The notes beneath the pieces are model-generated. The model did no database searches. It saw only the letters and a list, made by a program, of their open reading frames with translations, and was not told where the DNA came from. From positions 1-43,997 of the forward strand of contig CALUBY010000002.1 of assembly GCA_943914435.1 (NCBI GenBank): a stretch of 43,997 nucleotides of DNA, given 5' to 3'. Of this stretch, positions 1 to 43,997 are shown in pieces (within the stretch, counting starts at the first letter, position 1; every line of letters begins with the position of its first letter). Source of the stretch: an uncultured bacterium (lineage in GTDB: Bacteria > Patescibacteriota > Minisyncoccia > Phycocordibacterales > Phycocordibacteraceae). A program made the translations under genes and the position numbers.

Positions 1-45
1 AAGATAATGGTACGCCACTTTCACTGGAATACAATGGAATATACA

Positions 46-68
46 GAAATGGGGACAGGCACCATTTC
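46..68. repeat. 23-nt hairpin repeat, copy 1 (GAAATGG-N9-CCATTTC)
   Basis: 21 of 23 nt are identical to 33324-33346. The 7-bp stem is conserved and both differences fall in the loop. Confidence 0.6.
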
Positions 69-78
69 GACAAAATTT

Positions 79-217
79 TGGACCGTACAGGATTCGGTCA
101 CGAGTTGCGGACATAATCCTCAGCACCTCGGATTCTATCTCGCACTCTCGACCCCGGCTCGGCCACCTCGCTACGCTCGGGCTTCGCGGCCTCCGTCTTT
201 CGAATCCTGTACGGCCC
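79..217 (-). ncRNA. tRNA-Ala-like minihelix / tmRNA-5'-like RNA candidate (139 nt)
   Basis: The minus-strand read starts GGGCCGUACAGGAUUCGAAAG and ends CGAAUCCUGUACGGUCCA. The ends form a 17-bp helix that keeps G3:U70 and discriminator A. The 5' end resembles the conserved tmRNA 5' end (GGAUUCGA, then GCGAAGCCC). No local T-arm hairpin or convincing tag ORF is present. Confidence 0.3.
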
Positions 218-266
218 TACAAAAACACAATTGGCCCCTGCTTGCGCAGGGACCTCATTGTTTTTG

Positions 267-339
267 TGGACCGTACAGGATTCGAACCTGCGACCCTCTC
301 ATTGCAAATGAGATGCTCTACCAACTGAGCTAACGGCCC
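267..339 (-). tRNA. tRNA-Ala (anticodon UGC)
   Basis: A 73-nt cloverleaf was folded by hand: acceptor GGGCCGU/ACGGUCC with G3:U70, D arm GCUC/GAGC, anticodon loop UUUGCAA, T arm GCAGG-UUCGAAU-CCUGU, discriminator A. CCA is not encoded. Confidence 0.93.
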
Positions 340-367
340 GTAGTGATATACGGCGAACTCATGAACT

Positions 368-1342
368 TTAGCGTTTCTTCCCGTCTAAGGCAAGGTCTAC
401 GACGTGGGACAAAAAGTCCGAGAACGAGACCCCTACCGCAGCCAAGGACTTAGGCAGGAGGGATTCAGTGGTCATGCCCGGCAGGGTGTTTGTCTCAATG
501 AAGTAGATACCCTTTGGTGAGACGATGAAATCAGAGCGAGAATAGTGCCGGAGCCCCAGACCCTCGTGCATTACCTGTGCCAGATCCATGAGTTCTTGGC
601 TTATGTCTTTTTGGAACCTACCCGGCACAATCTCTCGGGAGGCACCGGAGTACTTAGCTTCGTATGAGAAGAAATCCTTGGGAGGAGGGATAATCTCAAC
701 AGGTGGCAATCGATAGAGAGCCTCTCCTCGAAGACCCTCAACAACCCCTGCCGTTGCCTCTGTGCCGCGTATAAACTCCTCAACGAGCACACCACCGCAT
801 CCGCTCTGGAGAAGCTCTTCAATGGCGTCGTGGACCGGCTGGAAGCCTCCTACAATACTAATACCTACCGATGAACCCCACTTAACCGGCTTTACAATCA
901 CCGGCTGGTGAAATGAGCGGGTGATATCGCTCGCAGCTTTTTCTATATCGCTTCCTTCTTCAACAAAGCGGTATGCGGGTGTGCGTATACCAAGCTCTTT
1001 TGCCTTTTCTTTGGTGAGCACCTTATGCATGGCGACATACGAGCTGAACGAATCAGAACCGGTATAGGGAACCCCGTATCGCTCAAGGAGCTTCTGCACC
1101 TCACCATCTTCGCCATACTCTCCATGAAGGGCGATAACAACAACATCGATTGAAGGCAGGACGCGCTCGGGCGTTGTGGGGCGGCCACGCTCATGCCATT
1201 TCCCTTCTCTGTCGATATAAATATCGCGGGTGGTAAACCGATCCTCGGAAAGACCCGAAAGGACCGCATGTCCCGTCTTAAGCGAGACGTCATGCTCACG
1301 CGATGGTCCCCCTCGCAGTATGCCAACAACAGTGCCTCTCAT
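368..1342 (-). CDS. ddl: D-alanine--D-alanine ligase
   Basis: 324-aa ORF with the ATP-grasp Ddl pattern (GGPSREHDVSLKTG, HGEYGEDGEVQ, FIETNTLPGMT). Confidence 0.9.
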   Translation of the reverse strand: MRGTVVGILRGGPSREHDVSLKTGHAVLSGLSEDRFTTRDIYIDREGKWHERGRPTTPERVLPSIDVVVIALHGEYGEDGEVQKLLERYGVPYTGSDSFSSYVAMHKVLTKEKAKELGIRTPAYRFVEEGSDIEKAASDITRSFHQPVIVKPVKWGSSVGISIVGGFQPVHDAIEELLQSGCGGVLVEEFIRGTEATAGVVEGLRGEALYRLPPVEIIPPPKDFFSYEAKYSGASREIVPGRFQKDISQELMDLAQVMHEGLGLRHYSRSDFIVSPKGIYFIETNTLPGMTTESLLPKSLAAVGVSFSDFLSHVVDLALDGKKR

Positions 1343-1373
1343 ACGAGAGAGTATAACGCATCTCGTTATAGCC

Positions 1374-2630
1374 TTATCCCTTACGCATTGCGCGAGAGCG
1401 TGCCTGACGATGCTTCGTTATAGAAAACCGATGCGCCTCAGCGTTTGCAAAGACCGCGTCCGCATCTGATACTCCCGCACGCCTTCCTCCAAGCACTTCT
1501 CGAGGACGATGCTTCTCGTCCTTAACAACCGCAATAACCGGGAGCCCGATGCCAACTTCCTTAAGGAGGTCTTCTGCTGCCTTTTTGTGCGTCTTTCCTC
1601 CATCTATGATAAATGCCTTAGGAAGGGGCCACTCAGGGTGCCCGAGGCGACGCGACAGAATCTCCTTTAGTGAGGCAATATCATCATTCAGTGATTTCCC
1701 TCCGCGTCCCTGAATCTTAAAGGTGCGATAATCCTTTTTCACGGGCACACCATTCTCAACAACCGTCATCACGCCGATGACGTTTGTACCGGAAAGATGC
1801 GCAGTGTCATATGCCTCAATGCGAGGGCCCTCATCATCACCCCGATCTTCCTTTATGAGAGACACATCCTGGATGTGATCCAGGGCAAAGAGTTGTTTGC
1901 GGGTATAGCCTGCCTCCTCAAACTGTTCATTCGCCGCAAACGCTTTCATGTCTTTCGTGAGCTGGGCACGAAGTGCCTGCACTCTTCCCGAAAGGAAAAG
2001 CGAGACGTTCCGAATAGAACGCAGATACTCTGAGCGAGCCATGTCCTTTGGGTACTGGCCGATTTGTCGATTGAACTCTACCTTCGCCTGAAGATGCTTG
2101 TTCCCTTCACCCACAGGCTTCTGGGTGTCATAGAAGGGGAATATCTTACGGATAAGCCGGAGACCTTCTCGAAGCTGATACCCCGAAGGAAACGGGCCAT
2201 GGATGTGCTTGAGCTTCAATCCCGTTGCCATAACCTTCTTTCCTTTCATATCAATCTCTGCCCCACGAATAGCAAGCACGCGTGGTATCTGCTCGTCGGT
2301 AATAACGGCATACAAAAAGGTTTTGTCGTCCTTTCCCATCGCGTTTGCCGGAGGAAGGTGCTCACGGATAAGTGCCGCCTCACGCACCAAAGCTTCAAGC
2401 ACCGTGGGCGTTGCCTCGTACGAAATACCATCGGCCTTTGTAACCATGTCCACAATACGAGGGCCACGTGTTGCAATGAGTTCCGCATCAAAATAAGAAC
2501 GCACGCGATCACGCAGCGACGTTGCTTTGCCTATATAGAGAATCTTCTTTGCGCGCCCTTTCCCTTGGGTAAAGAGATAGACTCCCGGACAGTCCGGAAG
2601 GTCATAGGTGCTGAGACTAGCGCGTTCCAT
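1374..2630 (-). CDS. uvrC: Excinuclease ABC subunit C, short form lacking the C-terminal (HhH)2
   Basis: 418 aa. It has a GIY-YIG domain (GVYLF..ILYIGKATSLRDRVRSYF), a UVR-like segment (EQFEEAGYTRKQLFALDHI) and an RNase H-like endonuclease part (EAYDTAHLSG, IIDGGKTH, AEAHRF). The protein ends about 180 aa before a typical UvrC. Confidence 0.85.
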   Translation of the reverse strand: MERASLSTYDLPDCPGVYLFTQGKGRAKKILYIGKATSLRDRVRSYFDAELIATRGPRIVDMVTKADGISYEATPTVLEALVREAALIREHLPPANAMGKDDKTFLYAVITDEQIPRVLAIRGAEIDMKGKKVMATGLKLKHIHGPFPSGYQLREGLRLIRKIFPFYDTQKPVGEGNKHLQAKVEFNRQIGQYPKDMARSEYLRSIRNVSLFLSGRVQALRAQLTKDMKAFAANEQFEEAGYTRKQLFALDHIQDVSLIKEDRGDDEGPRIEAYDTAHLSGTNVIGVMTVVENGVPVKKDYRTFKIQGRGGKSLNDDIASLKEILSRRLGHPEWPLPKAFIIDGGKTHKKAAEDLLKEVGIGLPVIAVVKDEKHRPREVLGGRRAGVSDADAVFANAEAHRFSITKHRQARSRAMRKG

Positions 2631-2661
2631 GTGTCTATCCTACGCGCTTAAAGGGGCAATT

Positions 2662-2684
2662 GAAAAGGCCCGCCGAAGCGGGCC
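2662..2684 (-). terminator. Intrinsic terminator after the 111-aa ORF
   Basis: Minus strand reads GGCCCGC-UUCG-GCGGGCC followed by UUUU, starting 5 nt after the stop codon. Confidence 0.75.
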
Positions 2685-2688
2685 CCAA

Positions 2689-3024
2689 CTACGCAGCAAC
2701 GGGTACCGAGCGGGCAGGTGTCGGGCAGTGTGCCCTGTCAGACAAGGCCGTGCGAAACCATGAGCAGAGATAGTTCGGCGCACAAGATCCGTTTACCCAC
2801 TCCTCATATTCTCGAGCCACTCGCATAATAGCGAATTCGGACGACATCGGCGCATCAATCGATTTGCAGTACAAAAACAAGAACAAGTTCTCGTCGCTGA
2901 TTGTCCGGTCGAAATCCGCAAACCTTGATGCGCAGTATTGCCGAAGACGAGGAATCATCTTCTTGCCCATCACTGAACTTCTTGTGAGCTTCGTACAGTC
3001 AAGATATATCTTCTTGCGACTCAT
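2689..3024 (-). CDS. Hypothetical Cys-containing 111-aa protein wedged between uvrA and uvrC
   Basis: A strong SD (AAGGAGGAAGAG) lies immediately upstream of the ATG and the gene has its own terminator. I recognise no motif. Confidence 0.6.
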   Translation of the reverse strand: MSRKKIYLDCTKLTRSSVMGKKMIPRLRQYCASRFADFDRTISDENLFLFLYCKSIDAPMSSEFAIMRVAREYEEWVNGSCAPNYLCSWFRTALSDRAHCPTPARSVPVAA

Positions 3025-3082
3025 CTCTTCCTCCTTGGAACAAGGTATCTAAAGCCTAAGAGTATCATGCTCCTCACTGGTT

Positions 3083-5761
3083 TTAGGACTTTTTCACCGG
3101 CTTTTGATGCTTCTTCAGAAGCTTTGCGAGGTACTGTCCGGTATATGAGCCCTCCACTTCTGCCACTTCCTCGGGAGTACCCTTTGCAATAACCTTGCCG
3201 CCACCAGTACCGCCCTCAGGACCAAAGTCGATAATGTGGTCCGCGCTCTTAATCACATCAAGATTGTGCTCGATAACAACCACCGTGTTACCCCTGCGCA
3301 CGAGCTCCTGCACAATCTCAATCAGCTTGCGCACGTCCTCATAGTGAAGACCCACCGTTGGCTCATCAAGAAGATAGAGCGTCTTCATGGTGATAGGACG
3401 ATAGAGTTCGCTCGCAATCTTCACGCGCTGTGCTTCGCCTCCGGAAAGTGTCGTCGCGCTTTGTCCAAGCGTGAGGTACTGAAGACCCGTTGAGTTAAGA
3501 CTCTCAAGGCGATCATTAATGGCAGGAATATCCTTGAAGAATTCTTCTGCCTCTTCAACGGTCATCTTGAGGACCTCATAAATATTCTTCCCCCGATACG
3601 TAACCTCAAGCGTTTCTTTCATGTAGCGCGTGCCGTTACATACGTCACAGGTCACATAGACCGTTGGAAGGAAGTGCATCTCCACCGCAATCACACCATT
3701 TCCCTGACACGCTTCACAGCGCCCTCCTGCCACGTTGAAAGAGAACCGTCCTGGCTTCCAGCCACGAGCGCGAGCCTCAGGTGACGACGCGAACAAATCA
3801 CGAATATGAGTAAAGGCACCCGTATAGGTTGCCGGGTTTGACCGCGGCGTCCGGCCAATAGGAGACTGATCGATAAGCACCACGCGTCCGAGGTACTCAG
3901 TTCCCGTCATACTCGCTGCATTCTCTACTTCCGCCTGTTTGCGAGAGAAACGCATTGCCACATTCTTATGCAGCACATCGTAGAGGAATGTTGATTTTCC
4001 AGATCCTGATACGCCCGTTATACACACGAGTTTTCCAAGCGGAATCTCAACATTCTGGTTCTTAAGGTTATGCAGTGTTGCACCCTTAATCTTTATGGAA
4101 CCCTTCTCGCCTTCTCGACGCTTCTCGGGAAGCTCAACGCGGGTTTCCTCACGCAGGTACGAGAGGGTGGTTGAGCCGCTTTCGTTCTTGTCCGCGGTGA
4201 GCAAATCATCGAGCCAGCCGGACGCCACCACATTGCCGCCATGTACTCCTGCTCCCGGACCAATATCAAGGAGGTAGTCTGCTGCGTAAATAGTATCCTC
4301 ATCGTGCTCTACCACGAGAATAGTGTTTCCAAGCTCCTTAAGTGTGAGAAGCGTACTGATGAGACGTTCGTTATCACGCTGATGAAGACCAATAGTAGGC
4401 TCATCAAGCACATAGAGCGCACCCACAAGCCCCGTACCAAGCTGGGACGCAAGACGAATGCGCTGGGCCTCGCCTCCGGAGAGTGTCGCCGCAGAACGAT
4501 TCAGGGTGAGGTAGTCGAGTCCCACGTTCAGCATGAAATCCAAGCGGTTCGTAATCTCTCGCACGATAGGGACCGCAATCTCTTCTTTCATTTCAGAAAG
4601 ATGCAGATTATTCATGAAGTCTTTCGCGTCTGCGATGCTCATGCCCACAAAGTCCACGATGTTTACGCCAAGGTCCGTCTTCTTCTCACTTCGCCCACGC
4701 GGGAGCTCACTCGTAGAAAGATACACACGCAGAGCTTCAGGGCGCAGGCGCTTTCCTTCACACACCGGACACACTTCATCTGAGAACAGGGACTTTGTGC
4801 CAAGCCCATTACAGTTTGGACACGCACCATACGGACTATTGAAGGAAAAGAGACGTGGCTCTACTTCAGGGAATGCTGCACCGTCCTCAGGACAGATAAA
4901 CTTCGACGAGAGGGTCTCCATGCTGCCGTCAGCATGCTTAATCTTTACCAATCCATCGCTCTCTTTGAGCGCAAGCTCAAGCGCCTCAGACAGACGCTCT
5001 CTTGCCGCATCAGGACTGCGGTCAAACTCAGATACATAAATAGAATCAACCACCGCATCAATGTCGTGACGCTTGTTACGATCAAGCACCACCTTCTCGC
5101 GAAGCGCATGAGGAGCGCCATCAATCAAAACCTTCTCAAATCCTTTGCTTAAGAGGTCATAGAGGAGCTGGTAGTACTCGCCCTTTCGTCCAACCACTAC
5201 CGGTGCATAGATGGTAATAGCCGTTTTGTCGACAGCAACACCCATAACCTCTTCTTTCGTGCGGTTATCAGATCGCTTCTTAATGTTCATCTGAACAAGA
5301 CGAATCATTTCCTCCTTGGAGAGTTTCTCAATTGGCACATCGTGGTGCACACAGTACGGCTGACCGGCTCTCGCATAGAGCACGCGGAGGTAATCATAAA
5401 TTTCCGTTACGGTTGCAACGGTTGATCGAGGGTTATTAGAGCGTGACTTCTGATCTATCGAAATAGCAGGAGCAAGACCGGTTATCTCATCAACATCCGG
5501 TTTCTGCATTTGGTTGAGGAACTGACGTGCGTATGCAGAGAGGGACTCAACATAGCGACGCTGACCTTCCGCAAATATAGTATCGAACGCAAATGATGAC
5601 TTTCCCGAGCCTGAAAGACCCGTGACCACGGTCATAGCACCGCGTGGAAACTCGGTGCTGATGTTTTTAAGGTTATGAGTACGAGCACCCTTCACGCGGA
5701 TCCAATCCTCGCCAATGTGCTGCTCGTGCTTGTGTGCCGTCTTCTTTTTTGAGGTGGCCAT
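3083..5761 (-). CDS. uvrA: Excinuclease ABC subunit A
   Basis: 892 aa with two ABC modules (GLSGSGKSS and GVSGSGKST Walker A; LSGGEAQR twice) and Cys clusters ([22 protein letters not shown]). Confidence 0.95.
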
Positions 5762-5801
5762 GGGTAGTGTTTGTATGGAAATGTCCTACCCGTGGCGGGG
5801 C

Positions 5802-5823
5802 AGGTGCACCTACTACTATACCA
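5802..5823 (-). promoter_or_regulatory. Putative uvrA promoter (extended -10 TGGTATAGT) with the 10-bp palindrome AGGTGCACCT at the predicted start site
   Basis: Minus strand reads GTGTGGTATAGTAGTAGGTGCACCTGCC. The -10 is at 5815-5820 and the palindrome at 5802-5811. Confidence 0.4.
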
Positions 5824-5876
5824 CACTTCCCCCCCCTTAAGAGGAGATGAAGAAAGGTCTCTTTGTAGGCCCGGAC

Positions 5877-6305
5877 TTACGCGGTAGCGGGTGGAACCGG
5901 TACTTCAACTGGCGCGGGTGCAGGTGCATTTGCCGCAAGAAGTCCTTCCATCTTCGCTACGATTTCCTCAATCGCAACTTCTGCCTTGATAAGGTAGTCA
6001 TTTGCACCCATCGACTTTGCCTTTTCAATATCTGCTGTTGCGCCGAGGTTTGATACCACTATCACGGGCACGTTCCGAAGCTCATCGGTGCGCGCACGAA
6101 TAGCCGCCAATACCTCAAAACCTCCCATGGTTGGAAGCATGAGATCAAGGAGAATGAGCACGGGCTTGTACTGATCAACAAGAGCAAGTGCTTCGTTACC
6201 ATCAGAGGCGTAGACCGTCTGATATTTTCCCGCAAGGGTGTGCCCTAAAAGATTCTTAAGAATTGGGTCGTCTTCTACGACGAGAATAGATGCGAGGTCA
6301 GCCAT
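5877..6305 (-). CDS. Stand-alone response-regulator receiver protein (CheY-like, no output domain)
   Basis: 142 aa with ILVVEDDP, LILLDLMLP (phospho-acceptor Asp) and DYLIK. The C-terminal tail is Ala/Pro-rich. Confidence 0.85.
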   Translation of the reverse strand: MADLASILVVEDDPILKNLLGHTLAGKYQTVYASDGNEALALVDQYKPVLILLDLMLPTMGGFEVLAAIRARTDELRNVPVIVVSNLGATADIEKAKSMGANDYLIKAEVAIEEIVAKMEGLLAANAPAPAPVEVPVPPATA

Positions 6306-6329
6306 ATGTAAAGTATCACCCTTCCTCTC

Positions 6330-7415
6330 TTATGAGGCAATAGGGAGAGAAAGCGTAAACGTGGTGCCCTGTGTTCCCTCGTTTGGACGGAACGAAAGGT
6401 CACCTCCGTGGTCTTTTGCAACGGTGCGCGCAATATAAAGACCCAGGCCATTTCCGCCGTTTTGCTTTGTAATAGCGTTTGGCGCTCGGTAGAAACGCTC
6501 AAAAATCTTGCCGCGGTCTTCAGGAGAGATGCCAATGCCGGTATCACGGACACGAACATACACCATACGCTCGCTCGTTACCTCTGTGGTGACCCGTACG
6601 GACCCTCCTGACGGTGTGTACCGAATAGCGTTCTCTATGAGATTGTTCAGTACCCAGCGAATACGTTCTTTATCAATATTTACCGCTGCACTCGCGGCAC
6701 CCGACTTCTCAAACACAAGAGACACTCCTGCTTCCCCTGCGGCAGCCTGGAAATCAACCGTTACCTCAGTAACCAGCTCATCAAGCTTTGCTGGCTTCAT
6801 ATCGTACTTATACTTTCCAGACTCAATACTCGATATATCAAGCAGAGTACCTACGACGGTCACTAGCTGGTGACTTTTCTCGGTTGCACTCGTAACCAGT
6901 GCCTTCTGGGTGTCGGTGAGCTGTTCCATCTGAAGTGCCTCAAGCGCCCAGCGAATACCCGTGAGAGGTGTGCGCAGCTGATGCGCGGCAGTTGAGATAA
7001 AGTCAGACTTAATGCGAGACACTTCCACGTCATGCTTGTGTACCTCCTCCACTCGTCCGGTGAACGATGTAAAGACCTCAACAAGCGCACGAACCTCTTT
7101 AGGTGCCCAGCCTGTTGCTGGAGTGGGTTTCTCACCCGTCTCTGCAAAGGTTTTCATGGCAAGCGTAATGTCGCGGACCGGCTTTGCAATATAGGTACCA
7201 ACGGCCAGGAACAGAATAACGAGAAGCCCGACCGACAAAAGGAGACTGGTTACGGAAGTAGCAACAACAATCAACGATAATTCAGCATTGTTTTCGATAC
7301 TTGAAAGTAGCGGCATGAGCTGTGACTGCAGGAAGAGTCCTGACACGAGAATCATGCCAATAGACAGGAGAAAGATACCCCCGAGGAGCGTCGCCATGAA
7401 CATGCGTATGGTCAT
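6330..7415 (-). CDS. Membrane sensor histidine kinase
   Basis: 361 aa with two N-terminal TM helices, a HAMP-like linker, H-box STAAHQLRTPLTGI, N-box LNNLIENAIRYT, G1 VRDTGIGI and G2 GGNGLGLYIA. Confidence 0.9.
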   Translation of the reverse strand: MTIRMFMATLLGGIFLLSIGMILVSGLFLQSQLMPLLSSIENNAELSLIVVATSVTSLLLSVGLLVILFLAVGTYIAKPVRDITLAMKTFAETGEKPTPATGWAPKEVRALVEVFTSFTGRVEEVHKHDVEVSRIKSDFISTAAHQLRTPLTGIRWALEALQMEQLTDTQKALVTSATEKSHQLVTVVGTLLDISSIESGKYKYDMKPAKLDELVTEVTVDFQAAAGEAGVSLVFEKSGAASAAVNIDKERIRWVLNNLIENAIRYTPSGGSVRVTTEVTSERMVYVRVRDTGIGISPEDRGKIFERFYRAPNAITKQNGGNGLGLYIARTVAKDHGGDLSFRPNEGTQGTTFTLSLPIAS

Positions 7416-7450
7416 AGGCGAATGGTATCACGCAACCGGAAGCCGTATGG

Positions 7451-9529
7451 CTACCGTCCCCTGCGCTTTGTAGGTGCTTTTTTAGCAACACGCGCCTTTT
7501 TTTCCGGCACCTCCTTGCCTTCAAGGGCATAAATCTCATCACGCAGTATTGCCGCCGTTTCAAAATCAAGAGCTTCAACCGCATCTGCCATTTGCTGACG
7601 CTTCTGCTTCATAAAGGCAGTCGGGTCTTCTTCGTAGAGCTTCGTATCAAGCTCAAGCAAGCTGCCCACCGTCTTTTGGTGCTCAGAGCGCATACTCTCG
7701 GCAATGTCTTTAATTTCCTTCTTAATGGTAAGAGGGGTAATGCCGTGCTTTGTGTTGTACGCAATTTGAATCTTTCGACGGCGTTCCGTCTCACCAATTG
7801 CTCGTTCCATAGAGCCGGTCATAACGTCGGCATAGAGAATCACCGTACCGAGCACATTACGTGCAGCACGTCCTATGGTCTGAATAAGAGACGTTTCGGA
7901 GCGAAGGAATCCTTCCTTGTCCGCGTCAAGAATGCCCACGAGCTCTACCTCCGGCAAATCGAGACCTTCACGAAGCAGGTTCACACCAACAAGCACATCA
8001 AACGTTCCTCGTCTAAATGCTGTCAGAATATCAATGCGATCGATAGTCTTTACGTCTGAGTGGAGGTACTCAGCTTTCATACCCTTCTCCTTAAGGAACT
8101 CCGAAAGGTCTTCTGCCATCTGCTTTGTGAGAGTCGTCGCGAGTGCGCGACCTCCCCGTTTGATAACGATTTCCGCTTCCTGAATGAAGTCAGCGACCTG
8201 TCCCTTATAATCACCATTCCCCACAATCGGCTTAATGGTGAGCTCAGGGTCAACGAGTCCTGTCGGACGAATAATCTGCTCCGCAACCTGCCCATCAGGC
8301 GGAACGCTGTGCTCTATTTCGTACTTGCCGGGGGTCGCTGATGTGTAGATAGTTTGGCCAATACGTTCTTCAAACTCATCAAACTTCAAAGGACGGTTGT
8401 CACGCGCAGACGGAAGACGGAACCCGTGCTCAACAAGCGTATCTTTACGTGAACGATCTCCTGCATACATACCACCCACCTGCGTCACGGTGACATGAGA
8501 CTCATCGATAACGGTTAGGAAGTCAGGCCTCCCATCTTTTGTGTGAGGGAAATACGAAAGAAGTGTGTGTGCAGCTTCTCCTGGTGCACGTCCATCAAAG
8601 TGACGTGAGTAATTCTCAATACCTGAGGTGTATCCCATCTCACGTATAAGCGCTAGGTCATGCTGTGTGCGACGCTTCAAGCGCTCGTGCTCAAGAACCT
8701 TTTCTTCACGCTTAAACACGGCAAGCTGCTCTTCGAGCTCGTTCTTTATGCTTTCAAGCGCGCGTGCGCGACCTTCCTCGTCCGTAACAAAGTGTTTGGC
8801 AGGGAAGACAAAGAGGGAATCGGGAGTACCCGTGAGCGCACGTGATACTGGATCAAGACACTCAATACGAGAGATGGTTTCCCCATCAAACAGAATGCGG
8901 TACACCACTCGTTCGTTTGTCGGCATGAGCTCAACTACGTTCCCTACGGCGCGAATCTTTCCGGGCTCAAGGTCGGCGTTTGTGCGCTCAAAATAAATAC
9001 CGATGAGCTTGCGGATGAGTGCCGCTCTATTCTCTTCTCCTCCCACCAAGAGTTTTACGTGACGCTTCTCGTAGTTTTCAGGAGACCCAAGACCATAAAT
9101 AGCAGACACGGACGCGACAATAATAACGTCTTTGCGAGTGAGGAGTGCCTGGGTTGCGGCATGACGGAGGCGATCAATTTCTGCGTTTATCTGCGCTTCT
9201 TTCTCGATAAACGTATCCGAGTGCGCAATATACGCCTCTGGCTGGTAGTAGTCGTAGTACGACACAAAATAGTGCACCGCGTTCTCCGGAAAGAACTCGC
9301 GATACTCCTGAGCAAGCTGGGCAGCCAGGGTCTTGTTATGCGCCATCACGAGCGTCGGCTTCCCCACGTTCTGAATAACGTTTGCAATGGTATAAGTTTT
9401 GCCTGAGCCGGTAACACCAAGCAGCGTTTGGTGGCGCATACCCTTCTTCACACCCTCGGTGAGCTTTTCTATAGCCCTTGGCTGATCGCCTGCAGGCGGA
9501 AAGGGGCTGTGCATCTTAAAAGTCGCCAT
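7451..9529 (-). CDS. uvrB: Excinuclease ABC subunit B
   Basis: 692 aa with helicase motifs GVTGSGKT and DESHVT, plus a C-terminal UVR domain (FETAAILRDEIYAL). Confidence 0.95.
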   Translation of the reverse strand: MATFKMHSPFPPAGDQPRAIEKLTEGVKKGMRHQTLLGVTGSGKTYTIANVIQNVGKPTLVMAHNKTLAAQLAQEYREFFPENAVHYFVSYYDYYQPEAYIAHSDTFIEKEAQINAEIDRLRHAATQALLTRKDVIIVASVSAIYGLGSPENYEKRHVKLLVGGEENRAALIRKLIGIYFERTNADLEPGKIRAVGNVVELMPTNERVVYRILFDGETISRIECLDPVSRALTGTPDSLFVFPAKHFVTDEEGRARALESIKNELEEQLAVFKREEKVLEHERLKRRTQHDLALIREMGYTSGIENYSRHFDGRAPGEAAHTLLSYFPHTKDGRPDFLTVIDESHVTVTQVGGMYAGDRSRKDTLVEHGFRLPSARDNRPLKFDEFEERIGQTIYTSATPGKYEIEHSVPPDGQVAEQIIRPTGLVDPELTIKPIVGNGDYKGQVADFIQEAEIVIKRGGRALATTLTKQMAEDLSEFLKEKGMKAEYLHSDVKTIDRIDILTAFRRGTFDVLVGVNLLREGLDLPEVELVGILDADKEGFLRSETSLIQTIGRAARNVLGTVILYADVMTGSMERAIGETERRRKIQIAYNTKHGITPLTIKKEIKDIAESMRSEHQKTVGSLLELDTKLYEEDPTAFMKQKRQQMADAVEALDFETAAILRDEIYALEGKEVPEKKARVAKKAPTKRRGR

Positions 9530-9598
9530 AGTCTAGACAGTGTACGACATTATGCGCGCAGGAGCGACGCAGGAGGCGAATAGAGCACCTATTTCAGG

Positions 9599-10828
9599 TT
9601 ATGCGTAGTAGTTCGCAAGGAAGTCGTCCTTATAAGCATCAAAGCGGTCCTCGAGCAGTGCCTCGCGTGCACCATCCACGAGCTGCAGAATAAATCCTAG
9701 GTTATGCATCGAGGCAATTACCTGTCCAAGAATTTCATTCGCACGAATAAGATGCGAGAGGTATGCACGCGTAAAAGTCTCTGTGCCAGGGACTGCGGTC
9801 ATTGGATCAAGAGGACCATAGTCACTCAAGTACTTTCCCTTCTTCATGTGTATAGGCCCTCTCTTCGTATAGATAGTGCCGTGTCTGCCAAGTCGTGTTG
9901 CCGCAACACAGTCAAACGTATCCATACCCTCCTGAATACCAAGAAGTAAATCCCCTGGCTCACCAATACCGAGGAAATGGCGAGGTTTGTCTTCAGGAAG
10001 ATGCTTCACGGCAGCCTGAAGCGCTCCCATCATATCTTCCTTGCTAAACGAGCCTCCAATACCAAAACCATCGAAGTCCATGCTTGCGATTTCTTTTGCG
10101 GACTCTTCGCGCAAATCCTCATAGCGCCCGCCCTGGATAATGCCAAAGATGCCTTGTCTTCGATTTGCTTCGATGTTCTGGCGATGCGCCTTAAGAGAAC
10201 GTTCGGCCCACTTGTGGGTGCGGTGCATTGCCTCTCTTTGATACTCATATGGCTCGGTTGGCGAAGTGCACTCATCAAACGCAAAGAACATGTCCGCCCC
10301 AAGCGCGTGCTGAATCTCAATGGAGCGCTCGGGGGTAAACCGATGCAAGGAACCGTCGTGATGTGAAGTGAACGTAACGCCCTCCTCATCAATCACGGCG
10401 AGCTGCCCATGCTGTGTGGCAAGTTCTTCATCAAATACCGCAACACCCTGTACACGATCTTCCTCTGATCGCGCCATCTCGTCACCACTCGCAATCTTTG
10501 TAATAGTCTTTCCAAATGCAGAACCGAGAGAAAATACCTGGAAGCCGCCCGAGTCGGTCATGGTAGGGCCGTTCCATCCCATAAACTTCCCCAGTCCGCC
10601 GCCATTCTGAACCACCTGTTCTCCGGGCTGCAGATACAGGTGATAGGTGTTAGCGAGTACCACCTGGGAGCCGAGTGCTACTAGCTGGTCAGGGAGGACA
10701 CCCTTCACGCCCGCCTTGGTTCCCACCGGAACGAACGCGGGAGTACGAATATCACCATGAGGCGTGTGAATTACCCCGGCACGTGCCATGCCGGATGTAG
10801 CTTCTGTCGTGAAGGAGATAGGTCTCAT
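9599..10828 (-). CDS. tgt: tRNA-guanine transglycosylase (queuine tRNA-ribosyltransferase)
   Basis: 409 aa with the Tgt pattern (TPAFVPVGT, TDSGGFQVFS, LGIGEP, FDCVAATR). Confidence 0.9.
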   Translation of the reverse strand: MRPISFTTEATSGMARAGVIHTPHGDIRTPAFVPVGTKAGVKGVLPDQLVALGSQVVLANTYHLYLQPGEQVVQNGGGLGKFMGWNGPTMTDSGGFQVFSLGSAFGKTITKIASGDEMARSEEDRVQGVAVFDEELATQHGQLAVIDEEGVTFTSHHDGSLHRFTPERSIEIQHALGADMFFAFDECTSPTEPYEYQREAMHRTHKWAERSLKAHRQNIEANRRQGIFGIIQGGRYEDLREESAKEIASMDFDGFGIGGSFSKEDMMGALQAAVKHLPEDKPRHFLGIGEPGDLLLGIQEGMDTFDCVAATRLGRHGTIYTKRGPIHMKKGKYLSDYGPLDPMTAVPGTETFTRAYLSHLIRANEILGQVIASMHNLGFILQLVDGAREALLEDRFDAYKDDFLANYYA

Positions 10829-10885
10829 CTAGATACCCTAACGGCATACCCTTTATGCCGCAAGACAGGAGCAGGGAGGGTGCTA

Positions 10886-10914
10886 TTGACAAATATTTCT
10901 ATTATGTCTATAAT
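10886..10914 (+). promoter_or_regulatory. Perfect sigma70 consensus promoter (TTGACA-17 nt-TATAAT)
   Basis: TTGACA at 10886-10891, a 17-nt spacer, TATAAT at 10909-10914. It lies 62 nt upstream of the lipoprotein ATG. AGGAG at 10962-10966. Confidence 0.7.
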
Positions 10915-10975
10915 CACCCCAGAAAGTCCTTTTCATCGCAATAGTGTGTTGACGAGGCTTTAGGAGTTTACCCCA

Positions 10976-11653
10976 ATGACCATGAACATCATGCGAGGGG
11001 TGACCCTCGCTATCGCTGGCGCTTGTATGTCCCTGAGCCTCTCGGCTTGCGGCACCACAAGCGGATTCCAAACCACCGACTACGGCACCACCGGACCAAT
11101 CACCATGCAGGAATCCTCGGTGTCCCACACCAGGAACTACATGGTCGACACCCTCGTCGGCTACGACGCCGACGGCCACCGGAACCCCTCGCGCGAACTG
11201 AAGATGGATGAATCCATCTTGGTCGCCGAAGCGGACCGGTACTGCGCCGTCAAGGCCAAGGAAGTCGAAGGACTGCTCGGCGAGTACGTCGGGAATGGCA
11301 CCATCTTCGGTGTCGTTGGCGCGATCGCCCAAGCGGCTGGCTCGCTCGGCGTTCCCGGAGCGGACATCATGTCCTATGCCTCTCTCGGTGGAGGAAGCTT
11401 CACCGGCAGCGGCCTCCTCACGACCCGGATGATGATCAAGCAGACCCTGGTCATCCTTCACTCTTCCTGCATGCAGGCTGAGGTGAAGTCCGACTCGCGC
11501 GGCCGCAACCTCGGCATCTATCCGGTTCTCATGGGCAAGGCAATTCGCCCAGGAGTGTCGAACGAGCGCTCGCCGGTCTCACAAGACCGGCAGAACGACC
11601 TCCGAGACGAGGAAGCGAGCAGCAACCTGCCGTTCACCCCGATTCCGATGTAG
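10976..11653 (+). CDS. Putative lipoprotein, compositionally foreign (GC-rich)
   Basis: 225 aa with a signal peptide and lipobox (LSLSAC). Codons end mostly in G/C. It is on the opposite strand to all its neighbours. The antisense 192-aa ORF is a typical high-GC shadow. Confidence 0.8.
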   Translation: MTMNIMRGVTLAIAGACMSLSLSACGTTSGFQTTDYGTTGPITMQESSVSHTRNYMVDTLVGYDADGHRNPSRELKMDESILVAEADRYCAVKAKEVEGLLGEYVGNGTIFGVVGAIAQAAGSLGVPGADIMSYASLGGGSFTGSGLLTTRMMIKQTLVILHSSCMQAEVKSDSRGRNLGIYPVLMGKAIRPGVSNERSPVSQDRQNDLRDEEASSNLPFTPIPM

Positions 11654-11677
11654 GTCGGCGTCACCACACTATGCGAA

Positions 11678-11707
11678 AGTCCCCCGACACCGTCGGGGGA
11701 CTTTTTC
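11678..11707 (+). terminator. Intrinsic terminator (possibly bidirectional)
   Basis: AGTCCCCCGAC-ACC-GTCGGGGGACT followed by TTTTTC. The reverse read is followed by UUUCG and could also end the FKBP operon. Confidence 0.8.
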
Positions 11708-11729
11708 TATACTCGCAATAGGTAGTGTA

Positions 11730-12251
11730 TTACTGAACACTCACAAGCTCCACTTCAAACACAAGAGTCGCGTTCGCAGGAATAACTCCTCCCACTGCCT
11801 GATCCCCATAGGCGAGGTGCGGCGGAATAACGAGGAGACGCTTTCCTCCCACTTTCATACCTGCGACTCCCTGATCCCACCCCTTAATCACCTGCCCAGC
11901 TCCTAGAGGGAACGTAAATGCTCCGCCGTGGTTTGCGGATGCGTCGAATACCGTTCCATCAGGAAGTGATCCGGTGTAATTCACCGAGACGGTAGAGCCT
12001 GGAACCGCTTCAGCGCCGGTTCCCACAACCTGGTCGGTGATGGTTAGCTCCGTTGGTAGTGGTTCGTTTGGATTAAGAGATAGGTCCATAGTTGATGATG
12101 ACGTAGTCAAACTAGTAGTAGTACCGACGCCGACGTCCATTACAGACGGTGTGCCCGTAAAAGAGCTTAGTATCGGAGTTCCAAGGGCAAGAAATCCGAG
12201 TCCTACGACTACGGCGAGCGCTACCGCGATTCCCGTTCCAGTGACATTCAT
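11730..12251 (-). CDS. Membrane-anchored FKBP-type peptidyl-prolyl isomerase
   Basis: 173 aa with an N-terminal TM helix, a Thr/Ser linker and an FKBP domain (VNYTGSLPDGTVFDAS, GQVIKGWDQGVAGMKVGGKR, LVFEVELV). Confidence 0.9.
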   Translation of the reverse strand: MNVTGTGIAVALAVVVGLGFLALGTPILSSFTGTPSVMDVGVGTTTSLTTSSSTMDLSLNPNEPLPTELTITDQVVGTGAEAVPGSTVSVNYTGSLPDGTVFDASANHGGAFTFPLGAGQVIKGWDQGVAGMKVGGKRLLVIPPHLAYGDQAVGGVIPANATLVFEVELVSVQ

Positions 12252-12253
12252 AG

Positions 12254-12568
12254 CTAATTGGTGTTAGTGCCGGTAGCCACAAGTATATCATCCGTGAGTT
12301 CCTTGATGGTATCGAGTACGGCCTGGTCTGCACCTGGAACGTTTTGTTCAAGGAAAGCCTCCACCGCTTCTTCGTCAGCGTCAGAATCCATAAGTGCCGT
12401 AAACGCCTCGCTTGTTGCTTCGTCCATCTGTTCCACCATTCGCAGCATGCTTCCTTTAAAGACGAGTTCGTTTATTTCAAGAAGAACGGCTTCTTGTTCT
12501 TCAGCCGGAAGGTCAGATATCTCAAGTGCATCAAGAAGACTCGTGTCTTTTGGAGTAAGTGAATTCAT
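12254..12568 (-). CDS. Small acidic helical protein (recalls the CPR-typical DUF5663 family; unverified)
   Basis: 104 aa, very acidic (LDALEISDLPAEEQEAVLLEINELV). It has 2-3 nt gaps to both neighbours. Confidence 0.7.
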   Translation of the reverse strand: MNSLTPKDTSLLDALEISDLPAEEQEAVLLEINELVFKGSMLRMVEQMDEATSEAFTALMDSDADEEAVEAFLEQNVPGADQAVLDTIKELTDDILVATGTNTN

Positions 12569-12571
12569 ACG

Positions 12572-14971
12572 CTAAAGAGTTGGGGGTACGGGCTCATAAT
12601 TATCAGGGTGTGGTATAGGGGGCACAGGAAGAGGAAGTCCTCCTTCTGACACATACGGTACCACCATACCAGTACCCTGAGCACTTGCGCCATCAAGGAT
12701 CAGTCCACGCACCGTACGCTCAAGACCGCCAAGTACACTTATGCGATCCTCAACGTAATACGCGGGCGTGCCCGGATGTGTGCGCGCGAAGTCACGTGCC
12801 ATCTCATAGTTCTGTTCGTTACCTCCACCTCCCTGTGCAAAGTACGTGTCCCCTACTTTCACCATACTTGGCTGAGTAAGATCAACGCCATGCGCATTCA
12901 ATGTGCTCTCTTGAGGAACATCTTCAGATGAGCCTGACACGATAGGATCCGATGCAGTAGAGGTGGTGTGTTCAGGAACCGTTGATGCAGGTGGCTGTTC
13001 TGACGCGGAAACCGGTTCAGAAGTATTTCGGAGTGTCTCCTCAGGAATGTGCGGCGTGCTGTCAGGAGTAGGCTCGAGTGGAATACTCTTAACTTCCGTA
13101 TCTGACATGGTTTGAATATCTCCTTCTGCATCAAGCGACTCGGGAGAAATATCTGGCGTAATTGATGCACGGCTATTCTCCGTGATAAATTCGGCGGCAG
13201 CGCTATTCTGTATATCAGGGGCACTCGGAAGAGGTTCAGGATCAGCAGACAAGGCCTCTGGCACAACCGACGTAGGAGTCGCGCCTTTAAGATACGACTC
13301 ATACGAAATACTCGTGTCGTACGCATCCGGCGCCATTGGGGGTATCTCTTGCCCACCACTGAGTACCTGCTGCATGTTTAGATCAGCGGTTATCTTTGCC
13401 TGTTCTTCTAGTGAAGGAGAAGAAATTTCAGGCGAGGTCACGGGAGAAGCTTCTGAAGGTGCGCTCACCTCGGGAGAAGGAGTAGTGCTCACAACGCTTT
13501 CAACACTCTGCTTTTCTACTACTGCCTCCGGCGAAGGAGCAGCGGGAGGAACTTCCTGAGGGGCTACTGCAGGTGTTTCCTCTACAACTACCTTGAGTTC
13601 CTCGCTTTCGACTGCAGGCATATTTGATTCAGCAGGAGATACGGGTGGAGTGGGCAGTAAATCTGTGCTTCCCGCTACCGTAGCGGCTTCCTGTATCACC
13701 GCGAAGTCTGCAAGCACTGCAGCAGAGCCCGCACCCACACCCATTGCAACGAGTGCTTTTGTAATGGCTTTTCTTTTTTGGAACACTGCCTCATCAGTCT
13801 CTTTAACTAACTTCTCGCGTTTCGTATCAAGCGTACGAAGTGAATCAACATCAAGCTCAGTATTGATTGCCTTCATGTTGGTACGGTGCAAGGATTCCTT
13901 TGCCGCTTGCTGAGCCTTCCTTCCAAAGAATTCAAACGCCGCACCAGTCGTCTCACCAGCAGCTGCACCAAGCACTACACCCCCCAAAGAACGGGCAAAT
14001 TTATAAGTGCCAACTCCCGCAAGAGCCGCAAGCCCAAGCGGGGCCGTAACGCCAGCCGCTCCGAGAGCAGCAGCACCTCCCGAGATAAGGACCGCACTCG
14101 CTGCAGCTCTAATCACGCGAGCACCCATCTTTCCATACTTCTTATCAAGACCAGCGTTTACTTTTCCTGACCACGTAAGTGCCTTATCAAAAGCATTGCG
14201 CTTACGCCCACTCAAAGCCTCAAGGCGAGCTGCGTTCTTCTTCTCAGCAAGAGGGCGCACCACTTCCCGGAAGCGTAAATATCCGGCCACGCGCTCTGCA
14301 CGAGTCTCATTCTTAACAATCGCACGTCGCATAAATATATCGAAACTAATCTCTTCACCGCTCTCTGTGCGCTCAAGTGCCCCTGCCTGCTTTAGTTCCT
14401 CGTACTTTGCACGCGTACGCTCTTCAAGAGTCTTTGTACGCTCAGCAACTTTTTCAGAAACATTCTGAGTGAGTGCATTTGCGTAAGCAACACGTGACTC
14501 GTCGTACTCACGACGAAGTGCTTCTACTTTCTTTTCTTCATTTTGGATATTTCCTCGTCGAAGGAGGAGACGATTAATAATCGTTCTGCGTCGCTCTAAA
14601 TCTTTGTAAGCGGAAAGGTAAGCAGCTTCCTTTTCCTTAAGAGCAGCGCGTTCAGGGGCGGCAGCAGACTCTTTTGGCGCGTCAGTAATTTCACCTGCAG
14701 GTGGTGAGTCTGGTGTTCTTCCCGCGCGCGCTTTCAACTGGCGCAATATCTCCTGCCTTGCCTCTCTAGGTGTATCAATATCTTCATTAATGCGCAGCGC
14801 GTGCGCATTCTCAGGAACCACGACAAGTTCTTCTGAAGGAGCATCTTCTTCAGAAGAGATTGGCTCACTTTCTCCTCCCTCTAGGGAAGAAATAGTTTCA
14901 TTTCCCTCAGGAGCTTCAATGGCATCCTGCTTCTTAACGTCATCGGGATATGGAGGACCTTCTTTTGGCAT
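12572..14971 (-). CDS. Large membrane protein: N-terminal coiled coil, Gly/Ala-rich TM helices, long Pro/Ser/Glu/Thr disordered region, small C-terminal globular domain
   Basis: 799-aa ORF starting 4 nt after the stop of the ATPase gene. TM candidates are ARVIRAAASAVLISGGAAALGAAGV, LGLAALAGVGTYKF..GGVVLGAAAG and ALVAMGVGAGSAAVLADFAVI. Confidence 0.8.
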   Translation of the reverse strand: MPKEGPPYPDDVKKQDAIEAPEGNETISSLEGGESEPISSEEDAPSEELVVVPENAHALRINEDIDTPREARQEILRQLKARAGRTPDSPPAGEITDAPKESAAAPERAALKEKEAAYLSAYKDLERRRTIINRLLLRRGNIQNEEKKVEALRREYDESRVAYANALTQNVSEKVAERTKTLEERTRAKYEELKQAGALERTESGEEISFDIFMRRAIVKNETRAERVAGYLRFREVVRPLAEKKNAARLEALSGRKRNAFDKALTWSGKVNAGLDKKYGKMGARVIRAAASAVLISGGAAALGAAGVTAPLGLAALAGVGTYKFARSLGGVVLGAAAGETTGAAFEFFGRKAQQAAKESLHRTNMKAINTELDVDSLRTLDTKREKLVKETDEAVFQKRKAITKALVAMGVGAGSAAVLADFAVIQEAATVAGSTDLLPTPPVSPAESNMPAVESEELKVVVEETPAVAPQEVPPAAPSPEAVVEKQSVESVVSTTPSPEVSAPSEASPVTSPEISSPSLEEQAKITADLNMQQVLSGGQEIPPMAPDAYDTSISYESYLKGATPTSVVPEALSADPEPLPSAPDIQNSAAAEFITENSRASITPDISPESLDAEGDIQTMSDTEVKSIPLEPTPDSTPHIPEETLRNTSEPVSASEQPPASTVPEHTTSTASDPIVSGSSEDVPQESTLNAHGVDLTQPSMVKVGDTYFAQGGGGNEQNYEMARDFARTHPGTPAYYVEDRISVLGGLERTVRGLILDGASAQGTGMVVPYVSEGGLPLPVPPIPHPDNYEPVPPTL

Positions 14972-14975
14972 AGAA

Positions 14976-17714
14976 TTAAGATAGGTAACGCGCTTTTATA
15001 TGTGCTTCAACTGTAGCACGGTCACGTCCATACGTAAGATAGGAAAGTTCACGTAAGTCATCCACCTGATCGAGGTTCCCTTCATTCAAGCTCAGGGTAT
15101 GAATGTTGAAGGGTTTTTGCGGAACTCCCCCTGCAAGCATGCGCAGGTATGCGTTTCGGTTTTCAATATTCGTGAAGTCTGCGGCAGTAAACGTTGGCTC
15201 AAAGAGTTTGCCAAAAAACTCTCCGTCTTCCTGCCCCACACGAAACACCGCCATTGACCCCACGTTACCAAATATCGCATCACGAATCTTTTCATCAATC
15301 TGTGCCAGGTACTGGTGAGCAATAGTAAGCGATAGCTTGTACTTGCGAGCCTCGGAGAGAATGCCAGGAATTGAGTTCGTTGTTATGTTCTGGAACTCAT
15401 CGATATAGAGGTAAAACGGCGGGAAGTCAGCGCGGGGATCATCTGCACGCGAGAGCGCTGCCATAAAGAGCTTGCCCACAATAATGAGTCCAAGCAGGTT
15501 TGCATTACGCTCACCAAGCCGGCCCTTCGAGAGGTTCACGAGCAGAATCTTCTTGCTATCAATAACATCACGGAAGTTAAATGAGCTTTCCTGCTGACCA
15601 ATGATAGGACGCATGAAGTCGCTACCCGTAAATTCATCAAACTTGTTTGTGATGTACGGCACAATATTCTGTAGCGACGCTTCCCCCTCTGCTTTTGTCG
15701 CAATCTCCTGCCAGAACTGATTCACAATAGGATTATTGCTTCGCGCAAGCTTGTAGTTACGGAACTCAGCATTCGAGAGCACGCGACCAATATCCATGAG
15801 CGTTGATCCGGACGCAGGGTCCTCCATAACAAGCTGGGTAGCATTGCGGAAGTACTGCTCGAATGCCGGGCCCATAGACTCAGGTACGTCGCCATAAAGC
15901 TGACGGAATATAGCGAGCATTTCGTTCACAATGAACGTCTTCTGCTCAGGACGCTTCGGATCGTACTCAAGCATATTGAGACCAAACGGACGGTCAATGT
16001 TTGCGGGGTCAAAGTAAATGACATCCTCATACCGTTCAGGAGGCACGGTCGCAAGCACATCGAGTATGTCGTTGCCGTGGGGATCAATAAAACAAACTCC
16101 CTTTCCGTCTTTAATATCTTGCTCAATAAGCGTACGCATAAAGCCCGACTTTCCGGTTCCCGTTTGGCCAATGACATAAAGGTGTCGAAGGCGGTCTTGA
16201 TCTGCGAGCTTTATGGTCGCTGTTCCTCCACGATAGGTGTTTGTGCCAAGCGTAATGCCCTCTTTGGGAAGCCCGACCGGCGCTGCAGCGCCTGCGAAAC
16301 GCGCTTGCTTCAGGTTTGGAGTCGATTCTATGCCTGACGGTGGGAAATGATAGAGCGTCGTAAGCTCACGAAGTGATAGGGGGAGAACAGTGCTTGAGCG
16401 ATACAAACGGAACGTGTAGTCCCGCAGAAGCTGCTTCAGCGTTGCCTTACTTGGTCGACGAAACTCAATGCGGTTTCCAAGCGTGTTATCAAACTGATTA
16501 AACGAAGATTCGAGCTCACCAAGAAGCTGGTGGGTGCGGGCATGGTCACGCGTGGATACCGCAAGACGAATATTTGTCGCAACAATCGGTGCAGCGATTT
16601 TCTTCTCAACCATAGCAATCGCCTTCTCGTCGACGGTTTGCGATGCGGGCAGTTTCTTTTTGGTGAAGAGGAGTCCCGCTGCCTCGCGCGCAAGGTCTCC
16701 CACAAAAGTCTCAGGCAGATTAAACGCCCGTGAACGGTGTTCGCCATCACGAAGTGCATGAAGCACCTTACGATAATGGTCAATGTAATGATTGCCTTCA
16801 GGCTTAAAGATGATCTGAAGCGCAGCACCTTCGCCCTCCGTCGCAACTTTTGCGAATGCGTTGAGGATCGAATTAATCGGGTCGTAATCAAAGTCCTGAT
16901 AATCCTTCAACGGAAGCATTGGCTTATCCTTAAGCTCAGCGACCGAAGCGAGCTGAATACCGTCTTCAAGGAAAATATTGTAATCGTTTGGCTGTGGAGT
17001 CAGATGCGCATGAGGAAATATGGCAAGAAGCTGGTTTTGAAAGAGGTCGCGCTTCGTATTTGGTACAGCCGCATAAAACATAAGGCTCGACTCGTCTACC
17101 GGCATCGCAAGCTCAAGGGTGCAGTACGCAGGCTCTCCTCGTTCAGGATGACCAACGGCGAGCATGCCAGAGTAAAACTGCTCCATAGAGGAGATAAGTT
17201 CTTTCAGGGTGCGTGCTCGCGACTCTTCTGAAGTGTTTGTCTCAGGAAGAGAAATCTCATACAGGGTCATATGAAGCGCCTTCCACTCAGGCTGATTCTC
17301 CGACAAGCCCTTTGGTTGCATACCAACTACCAAATACTGCACCAGAAAGCGATGGAAATCGTCTTCAAGGTGCGCATTATTCAGTTTTGCAAGAATAGTG
17401 AACGCGTTATGAATACCCTTCTCCTCCATGACGCCTCGCAGCTCAGCAATCGTCGCGTCATTTTGCTCGGGATCAAGATTGAGCGTCAGTGTTTCTGCAT
17501 GTGCCGCTGCTTCTTTATCAGATATTTGATAGTGAGGGGCGAGCACGTGTTCTGGGCCCGTCATGCGGTGATGAAGAACACGCTCGTGCGCAATGTCAGC
17601 AAGTGGTGTCTCGCGACGTATAGAAGCGAGCTCGGCTTCTTTCTGTGCTATTTGTGCACGCAGGTACGCAAGCTCGTCCTGAGGCGATTCAATCGGTCGT
17701 ATCGGTCCCTCCAT
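14976..17714 (-). CDS. TraD/VirD4 (type IV coupling protein)-like P-loop ATPase with a roughly 500-aa unassigned soluble N-terminal region
   Basis: 912 aa. Walker A is VIGQTGTGKSGF (about residues 514-525) and Walker B is FYLYIDEFQ (about 767-775). The C-terminal part is TraD/TraG-like (SLTIAHQYLAQIDEKIRDAIFGNVGSMAVFRVG). No TM helix is seen. Confidence 0.8.
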   Translation of the reverse strand: MEGPIRPIESPQDELAYLRAQIAQKEAELASIRRETPLADIAHERVLHHRMTGPEHVLAPHYQISDKEAAAHAETLTLNLDPEQNDATIAELRGVMEEKGIHNAFTILAKLNNAHLEDDFHRFLVQYLVVGMQPKGLSENQPEWKALHMTLYEISLPETNTSEESRARTLKELISSMEQFYSGMLAVGHPERGEPAYCTLELAMPVDESSLMFYAAVPNTKRDLFQNQLLAIFPHAHLTPQPNDYNIFLEDGIQLASVAELKDKPMLPLKDYQDFDYDPINSILNAFAKVATEGEGAALQIIFKPEGNHYIDHYRKVLHALRDGEHRSRAFNLPETFVGDLAREAAGLLFTKKKLPASQTVDEKAIAMVEKKIAAPIVATNIRLAVSTRDHARTHQLLGELESSFNQFDNTLGNRIEFRRPSKATLKQLLRDYTFRLYRSSTVLPLSLRELTTLYHFPPSGIESTPNLKQARFAGAAAPVGLPKEGITLGTNTYRGGTATIKLADQDRLRHLYVIGQTGTGKSGFMRTLIEQDIKDGKGVCFIDPHGNDILDVLATVPPERYEDVIYFDPANIDRPFGLNMLEYDPKRPEQKTFIVNEMLAIFRQLYGDVPESMGPAFEQYFRNATQLVMEDPASGSTLMDIGRVLSNAEFRNYKLARSNNPIVNQFWQEIATKAEGEASLQNIVPYITNKFDEFTGSDFMRPIIGQQESSFNFRDVIDSKKILLVNLSKGRLGERNANLLGLIIVGKLFMAALSRADDPRADFPPFYLYIDEFQNITTNSIPGILSEARKYKLSLTIAHQYLAQIDEKIRDAIFGNVGSMAVFRVGQEDGEFFGKLFEPTFTAADFTNIENRNAYLRMLAGGVPQKPFNIHTLSLNEGNLDQVDDLRELSYLTYGRDRATVEAHIKARYLS

Positions 17715-17721
17715 ACCTAGT

Positions 17722-17727
17722 AGTATA
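17722..17727 (-). promoter_or_regulatory. -10 box TATACT placed 7 nt before the ATG (leaderless mRNA candidate)
   Basis: Minus strand reads TATACT-ACTAGGT-ATG. There is no SD. Confidence 0.35.
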
Positions 17728-17764
17728 GAGCATTGAGGTCAGGAATCATGCGAAGCTCCGAGGA

Positions 17765-17796
17765 TAAAAACGGCGACGTGTAAACACGCCGCCGTT
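17765..17796 (-). terminator. Intrinsic terminator after the purC-like gene
   Basis: Minus strand reads AACGGCGGCGUG-UUUA-CACGUCGCCGUU followed by UUUUUAU. Confidence 0.8.
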
Positions 17797-17818
17797 TGAA
17801 ATATGCACCGTTAACTCT

Positions 17819-18664
17819 TCACATGATCCGGTCAACCAGACCGGGCAGCCGTTTCGAGAGTGTCGCCATGTCTTGGAATTTCCGAAGCGTCTCGTCGACA
17901 CTTTCACCCTCACGATACCCTTGCTTATCCTCGTACGCACCTTCGTGCGTGCGAATCCGCCAGGAACCGTTGTCGATGTCATCGGCCAGAAGCAACCCAC
18001 GGGTGGGATGCATACCGAACTCGACTTTTATATCAACAAGTCGGCGCTCAAGTATCTCAAACGCCGCCCTAAGAAGACGTGCCACAGATGTAGCCGTTTC
18101 CTCCATGAGATTGATGGTATTTGAGATATCGTTAACCCCACGAGGGAAGATATCCTGAAGCGAGAGCACCTGAAATGCTTTCTGCCACTCGAGGGTCGTG
18201 TGCGGATCATAGAGATGCGCATCGTTCCCTTCAATACGAAGCAAGGGATCGTCACAGGGGAACACCTGGTCTTGGTACATCTTATCCTTAGTCTTCAGAT
18301 AGAACTCCACGAGGGGTTCAGGAAACGGATCACCCTTCGTGCTCATGGGATGTCTCTCAAGATACGACCCGTCAGCCTCGAAGCGAACGACCACCTCGAG
18401 CGGTATCATCGTGCACAGATGCATGAACAGCATCGTGTCGTCATCACGATCACGCCCGATGAATGCCGTCCGAATGCCGCACTCGTTCAGCAGTGTGAAC
18501 ACGTTTGTAATCGTCTCAGCTGAAGCTCGAGCCTTACCTTCGACGATGTCGCGACGCGCACCGTCCCCTGCGGTAATGTCTTCTTTAATCTTCACGTGCG
18601 CAATCTGTATGCGGGTGATGATTTTTGTCTTTCCTTCTGTCATCTCTATACCCTCTTCTGACAT
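17819..18664 (-). CDS. purC: SAICAR synthetase-like protein
   Basis: 281 aa that aligns by eye to PurC (GKTKII, EDITAGDGARRDIVEGKA, IPLEVVVRFEADGS, LVDIKVEFG, DNGSWRI). Confidence 0.75.
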   Translation of the reverse strand: MSEEGIEMTEGKTKIITRIQIAHVKIKEDITAGDGARRDIVEGKARASAETITNVFTLLNECGIRTAFIGRDRDDDTMLFMHLCTMIPLEVVVRFEADGSYLERHPMSTKGDPFPEPLVEFYLKTKDKMYQDQVFPCDDPLLRIEGNDAHLYDPHTTLEWQKAFQVLSLQDIFPRGVNDISNTINLMEETATSVARLLRAAFEILERRLVDIKVEFGMHPTRGLLLADDIDNGSWRIRTHEGAYEDKQGYREGESVDETLRKFQDMATLSKRLPGLVDRIM

Positions 18665-18698
18665 GAGGGACCAAAGGTCCCGGGACTGTTCCGGCAGG

Positions 18699-18707
18699 AC
18701 TATAGCA
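18699..18707 (-). promoter_or_regulatory. Extended -10 promoter TGCTATAGT
   Basis: It lies 35 nt upstream of the purC-like ATG. The short leader contains the hairpin GGGACC-UUU-GGUCCC (18667-18681), which abuts the start codon. Confidence 0.45.
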
Positions 18708-18727
18708 TCAATAGAAGTACAACACGA

Positions 18728-18757
18728 GAAAGACCCGCTCTGTAGAGCGGGTCTTTC
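18728..18757 (-). terminator. Intrinsic terminator-like hairpin after the holin-like gene
   Basis: GAAAGACCCGCUC-UACA-GAGCGGGUCUUUC, a 13-bp stem with a weak U-tract. Confidence 0.6.
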
Positions 18758-18771
18758 TTATCTCTCACGTA

Positions 18772-19101
18772 CTACTTTCGGATTGCTCCAAAGAGCCCGG
18801 ACACAAGAGCCACAACGATACCGAAGAAGAATGCCGGCCAGAACCCTGCCACCATGAATCCCGGCACGATAAGTCCGGCAAGCATGATAAGAAGAGCGTT
18901 TACCACGAGCGAAAACAACCCGAGCGTAAATATATTCAGCGGCAGCGTAAGCAGGTTAATAATCGGCTTGAAGAATATATTGATGATACCGAGTACTACC
19001 GCCAGCACGAGGGCCCCAATAAGGGTTACCTCAATACCCGGAATCAAGTACGCTGCAATACCAATTGCGAGCGCTGAAACTATCCAATGGACTATAGTCA
19101 T
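18772..19101 (-). CDS. Four-TM small membrane protein, phage holin family IV / DUF360-like
   Basis: 109 aa, almost entirely hydrophobic (YLIPGIEV..., LGLFSLVVNALLIML). Confidence 0.65.
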   Translation of the reverse strand: MTIVHWIVSALAIGIAAYLIPGIEVTLIGALVLAVVLGIINIFFKPIINLLTLPLNIFTLGLFSLVVNALLIMLAGLIVPGFMVAGFWPAFFFGIVVALVSGLFGAIRK

Positions 19102-19187
19102 GCGTTAAGAGTGTTAGGAATTACCAACTTTTATACTCTAAGCATACTCTATACGAATGAAGGGTTCATGAGCCTTGGTGCACAGCG

Positions 19188-19859
19188 TTAACGCGCAAAA
19201 GAAAAAGAGGAAACAATGGCATCGAGGGCTGCGTACTCAGAAGCAAGAGTCTCGTCTGAAATGTCGCTAGAGCTTGGTGCATCTTCTCGGTACGAAGACC
19301 CCGTACGCACCTTCTCCATAGCAATACATGAGTTCTCAAACACGGTCCGATACGAAATCCCCTCTGCGTACTGCATCATGCCTGCACTCTGAAACGAGAA
19401 CGCACTCCAGGTGTGGCCTTGTATGATGACATCCGGAAGTTTTGTCTCGCCCTGCTCCTCTGCCGCTTCTTTGCAGCGAGCAACCTCATCAGGATCAGAC
19501 GACGCACCGATGCGCACCATTGCATTAAAGTAGCGAGGATAGGCAGTATCGTTTGTTACCTGATACGGCACTATCGCAACAACCGGCACTCCCTCTCCTG
19601 TCGGTAATGCATGTGCGCGCCACAAAGACCCAAGATGATAGCCTGGATCAAACTCATACGAAACAAGAGCGTCGTCAGGGTAAAAAAGGGAGAATCCATA
19701 CGTACCATTGGTATAGATTGAAAGCCCGGGAGTTAGGTCAGGGGGAGGCGTGACGGAAACACTCCGTACTTCCTTGCTCGTATCAAGCAAATACCAGCTT
19801 GCCCCTCCGCCAATAGCAATGAGAGCAAGAACAAACGCAACGAGCATGAGTCGATTCAT
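19188..19859 (-). CDS. Hypothetical membrane-anchored protein
   Basis: The ORF track starts it at a GTG (19898). I prefer the internal ATG that gives MNRLMLVAFVLALIAIGG, a signal anchor. The start remains uncertain. Confidence 0.6.
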   Translation of the reverse strand: MNRLMLVAFVLALIAIGGGASWYLLDTSKEVRSVSVTPPPDLTPGLSIYTNGTYGFSLFYPDDALVSYEFDPGYHLGSLWRAHALPTGEGVPVVAIVPYQVTNDTAYPRYFNAMVRIGASSDPDEVARCKEAAEEQGETKLPDVIIQGHTWSAFSFQSAGMMQYAEGISYRTVFENSCIAMEKVRTGSSYREDAPSSSDISDETLASEYAALDAIVSSFSFAR

Positions 19860-19898
19860 ACAAAGAGTATAGTGCATGACGCACCAAACACTCGACAC

Positions 19899-20324
19899 TT
19901 ACAGACGATATATGTCATTCACAAGAACTAGATCGTTCTTAACCGTGCCACTGACACGAACGCGCTGGTCGGTTTGAAATGATAGCTCGGGCTGATTGGT
20001 TGCACATGGCAAGTTAAGCTCTGCACATTTTGCCTGACCATCAAACACCAGTCGCTTAGTCTTTACCTGAGGCTTCCCCTGCTCGCTATAATGCGTATAG
20101 AGAAGATACATCGTACCTGTTTGACTCTGGGTTTCATCAAGAAGAAGTGTCCCCTCCTCCTGGAATAATCCTTCCTCAGCCTCCGGCGCAAGGAGCACTG
20201 ATGCAGACAGGGTTGAACCTTCTCCTAGACGAGACAATTCACTCGGTGCCGACCTACCACTTGCCCACACCCAAAGCCCCCCAATAACAAGGACAAGGGC
20301 TAGTACTTTTACGAGTGTTTCCAT
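19899..20324 (-). CDS. Hypothetical membrane-anchored protein
   Basis: 141 aa with an N-terminal TM helix (LVKVLALVLVIGGLWVWA). Its stop codon abuts the next ORF. Confidence 0.6.
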   Translation of the reverse strand: METLVKVLALVLVIGGLWVWASGRSAPSELSRLGEGSTLSASVLLAPEAEEGLFQEEGTLLLDETQSQTGTMYLLYTHYSEQGKPQVKTKRLVFDGQAKCAELNLPCATNQPELSFQTDQRVRVSGTVKNDLVLVNDIYRL

Positions 20325-20378
20325 AGTGTGAACACGATATCAAAAACGTCTTGTGCTTTTCGTGAAGCACCACCGACG

Positions 20379-21401
20379 CTAGCGCGTGCGGAATGGTGAG
20401 AAAAAGCGGAAGGCAGGAGAACCAGAGCCACGCTCTGGAGTTGATGTTGCAATCTCAATCTCCGTAGTGGTTGTTGCGGTAGTAGTGGCGGTTGTTGTGG
20501 CGGTGGTCGTTGCACTACTCATGACACTCATAAGCATCATCTCCTCAGGCTGCTTCGTTAAAAAGAGTACCGGGGACGCAGTGTTTTCAGACACCTCAGA
20601 GTCGTCATGTGAGCGCATCGTGGCAAGAATAGATACCTCACCCTCTTCACTTTCTGCGAGCACATCAAGAGCGAGTGCTGAATCAAGGCGCTCACGTGTT
20701 GTTGCAAGCGACCGTGACTTCTCCCTCACCTGAGCAGCAAACGTATTGGCGGGAGTTTCAGATACTGCAATCATCGTCCGCTCAACCGAGTCCGAAAGAG
20801 AGGTATCGACCGCAGCAAGGGCAATTTCATTTACTTTTGCCGTGAGTTTTTGTTCAAGGTCACTTCTGACCGCGAGCGATACAGCGATATCACCCTTTGC
20901 TTCAAGGGTACCCGTCTCTTTTGCAAGAGCATCGACATGCTCATTAAATCGCGCAGCAAGCTCGACAGCGTTCTTCTCATCGAGCTTTCCTGCCGATGAC
21001 AACGTTACGGCTTCATCCACTCGGCGAGACGCGTAGCGTGCAGCGAGTTCAGCACGTCCTTCGGTAGAGGTGGTGAGCGCAAGAGCAATAGGCTCAGCCA
21101 CCGCAACCTTCATGGGATATAAAATGTCGCCCGGCACCGCCTTCTCACTCGCAAAACTTGCCTGAGTGCCTCCGGCAACGATAAGAACGAGCGCAAGTGC
21201 ACCAGCGTACAGGCTTCGTGAGCGGATCCAGAGTATAGAAAAAAGAGGAGTGGACACTCGTGAGCGTGTCTGCGGAAGCACATGGAGATCAGTGTATGCC
21301 GAGAGCTCTTCGCGCATACGCTCGCGCGTAGTAGCAGAAAGAACCACGCTTTTGAACGCGTGCAGCACATCAATAGGATTACGTTTCGGTGAATTATTCA
21401 T
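20379..21401 (-). CDS. Putative anti-sigma factor / membrane protein (recalls DUF5667-type proteins; unverified)
   Basis: 340 aa. It overlaps the sigma gene stop by 8 nt. It has a single TM helix (LYAGALALVLIVAGG), a helical extracytoplasmic part and an (ATTT)4 tail. Confidence 0.65.
   Translation of the reverse strand: MNNSPKRNPIDVLHAFKSVVLSATTRERMREELSAYTDLHVLPQTRSRVSTPLFSILWIRSRSLYAGALALVLIVAGGTQASFASEKAVPGDILYPMKVAVAEPIALALTTSTEGRAELAARYASRRVDEAVTLSSAGKLDEKNAVELAARFNEHVDALAKETGTLEAKGDIAVSLAVRSDLEQKLTAKVNEIALAAVDTSLSDSVERTMIAVSETPANTFAAQVREKSRSLATTRERLDSALALDVLAESEEGEVSILATMRSHDDSEVSENTASPVLFLTKQPEEMMLMSVMSSATTTATTTATTTATTTTEIEIATSTPERGSGSPAFRFFSPFRTR
20463..20513 (-). repeat. Imperfect 12-bp tandem repeat x4 encoding (Ala-Thr-Thr-Thr)4
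   Basis: GCAACGACCACC GCCACAACAACC GCCACTACTACC GCAACAACCACT. The variation between units is synonymous. Confidence 0.8.
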
Positions 21402-21900
21402 GGGTATGCATGAGAGTGCGGACTTTCTTTAGGGCGCGATTGAGACGTACCGACACGACGTTGGTGGATTCTCCGGTAACCTGAGCAATCTCCTTTGGCG
21501 TAAACCCTTCAACGTACCGCATCATAATAACTTCACGCGAGGGCTCATCAAGAGTTGAAATGACGTTGAGTGCTTCTTTCATTTCAGCCTCACGCGTTAC
21601 GTCAGGTGCGTCTTCGCCCCTAAACTCAATACCAGTATCGGTTATCTCATCGAGAGACGATTCTCTCTTTTTTCGGTACCAGTCAATCACAAGGTTCCGG
21701 GCAATAGTATAAAGAAGCGCTCGCTCGCTTCGCATAGAAGTACCCTCCCGCAGTGCCTGCCAGAAGCGCGTAAACACCTCCTGGGTAATGTCCTCAGCAA
21801 GCTCTTTCGTACTTACCTTAAACACACAGAATCTATAGATATCGTCCGCGTAGGCGTCGTATATCTGTAGAAAATAGGCCTTTGTTTCCTCGTGGTCCAT
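21394..21900 (-). CDS. ECF-type sigma-70 family RNA polymerase sigma factor
   Basis: Region 2 (DITQEVFTRFWQAL, LLYTIARNLVIDWYRKK) and region 4 (EIAQVTGESTNVVSVRLNRALKKV) are present. The start was moved to MDHEETKAYF, because the 52 upstream codons of the track ORF look non-coding. Confidence 0.85.
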   Translation of the reverse strand: MDHEETKAYFLQIYDAYADDIYRFCVFKVSTKELAEDITQEVFTRFWQALREGTSMRSERALLYTIARNLVIDWYRKKRESSLDEITDTGIEFRGEDAPDVTREAEMKEALNVISTLDEPSREVIMMRYVEGFTPKEIAQVTGESTNVVSVRLNRALKKVRTLMHTHE

Positions 21901-22043
21901 AAAGTATGACGTACCGAAAGACAGACTCTTAGCACACCCGTGTGAGGTGTGCGTTGGGGACCCGTTGTCTTCCCGTCCTTCCATACTCGCACATGCCCTT
22001 GGGTCGAGCCAACCCACCCACCTGGACAAGAGAATGTGGACCC

Positions 22044-22084
22044 AAAAAAAGAACACCCGCGACCTGTCGGTCGCGGGTGTTCTT
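22044..22084 (-). terminator. Intrinsic terminator
   Basis: Minus strand reads GAACACCCGCGACC-GACA-GGUCGCGGGUGUUC followed by UUUUUUU. Confidence 0.85.
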
Positions 22085-22092
22085 TATTACTC

Positions 22093-22566
22093 CTACTTCT
22101 TAACCGCCTTCTTAACCGCCTTTGCTACCTTCTTAGGAGCAGCCTTCTTGGCAGTCTTCTTTGCTGAGGTTGTTGCCTTTTTGGCAGCACCACGCAGTTC
22201 CTTCTTTACGCTCTCCCAGTTGCTCTTCAGCTCGGTAACCGCAGCACGAAGATCACCTGGAGTAACGTCGTCAAGTCCCTTGTATGCCTTTGCTGCAGTA
22301 TCAACTACTACCGCAATGGCCTTCTCGTCGAGGTCCTTCAGTTTCTTTGCCTCACGAACAACATCGTTCTTGAGTCCCTTTGCCCACTTCTGGGTAGCGT
22401 TGCGATGCTTCTTCGCATCCTTCGTACCATAGAAGTAGTACCCCGCTGCAGAAGCAGCAGCGACAGCAGCAAGTACACCTGCACCTATCTCTGCTTTCTG
22501 CATACCACTCATCTTATTCGAGGTCTTCTTTGCCGGAGCCTTCTTTGCGGTCTTCTTAGTTGCCAT
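22093..22566 (-). CDS. Lys/Ala-rich protein with one TM helix (YtxH-like)
   Basis: 157 aa with AKK-type basic repeats at both ends and a central helical part. Confidence 0.6.
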   Translation of the reverse strand: MATKKTAKKAPAKKTSNKMSGMQKAEIGAGVLAAVAAASAAGYYFYGTKDAKKHRNATQKWAKGLKNDVVREAKKLKDLDEKAIAVVVDTAAKAYKGLDDVTPGDLRAAVTELKSNWESVKKELRGAAKKATTSAKKTAKKAAPKKVAKAVKKAVKK

Positions 22567-22586
22567 ACACGTAGATTACAAAATGA

Positions 22587-22871
22587 TTATGATGATGATT
22601 CCTTCTTAGTACGACGCTTTGGTTTTACGAGACCTGTAAGAAGACCGAGCATTTGTCCTGCCTTAATTGTTTCTCGCTTCACCGTAGCGCGCACTTCCCG
22701 GATGTCATCCCGGATCCCCTCCGCTTCTTCCTGAACGATTTCAGACACCTCGTCTACCGTCTTAAGAATGCGCAGGAGCCGGATGAGCACCATCGCCAAG
22801 AGTACAGACACTAAAACAATCGCGACGGTTGCCACGACGAAGAAAATATCCATCTTGAGAAAGTCATCCAT
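22587..22871 (-). CDS. Small membrane-anchored helical protein (DUF948-like; unverified)
   Basis: 94 aa with an N-terminal TM helix followed by a charged helix. Confidence 0.55.
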   Translation of the reverse strand: MDDFLKMDIFFVVATVAIVLVSVLLAMVLIRLLRILKTVDEVSEIVQEEAEGIRDDIREVRATVKRETIKAGQMLGLLTGLVKPKRRTKKESSS

Positions 22872-22939
22872 CCGTACTCGTATGGTAGCCTGCCTAGCGT
22901 TGGACGCAAGTAGGGATGTGTATAAGCACAGAGGAGAGT

Positions 22940-23359
22940 TTAGGAAGGAATATAGATAGTATTGGCTCGCCAGTGCTCAATAACCGTTCCGCTCGGAAGA
23001 AAGAGGTTTTCGGGTAGTTCGTCGACACCATACCATTTCCAGTTTGCTGCCTTCTCAGGTTCTTTGCAGATAGGCTCACCTGACTTCCATTCAGCGGTCA
23101 TGCCGATAGTAATAAAGTGCTTTCCATACACCCGGTCGCTACTCACGCATACCATATCCTTCACAACGATATCGGTTAGCCCAGTCTCCTCCTCCACTTC
23201 CCGCCTCGCGGTGTCTTCAAATGATTCACCGTGTTCCATGTGACCACCCGGCAAGCTATACGACCCAGCCCCATGACTTGCGAGTCGTTCGCACAAGAGC
23301 ACCTTTCCCTCTTTGAGAATAATCACTCCTACACCCACCTTTGGTCGTTCGTGTTCCAT
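22940..23359 (-). CDS. NUDIX hydrolase
   Basis: Canonical Nudix box GGHMEHGESFEDTARREVEEETGL. Confidence 0.9.
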   Translation of the reverse strand: MEHERPKVGVGVIILKEGKVLLCERLASHGAGSYSLPGGHMEHGESFEDTARREVEEETGLTDIVVKDMVCVSSDRVYGKHFITIGMTAEWKSGEPICKEPEKAANWKWYGVDELPENLFLPSGTVIEHWRANTIYIPS

Positions 23360-23384
23360 GCGGAAAGTATACCAATGACCCTAC

Positions 23385-24182
23385 ATGCGTTACTGTAGAC
23401 CCATGCACAAGCCCGCGCGCAAAGGAACATCACATCGACAGCCAAAGCCCGCACCTGCTCAGGAGACGGAGGCAGTGTTTCCTATGCGAGTAAACAAGTA
23501 TCTTGCAATGAAGGGTATCGCTACCAGACGCGATGCAGATGTCTTCATTGAAAAAAGAAAAGTCTTTATAAATGATCGTGTTGCACAGCTTGGCGACAAG
23601 GTACTTGAGACCGACAAGGTAGAAATCCGTGGACAGGAACGACCGAAGACCTACACCTATCTTGCGTTCAACAAGCCGGCTGGCATGGACACGCACCAAG
23701 AAGCAAAGGGTGAGCCCAACGTGCTTGATTCCCTTCCAAGCGATTTACAGCGTCTTGCGCTCTTTCCGGTAGGAAGGCTCGATAAGGCATCGAGTGGTCT
23801 CCTCATCCTTACGAACGACGGACGCATAACAGACCGCCTTCTTAATCCAAAGTACGCTCACGAAAAAACCTACGACGTAACGACAAAGAAACCTCTACGT
23901 TCTTCTTTTAAGGAAAAGATGGAAGCAGGAGTAGACATTGAGGGGTACGTCACAAAACCCGCAAAGGTTGAGATAGTGGGTGCAGACCATTTTCGCGTCA
24001 CCCTAACCGAAGGTAAAACCCACCAGGTGCGTCGCATGGTTGTCGCCCTCTTTAATGAAGTGAAAACCCTAAGACGGACGAGTATCATGGGTATTCGACT
24101 AGGTCCCGTAAAGCTTGGCGGATACCGCCCTATTGAAGGAAAAGAGCTTGCAAAGTTCCTTTCAGATCTTGGTCTTGCTTAG
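23385..24182 (+). CDS. Pseudouridine synthase, RsuA/RluB family, with S4 domain
   Basis: S4 domain (MRVNKYLAMKGIATRRDADVFIE) and catalytic GRLDKASSGLLILTNDG. The start is ambiguous, because the basic 33-aa N-extension may not be translated. Confidence 0.85.
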   Translation: MRYCRPMHKPARKGTSHRQPKPAPAQETEAVFPMRVNKYLAMKGIATRRDADVFIEKRKVFINDRVAQLGDKVLETDKVEIRGQERPKTYTYLAFNKPAGMDTHQEAKGEPNVLDSLPSDLQRLALFPVGRLDKASSGLLILTNDGRITDRLLNPKYAHEKTYDVTTKKPLRSSFKEKMEAGVDIEGYVTKPAKVEIVGADHFRVTLTEGKTHQVRRMVVALFNEVKTLRRTSIMGIRLGPVKLGGYRPIEGKELAKFLSDLGLA

Positions 24183-24485
24183 GTTCCACTGAGAAGCTGT
24201 CAAATCTACCTTCTGACCCTTAAAGGAAACCCCTTCCTGCACAAGCAGCTCACGCTTGGTAGAGACACCTTTTCCGGCGCTATAGCCTGTAAGCGATCCA
24301 TCAGAAGCAACAACGCGATGACACGGTGTTGAGGGAATATCAGGATTAGTGCGCATCGCTGTTCCTACCGCCCGTGCAGCCTTTGGGTTCCCTGCAAGAG
24401 ATGCGAGCTGTCCATACGTCACCACCGTTCCTTTGGGTACGGTCCGCAAGACGGTATATACCTTTTCCGTAAACGTGCTTTTCAT
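24162..24485 (-). CDS. O6-alkylguanine-DNA alkyltransferase-type protein (MGMT C-domain only)
   Basis: 107 aa with active-site PCHRVV and a helix-turn-helix (YGQLASLAGNPKAARAVG). Its 3' end overlaps the convergent synthase gene by 21 nt. Confidence 0.85.
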   Translation of the reverse strand: MKSTFTEKVYTVLRTVPKGTVVTYGQLASLAGNPKAARAVGTAMRTNPDIPSTPCHRVVASDGSLTGYSAGKGVSTKRELLVQEGVSFKGQKVDLTASQWNLSKTKI

Positions 24486-24500
24486 ACCCGCATCGTATCA

Positions 24501-24532
24501 GAAAACACCCACGCATTGGCGTGGGTGTTTTC
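24501..24532 (-). terminator. Intrinsic terminator hairpin
   Basis: GAAAACACCCACGC-N4-GCGUGGGUGUUUUC, a 14-bp stem. Confidence 0.75.
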
Positions 24533-24542
24533 TGAATAAAGG

Positions 24543-25622
24543 TTACGACCCAATGAGCATGTGCGCACGAGTGAGCGGTCCGTAGTATCCACTAGCGGGA
24601 GTAATGCGTTCTGCCTGCTGATACTCGGCAAGTGCTGCCTGAGTTAGGGAACCAAAGTATCCTGTAGCACCGGCAAGAGCCAATGCTTTTGCGCGTGCGC
24701 CACTATCACTCGCAATTAGTACTACCTGAAGTGCGGTCACGTCAGCACCCTCAGAACCAATCGTTAAGTCGCGCACAACACCAGTGGCAGGAATAGCTGC
24801 CACAACACCAAGAGCATCAACTATGTCGTCAGGCATATCTATACCAGCGAGACTTGCCTGCACAAAGGTGCTGCGATACGAATCAACGAGCATACGTGCG
24901 TAATCTTCCGCATCGTCAGAATCAAGTTCTTCTAAGTATTTCTCTACGCCATCCATGCGCTCTTCGAGCGTAAACTCACGTGTAAGACGAGGATACGGAT
25001 CAATGGCCTCGCGCCCATCACGTATCTCAAAGTGAAGGTGCGTAACGCCGCCTTTCGCGTTACCCGTGTCTCCCACAAACCCGAGTATGTCCCCTGCCTC
25101 AAGCACGGTGCCTGCCTTAATACCCTCAGCAATTTCATCGAGGTGCATGTAGATAAAGCTTTCTCCACCCGGATTACGCGTTGTTACGGTAATACCGCTC
25201 GATGAGCCGTTTCCCGTACGCGTTACGACCGCTTCTGTAGGAGAAGCAATGGGCGCACCACGCGGAGCTATGAAATCTTGTCCTTCATGGGTTCGGGCAC
25301 CTCCATCACGATCATCACCAAAGTCTGAATAAATACGAGGGAGCGATAACCCGAACAGGATAGGTATAGGAATCTCTTCCACTGCATCGTCATCAAGCTT
25401 GTCGATAGCTCTCTGGGTCGCACTTGAGTATCGCTCACGGGAAGACGAGCGACTTGTGTTCGAGGAGTCTGAGTTCTGTGACGATCGTCCAGAGGTCCGG
25501 CGATAGGATTCATACCACTCCTGCCAATCCTCAGAGGATTGCGCATGAGCAACAGAAAGATCAACCGGAAGAAAGATTGAAATAATGAGCGAAGAAAGAA
25601 CAAGCGTACGAAGCATAGTCAT
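24543..25622 (-). CDS. M23 family metallopeptidase with C-terminal peptidoglycan-binding domain
   Basis: Signal anchor, HEGQDF (HxxxD), HLHFEI (HxH) and a PG_binding_1-like tail (GADVTALQVVL..GYFGSLTQAALAEYQ). Confidence 0.9.
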   Translation of the reverse strand: MTMLRTLVLSSLIISIFLPVDLSVAHAQSSEDWQEWYESYRRTSGRSSQNSDSSNTSRSSSRERYSSATQRAIDKLDDDAVEEIPIPILFGLSLPRIYSDFGDDRDGGARTHEGQDFIAPRGAPIASPTEAVVTRTGNGSSSGITVTTRNPGGESFIYMHLDEIAEGIKAGTVLEAGDILGFVGDTGNAKGGVTHLHFEIRDGREAIDPYPRLTREFTLEERMDGVEKYLEELDSDDAEDYARMLVDSYRSTFVQASLAGIDMPDDIVDALGVVAAIPATGVVRDLTIGSEGADVTALQVVLIASDSGARAKALALAGATGYFGSLTQAALAEYQQAERITPASGYYGPLTRAHMLIGS

Positions 25623-25670
25623 AGAAGTACTCAGCGAGTGAAAGGTAATGGAGTCTGCGCACGTGCGGCA

Positions 25671-25679
25671 GCTATAGCA
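25671..25679 (-). promoter_or_regulatory. Extended -10 promoter TGCTATAGC
   Basis: It shares the ATGCTATAG core with 18699-18707 and lies 49 nt upstream of the M23 peptidase ATG. Confidence 0.4.
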
Positions 25680-25721
25680 TAAGACGGAAGCAACGGGTGC
25701 TCCTTACCTGTCCCCATTACT

Positions 25722-26342
25722 TCATGAAGACGCACAAACACGTTCAAGGATTGGCTCAAGACGTTCCGCAATGCGCGCATACCCCTGCGCATTTGGATGA
25801 ATGGCGTCACTCATGAGTCGATCGTCTCCAAATATACCGGCAAGTACATTTGATACGAGTACTACCTCATGCTCTTCTGCCAGTCGTTCAAACATTGGTT
25901 TAAAAGAATCGTTTGGAAACCCTCCGACAACTCCCGCAAGAATAGGAGTTACACCTGCTGATTTCAGCGTTGAAAGTATGGTGCCTATGGTTGCCTCCGT
26001 CTCTGCTACGGGGACTCCTTGCAGAGCATCGTTACCTCCCACGAGCACAACGACAATATCAGGCTTAAGCGCAAGCACCGTTTGTATACGCGCCAAAGCG
26101 CGTGCACTCGTGTCACCACTTACTCCAAGATTATAAATAGGCACCCCAATCCGGTTACTGAGGTTCGTGAATATATCACCTCCTTTAGAAGCCCCGTATC
26201 CGGTAACCAAACTGTCACCAAAGGCTACGATTACAGGCTGACTTGATGCACACGTAAGAGAAGATGAGGTCATATATCGATACAGCATGAATCCTCCAAC
26301 CGAGAGGAGGAAAAGACAGAAAACAATAAAGAAATGACGCAT
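25722..26342 (-). CDS. SGNH/GDSL hydrolase (arylesterase-like)
   Basis: Block I AFGDSLVTGYG, block III GGNDA, block V DAIHPN, with an N-terminal TM/signal segment. Confidence 0.9.
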   Translation of the reverse strand: MRHFFIVFCLFLLSVGGFMLYRYMTSSSLTCASSQPVIVAFGDSLVTGYGASKGGDIFTNLSNRIGVPIYNLGVSGDTSARALARIQTVLALKPDIVVVLVGGNDALQGVPVAETEATIGTILSTLKSAGVTPILAGVVGGFPNDSFKPMFERLAEEHEVVLVSNVLAGIFGDDRLMSDAIHPNAQGYARIAERLEPILERVCASS

Positions 26343-26351
26343 GTACTCATT

Positions 26352-26450
26352 TTAGCGCACCCGACGAGAAAAGCGTTTCTTTATAACGCCCCAGGCAATG
26401 CGTCCGATTATGAGAAGCCCTATTTTACGAAGATAATTCATGTACCTCAT
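26352..26450 (-). CDS. Candidate 32-aa basic/hydrophobic peptide (MRYMNYLRKIGLLIIGRIAWGVIKKRFSRRVR)
   Basis: It is below the ORF-track cutoff. A GAGAGGAA motif lies 7 nt upstream of the ATG. Its stop is 9 nt before the SGNH hydrolase start. Confidence 0.25.
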   Translation of the reverse strand: MRYMNYLRKIGLLIIGRIAWGVIKKRFSRRVR

Positions 26451-26481
26451 ACTATCGTTCCTCTCATGAAGCACTCATGAC

Positions 26482-26513
26482 AAAAAGAGCCCGGGATATA
26501 CCCGGGCTCTTTT
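26482..26513 (-). terminator. Intrinsic terminator after the DoxX gene
   Basis: AAAAGAGCCCGGG-UAUAU-CCCGGGCUCUUUU followed by U-rich sequence. Confidence 0.85.
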
Positions 26514-26530
26514 ATGGCCTTTCGCAGACG

Positions 26531-26953
26531 CTACTTCAACACGGTGCGGTCGAGGGACCACTTGCCTCCTCCAGAAAGAACGAGCGCGATGCTCGCTGCA
26601 AGAAGAAGGAATACGTACTCGTATCCGCCGGTCGCCATTGAGAAGCCGTTTGGAAGGTGCACAAGCACCACCGCAACGAGCGCCACAAATCCAGTGAATA
26701 TCGCTGACCAGCGCGTAAAGAGGCCGAGGATAAGAAGGATACCGCCACCAAGCTCTGCAGCAATAAGAAGTACCGCAAAGAGCTCAGGCATAGGGAAGCC
26801 GATTGACTGAACAAGACCTGCAGTGCCTGCAAGTCCGCCCTGAAGCTTCTGCCAGCCATGGAAGGCGAATATGATACCCGTAGCAACACGAAGTACGAGA
26901 GGCGCGTAGTCGCTCCATGCCTCCATGCCCGATAAGGTGATAAATTTCTTCAT
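26531..26953 (-). CDS. DoxX family membrane protein
   Basis: 140 aa with four TM helices and RVATGIIFAFHGWQKL. Confidence 0.8.
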   Translation of the reverse strand: MKKFITLSGMEAWSDYAPLVLRVATGIIFAFHGWQKLQGGLAGTAGLVQSIGFPMPELFAVLLIAAELGGGILLILGLFTRWSAIFTGFVALVAVVLVHLPNGFSMATGGYEYVFLLLAASIALVLSGGGKWSLDRTVLK

Positions 26954-27035
26954 AAGAATAGGTAAATGGATAACACCTTTATTGTACCCCGTTCTTCACG
27001 AAGCAATCCGGGGACAGTGCACATCCTTGAATTCC

Positions 27036-27278
27036 CTATACAAGCGCACGTTTCTCCTCTCGGGAAAGCTTTTTAATACCTGCTTCCCGTACACACGCTT
27101 CACTCCTGCTTGGATACTGCTCGTAATAGTAAAGCGATACCGGCCGTCTGGCTCGGGTATATTTTGCACCTTTTATCGAATCATTATGTTCTTCAACCCG
27201 ACGCGTAAGGTCGGTGGTAACACCGGTATAAAGCGTGCCATCTGCGCACGAAAGAATATATACAAACCAATCCTTCAT
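27036..27278 (-). CDS. Small GIY-YIG nuclease-domain protein
   Basis: 80 aa with WFVYILSCADGTLYTGVTTDLTRRVEEHN. Confidence 0.85.
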   Translation of the reverse strand: MKDWFVYILSCADGTLYTGVTTDLTRRVEEHNDSIKGAKYTRARRPVSLYYYEQYPSRSEACVREAGIKKLSREEKRALV

Positions 27279-27328
27279 TACCCGTAAGTGTACACGGTCA
27301 GGTAATCGTCCCTATGCGGCGTCCGTTT

Positions 27329-28816
27329 TTACTTTGCGAGGTCGAGCACCTCATCAATACGAATCTGCTCTACAAACTCGGGCACGTGAGAGACAAGCAC
27401 CATGGCACCCTCGTACTGATCAAGTGCTTTTGCAATCACCGGAATATGACGGAAGTTAATGTGGTTCGTCGGCTCGTCGAGGATAAGGAGACCAGGCTGC
27501 ATGAGTACAAGACGAGCAAACGCGACAAGTCCCTTCTGTCCCTCTGAAAGAGTACCCACCTTCTTGTTGATTGAGTCACTCGTGATGATGAAACTTGCGG
27601 CGGTCTTTCGCATGAGTTCCTCGTTTGGCTTATCCATCGCCTGCAGAAGAGACTCGCGTACCGTGTGTTCAAAGTTGAGTGTTGAAAAGTCCTGGCGATA
27701 GTAGCCGACTTTTACGTTCTTCGAAATGGTAGCGCCTTTGGCGGTACCATTTGCCATCGATTCAAGAAGTGTTGTCTTGCCAATACCGTTTGGCCCCTTA
27801 AGCAACAGGTGCTGCTTCTTCTTCATGACAATGTTCGCAGACTTCTCTTTTGGCTTATGGGTCTTTGGATCAATGATTGAAAGCGAAGTAATAGTGAGTA
27901 CTTCACCCATAAGATCCTCCTGAACAGGAATAACAAACGGACGAATGGTCTTGTCCTCTTTGCGAACATCAACTTTGGATTCTTCCATCTCTTCAATTTC
28001 GTCACGCATTTTCTTTGCTACCACACGCATCTTTCCTCCCTTCTGTGCAAAGAAGTTCGCCTTGTCCTTATTGTCCTGAATACGCTTTTCGAGCTGAGCG
28101 TTCTTACGGTTCTCGCGCTCAATACGTGCAGAAATCTCTTTCAGGAGATCATAGTAGTTACCCACATACTGTTCTACCTTCTTTGTATGCACATCAAGAT
28201 AGAGCACACCGTCTGAGAAAGAGTTCAAAAACTCTGCGTCATGGGAAATAACCATGCAGGTTTTTTCGTAGTTCAAGAGGAACTTCGTGAGGTGCTGAAT
28301 ACCCGCAGTATCAAGGTTGTTTGTTGGCTCATCAAGAAGGAGGAGGTCGGGGTCTTGAATAATCGCTGACGCAAGGAGAAGACGAGCCTGTTGACCACCC
28401 GAGAAGCTTTTAATGATGCGATCATGGGGCGCATGCAGGTTCACCACCTCAAGCACGGCATCAATCTTTGGATCAATGTCATAGACCTTCTCGGGAAAAC
28501 GCTTCTCAAAGAATGCGCGAATCGTAAGGTCTCGGTCTTCAGGAACAATAGTCTGGCTTGAGAGAGCTACCGTTGTTCCGCGTGGAATCTGAATTTTCCC
28601 GCTTTCAGGCTGGTACTCGCCGGTAATGAGTTTAAAAAGCGTCGACTTGCCGGCACCATTCTGACCCATAAGCGTCACCTTCATTCCTTTGCGCAAAGAG
28701 AAGTTCACCTGGTCAACAATGGGGTAATTATGCCCGTAATTAAACGAAACATCTTCAAAACGCAGGACCGCTTCCTGCGGTCCATTGTTTGCTTTTGCTG
28801 GTGCGTTCGGCGCCAT
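27329..28816 (-). CDS. ABC-F family ATPase (two ABC cassettes, no TM domain)
   Basis: Walker A GQNGAGKST and GPNGIGKTT, signatures FSGGQQARL and LSEGQKGLV, and a charged inter-domain linker. Confidence 0.9.
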   Translation of the reverse strand: MAPNAPAKANNGPQEAVLRFEDVSFNYGHNYPIVDQVNFSLRKGMKVTLMGQNGAGKSTLFKLITGEYQPESGKIQIPRGTTVALSSQTIVPEDRDLTIRAFFEKRFPEKVYDIDPKIDAVLEVVNLHAPHDRIIKSFSGGQQARLLLASAIIQDPDLLLLDEPTNNLDTAGIQHLTKFLLNYEKTCMVISHDAEFLNSFSDGVLYLDVHTKKVEQYVGNYYDLLKEISARIERENRKNAQLEKRIQDNKDKANFFAQKGGKMRVVAKKMRDEIEEMEESKVDVRKEDKTIRPFVIPVQEDLMGEVLTITSLSIIDPKTHKPKEKSANIVMKKKQHLLLKGPNGIGKTTLLESMANGTAKGATISKNVKVGYYRQDFSTLNFEHTVRESLLQAMDKPNEELMRKTAASFIITSDSINKKVGTLSEGQKGLVAFARLVLMQPGLLILDEPTNHINFRHIPVIAKALDQYEGAMVLVSHVPEFVEQIRIDEVLDLAK

Positions 28817-28857
28817 AGTCTTCCTATCCTACACTATTTGTGTCGTATTGATAAGTC

Positions 28858-30105
28858 TTAGGCGTGTATCCCAGCAACGTACCCTGTCGTCCAGCACAGC
28901 TGCAGCGAATATCCTCCGGTTGGTCGCTTAATATTTAAAAGGTCTCCGATTACAAACAAGTTTGAGCAGACCGTTGAACGCATCGTCTTCATATCAATTT
29001 CCTTGAGCGTAACGCCTCCATCAGCAACGACCGCACGCGAAAGTCCCATGAGTCCGGTGATAGTAAGCGGGAGCGCCTTAAGCAGCTCTGCAATACGACG
29101 ACGTTCTTCCTTTGTAATGGAATGCACTCTTTTATCCTTATCAATATTTGGGATGAGCGTAAGAATGGCCTCACTCGTTCCCGCTGGCACGAACTGTCTC
29201 AAAGCATTTTGAAGCTCTTTGTTTTTGTTTTGATCAAAGATAGACGCAATGTGCTTATCAAGCACTCCAAGATCCATACCCGGATACACATCAATAGCAG
29301 CCGTTACTTCCCCTTCCTGCATAAGGTCAGAGATGGTGCCTGCCGCGTTCAAAATGAGCGGACCCGATATACCAAAGTGCGTAAGAAGAACGTCTCCTTT
29401 AAGTACAAGCTTCTTTAATCCCTGTACATAAACAGTCATGCGTATGTCCTTCAGAGTTGTTCCTGCAAGTGACTTCACCCATGCGTCTGAAACCTTAAGA
29501 GGCACGATGGTTGGAGTAGGGTCCGTTACGGTGTGACCCGCATCCGTAAGCCACCTAAACCCGTCTCCCGTTGAACCTGTTTCTGGATGAGAAACACCGC
29601 CGGTCGCAAACACATACGAACGCGCCGTGTATTCTTTTCCTCCCATAAGAACAGAGTCTATTTTTCCATTTGAAACATACACGCGCGCAACCGGAAGTCC
29701 TGTGCGTATATCAACTCCCTGTGCCTTAACGTATGCAAAGAGCGCTGCCGTCACATCAGCGGCGTCTTGCGTAACAGGAAAAGCACGCTTCTTTGCTTCT
29801 ACATAGGTAGGCACCTCAATACCTTCAAAAAAGGCCTCCGCATCTTTCATACCAAATTGGGAAAAGGGTGAGTGCAAGAAATTGGCAGAGTCTCCAAAGT
29901 GACTGAGTAGTGTTCGCTCATCTTCTTCTGCGTTCCATATATTGCAGCGTCCTCCTCCGGTTATAGAAAGCTTCTCGCCAAGCTTTTTATTCTTTTCGAT
30001 AAGAAGCACCTTCTTTCCCTGGGTCGCAGCAGTACCCGCCGCCATCATTCCGGCAGCACCACCCCCAACGACAATGACGTCGTAATCGTAGGCAGTTTTA
30101 GACAT
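28858..30105 (-). CDS. HI0933/YhiN-like FAD-dependent oxidoreductase
   Basis: 415 aa with Rossmann motif VIVVGGGAAGMMAAG and the family-typical GGGRCN. Confidence 0.85.
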   Translation of the reverse strand: MSKTAYDYDVIVVGGGAAGMMAAGTAATQGKKVLLIEKNKKLGEKLSITGGGRCNIWNAEEDERTLLSHFGDSANFLHSPFSQFGMKDAEAFFEGIEVPTYVEAKKRAFPVTQDAADVTAALFAYVKAQGVDIRTGLPVARVYVSNGKIDSVLMGGKEYTARSYVFATGGVSHPETGSTGDGFRWLTDAGHTVTDPTPTIVPLKVSDAWVKSLAGTTLKDIRMTVYVQGLKKLVLKGDVLLTHFGISGPLILNAAGTISDLMQEGEVTAAIDVYPGMDLGVLDKHIASIFDQNKNKELQNALRQFVPAGTSEAILTLIPNIDKDKRVHSITKEERRRIAELLKALPLTITGLMGLSRAVVADGGVTLKEIDMKTMRSTVCSNLFVIGDLLNIKRPTGGYSLQLCWTTGYVAGIHA

Positions 30106-30442
30106 GGCCCCATACTGCTAACTCGTTTCCTGCAGGATCGAGGAAATGAAAACGCTTTCCACCAGGGAACTCAAATATCGGCTTGGTAATAGTGCCTCCG
30201 CATAATTCGACATTCGCGAGAGTACTCTCAAGATCATCGGAGAAAAGAATAACAAGCGCGCCACCTTGTACAGGGGTTTCGCCTTTTTCAAACCCACCAT
30301 CAAGCGCGCCATCATTGAACGCTACATACGTAGGACCAAAGTCAGTAAAGCTCCACTCGAAAGCTTTTGTATAAAACTTTTTTATCGCCTCAAGATCCGG
30401 TGCCTGGAACTCGATGTAATTGATGCGGTTCGGGACGTTCAT
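30098..30442 (-). CDS. VOC (glyoxalase/bleomycin-resistance fold) family protein
   Basis: 114 aa that starts and ends in the way typical of VOC proteins (IEFQAPDLEAIKKFY...GNELAVW). Confidence 0.75.
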   Translation of the reverse strand: MNVPNRINYIEFQAPDLEAIKKFYTKAFEWSFTDFGPTYVAFNDGALDGGFEKGETPVQGGALVILFSDDLESTLANVELCGGTITKPIFEFPGGKRFHFLDPAGNELAVWGHV

Positions 30443-30483
30443 AAGGACACAATACCTTGATTACGGCAAATGTGCCATGGTCC

Positions 30484-30858
30484 CTATATTCGCTTTAAAC
30501 GGTTCTTCTTAATGAGCGCATTCTCCTCAACACGGAAGCTCGTGATCTTTGCAATGAGTTCATAGGGTAGTGGCTCATCAATAGGAAACTTTACGGTCCC
30601 TTTTGCGCCTCCATAACGAGCAAGTTCCTTCTTAAAGGAATGAATACCTCCTGGCCCTGGATAAAAACCAATGTGATTTTTAAATGCCCCAAAGTGCACC
30701 AGGTTCCCATCCTGCACAAAGGTAGGAATGCCATACTTAACAGCCTCGGTCGCCTTTGGTGCTGCACGCTGTATGGTTGTGCGCAGTGTTTGGAGGGTTT
30801 CTTGCACGTCCTTTGGAAAGGAGTCTATGTACTCGTCTATGGTTCGAAACGTTTTCAT
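30484..30858 (-). CDS. DUF1801/YdhG-like protein
   Basis: MKTFRTIDEYIDSFPKDVQETLQTLR... The start was moved to the internal ATG, which removes the overlap with the upstream gene. Confidence 0.7.
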   Translation of the reverse strand: MKTFRTIDEYIDSFPKDVQETLQTLRTTIQRAAPKATEAVKYGIPTFVQDGNLVHFGAFKNHIGFYPGPGGIHSFKKELARYGGAKGTVKFPIDEPLPYELIAKITSFRVEENALIKKNRLKRI

Positions 30859-30877
30859 GAGGAAACTATAGCAATCA

Positions 30878-31270
30878 TTACGGGTGCTTCTTGCCCTGCG
30901 CAAGCAACGTGCACGCTTTTTGTATTCGGCGCTCATGCGCCTCAGTCCCCTTTTCCGCGTTTACCCAGTCAGTAAAGTTGCGGCGCTCGTCCGGCGTGAG
31001 TTCTTTCCATGTCGCTTTCGCTTTAGGGTTCTTTGAAAGAGCTGTGTAGAGTCCCATAGGCACTACCGCATAACAACAAGGACGACGCTTTCCGCTTATA
31101 AGTTTGTCGCACGCAACGTCAATGCGACGCTTTCGAGTTTCAAGCTGCTTAGCCGATTCTATCCAGCTAATAAAATCTCTGCGTGCAATAGGCGTGAGCG
31201 TATCCCACTGCACTTTTGCGAGCGGTTTGCTCAGAAGTGCCTTACGAAAATCAGTCGGTATCGATGTCAT
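30878..31270 (-). CDS. YdeI/OmpD-associated family protein
   Basis: 130 aa containing a duplicated motif (W..LTP..RR.F..W...AK..ETR.RRI). Confidence 0.7.
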   Translation of the reverse strand: MTSIPTDFRKALLSKPLAKVQWDTLTPIARRDFISWIESAKQLETRKRRIDVACDKLISGKRRPCCYAVVPMGLYTALSKNPKAKATWKELTPDERRNFTDWVNAEKGTEAHERRIQKACTLLAQGKKHP

Positions 31271-31404
31271 AGCTAGGTTCGTACGTATATATAGGTAGAA
31301 ACAGTATCGAGCGACATAATACCTCTAGCGTAGCATTCTCACACTTGAGTAACATGCATATACGCTATTCGACTCAGGCGTACCGTATATGGTACGTTTG
31401 CACC

Positions 31405-31622
31405 GGACACTTGAGCAACAAGGGAGGCCAGTACGGTCGGATCAGCATGCCGACCCAAATACCTTCCTTGGCCAGGTACTATGAAACGAGCGGTTGTATC
31501 CGGTGCTTTGCTTTTTGGACAGTAAAGTATCGCATCCCGCCACGTCAGCCTCAACGAGAGCAGCAAGTACCTGGTGCTCAAGTGTCCACCCCAACCAAGC
31601 GCGCTTCACAGCGCGCTTTTTT
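31405..31622 (+). ncRNA. Unclassified structured RNA: tight three-way junction (P1 13 bp, P2 9 bp, P3 9 bp) plus intrinsic terminator
   Basis: P1 pairs 31405-31417 with 31575-31587 (perfect). P2 pairs 31419-31427 with 31462-31470 (one G:U). P3 pairs 31472-31480 with 31566-31574 (perfect). Linkers are 1, 1 and 0 nt. An inner hairpin pairs 31435-31440 with 31450-31455. The terminator AGCGCGCU-UCAC-AGCGCGCU plus U6 is at 31598-31622. Confidence 0.65.
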
Positions 31623-31753
31623 CATGGCACCAAAGAGAACATGAAAAACTCGTTTTAGAACAAGGACTACTAGCAAAACACTCAGTATCAGGTAGTCTGC
31701 TATCAGAGCAGGAACGGTCCTGCAAACAGTTCACCCATACAAGGAGTGTGGAG

Positions 31754-32245
31754 ATGAAAATTAGTATCATCATTGCGTGCCTGATTCTTGTTTGGGCTAT
31801 CTACCGGCACTTCCGTACCCGATATATTGGTTTCGGATGGGTTCTTGAGTATCGAGAGGACACTCACGACGTTATCGTGAGCTCGAGGCTTCTGAATGGC
31901 CCGGCAGGAAAGGTTGGCATCAACAACAACAGTATTCTTCTTGAGTACGATGGCGTACCCATGCGCTTCGCCTCCGAAGAAGAGTGGGCAGCGTTTTTTG
32001 CCAACCGACCAAAACTGAAGCCGGGGATGTCTCGACGCTTTCTGCTCAAACAAGGAGACGCTGTGCTCAATGTTGAAATGAAAGCCTGTGTTATTCATGG
32101 TGGCGTGCCGATGTATCATGCCCCAACCCCACGTCATCAACGGAAATTCGACGTTGTATATGGAATGGGCAGATGCAAGAAAACGGGTCTATTGTACGAG
32201 ACCACACGGCCCAATTGGGCGTGGAGTTCTCTTCGTGGGTCGTAA
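31754..32245 (+). CDS. Membrane-anchored PDZ-like domain protein
   Basis: AAGGAG lies 8 nt before the ATG at 31754. The protein has a TM helix (ISIIIACLILVWAIY), a PDZ-like loop and core (YIGFGWVL...LLNGPAGKVGINNNSILLEYDGVPM). The longer track ORF overlaps the RNA and its terminator. Confidence 0.7.
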   Translation: MKISIIIACLILVWAIYRHFRTRYIGFGWVLEYREDTHDVIVSSRLLNGPAGKVGINNNSILLEYDGVPMRFASEEEWAAFFANRPKLKPGMSRRFLLKQGDAVLNVEMKACVIHGGVPMYHAPTPRHQRKFDVVYGMGRCKKTGLLYETTRPNWAWSSLRGS

Positions 32246-32264
32246 TACTCACCTATCACTAAGC

Positions 32265-32300
32265 GAAAGTCGCTCAACTCTGTTGGGCGACTTCTTTTTA
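32265..32300 (+). terminator. Intrinsic terminator
   Basis: GAAAGTCGCTCAAC-TCT-GTTGGGCGACTTC followed by TTTTT. Confidence 0.7.
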
Positions 32301-32373
32301 ATGAGGTATTCCAGGTAGCACTGGAGCTTTTTGCGCTACGTGTTATGTTTCCGTACAGAAAGAGGAGGTGTCC

Positions 32374-32886
32374 ATGAATTCCATACGAAGATTGTTTCAG
32401 CGTAAGAAATTACCTGAATCTAGTTCGGGTCTCCCAATCAAAGAGACCATTCAGGTCTTTGGGGGATGTGGCCATCCGGGTCCACGAAAAAATTTAGAGA
32501 TCCGTATATTTGGATACCCGGCAACGGTATTTGAATCCCCCTCATGTGCCGCATGCACCGAGGTGCGATTCAATGAGTGCAGTACGCATTGTGCTGGGTG
32601 CGAGTATCCAATTATGCCAGGCGAACCAGTGGCAGCATCGTGGGTTGATGCTGCCCATCCCTATACGCACATGTCGAGCAAATGCGGTAATCCGGATTTC
32701 TATGCAGGAGTATGGGGAGCCGGAGTACTTATTGGACTCGAAGAACTGCACCCCGAAATCTTTGGACCGAAATTCATTAACGATCTTTTACTGCCACCGA
32801 TTGCTCGGTGGCTTTTTTGTCTGGTTACTGCTCTCAGCAGGTATGCAATTTTCAGAATAGTACCTATGATTTCTATCGAAACTTGA
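32374..32886 (+). CDS. Cys-rich hypothetical protein with hydrophobic C-terminal tail
   Basis: AGGAGG lies 5 nt before the ATG at 32374. Cys clusters are GGCGHPG, SPSCAACTEVRFNECSTHCAGCEYP and KCGNPDF. The tail is IARWLFCLVTALSRYAIFRIV. Confidence 0.6.
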   Translation: MNSIRRLFQRKKLPESSSGLPIKETIQVFGGCGHPGPRKNLEIRIFGYPATVFESPSCAACTEVRFNECSTHCAGCEYPIMPGEPVAASWVDAAHPYTHMSSKCGNPDFYAGVWGAGVLIGLEELHPEIFGPKFINDLLLPPIARWLFCLVTALSRYAIFRIVPMISIET

Positions 32887-32990
32887 GGAGTCTAGGACAC
32901 CCCCTTTGGAGGGTTCGTGCCCATGACTCGTTCTTAAAATGCTTTACAAAATATAGCGATTTTAAGAGTCTCGATAGCTCTCACATGGCT

Positions 32991-33007
32991 GCTGGCAGTC
33001 TGGGACG
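32991..33007. repeat. 17-nt direct repeat, copy 1 (GCTGGCAGTCTGGGACG)
   Basis: 16 of 17 nt are identical to 33304-33320. The pair brackets the 62-aa gene and its terminator. Confidence 0.6.
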
Positions 33008-33063
33008 ATGTTGGAACCCTTGTGCAACGTATGGTACGTTCTGTCTAGACAAGGAGAATATTA

Positions 33064-33252
33064 ATGGGTACTCATCCAACTGACAAAAGAAGTGGCGTCG
33101 TGACCGATGATGGTGCGAAGCACGCCGAGAGGAACATTTACAGAGCGCGTGATCCAAAACCGCTTCCTGAAGAGTCACCTGACACCGCTTTCAGCAAGGA
33201 GCAGAAAGAGCGGGCCTGGAACCTGATAAGGCCGGACCACACCGGCAAGTAA
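33064..33252 (+). CDS. Small hydrophilic 62-aa protein
   Basis: AAGGAG lies 8 nt before the ATG and the gene has its own terminator. No motif is recognised. Confidence 0.5.
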   Translation: MGTHPTDKRSGVVTDDGAKHAERNIYRARDPKPLPEESPDTAFSKEQKERAWNLIRPDHTGK

Positions 33253-33258
33253 ATATAT

Positions 33259-33300
33259 CGCGTACGGGAAACTGCTCCTTGTGCGCGGTTTCTCTTTTTT
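33259..33300 (+). terminator. Intrinsic terminator
   Basis: CGCGTAC...GTGCGCG stem followed by GTTTCTCTTTTTT. Confidence 0.6.
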
Positions 33301-33303
33301 GTT

Positions 33304-33320
33304 GCTGACAGTCTGGGACG
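33304..33320. repeat. 17-nt direct repeat, copy 2 (GCTGACAGTCTGGGACG)
   Basis: See 32991-33007. It is followed 3 nt later by hairpin repeat copy 2. Confidence 0.6.
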
Positions 33321-33323
33321 TGG

Positions 33324-33346
33324 GAAATGGGGCCAGTCACCATTTC
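33324..33346. repeat. 23-nt hairpin repeat, copy 2
   Basis: GAAATGGGGCCAGTCACCATTTC, compared with GAAATGGGGACAGGCACCATTTC at 46-68. Confidence 0.6.
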
Positions 33347-33428
33347 TGAGAAGCGGAACTAGTACGATAATGGTATCGCGCAGTAAGTAACAATGTACCC
33401 ACACTATTAGCTACGAGCGGAAAATATA

Positions 33429-33476
33429 TGCTAGTATCCCCTTGCTAGGAATCGCGTTGGGCGATTCTGTTCTTTT
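33429..33476 (+). promoter_or_regulatory. Extended -10 (TGCTAGTAT) followed by a terminator-like leader hairpin just before the start codon
   Basis: TG at 33429-33430 and TAGTAT at 33432-33437. The hairpin GAATCGC-GTTGG-GCGATTC is at 33449-33467, followed by TGTTCTTTT. The ATG is at 33488. Confidence 0.4.
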
Positions 33477-33487
33477 GGAAGAGCGAC

Positions 33488-33856
33488 ATGAAATTTCTTC
33501 GTTCGGGAGTAACCGCCGCAGCTGCGCTGGCTATCCTGTCCAGTGCAGGCTACGCCGTGGCTCAATCAAGCGACGGCATGAATCGTCGAGTTGAAGTTCA
33601 CAACCACACGGACACTTCTGTCTTTGAATTCTACGCTTCGACGACGAGAGAAACGTCTTGGGAAGAAGACATTCTCGGCACTAACGTCATCCTTCCTGGT
33701 GCTGAAGTGAGAATGAATCTCGACGACGGCACGAACTTCTGTGAGTACGACATCAAGGTCGTCTTCAGAGGCGGGGTTACGCTGTACGAGGCCTCAGTTA
33801 ACGTCTGTGCAGTTTCTATCATCGACATCTACGCTAACGACATTCGGCCTCGGTAA
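33488..33856 (+). CDS. Small secreted protein (Sec signal peptide, two Cys)
   Basis: 122 aa. The signal peptide is MKFLRSGVTAAAALAILSSAGYAVA-QS. The mature part contains SWEEDILG and two Cys (NFCEYD, NVCAV). Confidence 0.7.
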   Translation: MKFLRSGVTAAAALAILSSAGYAVAQSSDGMNRRVEVHNHTDTSVFEFYASTTRETSWEEDILGTNVILPGAEVRMNLDDGTNFCEYDIKVVFRGGVTLYEASVNVCAVSIIDIYANDIRPR

Positions 33857-33875
33857 GGTCACAAGTAAAACAAAA

Positions 33876-33909
33876 GTCTGGCGGAAACATCTTTCCGCCA
33901 GACTTTTTT
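33876..33909 (+). terminator. Intrinsic terminator
   Basis: GTCTGGCGGAAA-CATC-TTTCCGCCAGAC followed by TTTTTT. Confidence 0.85.
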
Positions 33910-33949
33910 AGTTTTAAACAAGTTAAAATCTTAAATCACTATTTGTTTG

Positions 33950-34020
33950 CTGGGGGACTAGGGATCGAACCTAGATTGAGGGCTTCAAAGGCCCCTGTCC
34001 TACCATTAGACGATCCCCCA
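33950..34020 (-). tRNA. tRNA-Gln (anticodon UUG)
   Basis: A 71-nt cloverleaf was folded by hand: acceptor UGGGGGA/UCCCCCA with U1:A72, anticodon loop CUUUGAA, T arm CUAGG-UUCGAUC-CCUAG, discriminator G. Confidence 0.9.
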
Positions 34021-34159
34021 ATTGAACACACTACTCTCGAACTCTCTAATCCTGCCTGTAAATCTCTATTGTCGCAAGGTTACCCACTGGAGATTTTATC
34101 AGGATTTTATCGGTGTCGTGCGATACTGTATCCTTATCCTTAAACAACCGACACGTCAC

Positions 34160-34435
34160 ATGTCAACCTTTAATACCTTGCGCTCTTATTTGATACGTTC
34201 TAATCCATGGGCATTTCGTGAGACCCCTGAGCGCATTGATTATCATATTGAAAAGGGAGATTATCTTCCCCTCCTCGCCACCGTTATGGGCTTTATGGAA
34301 GAAGCACTTCGCAACAATGATTCCCACGAGGCAAACGCTCGCAAGACTGAAATCGCTCTTAAGCTTGCCTGCGAGCTTCGAGCCGACCTTCGCTACGTAA
34401 GCGCACACTACAAGCTCGAGTCAAAGAAGAAGTAA
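34160..34435 (+). CDS. Hypothetical 91-aa protein
   Basis: The internal ATG was chosen because the 137-aa track ORF begins just 1 nt past the tRNA-Gln gene and runs through its upstream region. Confidence 0.45.
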   Translation: MSTFNTLRSYLIRSNPWAFRETPERIDYHIEKGDYLPLLATVMGFMEEALRNNDSHEANARKTEIALKLACELRADLRYVSAHYKLESKKK

Positions 34436-34464
34436 GCCATCTTGGCTTTCTTGGTGCTTTTGTA

Positions 34465-35496
34465 CTACACACCCGAAAGCTCCATAACCGCAACCTCAAG
34501 AGGTAGTGAAGGGACCGGTGCAAAGCGCATACGGCTTCCTGCCTCAAGAAAACGCAGCAATGTCTCATGCGTAAGTCTTGAGTCTTTTGCGTTTGCAAGT
34601 GCGCTCGCTTCTTCAGCGGCATCCTCGCCCAGTTCCTCCTGAATACTCGCTCGGAGTTCCGGCGCATGACGCAGAAGAAGAATGTGACGCACGTACTCAA
34701 GCACAAGCGACAGGTACAGCTGCATATCAATACCTTGCGTGCCTACCTGCTGAATAACCTCGAGTGCTTTTGCTTGATTGCCTTCTGAAAGACTCAAAAC
34801 AAGCGCATGTACAAGCGCGTGACGAGGTGCGCCCGTCGCACGCTCAACCTCTTCACGGGTGAGCTTTTTGTCGGTTGCCGAGGCAAGCACTTTCTCAAGT
34901 ACAGAAAGCGCATCCCGATATGACCCGTCACCAAGCAAACCGATTAAATCTGCAGCCGCAGAGTCTATGCTGTACCCTTCTTTCTTCGCAATATCCTTTA
35001 CGTGCGCCGTGAGCACGGTGCGGTTTGGCTTCTTAAACGAGAACACCTGACAGCGTGAGCGAACCGTCTCAGGCACCTTCTCAAGCTCTGTTGTCGCAAG
35101 AATAAGCACGACATGCGAAGGAGGTTCTTCAAGGGTCTTGAGCAGTGCATTCCACGCACCCTTTGAGAGCATGTGAGCCTCGTCGAGTATGTACACCTTT
35201 CGTTCTGAGTTAAACGGAAGGGTATGGACGCTCTCGTTTAAAGCACGCACCTCATCAACGCCATTGTTTGAGGCGGCATCAAGCTCATAAATATCACGCT
35301 CGTCAGTCTTTAGCTCGCGGGCAAAGATGCGCGCAATGGAGGTTTTTCCAAGACCGCGTGATCCGGCGAAGAGATACGCATGCCCCACTTTCTTGTCACC
35401 AATTTGAGTTTGGAGCGGAAGAATGACGTGATCCTGCCCGATGATGTCTTTAAACGCCTGAGGGCGGTATGCACGATAGAGCGTCTGGTGTGCCAT
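34465..35496 (-). CDS. dnaX: DNA polymerase III gamma/tau subunit, short form
   Basis: 343 aa with GHAYLFAGSRGLGKTS (Walker A), VYILDEAHML (Walker B) and SRCQVF. There is no tau C-terminal extension. Confidence 0.9.
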   Translation of the reverse strand: MAHQTLYRAYRPQAFKDIIGQDHVILPLQTQIGDKKVGHAYLFAGSRGLGKTSIARIFARELKTDERDIYELDAASNNGVDEVRALNESVHTLPFNSERKVYILDEAHMLSKGAWNALLKTLEEPPSHVVLILATTELEKVPETVRSRCQVFSFKKPNRTVLTAHVKDIAKKEGYSIDSAAADLIGLLGDGSYRDALSVLEKVLASATDKKLTREEVERATGAPRHALVHALVLSLSEGNQAKALEVIQQVGTQGIDMQLYLSLVLEYVRHILLLRHAPELRASIQEELGEDAAEEASALANAKDSRLTHETLLRFLEAGSRMRFAPVPSLPLEVAVMELSGV

Positions 35497-35529
35497 ATGT
35501 GCGCAGTATACCAGGACACACCGGAGACT

Positions 35530-36093
35530 CTACCGCTGGATACAGTTATGGCCCGATCCTCCATTCTCCGCCACCGGCATGACTTCTATACCCCTACTTG
35601 TCGCGCAGTAATAGGTCGTATTTCCATAAGGTCGTCCTTCTGTACCAAACCGGATTGCATAGGTATTTGGGTCATTATCAGGGACACAGCCGCTCGTACT
35701 ACTTGTTGATGAACGATTGCAGTATCTGTAATTAAAATCAGTATTCACTACAGTAAGGGTGCGTTCATACGGTATTGAAGAAAGATATTGACTCAGTCGT
35801 GTACGCAGAGCAGGGTTTGTATTGCCTCCCACTACCGTATACACACCTGAGCCTGTTGTCGGAAGGTCTCCATCAAATCTTGCTAGTTCTAATGCACGTA
35901 TAAGTGCATTCATGTCAGCGATACGTTCCGAATCTCGGCTTTTCATTCGCACAGCGTTGAGACTTGCAAGCACAATAGAAGAAAGGACACCTATGATTGC
36001 AATGACAACCAAGAGTTCAATAAGAGTGAAGCCGCGCGCTGTATTAGCTGCAATCAAACGTTCCTTTCCCATCCGTACCAGCTTACCACGCAC
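35530..36093 (-). CDS. Type IV pilin-like / prepilin-type N-terminal cleavage-methylation protein
   Basis: G|FTLIELLVVIAIIGVLSSIVL motif. The start is either the first ATG or the one at 36072. Confidence 0.85.
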   Translation of the reverse strand: MRGKLVRMGKERLIAANTARGFTLIELLVVIAIIGVLSSIVLASLNAVRMKSRDSERIADMNALIRALELARFDGDLPTTGSGVYTVVGGNTNPALRTRLSQYLSSIPYERTLTVVNTDFNYRYCNRSSTSSTSGCVPDNDPNTYAIRFGTEGRPYGNTTYYCATSRGIEVMPVAENGGSGHNCIQR

Positions 36094-36127
36094 GATTTTG
36101 TAATCAGCTTTTCAAATATAGATGACG

Positions 36128-37096
36128 CTAGATTGGATTCATTGCAATCACCTCCTCCATTTCCGCGGCAGACGTTGCGTCCATAAGCTTTGCGCGCAGA
36201 AGAGCGGCATCATCAAATCCATGCACAAATGCCTTCACGTGCTTACGCACAAGATGGAACGACTTTGCGGGGACCATTGCCTCAAAGTCATATGCAAAAG
36301 AGATAAGTGCCTCGAGTCGCTCTTTAGGGTCAGTGTCTTCGACTGTTCTTCCGGCAAATACCCACGGGTTACCAAATATCCCCCGTCCAATCATTATGCC
36401 GTCACATCCATACGCCTCTACCTTCTGCTTTGCGTCAGCTAGATCAGCAACATCACCATTTCCGATAATCCGTACGTTAGGTGCAAGGCGGTCACGGAGT
36501 GCAACGACACGTGGCATAAGATCCCAGTGTGCCGGCACCTTCGACATCTCCTTTCGTGTTCGCAGATGAACAGTTAGTGCTGCAATAGGCTCTTCAAGAA
36601 GATTTGGAAGCCATTCATCAATTGATTCTTGATTGTAGCCAATGCGTGTCTTTACGGAAACCGGAAGACCGGACTTCAGTGCCGCTTGAATAATCTCTTT
36701 AGCTTTGGCAGGGTCCTTAATCATCGCCGCACCACACCCCTGCTTCTCAATAGACTTGTCCGGGCATCCCATATTTATATCAATGCCATCAAACCCAAAC
36801 TCAGCACAGAGCGTTGCCGTGTATGCCATAGCCTCAGGGTTGCTTGAGAAGAGCTGCGCAACAATAGGACGCTCAGCTTCAGTATAGAGAAGATCACGCA
36901 TGAGCGGATTTTCTGAATCAGGAATGCCTTTCTTCTCGCGCATATGATAAATACCATCGGCGGACACAAACTCAGTCCAGGTAACGTCTGGCTTTCCCTT
37001 CTCCGCAAGCAGCTTTCGATACGCAGGGTCAGTCACATCCGCCATAGGCGCAAGTACGAAAAAAGGCTTCGAGAGCCTGCTCCAAAACGTATCCAT
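36128..37096 (-). CDS. dus: tRNA-dihydrouridine synthase
   Basis: 322 aa with LAPMADVTD, IDINMGCP and the TIM-barrel Dus pattern. Confidence 0.9.
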   Translation of the reverse strand: MDTFWSRLSKPFFVLAPMADVTDPAYRKLLAEKGKPDVTWTEFVSADGIYHMREKKGIPDSENPLMRDLLYTEAERPIVAQLFSSNPEAMAYTATLCAEFGFDGIDINMGCPDKSIEKQGCGAAMIKDPAKAKEIIQAALKSGLPVSVKTRIGYNQESIDEWLPNLLEEPIAALTVHLRTRKEMSKVPAHWDLMPRVVALRDRLAPNVRIIGNGDVADLADAKQKVEAYGCDGIMIGRGIFGNPWVFAGRTVEDTDPKERLEALISFAYDFEAMVPAKSFHLVRKHVKAFVHGFDDAALLRAKLMDATSAAEMEEVIAMNPI

Positions 37097-37209
37097 ATGC
37101 TCGTATCCTACCTGCTCAAAGAATATTCGACAACACAGACGGTATGCCGTAAAGTGCGGTCAGAAGATGGATCACTCTGATACATCGATACAGATAGCGG
37201 AGAGACCTG

Positions 37210-37668
37210 ATGCTTAAACAGTGGTCGAGTTTCGCCATTATCAGCATCTATAGAGCTCACCTTGAGGGTTCTCAAGAATTCTTAGTTTATAGAAAAATAA
37301 AGAAACGAGGCAAGGTAGGCACATTTCAGTTTCCGGGTGGCTCAAACGGGTACGGAGACACAAACCCTATGGTGACGCTTAAGCGCGCCGTAAAGAATCA
37401 AACAGGTATCGATCTAAACAGGTTTAGCACCATTCGCCGAATTTGTTGTGAGAACACCGATATTGAAAGTACTCGCTCGGACAGAGAACTTACCAAATCG
37501 GTACGATACTACCAAGTTCACATCGATGTCGACGCCTTCATCGACCGTACCGGATTCGAAATGGGCGCAGACGAGACGATGCAATGGGTAGATGCCGGAT
37601 GGATCCTTGGGCACGAAAGTTTCTCCAAGAGTGACAAGGCTGCGTTGCGGCTCTGCCTCAACTCATGA
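37210..37668 (+). CDS. Nudix-fold-like protein with degenerate Nudix box
   Basis: FPGGSNGYGDTNPMVTLKRAVKNQTGI occupies the position of GX5EX7REUXEEXGU, but the RE/EE glutamates are replaced (RA, NQ). Confidence 0.5.
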   Translation: MLKQWSSFAIISIYRAHLEGSQEFLVYRKIKKRGKVGTFQFPGGSNGYGDTNPMVTLKRAVKNQTGIDLNRFSTIRRICCENTDIESTRSDRELTKSVRYYQVHIDVDAFIDRTGFEMGADETMQWVDAGWILGHESFSKSDKAALRLCLNS

Positions 37669-37702
37669 CGCATGTGGAACCAATCCCGCATGCGTCTTTT
37701 TT

Positions 37703-38731
37703 TTATTCAGAAACAGACTCAGGTACCTCGGTCCTTTTAAAATACGCCTTGCCTGAGAATCGCAGGTCTACATACTGAATCGAACCATCGTTAAGACTAA
37801 GCTGCGGAAACACACTTGCGGCAATGCCCACGGCCTCCTGCTCACGTCCGAGCACATACGTAATACGCGTACCTGCCTCAGTACGAAGATCTGCCTCGTC
37901 TCCTCGGAGGGTAACGGATACTACGTCAGCGCCAAGAGTTTGGATTGCCTTAACAAAACGAAGCACACCCGGAATACCGGACGCATGACTCATGCGAGCT
38001 CGTATAGGCGAGTCTCCTTCCTGCTCAAGAGAACCGTATACTTTTAGTTTCTGGGTAGACGAAGAAACGCCGACAGGACTTGGTGCAAAAATAAGCCCCT
38101 CTGCATTCACGCTGTAGCAAAGCTCACTTGGTGTCTCGATAGATACTCCACACCAAGAAAAAGCCTCAGCACGCGGAAGCGTTGTTATACGTAGACCCTG
38201 CAAGCCGTCAGATGCAATCGATATCGCTTCGATGTCTGGATGCCCTTCAAGAATGACAGCACGTATGTCTTCTTCGGGAAGAAAGAAAAGAGAGTTTCGA
38301 GGCAAAATAAACGCATGCGTTCCTTGAAGAGTGTGGGTAGCGAGCACCTTAACCTCTTCTCCATGAGGCCCTTCAGCGGAAACACTATTCACTCGAAGCA
38401 TCGGCATCCATGCGGCATAGAAAAGAGCAGCGACAAAAAGAAGCGTAACGATGCCGAGCGTGATAATAAGTGCACGCTTGTTCTTCTTGCGGCGTTTCTT
38501 TAAAGGCTCTTTCGCTTCCGGTCGTGTCTTTTTTCCTCGTGCAAGCGTAACGTTTCGGGTTGATACCGGAGCAGCTTTTGCGGGAGTACGAGTTGCCGCA
38601 GAAGACCTGCGTACAGAAGGCATGTCCTGCATAGAGCGAGGCACCGACGACGACCGCGAAGCGCTTGGCTTCACGGGAGAAGAAGGCTTGGGCGCTCTAG
38701 GCGCAATGTCCCAGGATTTCTTTGCCGACAT
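37703..38731 (-). CDS. ftsQ: FtsQ/DivIB-like cell-division protein (basic N-tail, TM helix, POTRA-like domain)
   Basis: TM helix ALIITLGIVTLLFVAALFYAAW followed by RVNSVSAEG... The start is uncertain. The track ORF overlaps serS by 95 nt, ATG 38731 overlaps it by 35 nt, and ATG 38632 gives no overlap. Confidence 0.65.
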   Translation of the reverse strand: MSAKKSWDIAPRAPKPSSPVKPSASRSSSVPRSMQDMPSVRRSSAATRTPAKAAPVSTRNVTLARGKKTRPEAKEPLKKRRKKNKRALIITLGIVTLLFVAALFYAAWMPMLRVNSVSAEGPHGEEVKVLATHTLQGTHAFILPRNSLFFLPEEDIRAVILEGHPDIEAISIASDGLQGLRITTLPRAEAFSWCGVSIETPSELCYSVNAEGLIFAPSPVGVSSSTQKLKVYGSLEQEGDSPIRARMSHASGIPGVLRFVKAIQTLGADVVSVTLRGDEADLRTEAGTRITYVLGREQEAVGIAASVFPQLSLNDGSIQYVDLRFSGKAYFKRTEVPESVSE

Positions 38732-39974
38732 ACGGGACGAGTGCTTCAGGGACACGGATTGTGCCGTCCTCATTTTGATAGTTCTCAACAATCATCGCGA
38801 GCACACGAGGCATCGCGATAGCGGTGTTGTTAAGGGAATGGGGGAACTTGAGAGTTCCATCAAGAGCACGGTACCGCGTGTTTAGGCGACGAGTCTGGAA
38901 ATCATGGAAATAGGAAGACGAGTGAGTCTCGCGATACGTGTTCTGCGAAGGCATCCATGCTTCGATGTCGTACTTCTTTACCTGACCAAGACCAAGATCT
39001 CCTCCACAGTTAACAACCGTTCGGTACGGCACGTTTAGGCGCTGGAGGAATTCTTCAGCGTTCATCGTAAGTTCTTCGTGTAGACGGACCGACTCTTCAT
39101 GTGACGCTTCACACAGAACAACCTGTTCCCACTTAAAGAATTCATGGACACGGATTAATCCCTTAGTGTCTTTGCTGTGACTTCCCGCTTCACGACGGAA
39201 ACACGGAGAATACGAAACAAACTTCTTAGGGAGTTCGGAGACCTCGAGCGTCTCGTCCATGTGGTACGCCATAGTGGCAACCTCGCCCGTTCCTGCAAGG
39301 TATTCGCTGTCCTGTGTTTTATAGAGATCCTCTTCACCCTGCGGGAGGTACCCCGTTCCCATAAATGCCTCACGGCGCACGAGCGAAGGCACTATCATGG
39401 GTGTGAATCCCTTTTGTACGAAGTGCGTGAGAGCAAGCTGCGATACCGCGTTTGCAAGCAGTACCCCGTCCCCCTTAAGGAAGTAACCACGGAAACCAGC
39501 GACCTTAGCACCTCGCTCAAAGTCAGCCATGTCTGCGTTGGTCATGAGTTCAACATGATCCTTTGGCGTGAACGAAAACGTTGGCATGTCGCCCCAGGTG
39601 CGAACCTGTACATTGTCTGCATCAGACTCACCTTCGGGCACCGTCATGTCCGGAATGTTTGGCACCATGAGCATAAGCTTCTGCCACTCCTCCATAACCG
39701 TTTTATGCTTTTCCTCAAGCTCAGTCATGCTGTCTTTTACAAAGCGCATGGCCTCAAGCAGCTTCTCGCGCTCTTCGCCCGAGGCGAGTGCAATGGTTTT
39801 ACTGGCATGGTTTTGCTCAGCCCGCTTTGCGTCAAGTTGCTGACGAAGCGCTTTGCGCTCATCGTCAACCGTGAGAAGACGGTCCACGTCCATGTCGATG
39901 TGCTTTTTAGCAGCACCCATCTTTATGAGCTCAGCGTTCTCCCGTATGAAGTGAATATCAAGCATTGTTAGCAC
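38697..39974 (-). CDS. serS: Serine--tRNA ligase
   Basis: 425 aa with an N-terminal coiled-coil arm and class II motifs (FRREAGS, GGDLGLGQVKKYDIEAW, SSYFHDFQTRRL). Confidence 0.95.
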   Translation of the reverse strand: MLTMLDIHFIRENAELIKMGAAKKHIDMDVDRLLTVDDERKALRQQLDAKRAEQNHASKTIALASGEEREKLLEAMRFVKDSMTELEEKHKTVMEEWQKLMLMVPNIPDMTVPEGESDADNVQVRTWGDMPTFSFTPKDHVELMTNADMADFERGAKVAGFRGYFLKGDGVLLANAVSQLALTHFVQKGFTPMIVPSLVRREAFMGTGYLPQGEEDLYKTQDSEYLAGTGEVATMAYHMDETLEVSELPKKFVSYSPCFRREAGSHSKDTKGLIRVHEFFKWEQVVLCEASHEESVRLHEELTMNAEEFLQRLNVPYRTVVNCGGDLGLGQVKKYDIEAWMPSQNTYRETHSSSYFHDFQTRRLNTRYRALDGTLKFPHSLNNTAIAMPRVLAMIVENYQNEDGTIRVPEALVPYVGKEILGHCA

Positions 39975-40046
39975 TATACGGCAGGTTGCCCTCTCAGAAA
40001 AGCCGGACTTTATCGTTTCTCTATCTTCGATAGGGATACTGTAAGG

Positions 40047-40913
40047 ATGGAGATATACACCCTTACAAAGGACGCGTTTAAAGATGCGGGTATTGGTTCA
40101 CTCTTGGAGATTCCAGAACCGCCCGAGACCCTGTGGCTTCGCGGCTCATTACCTGCGCCGCCTATCAAAAAGCTTGCGGTTGTCGGCTCTCGTGCACTTA
40201 CCCCCTACGGTAGACAGGCATGTGAGTCCCTTATCGGAGGTCTTGCGGGCTATCCTATTTCTATAGTGTCGGGTCTTGCCTTTGGTGCAGACGCCTGTGC
40301 ACATAAGGCCGCACTCGCTGCAGGCCTTCACACCATCGCTGTTCCTGGGTCGGGCCTTTCGGATGACGCAATAGCCCCGCGCACCAACCTAGAGCTCGCA
40401 AGAAGTATTCTTCAAAACGGCGGCGCTCTCTTATCGGAACATCCGCCCGACGAGACCGCTCGCTCGCACTACTTCCCTTCACGCAATCGTCTTATGGTGG
40501 GACTCTCAAGCGCGATACTCGTCATAGAGGCAGGTGAACGATCGGGTACTCTCATCACCGCACGTCTTGCCGCAGAGTATTCCCGCGACCTCCTCTGCGT
40601 ACCTCACAGAATGGGTGATCCTCACGGGTTTGCCTCGAGTCTTTTTATTCGTCTTGGCGCGGCGCTTGTTACGGAACCCAAACATATACTCGAGGCTCTC
40701 GGGATAGAAGAGCGTGCAGAGGATCGCACGCTCGACCAATCTCAGTACACCCCAGACGAGGCGAGAGTATTTGAGATTCTCTCTACCCCTCTTACTCGTG
40801 ATGAGGTGATTAGGCTCGCTACACTGCCGGTTGGAAGTACCCTTACCGCCCTTGTTACCCTCGAGTTAAAGGGACATATAAAGGAGGAATTCGGTGCATG
40901 GAGGCGTGTGTAA
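40047..40913 (+). CDS. dprA: DNA-processing protein DprA
   Basis: 288 aa with VVGSRALTPYG, SGLAFGADACAHKAAL and the Rossmann-like DprA core. Confidence 0.9.
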   Translation: MEIYTLTKDAFKDAGIGSLLEIPEPPETLWLRGSLPAPPIKKLAVVGSRALTPYGRQACESLIGGLAGYPISIVSGLAFGADACAHKAALAAGLHTIAVPGSGLSDDAIAPRTNLELARSILQNGGALLSEHPPDETARSHYFPSRNRLMVGLSSAILVIEAGERSGTLITARLAAEYSRDLLCVPHRMGDPHGFASSLFIRLGAALVTEPKHILEALGIEERAEDRTLDQSQYTPDEARVFEILSTPLTRDEVIRLATLPVGSTLTALVTLELKGHIKEEFGAWRRV

Positions 40914-40977
40914 AGATATAGGTCGGATTTCCTTTTCCTTGACCATATATAGGTATGCGCGGTATGTGTTGATAGAC

Positions 40978-43380
40978 ATGGCAAAAAGACTTCTCATTGT
41001 TGAGTCCCCCGCAAAGGCTCGCACCATCCAGCAGTACCTCGGTTCTGACTACGAGGTGCTTGCTTCGGTTGGTCACGTGCGCGACCTCCCAAAAACCAAT
41101 AAAGACGCGGTTGATATTGAAGGCGACTTCAAGCCTCGCTACGTGCAATCCCCTGACAAACGGGATGTTATCGAGAAGATAAAGAAGGCAGCCGCACGAG
41201 CAGACGAGGTATTCCTTGCGACGGACCCCGACCGTGAAGGTGAGGCTATTGCCTGGCACGTAAAGGAGGCCGTTGGTCTCAAGTCTCCAAAGCGCGTGGT
41301 GTTCCATGAAATTACCAAGGCAGCGGTTGAGGAAGCGATTAGCCACCCACGCGCTATTGACGAGAACCTGCGTCAGGCCCAGGAGGCCCGACGCGTTCTT
41401 GACCGTCTCGTGGGCTATGATCTCTCAGGTCTTATTTGGAAAAAGGTTCGCTACGGACTATCTGCCGGACGAGTACAGTCACCGGCCCTTCGTATTCTTG
41501 CGGAGCGTGAGCGTGATATCAAAGCGTTTATTCCAGAAACGTATTACACGCTCGACGCCATTTTTAAAGCAGAGAGCAAACAAGCAAAAGCGGAGTTCCC
41601 GGCAAGCTGTGTAGAAGAACCCACAACCGCAGCGGAGGCTGAGCGCATTGTTACCGTTGGCCGTGCCTCAACGTGGGTAGTTGCGGAACTTAAGGAGCGT
41701 GCGGAGGAGCGACAGCCAAAGCCCCCATTCACCACCTCTACCCTTCAGCAGGCAGGATCAACTCGTCTTGGGTTTTCACCGTCTCGCACCATGCGGGCAG
41801 CTCAGAAGCTCTACGAGGCAGGCCACATTACCTATATGCGAACCGACTCTGTACACCTCTCCACAGAAGCAACCGCAGCACTCGCAAAGGCTGCTGAGAA
41901 AGAGTTTGGGAAAGACTATGTGGAGGTGCGTACTTATAAAACAAAGAGCAAGAACGCACAGGAGGCACATGAAGCGGTGCGCCCAACGGACCCAAACAAG
42001 GCAGTCGCAGGTGCCACCAGCGACGAGCAGCACCTCTATGCACTTATCCGCAATCGAGCGGTCGCAAGTCAGATGGCTGCGGCAAAAATGCTACGCACCA
42101 GCGTAAAGGCAAAAGCCCTAAACAAGGATAAGACTGACGCAGACATTCCTCTATTTAGTGGAAACGGCTCACGTGTCACGTTCCCGGGATGGCTTGCCTG
42201 CGACACAAAAGCGAGAGGTGAAGATGTTGAGCTTCCAAAGCTCGCAGAAGGCGAACCGCTCGACCTTGTCACCCTTGGCTCGCTTGAAAAGCAGACCGAG
42301 CCACCGAACCGTTACACCGAGGCAGGTCTCATTAAGGAACTTGAGAAGCGCGGTATAGGGCGCCCATCAACGTATGCCTCTATCATGAAGACGATTCAGG
42401 ATCGCGGATATGTCGAAAAGACCGGACGCACCCTCACCCCAACCGCAACCGGTATGGTGGTGTCGGGATGGCTCGAAGAGCATTTTGCGGAGTACATCAG
42501 TGACTCCTTCACCGCGGAAATGGAAGACGAACTTGATGAAATATCACGCGGCGAGCGTGGATATGTCGCAACACTAAAGGAGTTCTATGGTCCATTCAAA
42601 AAAGCGGTGGACGCAAAAGAAGACCTGCCAAAAGCCACCTCTCTTGGCCCTGTTCCGTCCGAATTCCCGTGCCCTCTCTGTGGGGCGGCCATGGAATTTA
42701 AGCTTGGGCGAGGAGGTGTGTTCATGAGCTGCACTAAGTACCCTGAGTGCGAAGGTGCTCGACAGGAAGACGGGAGTGAACTCAAAAGCGATGAGCCTCT
42801 TGGAAATGACCCTGAGACCGGTACTCCTATCTTTGTGAAGACCGGACGCTTTGGTCCATACGTAGAAATGGAGATTCCTACAGAAGCTCCTGTGCAAGAG
42901 TTCACAAAAACAGGCAAGCCAAAGAAAATGAAAGAGCCAAAGAAGGCCTTCAAGCGAGCAAGCGTTCCAGCGGGCGTTGATCTTACTGCTCTAACTCTAA
43001 AGGACGCACTGCACTATTTGTCTCTCCCGCGTACGCTTGGCATGCACCCAACAAGCGGAAAGCCTGTTATCGCAAACATTGGCCGCTTTGGTCCGTATGT
43101 TGGACACGACGGCGAGTTCCGTTCTCTTAAGGGCGCTGATGATCCCTATACTGTAACGCTCGACCGTGCCGTTTCAGTGCTTGCTGAACCAAAGCGTCCA
43201 CCAAAGGGAGTCGATATTGTGCGCGAGATTGGAAAGCACCCAAAGACAGGCAAAACAATCACGCTCTACAAATCAAAAGCAGGCTTCTTCCTTAAAAAAG
43301 GCCTCCGTCGCATCTACCTTCCCGAGAGCGAGAAAGCAGATGAGCTTACGCCCCAAGAAGCAGCAAGCTATCTAACATAG
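40978..43380 (+). CDS. topA: DNA topoisomerase I
   Basis: Starts MAKRLLIVESPAKARTIQQYLG (TOPRIM), then DPDREGEAIAWH, active-site ITYMRTDS and a C-terminal zinc ribbon (CPLCGAAMEF...CTKYPEC). The 28 upstream codons of the track ORF overlap dprA and were dropped. Confidence 0.95.
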   Translation: MAKRLLIVESPAKARTIQQYLGSDYEVLASVGHVRDLPKTNKDAVDIEGDFKPRYVQSPDKRDVIEKIKKAAARADEVFLATDPDREGEAIAWHVKEAVGLKSPKRVVFHEITKAAVEEAISHPRAIDENLRQAQEARRVLDRLVGYDLSGLIWKKVRYGLSAGRVQSPALRILAERERDIKAFIPETYYTLDAIFKAESKQAKAEFPASCVEEPTTAAEAERIVTVGRASTWVVAELKERAEERQPKPPFTTSTLQQAGSTRLGFSPSRTMRAAQKLYEAGHITYMRTDSVHLSTEATAALAKAAEKEFGKDYVEVRTYKTKSKNAQEAHEAVRPTDPNKAVAGATSDEQHLYALIRNRAVASQMAAAKMLRTSVKAKALNKDKTDADIPLFSGNGSRVTFPGWLACDTKARGEDVELPKLAEGEPLDLVTLGSLEKQTEPPNRYTEAGLIKELEKRGIGRPSTYASIMKTIQDRGYVEKTGRTLTPTATGMVVSGWLEEHFAEYISDSFTAEMEDELDEISRGERGYVATLKEFYGPFKKAVDAKEDLPKATSLGPVPSEFPCPLCGAAMEFKLGRGGVFMSCTKYPECEGARQEDGSELKSDEPLGNDPETGTPIFVKTGRFGPYVEMEIPTEAPVQEFTKTGKPKKMKEPKKAFKRASVPAGVDLTALTLKDALHYLSLPRTLGMHPTSGKPVIANIGRFGPYVGHDGEFRSLKGADDPYTVTLDRAVSVLAEPKRPPKGVDIVREIGKHPKTGKTITLYKSKAGFFLKKGLRRIYLPESEKADELTPQEAASYLT

Positions 43381-43393
43381 ACCGAACGCTAAA

Positions 43394-43415
43394 GGACCCG
43401 CACGAATGCGGGTCC
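43394..43415. terminator. Bidirectional terminator hairpin
   Basis: GGACCCGCA-CGAA-TGCGGGTCC. It is followed by TTCTC on the plus strand and TTTAGC on the minus strand. Confidence 0.7.
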
Positions 43416-43422
43416 TTCTCGG

Positions 43423-43599
43423 TTAGTCGGTGGGTGGACTTGGTCGTTTCAAGGGCTTGGGTTCCTCGGTAACCCGGAACCGAGGGCGCCGTACTGCGCC
43501 CAGAATGCCAGATTCAGCATCTGACTGAGGGTCCCTCGACACTTCATCTTCCCCGTGTGAATCATCACAACCCGGACACCCTCGACGTGAAAACATCAT
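43423..43599 (-). CDS. Candidate 58-aa ORF (MMFSRRGCPGCDDSHGEDEV...KRPSPPTD)
   Basis: It is below the ORF-track cutoff, GC-rich, and ends 7 nt before the shared hairpin. The SD is weak (GAAAGAG). Confidence 0.2.
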   Translation of the reverse strand: MMFSRRGCPGCDDSHGEDEVSRDPQSDAESGILGAVRRPRFRVTEEPKPLKRPSPPTD

Positions 43600-43653
43600 A
43601 ATAAAGAACTCTTTCTGTTTGCGTGAATCCCGCTACACAGTATCCTTATCACC

Positions 43654-43997
43654 ATGACTACCGTCAAGGAAATTCTTGCGCAGATGAGTTCCGTTACTCC
43701 CGAGGAGCAGGCGCTCATTGAGAAAGCCTATGAGTTTGGGAAAGAGGCTCACAAAGACCACAAGCGCTATTCCGGCGAACCCTATTTCATACACCCTTCT
43801 GCGGTTGCAAAGCAGCTTGCTGAGTTTGGTATGGACGCCGCCACCGTTGCCGCAGCCCTCGTGCACGACACTATCGAAGACGCCGATATTTCTCCTGAGG
43901 TTATGAGCCAAGAGCTCGGGCCCGAAGTGCTCTTTCTTGTGGAAGGAGTAACGAAGCTTGGGAAGCACAAATACCAAGGAGGAGAGCGCCACGCAGA
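43654..43997 (+). CDS. RelA/SpoT-family (p)ppGpp synthetase/hydrolase, N-terminal HD domain (partial, runs off the window)
   Basis: My own translation from ATG 43654 gives MTTVKEILAQ...HKDHKRYSGEPYFIHPSAVAKQLAEFGMDAATVAAALVHDTIEDA. It is absent from the track because no stop is reached. Confidence 0.85.
   Translation, partial: MTTVKEILAQMSSVTPEEQALIEKAYEFGKEAHKDHKRYSGEPYFIHPSAVAKQLAEFGMDAATVAAALVHDTIEDADISPEVMSQELGPEVLFLVEGVTKLGKHKYQGGERHA

Follow-up and report, generated by a model that had tools for sequence, protein, structure and literature searches.

What does a motor of the type IV coupling protein (T4CP) family do on a bacterial chromosome where none of the machinery that such motors serve lies beside it? 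Orphan T4CP homologues have already been noted in Patescibacteria. According to that study, 5,713 homologues occur in 2,918 genomes (~96%), only 148 of them near virB4, and VirB4 occurs in 2,417 of 3,035 genomes, so that ~80% have a VirB4-based type IV secretion system (T4SS) (PMC12102498). The locus studied here lies in a 43,997-nt stretch of Patescibacterial DNA (contig CALUBY010000002.1, hereafter the window), and encodes one ATPase of this kind followed by a large protein of 799 aa (the big protein), a small acidic DUF5663 protein and an FKBP-type prolyl isomerase (Table 1). Being chromosomal and far from virB4, the ATPase is almost certainly one of these orphan homologues. The explanation that we find best overall, with a probability of about one half, takes a domesticated T4CP to be the centre of a module specific to Patescibacteria, which would resemble a coupling complex and feed a T4SS.

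Table 1. Features of the four-gene locus, in window coordinates
Feature	Position	Strand	Remarks
ATPase gene	14976-17714	minus	912 aa; DUF8128-type T4CP homologue with no predicted transmembrane (TM) anchor
p141 helical domain	17304..17714	minus	ATPase residues 1-137
DUF8128 (PF26449)	16275..17282	minus	ATPase residues ~145-480; VirB4-N-terminal-domain-like fold (modelled)
T4CP-like nucleotide-binding domain	14979..16262	minus	ATPase residues ~485-912; helical insert ~590-705
Walker A GQTGTGKS	16146..16169	minus	ATPase residues 516-523
Walker B YLYIDEFQ	15390..15413	minus	ATPase residues 768-775
Big protein gene	12572-14971	minus	799 aa; fast-evolving
First hydrophobic Gly/Ala-rich region	13916..14116	minus	Big protein residues 286-352; Kyte-Doolittle maximum 1.7
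Second hydrophobic segment	13682..13768	minus	Big protein residues 402-430; Kyte-Doolittle maximum 1.85
Conserved C-terminal domain, ~110 aa	12575..12901	minus	Big protein residues 691-799; alignment A4
DUF5663 gene	12254-12568	minus	104 aa; acidic, helical; pI 4.05
FKBP gene	11730-12251	minus	173 aa; FKBP-type prolyl isomerase; last gene of operon
TATACT -10-like box	17722..17727	minus	Putative leaderless promoter; 7 nt 5' of ATPase ATG
purC terminator hairpin	17768..17797	minus	13-bp stem, -22 kcal/mol, z -4.7, then UUUUUAU
Bidirectional terminator hairpin	11676..11704	both	-26.5 kcal/mol (minus), -25.8 kcal/mol (plus); z ~-4.2 to -4.6

The four open reading frames are placed as the first-pass annotation had described, on one strand with gaps of 4, 3 and 2 nt, and its proposal of a single operon with one leaderless promoter is supported by the flanking elements. 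The purC terminator hairpin marks the 5' boundary, and the bidirectional hairpin sits between the FKBP gene and a convergent lipoprotein-like ORF (10976-11653). The TATACT box was not listed by a generic -35/-10 promoter scan because it has no good -35, and it leaves no room for a Shine-Dalgarno site before the ATPase ATG. Besides the window, six relatives (L001, L085-L089) have the box before the called ATG, the spacing being 7 nt in four of them, 8 nt in L001 and 2 nt in L087, whose called ATG is followed by a second one in frame; apart from TATACT the intergenic DNA of the six differs. Since the box lies so close to the ATG and is kept in all of these relatives, it supports a putative leaderless transcript for the four-gene unit.

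The first product had been read as a soluble TraD/VirD4-like ATPase, and of this reading the T4CP-type P-loop, the Walker motifs and the missing anchor stand, but the protein is not simply a TraD: it is a three-part protein with a p141 N-terminal domain, DUF8128 and a TrwB-like T4CP motor. Hydropathy revealed no N-terminal hydrophobic helix, the sole hydrophobic stretch (residues 737-758) being internal to the ATPase domain, and the protein is thus predicted to be a chromosomal, anchor-less relative of T4CPs. Assignment by HMM agreed with the T4CP reading, as Pfam TraG-D_C (25.8 bits, cut-off 22) and DUF87 (33.7 bits, cut-off 23.2) both matched above their cut-offs and NCBIfam TraD/VirD4 models matched in part (36 bits against a curated cut-off of 366), while FtsK_SpoIIIE fell below its Pfam threshold (18.2 against 24) with no gamma domain and the VirB4 families CagE_TrbE_VirB and AAA_10 were unmatched. 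Across 15 family sequences (alignment A1), G516, T518, G519, G521 and K522 of Walker A and L769, D772 and E773 of Walker B are invariant, and with both motifs intact the protein most likely assembles into an ATP-driven hexamer on the cytoplasmic side of the membrane. The wider family comprises 5,266 clusters at 50% identity (E < 1e-30).

The three PDB sequence matches were to TrwB and DotL only, with a TrwB profile matching at E 2.5e-6 and Foldseek aligning the ATPase with TrwB at TM 0.67-0.70 over ~410-460 columns. With TrwB, VirD4 and TraD (PDB 1e9r, 1gki) it shares the nucleotide-binding domain with its helical insert and intact Walker motifs, but unlike them it has no N-terminal transmembrane domain and no linked relaxase or T4SS, and its motor is preceded by a ~340-aa VirB4-N-terminal-domain-like domain and a ~140-aa helical domain. 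The best full-length Foldseek match was VirB4/TrwK (PDB 7o42, 8rtd; E 2e-15, ~900 aligned columns), which shares the overall plan, in which an alpha/beta domain at the N-terminus precedes a RecA-like ATPase; by sequence, however, the window motor is closer to T4CPs, and its gene does not adjoin VirB3, VirB6 or VirB8. For DUF8128 itself, the AF2 model (pLDDT 84) gave significant Foldseek matches to TrwK/VirB4 chains exclusively (14 at E <= 1e-4, the next match at 7e-3), and its predicted fold is like that of the VirB4 N-terminal domain and matches that domain alone. The p141 domain was recognised by an HMM of 16 separate small proteins, which matches ATPase residues 12-137 (E 5e-9) and the N-termini of 42 long ATPases; in a TM-anchored subgroup of distant relatives its homologue is a separate gene of ~141 aa.

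The DUF8128 HMM also matched proteins in the T4CP position of two plasmids, a 913-aa 'DUF87 domain-containing protein' of Bacillus subtilis (NZ_OX419568.1; E 4e-35) and an 812-aa T4CP of Embleya (NZ_CP108778.1; E 1.5e-13). These T4CPs of monoderm (MPF-FATA) plasmids share with the window ATPase the core of DUF8128 and T4CP-type P-loop motor, at 23-28% identity over ~70% of the protein, and we infer that it descends from DUF8128-type T4CPs of monoderm conjugative elements. In the window lineage a single N-terminal TM helix would have been lost and p141 fused, other lineages encoding p141 just upstream. Both plasmid genes adjoin relaxase, PrgI/TcpE and separate VirB4-like genes, whereas the window ATPase is chromosomal with none of these nearby and has in addition the p141 domain and the linkage to DUF5663 and the big protein; HMMs of p141, DUF5663 and the big protein had no match in conjugative plasmid loci. 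The window neighbours are all housekeeping genes (ddl, uvrABC, tgt, purC, an ECF sigma factor, serS, dprA and topA), and the earlier statement that T4SS, conjugation and pilus genes are missing nearby holds for the whole 44 kb, with no relaxase found there either. Around 80 related loci we likewise found no relaxase or T4SS gene, and no VirB4-like gene within 10 kb.

The big protein has a basic N-part (residues 101-285, charge +13) that is probably helical, continues through the first hydrophobic region, a possible helical hairpin lying in the conserved core common to relatives, and the second segment, and then turns acidic and P/S/T-rich (residues 431-690, net charge -38). Both hydrophobic segments are rich in Gly and Ala and of no more than moderate hydrophobicity (Kyte-Doolittle 1.7-1.85), and a crude heptad-periodicity test gave no coiled-coil signal, so that the idea of a membrane protein whose coiled coil lies in the cytoplasm is plausible at most. 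The C-terminal domain has the motif N.HG..I...P..Y....G.....GG...ER...A..Y...HPG, has no match in Pfam or PDB, and aligns between the two sub-groups at 98.5% hhalign probability; big proteins of all groups were joined at 95-98.5%. Only seven homologues were detectable among 5.8 billion proteins, lengths range from 584 to 1,260 aa, and conservation is highest in the central core, hydrophobic region included. Relatives of the window proteins are 59-79% identical for the ATPase, 51-72% for FKBP and 30-57% for DUF5663, against 22-35% in partial alignments for the big protein, which on these figures diverges far faster than the ATPase.

The two smaller proteins differ in how closely they follow the motor. 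DUF5663 (PF18908, 25.1 bits, cut-off 23.7; alignment A3) accompanies the ATPase in 16 of the 80 GTDB loci, and all six reciprocal look-ups show the same linkage; matches to IcmW or CesT stay short of significance (E 0.05-0.07), and in the PDB it matched solely engineered helical repeats. FKBP (FKBP_C, 120 bits) has a hydrophobic stretch (residues 1-33) predicted to be an N-terminal membrane or signal anchor. The first-pass annotation had it complete the set, and it is indeed syntenic in close relatives, but it lies near the ATPase in 9 of 80 loci, and in one (L003) the two intervening genes are missing and it comes directly after the ATPase. As it travels with the ATPase in the close clade only, it appears to be a lineage-specific addition whose membership of the system is weak.

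Gene-neighbourhood conservation, which had been put forward as a check on the operon, was found widely. The order ATPase-big-DUF5663-FKBP recurs in every close relative sampled (including L001, L004, L006, L007, L031 and L047) and in six of six contigs reached from DUF5663, and its four genes stay 1-30 nt apart, while insertions such as sortase and CARDB genes enter the flanking DNA. Since tgt and uvrB are syntenic in this clade too, part of the conservation could be inheritance and not selection. A deeper lineage, however, has the permuted order big-DUF5663-p141-ATPase (L058, L061, L063 and L071; in L062 a further gene separates DUF5663 from p141), with wholly different surrounding genes and an ATPase that has one TM helix and is only ~42% identical. 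Across the 80 loci p141 is fused to the ATPase in 42 and a separate gene in 19. This recurrence in reshuffled form speaks for ATPase, p141, DUF5663 and big membrane protein as one functional module, and the set looks like an undescribed working unit. In most other lineages the ATPase gene follows map in the spc operon, in many Paceibacteria at the end of an L15-SecY-Adk-Map operon, and in most of these long-form loci neither a big nor a DUF5663 gene lies within 10 kb, so the partners are either encoded elsewhere or not universal. Given the chromosomal housekeeping context and the synteny in many genomes, neither finding that the first-pass annotation had held against its idea, an ordinary T4CP on a plasmid or ICE with its apparatus nearby or a lack of synteny elsewhere, was made. 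In the papers searched we found no description of this partner set, a full-text search for DUF8128 and DUF5663 found no paper, and the study of orphan homologues, in its passages on coupling proteins, does not describe the p141 fusion, the VirB4-like DUF8128, the TM loss or the partners DUF5663, big protein and FKBP (PMC12102498).

The likeliest role is that of a coupling-complex-like unit for the Patescibacterial T4SS. The partners, linked across deep divergence and in permuted order, would be the small acidic cytoplasmic DUF5663 and the big protein, whose basic N-part would lie in the cytoplasm and lead through the membrane segments to an acidic low-complexity C-part with a small globular domain at its end. 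The big protein would hold the motor, which has no anchor of its own, at the membrane, and may itself be the client; the earlier idea that it supplies the anchor can hold only in part, since TM-bearing relatives keep the big and DUF5663 genes adjacent and anchoring cannot be its only role. The roles of adaptor and receptor would fall to DUF5663 and the p141 domain, and FKBP, added in the Kaiserbacteria-like clade and tethered to the membrane, would fold the extracytoplasmic proline-rich part. The closest parallel is the Legionella Dot/Icm coupling complex (DotL-DotM-DotN-IcmS-IcmW-LvgA; PDB 6sz9), where a T4CP motor likewise has a membrane partner and small acidic adaptors encoded with or near it, but the analogy is functional only: DUF5663 against IcmS/IcmW gave a non-significant E of 0.046, and the big protein likewise shows no significant sequence relationship to DotM. 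The motor would hand protein cargo to the VirB4-based T4SS encoded elsewhere in the genome, a link that is circumstantial; against it count the wider spread of T4CP homologues, which more genomes have than have VirB4, and the non-essential T4CP homologue of Ca. Southlakia epibionticum (PMC12102498).

That same imbalance favours the most serious alternative, itself unlikely, in which the ATPase hexamer and the big protein alone form an envelope-spanning export or uptake device independent of any VirB4-type T4SS. It would account for the lack of T4SS genes in the window and within 10 kb of the 80 loci, and for the conserved linkage to a membrane protein. The VirB4 N-terminal domain contacts membrane components, and the ATPase has acquired a domain of that type. 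In Ca. Southlakia epibionticum, moreover, the T4CP homologue is reported to be dispensable while the other T4SS genes are essential (PMC12102498). Yet the big protein, with at most a few weakly hydrophobic segments, is unlike the polytopic channels VirB6, ComEC and SecY, and T4CPs of plasmids that encode a separate VirB4 also contain DUF8128, so the domain does not replace VirB4. We know of no T4CP that works without a channel.

Next in standing, and doubtful, is that the big protein is itself what is translocated, a hypervariable effector or adhesin that inserts into membranes or is displayed on the surface, with DUF5663 as its cytoplasmic chaperone and p141 as receptor. Membrane effectors that T3SS and T4SS export typically have Gly/Ala-rich segments of moderate hydrophobicity, and such a substrate would suit the rapid divergence, few homologues, variable length and conserved C-terminal domain of the big protein, as well as the small acidic helical protein always encoded immediately after it. 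But no secretion signal was recognised in the big protein, DUF5663 has no significant similarity to known chaperones, and the conserved hydrophobic core fits a structural role equally well.

It is quite improbable that the ATPase is instead an FtsK/HerA-like DNA translocase for segregation, uptake or export. T4CPs ancestrally move DNA, the protein belongs to the FtsK/HerA/T4CP superfamily, its high conservation and spc-operon placement in many lineages suggest a core function, and dprA and topA share the window. Against this stand the FtsK_SpoIIIE result, the absence of relaxase, ComEC and nuclease genes nearby, acidic or membrane partners that do not suggest DNA handling, and the rarity of relaxases, present in just 103 of the 3,035 Patescibacteria genomes surveyed (PMC12102498).

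Least probable of all is that FKBP at least, and possibly all four genes, are neighbours by descent only with products that do not cooperate, as the syntenic tgt and uvrB, the rarity of FKBP, L003 and the post-map position elsewhere might suggest, because the short gaps persist while flanks take insertions, p141 is alternately fused or adjacent, and big-DUF5663 adjoins p141-ATPase in another order and other surroundings, evidence that for three of the four genes points to enrichment of big-DUF5663 beside the ATPase across lineages.

The four-gene operon is best read as a domesticated type IV coupling protein (T4CP) module. Its first gene encodes a 912-aa ATPase. The P-loop domain of this protein, which belongs to the FtsK/HerA superfamily, carries a T4CP-specific sequence signature, Walker A and B are invariant in the family alignment, and the family profile matched only TrwB and DotL among solved structures (PDB). 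Pfam recognized just a HerA/DUF87 P-loop stretch and the TraG-D_C block (25.8 bits, cut-off 22), while precomputed Pfam annotation assigns DUF8128 (PF26449) to the N-terminal half, as it does in all 120 homologues listed. For the AlphaFold model of the ATPase (pLDDT 82), the best full-length Foldseek likeness was VirB4/TrwK (E 2e-15, ~900 columns), and the TrwB match was confined to the C-terminal motor (TM 0.67-0.70); the TrwB alignment covers about the whole 420-aa chain, a chain-level rather than residue-level statement at the helical insert, where the AF2 model places six helices (residues 590-705) between the two Walker motifs. For DUF8128 modeled alone (residues 140-485, pLDDT 84), the significant Foldseek matches were 14 chains of TrwK/VirB4 (E <= 1e-4, probability 1.0) and no others; DUF8128 is therefore predicted to be a VirB4-N-terminal-domain-like fold ahead of a T4CP-like motor.

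Compared with canonical T4CPs (VirD4, TraD, TrwB), the window ATPase shares the motor signature but has neither a transmembrane (TM) anchor nor linkage to a relaxase or type IV secretion system (T4SS). It has no N-terminal hydrophobic helix, as had been recognized on first reading, and it falls far short of whole-protein NCBIfam thresholds for TraD/VirD4 (SXT_TraD 36 bits against 366; CD1115 VirD4-like 33 against 250), matching over partial stretches. With VirB4 it shares the N-terminal domain fold as a structural match only, whereas sequence families and neighbors differ: CagE_TrbE_VirB and AAA_10 were not among its Pfam matches at E <= 0.1, and no VirB3, VirB6 or VirB8 neighbors were found. 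Small membrane proteins beside the ATPase in other lineages, considered as hidden VirB2, VirB3 or VirB6, proved to be GtrA, bPH_2, DUF6008 and PMT_2. Membership among FtsK/SpoIIIE translocases was not supported (FtsK_SpoIIIE 18.2 bits against a cut-off of 24, residues 503-530 only, no gamma domain), nor was membership among HerA helicases, since the DUF87 match is limited to the P-loop stretch 507-547 and the full HAS barrel plus ATPase architecture is absent. Defense-system membership was rejected, the PADLOC matches to mad8 (E 1.9e-12), HerA and LeoBC being partial, that to HerA also weak, and partner genes (including NurA) absent.

The ATPase family is very large and essentially Patescibacterial, with more than 100 proteins at 70-90% identity, 5,266 clusters (50% identity) at E < 1e-30, and 596 candidate stretches confirmed as relatives in a scan of GTDB species representatives, from which 80 loci were kept, nearly all titled as Patescibacteria-group metagenome-assembled genomes (MAGs). 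A few kept loci are titled Bdellovibrionales or Gammaproteobacteria and others Saccharibacteria (L070, L074, L058, L061, L063, L071 and L073 among these); the gene content of the oddly labeled short-form MAGs resembles Paceibacteria/Moraniibacteria, and such titles are probably automated-binning mislabels, which matters for taxonomic surveys.

Beyond Patescibacteria, tblastn recovered relatives with 23-28% identity on Bacillus, Streptomycetaceae, Staphylococcus, haloarchaeal and Sulfolobus plasmids. On one B. subtilis and one Embleya plasmid these occupy the T4CP position, with genes for a replication-relaxation protein, for PrgI/TcpE and for a VirB4-like ATPase of its own kind beside them, and a DUF8128 HMM built here matched them at E 4e-35 and 1.5e-13, respectively. 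The window ATPase has the arrangement of this DUF8128-type T4CP subfamily, an N-terminal DUF8128 followed by a T4CP motor. Because plasmid genes at the T4CP position are 23-28% identical to it and contain DUF8128, the window ATPase appears, judged by sequence, to descend from a genuine but little-described subfamily of monoderm conjugative coupling proteins. HMMs for DUF5663 (the 104-aa third product), the core of the 799-aa second product (hereafter the big protein) and p141, a helical domain treated below, gave zero matches in conjugative plasmid loci. Neither a relaxase nor a VirB4-type T4SS was linked to the ATPase in the window or in the 10 kb around the 80 loci, where a phmmer search of limited sensitivity, using two VirB4-like proteins of plasmids as queries, turned up no VirB4-like gene. 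SPO1-like Bacillus phages and phage G (MT601270.1, Goe9; FJ230960.1, SPO1 gp27.4; JN638751.1, phage G gp156) encode proteins that share ~22% identity with residues ~145-906 of the ATPase (DUF8128 plus motor), so large lytic phages have DUF8128-type ATPases as well.

Two forms of the ATPase occur among the GTDB loci. Short forms (~790-840 aa) have one N-terminal TM helix and, just upstream, a ~141-aa gene (p141) without a Pfam match, and long forms (~910-930 aa), the window ATPase included, have no TM helix. An HMM built from the separate small p141 proteins alone matched the N-terminal ~130 residues of long forms (window: E 5e-9, residues 12-137), with a conserved ~55-residue helical motif anchoring the homology; p141 is fused in 42 of the 80 loci and separate in 19. 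Hence, by sequence comparison, the window lineage seems to have lost the TM helix, with the small partner now at the ATPase N-terminus. PDB profile and Pfam searches revealed no meaningful fold or family for p141. Some TM-anchored family members (P0185, P0189, P0194, P0195, P0197, P0202, P0204, P0205, P0208, P0209) bear C-terminal tails of 400-1,200 aa, low-complexity, mostly Pro/Ala-rich and without Pfam match, that end in a conserved KL(A/S)KGE(V/I)(F/Y)VDExGNV(I/V)(I/V)GE. Homology between this tail motif (KGEVFVDExGNVIIGE) and the first part of the C-terminal domain of the big protein was rejected, the best E of the motif HMM being 0.2.

The first-pass annotation had made its candidate module depend on synteny in other genomes, and the ATPase-big-DUF5663-FKBP order was found outside the window in the close relatives sampled, whose ATPases are 59-79% identical to the window's: in the Parcubacteria C7867-004 relative (L001/L002), in five GTDB species representatives (L004, L006, L007, L031, L047), and in six of six contigs reached independently from DUF5663 homologues 30-36% identical to the window's. 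Flanks vary, with sortase/CARDB insertions and other upstream genes. Four loci (L026, L038, L053, L074) keep ATPase-big-DUF5663 without the FKBP, and the short-form loci L058, L061, L063 and L071 have the permuted order big-DUF5663-p141-ATPase (big protein 855-1,022 aa, one TM), as does L062 (big protein 1,064 aa), where a further gene separates DUF5663 from p141; the surroundings of the permuted loci are entirely unlike the others. Because the linkage outlasts permutation and p141 fusion/fission across ~42% ATPase identity, these comparisons provide good evidence for cooperation among ATPase, p141, DUF5663 and the big protein. The FKBP had also been counted in the set, and it does come last in the window and close relatives, but it lies near the ATPase in just 9 of the 80 loci and directly after it in L003, which makes its membership weak. 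At ~21 other Paceibacteria loci, the ATPase gene closes the ribosomal spc operon, coming after map (L15-SecY-Adk-Map-ATPase) and before ndk. For an ATPase derived from conjugation this housekeeping location is unusual, and neither a big-protein gene nor a DUF5663 gene lies within 10 kb. These loci include L009, L012, L016, L020-L022, L024, L025, L027, L041, L067 and L077 (ATPase at ~10001-12700 in each), and downstream of the ATPase lie ndk, a gene for a small protein with two to three TM segments, and a beta-CASP (RNase J-like) gene.

The 104-aa protein matched PF18908 (DUF5663) at 25.1 bits (cut-off 23.7), and a profile search gathered 389 proteins, with PF18908 on nearly all of the 120 matches listed. 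DUF5663 is a ~100-aa acidic helical protein without a signal peptide; membership in adaptor or chaperone families such as IcmS/IcmW or CesT was not indicated (IcmW E 0.046, CesT E 0.072, far under cut-offs; SdhE likewise not significant), and a PDB profile search returned only engineered Protein-A-like helical repeats and no meaningful fold. FKBP_C matched residues 81-170 of the 173-aa protein at 120.2 bits (cut-off 21.1).

The four products evolve at sharply different rates: identity to the corresponding window protein runs from 59-79% (ATPase) through 51-72% (FKBP) and 30-57% (DUF5663) down to 22-35% in partial alignments (big protein). The big protein has seven detectable homologues among 5.8 billion proteins, conserved in a central core (~100-430, hydrophobic segments inside) and a ~110-aa C-terminal domain without a relative in Pfam or PDB profile searches. 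Big proteins are barely alignable by BLAST, and profile-profile comparison joins the window group with the permuted group (96.4%) and with the L053/L026 group (95%), and two close-clade groups with each other through the C-terminal domain (98.5%). The pattern of charged and hydrophobic segments in the 799-aa protein (Table) would fit an N-in/C-out orientation under the positive-inside rule; the coiled coil that had been proposed for this protein gave no signal in a crude 3.5-residue heptad periodicity test.

Features of the operon, its surroundings and the big protein (nucleotide positions in the window unless marked as residues)
Feature	Position	Strand	Properties
uvrC	1374-2630
uvrA	3083-5761
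Response regulator/histidine kinase pair	5877-7415
uvrB	7451-9529
225-aa ORF	10976-11653	plus
Bidirectional hairpin 3' of FKBP gene	11676-11704		-26.5 kcal/mol
FKBP, 173 aa	11730-12251	minus	ORF
DUF5663 protein, 104 aa	12254-12568	minus	ORF
Big protein, 799 aa	12572-14971	minus	ORF
ATPase, 912 aa	14976-17714	minus	ORF
Hairpin 3' of upstream purC	17768-17797		-22 kcal/mol, z -4.7, then U5
Phage_holin_4_2 protein, 109 aa	18772-19101	minus
DUF5667 protein, 340 aa	20379-21401	minus
ECF-type sigma factor	21394-22056	minus
Big protein, charged segment	residues 101-285		41% charged, Pro/Gly-poor, net charge +13
Big protein, hydrophobic segments	residues 286-352 and 402-430		Gly/Ala-rich, moderately hydrophobic, Kyte-Doolittle 1.7-1.85
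Big protein, P/S/T-rich segment	residues 431-690		net charge -38

The close spacing of the four genes (gaps of 4, 3 and 2 nt) described by the first-pass annotation was confirmed, and its possible shared leaderless promoter was supported. A TATACT box lies 7 nt 5' of the ATPase ATG, leaving no space for a ribosome-binding site, and recurs 5' of the called ATG in six relatives whose intergenic DNA differs elsewhere. The distance is 7 nt in four of them, 8 nt in a fifth and 2 nt in the last, L087, which has another in-frame ATG farther on. A generic promoter and terminator scan missed this -10 box and the flanking hairpins, both revealed by folding and comparison, and its terminator-like matches inside the operon were at chance level (5 seen, 5.2 expected). 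Flanking hairpins, the lack of internal terminators above chance and the TATACT box kept in relatives thus lend good support to a single leaderless transcript. Elsewhere the window has chromosomal housekeeping genes (ddl, uvrC, uvrA, a two-component pair, uvrB, tgt, purC, serS, dnaX, dus, dprA, topA, an ECF sigma factor and a DUF5667 protein), and, in line with the initial reading, no T4SS, relaxase or pilus genes were found across its 44 kb. An origin of the locus in a plasmid, ICE or phage was rejected given flat GC and skew, housekeeping neighbors, distant tRNAs, and plasmid and phage relatives of the ATPase no more than 28% identical.

Patescibacteria, which are dependent on host cells, account for much of bacterial diversity. 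In PMC12102498, ~80% of their genomes are reported to carry a chromosomal VirB4-type T4SS, mostly without relaxase, which is so far the sole such machine shown there to be essential for the host-dependent lifestyle in a cultivated member, while 5,713 T4CP homologues in 2,918 genomes lie almost always away from it. The simplest model is that the module serves this T4SS. In the best-supported reading, a motor, hexameric as its family would suggest, may combine with p141 as a receptor-like domain, with a small acidic protein resembling an adaptor and with a large partner in the membrane, which may be a dock for the anchor-less motor, the motor's client, or both. We consider it possible, at a probability of about 0.3, that Patescibacteria have turned a conjugative coupling protein into the motor of an as yet undescribed system of four components (p141 as receptor domain, the VirB4-NTD-like/T4CP ATPase, DUF5663 as adaptor and the big protein, a hypervariable membrane or surface protein). 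This system would export, insert or display the hypervariable protein, whether or not the VirB4 T4SS takes part, and the protein could determine host attachment or range in these episymbionts, a role made conceivable by its fast divergence. Autonomous function apart from the VirB4 T4SS is a possible alternative, favored by the dispensability of the Southlakia T4CP homologue and by the presence of T4CP homologues in more genomes than VirB4 (both from PMC12102498). A cargo-plus-chaperone arrangement, the big protein being substrate and DUF5663 its chaperone-like partner, is also alive: the big protein diverges fast, its segments are weakly hydrophobic, and the chaperone-like gene always comes next after it. 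That the ATPase acts as a DNA motor, or that these genes stay together through inertia of gene order alone, is less likely.

That orphan T4CP homologues exist in Patescibacteria is published, PMC12102498 describing thousands without an assigned role. The literature searched held no account of the three-part ATPase architecture, the VirB4-NTD-like DUF8128, p141 fusion/fission, TM-helix loss or a conserved linkage, in permutable order, with DUF5663 and with a membrane protein that is hypervariable, and no paper on DUF8128 or DUF5663 was found. The locus offers orphan T4CPs a testable context: a defined domain architecture with a Rosetta-stone fusion (p141), partner families annotated with no more than a DUF name (DUF5663) or nothing (big protein, p141), and a candidate client that evolves like a host-interaction factor, so that a large class of unexplained genes becomes a testable system. 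Should the hypervariable protein prove to be delivered or displayed by the module, conjugation-derived machinery would be tied to host recognition, and DUF8128, p141 and DUF5663 would be markers to find the system in metagenomes.

Several features of the surroundings are also of note. The three uvr genes lie on the same strand within 9 kb (368-9529), with the two-component pair between uvrA and uvrB. The 225-aa ORF is convergent with the operon and has its bidirectional terminator in common with the FKBP gene. Its N-terminus is lipobox-like (LSLSAC), Pfam gave no match, and L001 has a 217-aa counterpart of similar size and position. The four-TM Phage_holin_4_2 protein (PF04020) is encoded two genes upstream of the operon, and the family also occurs near the ATPase in L085 (1-244) and L087 (663-998), probably as conserved gene order and not a functional link. 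The ECF sigma factor gene overlaps the DUF5667 gene by 8 nt, and the DUF5667 product has a TM segment and, near its C-terminus, a (TTTA)n-like Thr/Ala repeat (SSATTTATTTATTTATTTT); the two are probably a sigma/anti-sigma pair whose repeat could vary in length.

Follow-up and report, generated by a model that had tools for sequence, protein, structure and literature searches.

A probable stand-alone structured small RNA gene in one Patescibacteria lineage, with a constant P1-P2 module and a fast-changing inner domain

A stand-alone, highly structured small non-coding RNA is probably encoded on the + strand of a Patescibacteria contig, with a 183-nt body and a terminator of its own, and a probability of roughly 0.6 is given to this reading as a whole. 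The RNA belongs to a family so far undescribed and, as far as can be seen, it is confined to one species-level Patescibacteria lineage. Comparison of its two alleles shows that P1, P2, an upstream palindrome and the terminator are held constant, while an inner domain formed by P3, H4 and H5 outpaces synonymous sites with its length and helix layout kept. Judged at the sequence level, constraint acts on the individual bases of P1-P2 and on the structure of the fast-changing inner domain. A large part of bacterial diversity belongs to the Patescibacteria (candidate phyla radiation), whose non-coding RNAs are, to our knowledge, almost entirely unexplored. The locus offers a concrete candidate of this kind, backed by evidence of selection and elaborate in build, with five helices and paired ends. 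The fold-keeping, rapidly changing inner domain is also a compact natural test case for RNA structure under rapid sequence turnover. The distribution known so far is very narrow and the wider importance of the RNA is unproven.

The window, that is, the whole stretch of DNA analysed, is an entire contig of 43,997 nt from a Paceibacteria-like member of the Patescibacteria. Within it, the RNA gene sits in a 483-nt intergenic gap. The initial annotation had described here three nested helices around a tight three-way junction, followed by a terminator. All three helices, P1, P2 and P3, are present at the positions it gave, with linkers of 1, 1 and 0 nt, and they are reproduced in the minimum free energy (MFE) structure of 31400-31625 (-98.1 kcal/mol, ViennaRNA). 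Its view that such nesting is unlikely by chance is borne out by dinucleotide shuffling, as none of 200 shuffled sequences folded as well (mean -64, sd 4.7; z = -7.26). The reverse strand also beats its shuffles, although less exceptionally (z = -4.40). In P1 (GGACACTTGAGCA/TGCTCAAGTGTCC), 13 Watson-Crick pairs can be drawn, of which the MFE structure uses 12 (31405-16/31576-87); U31575 goes to P3 as a G.U pair, and A31417:U31575 is a possible thirteenth pair. P2 carries the internal loop and the 6-bp hairpin reported earlier: a basal helix of 9 bp (31419-27/31462-70) of purine/pyrimidine type (AAGGGAGG/CCUUCCUU) with one G.U is followed by the internal loop CCAGUAC/CAAAUA and an apical helix (31435-40/31450-55) with a 9-nt loop, AUCAGCAUG. 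The core of P3 (31472-80/31566-74) consists of 9 perfect base pairs in the window allele, and the further pairing that had been suspected inside it resolves into two hairpins, H4 and H5 (ViennaRNA). The terminator after P1 was likewise recovered by a terminator scan, as a 9-bp stem starting at 31597 with a T run behind it. The features of the locus are compiled in Table 1.

Table 1. Features of the putative RNA gene and its surroundings (positions in the window)
Feature	Position	Strand	Description	Basis
ydeI-like gene	30878-31270	-	Divergent neighbour on one side of the RNA gap	
Direct copy of P1 5' arm	31341-31354	+	ACACTTGAGTAACA vs ACACTTGAGCAACA	Repeat search
Perfect 18-nt palindrome	31379-31396	.	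CGTACCGTATATGGTACG; 8 nt upstream of P1; invariant between alleles	
RNA gene (inferred)	31405-31622	+	183-nt body (31405-31587), 9-nt C-rich spacer, intrinsic terminator	Fold, terminator scan, orthologous allele
P1 5' strand	31405-31417	+	GGACACTTGAGCA; identical in both alleles	
P2	31419-31470	+	Sequence-invariant module	
P3 5' strand	31471-31480	+	Weakened to 6 bp with 3 wobbles in sister allele	Fold
H4	31486-31545	+	Long irregular hairpin inside P3; 3 + 4 + 2 + 12 bp, 8-nt loop UUUUGGAC	
H5	31548-31564	+	Short hairpin inside P3; 5' side CGUCAGCC is one conserved island	
P3 3' strand	31566-31575	+		Fold in both alleles
P1 3' strand	31575-31587	+	TGCTCAAGTGTCC; one A->G in sister allele, U:A -> U.G	
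C-rich single-stranded spacer	31588-31596	+	ACCCCAACC; ACCCCUACCU in sister allele	
Intrinsic terminator	31597-31622	+	9-bp G+C-rich stem (31597-31618), loop UCAC, U run	Terminator scan
Downstream gene, 163 codons	31754-32245	+	Other side of the gap; ATG at 31754; no Pfam family	

Searches with Rfam 15 at the gathering threshold returned only two tRNAs in the whole window. When the limit was relaxed to E <= 10, for stretches of 601 nt and 231 nt and for the sister allele, the + strand matches were weak and terminator-driven, the one exception being a 12.7-bit match of a miRNA model (E = 9.6) inside H4. None of the models for SRP RNA, 6S RNA, RNase P, tmRNA, Y-like RNA, msr, riboswitches or ribozymes matched either allele at E <= 10. 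The earlier statement that the RNA fits no known family thus holds against Rfam 15 for the + strand body of both alleles, the terminator-driven matches and the miRNA-model match aside. It is very improbable that a divergent SRP RNA, 6S RNA, Y RNA or retron msr-msd has gone unrecognised by these models. Such a reading could appeal to the length of about 185 nt and the paired ends, which recall 6S and Y RNA, to the order of P1, a hairpin and a long hairpin, which recalls the a1/a2 repeats, msr and msd of retrons, and to the GUCAGCC...AGCAGC of H5, which recalls domain IV of SRP RNA when set beside what we take to be the E. coli 4.5S RNA sequence. However, the 231-nt search gave no SRP, 6S, Y-like or msr match at E <= 10, and a housekeeping RNA would be expected to occur in relatives and to lack a domain faster than synonymous sites.

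Comparison with the individual systems leads in the same direction. The likeness to SRP RNA is local, with no long helix 5 and no GNAR tetraloop; an SRP-like reading was rejected, since the loop of H5 reads AACGA in the window allele and CAUCGA in the sister, where GGCA takes the place of AGCA. With 6S RNA the candidate shares its size, paired ends and a stand-alone gene, but the strands of the would-be bubble pair together at the base of H4 in both alleles, and the closing stem is interrupted by the side hairpin P2. Y RNA and YrlA are similar in joining an end-formed stem with a conserved recognition module to a quickly varying internal module, yet no tRNA-like module is present here and no Ro/Rsr (TROVE) protein was found among the window proteins scanned. 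A retron msr-msd was dismissed on similar grounds, since no reverse transcriptase (RVT) domain occurs in the window proteins scanned or in the domains of the homologous genes of a third lineage (L085, see below). A hammerhead-like reading of GAAAC...GUC was discarded for want of CUGANGA and of a model match, the GAAA not being stem-adjacent in the sister allele. Other small self-cleaving ribozymes (twister etc.) had no model match in either allele. In setting, the RNA resembles orphan structured small RNAs known from the analysis of intergenic regions, such as unnamed candidate motifs and lineage-specific sRNAs with intrinsic terminators, which share the intergenic place, the own terminator, a fold far above chance and the lack of an assigned function. 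Compared with most of these, the present RNA is more elaborate, with five helices, nested junctions and paired ends, and its split into base-invariant and shape-only modules is unusually sharp. A literature search returned nothing relevant to this RNA.

Homologues of the RNA were recovered through its neighbouring genes. For neither the ydeI-like protein nor the downstream protein were close relatives found beyond its own 90% cluster, and a cluster look-up led to four short ENA contigs (L081-L084) carrying ydeI at >=90% identity. R1, a covariance model of the window sequence folded as in its MFE structure, matched all four over the full length of 183 nt (114.5 bits) at the same locus upstream of ydeI, and the four are identical. 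Additionally, a Logan contig (L086) carries the window's own allele. Two distinct alleles were found in this way, those of the window and of a sister strain; the six source samples include SRR11304755 and, for the sister allele, ERZ27333144. L085 (SRR24760247) belongs to a third lineage, 93-94% identical to the lineages of both alleles, and ends inside ydeI. In a JGI contig (3300071358), where the second downstream gene has a more distant relative, a gap of 240 nt occupies the corresponding place, ahead of a 168-codon gene that is presumably the PDZ-like homologue. Elsewhere the searches gave no homologue: R1 and a further model, R2, found none in 30 syntenic Patescibacteria loci (~560 kb), including the four closest loci searched with filters off; nhmmer and blastn found none in 80 dnaX loci; and none was present at the loci around YdeI homologues and around homologues of the downstream gene. 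Pattern scans of metagenome and viral sequences and blastn against phages and plasmids were also negative.

The two alleles differ in a highly uneven manner. Five flanking genes supplied the neutral yardstick: at their 4-fold degenerate sites, 82/400 positions differ (20.5%; JC-corrected 0.24). Only 1 of 67 positions differs in the 5' strand of P1 together with P2 (31405-31471; p = 4e-6 vs neutral), and when the upstream palindrome is added the count is 1/93 (p = 1e-8 vs neutral), with no change at all between the palindrome and P1 (31379-31404). The 3' strand of P1 has 1/13 differences, the spacer segment 2/10 and the terminator segment 1/28, the last in the loop; the intergenic stretch 31271-31378 has 14/108. 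The inner domain (31472-31574) differs at 40/104 positions, i.e. 38.5%, an excess over the neutral rate (p = 2e-5). Along 2.5 kb, a sliding comparison gave 87-100% identity throughout, except for the two segments covering the inner domain, with 60% and 72%. The conservation of P1-P2, far below the neutral rate of change, points to a specific partner.

Sequence divergence notwithstanding, each allele measures exactly 183 nt and shows a common five-helix layout. The sister allele keeps the architecture by compensatory and wobble changes rather than breaking the helices, an outcome that does not refute the RNA by the test set in the initial annotation. P1 is kept, and so is P2, but for one C.A mismatch in its apical helix. 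The sub-helices of H4 follow a common order in different sequence, as 3+4+2+12 bp in the window and 5+6+2+10 bp in the sister. Its apical stem is preserved by four one-sided transitions, its 2-bp element changes from UG/CA to CA/UG, and its middle stem from GCGG/CCGC to AAGCAU/GUGCUU. H5 occupies the same positions in both alleles (pairs 144-157 to 147-154). In all, 93.6% of the pair cells are standard; double-sided changes affect 7 pairs and one-sided changes 8, in a comparison of two sequences whose alignment was fitted to the structure. When the partners were slid by 1-3 columns, 36-44% were paired with 1-3 double changes, and just 1-2 of 500 column shuffles reached the observed pairing values. 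G.U cells number 13 and A.C cells 1, and the pairing is thus selected on the + strand RNA rather than on DNA or the - strand. The tight and perfect P3 described initially is true of the window allele, but in the sister this helix has 6 bp with three wobbles and is about iso-energetic with an open junction, forcing it costing 0.5 kcal/mol (-75.0 vs -75.5). Identical runs inside the inner domain (GCUUUGCU, UUUGGAC, CGUCAGCC and UGAAAC) may mark functional spots, the 7-8-nt runs being by estimate only modestly above chance. The initial description of a strongly supported structured RNA is therefore sound as to the structured RNA and overstated in its wording, as only two alleles are at hand.

The same comparison bears on whether the locus might instead code, on one strand or the other, for a small protein whose middle part varies. 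Long open frames do exist on both strands of both alleles. Nevertheless, three single-base indels shift the registers between the alleles, which do not share their start codons, Pfam gives no match, and the constant module lacks the synonymous variation found in every neighbouring gene. Moreover, the changes in the H4 stem are pair-preserving. This is the least probable of the readings considered, and the overlapping ORFs are best taken as non-coding, as already proposed, given the shifted frames and the absence of a Pfam match.

The rapid change of the inner domain calls for an explanation of its own. Its spectrum of 23 transitions, 15 transversions and 2 indels resembles that of the 4-fold sites (49:25), so ordinary point mutation suffices and no special mutational process needs to be invoked. 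Furthermore, the RNA sequence is identical in two sister strains that are themselves slightly different, and hence there is no sign of very rapid hypermutation. The excess over neutrality may arise in three ways. The first is diversifying selection. The second is recombination, by which the domain would have been imported from a lineage farther away, the breakpoints lying within the invariant flanks; recombination tracts do occur in the population, since a 140-nt part of the DUF1801 gene (window ~30600-30750) contains 15 of the 16 differences between the otherwise near-identical contigs L081 (873-1013) and L082, a cluster that looks like a recombination tract. The third is that the yardstick underestimates neutrality. 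It is a speculative idea, to be held at low probability, that P3-H4-H5 forms a specificity module under diversifying selection on an invariant P1-P2 recognition scaffold. If this were true, phages, a competing partner or self/non-self discrimination may drive its shape or sequence surface to change, and the variable module would parallel, in RNA, the hypervariable surfaces of proteins. Diversity-generating retroelements (DGR) with template and variable repeats were considered and rejected: no partner repeat is present in the window, even with adenines ignored (best 0.53 identity), and the alleles differ by indels and by substitutions of every type, which also disfavours a DGR. An invertible segment between inverted repeats was likewise set aside, as the conserved islands keep their order in both alleles.

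The position of the RNA ahead of a gene on the same strand raises the question of a cis-acting leader or attenuator. The downstream gene (31754-32245) belongs to a small family of membrane-anchored proteins of 150-190 aa (69 representatives), and the RNA could regulate it as a riboswitch-like element or by put/EAR-type antitermination. The shared orientation accords with such a role, and a three-way junction followed by a terminator recalls many riboswitches. Additionally, no promoter-like site is found between the terminator and the ATG at 31754, with no sigma-70-like match in 31625-31753, and these 129 nt are conserved beyond neutral expectation (8/129 differences vs 20.5% at 4-fold sites) with no significant fold (z = -1.2). 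A promoter scan recognised no sigma-70 promoter for the RNA either. Since no promoter-like site is seen on either side of the terminator and the 5' region of the downstream gene is conserved, a single transcription unit of the RNA with this gene is possible. As a regulatory leader, however, the RNA departs from the three-way-junction riboswitches, which it resembles in a P1-closed junction, an intrinsic terminator and a place upstream of a gene. The complementarity between the body and the 3' half of the terminator was matched by 74/1000 shuffles for the window and 519/1000 for the sister, so that no switching helix stands above chance, and the terminator hairpin is self-contained. The inner domain enclosing the junction is the fastest-evolving stretch of the locus, unlike a ligand-binding core. 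Moreover, the RNA is not tied to the downstream family elsewhere: in its three closest representatives (41-45% identical), the upstream region spans just 50-108 nt and does not match the model. A leader function is accordingly rather unlikely. Complementarity of the RNA to the downstream 5' UTR (repeats I8, I9) was examined as well and rejected, as it does not co-vary between the alleles.

Of the two functional options raised by the initial annotation, the stand-alone small RNA is thus favoured and the riboswitch-like leader disfavoured, there being no antiterminator, a fast inner domain and relatives without the RNA. For the stand-alone RNA, a sequence-read module joined to a shape-only inner domain makes action in trans most likely; it would then form part of an RNA-protein complex or serve as a small regulatory RNA, a sensor function for the downstream gene being less likely. 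The constant P1-P2 module would be read by its sequence, most simply by a protein partner or through fixed tertiary contacts. Pairing of its 5' and 3' ends may shield the RNA from exonucleases, and P3-H4-H5 might contribute no more than a shape or a specificity surface. It is possible that the C-rich spacer serves as a base-pairing seed. Within the window, base-pairing targets of the P2 loop, the H4 loop and the inner domain gave chance-level matches only.

Some features of the flanks invite a reading at the level of DNA, namely a MITE, a recombination site or a transfer-origin-like site with the fold as a by-product. P1 and P3 are perfect Watson-Crick palindromic arms, and the arms of P1 could serve as 13-bp terminal inverted repeats. 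The trinucleotide ACC lies beside both arms, being too short to judge as a target-site duplication, and the - strand also folds well (z = -4.4). A third copy of the arm, ACACTTGAGTA, occurs 66 nt upstream of P1, and the sister allele retains its core CACACTTGAGTA; were this copy transcribed, it could pair alternatively with the 3' strand of P1. Against a DNA element, the sequence is single-copy in the 44-kb window and absent from ~560 kb of relatives, it keeps an orthologous position in both strains, and its terminator is strand-specific. The 13 G.U against 1 A.C favour a + strand RNA, and the proteins scanned include no transposase, integrase or relaxase. Such an origin is hence improbable. 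The palindrome CGTACCGTATATGGTACG, unique in the window with 0.01 expected by chance, is a candidate operator or (unusual) promoter element; were it included in the transcript, it could be a 5' hairpin instead.

The surroundings of the RNA are those of an ordinary chromosome. The window carries uvrABC, tgt, ddl, serS, topA, dprA, dus, dnaX, an ABC-F protein and sigma factors, and its dnaX is 76-45% identical to dnaX of MAGs labelled Paceibacterota, Saccharibacteria or Patescibacteria. Reverse transcriptase, integrase, transposase and relaxase are absent from the window proteins scanned and from the gene list of L085, and libraries of defence and phage proteins did not match the ORFs neighbouring the RNA. 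The two ORFs downstream of the RNA have no Pfam family. For the first of them, the start codon at 31754 given initially is present; its PDZ-like character amounts to a weak, sub-threshold resemblance (E = 0.4-0.9). In the sister strain (L082/L083), a 1-nt deletion right after the annotated ATG (window 31754-31765) means that the gene must start at the next ATG, 5 nt on. The gene order beyond dnaX is kept in relatives, and the stretch from tRNA-Gln to the ABC-F gene that holds the RNA is variable. The block 30098-33948, from tRNA-Gln (33949-34020, -) to a HI0933-like gene, is different in every relative examined and looks like a variable region beside a tRNA gene, without an integrase. In the same block, the longest form of the DUF1801 ORF (150 codons, 30484-30936) overlaps the end of ydeI (30878-31270) by 59 nt; the 124-codon form called in other assemblies probably has the real start. 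Farther away, a 912-aa ATPase with HerA/FtsK/TraG-like domains adjoins a 799-aa protein without a Pfam family (12572-17714), and the pair may constitute a type IV secretion or DNA-uptake module. Finally, the G+C content reaches 59.5% in window positions 11001-12000 compared with ~50% elsewhere, and this G+C-rich stretch overlaps a 192-codon ORF without a Pfam family (10883-11461) and an overlapping + strand ORF.
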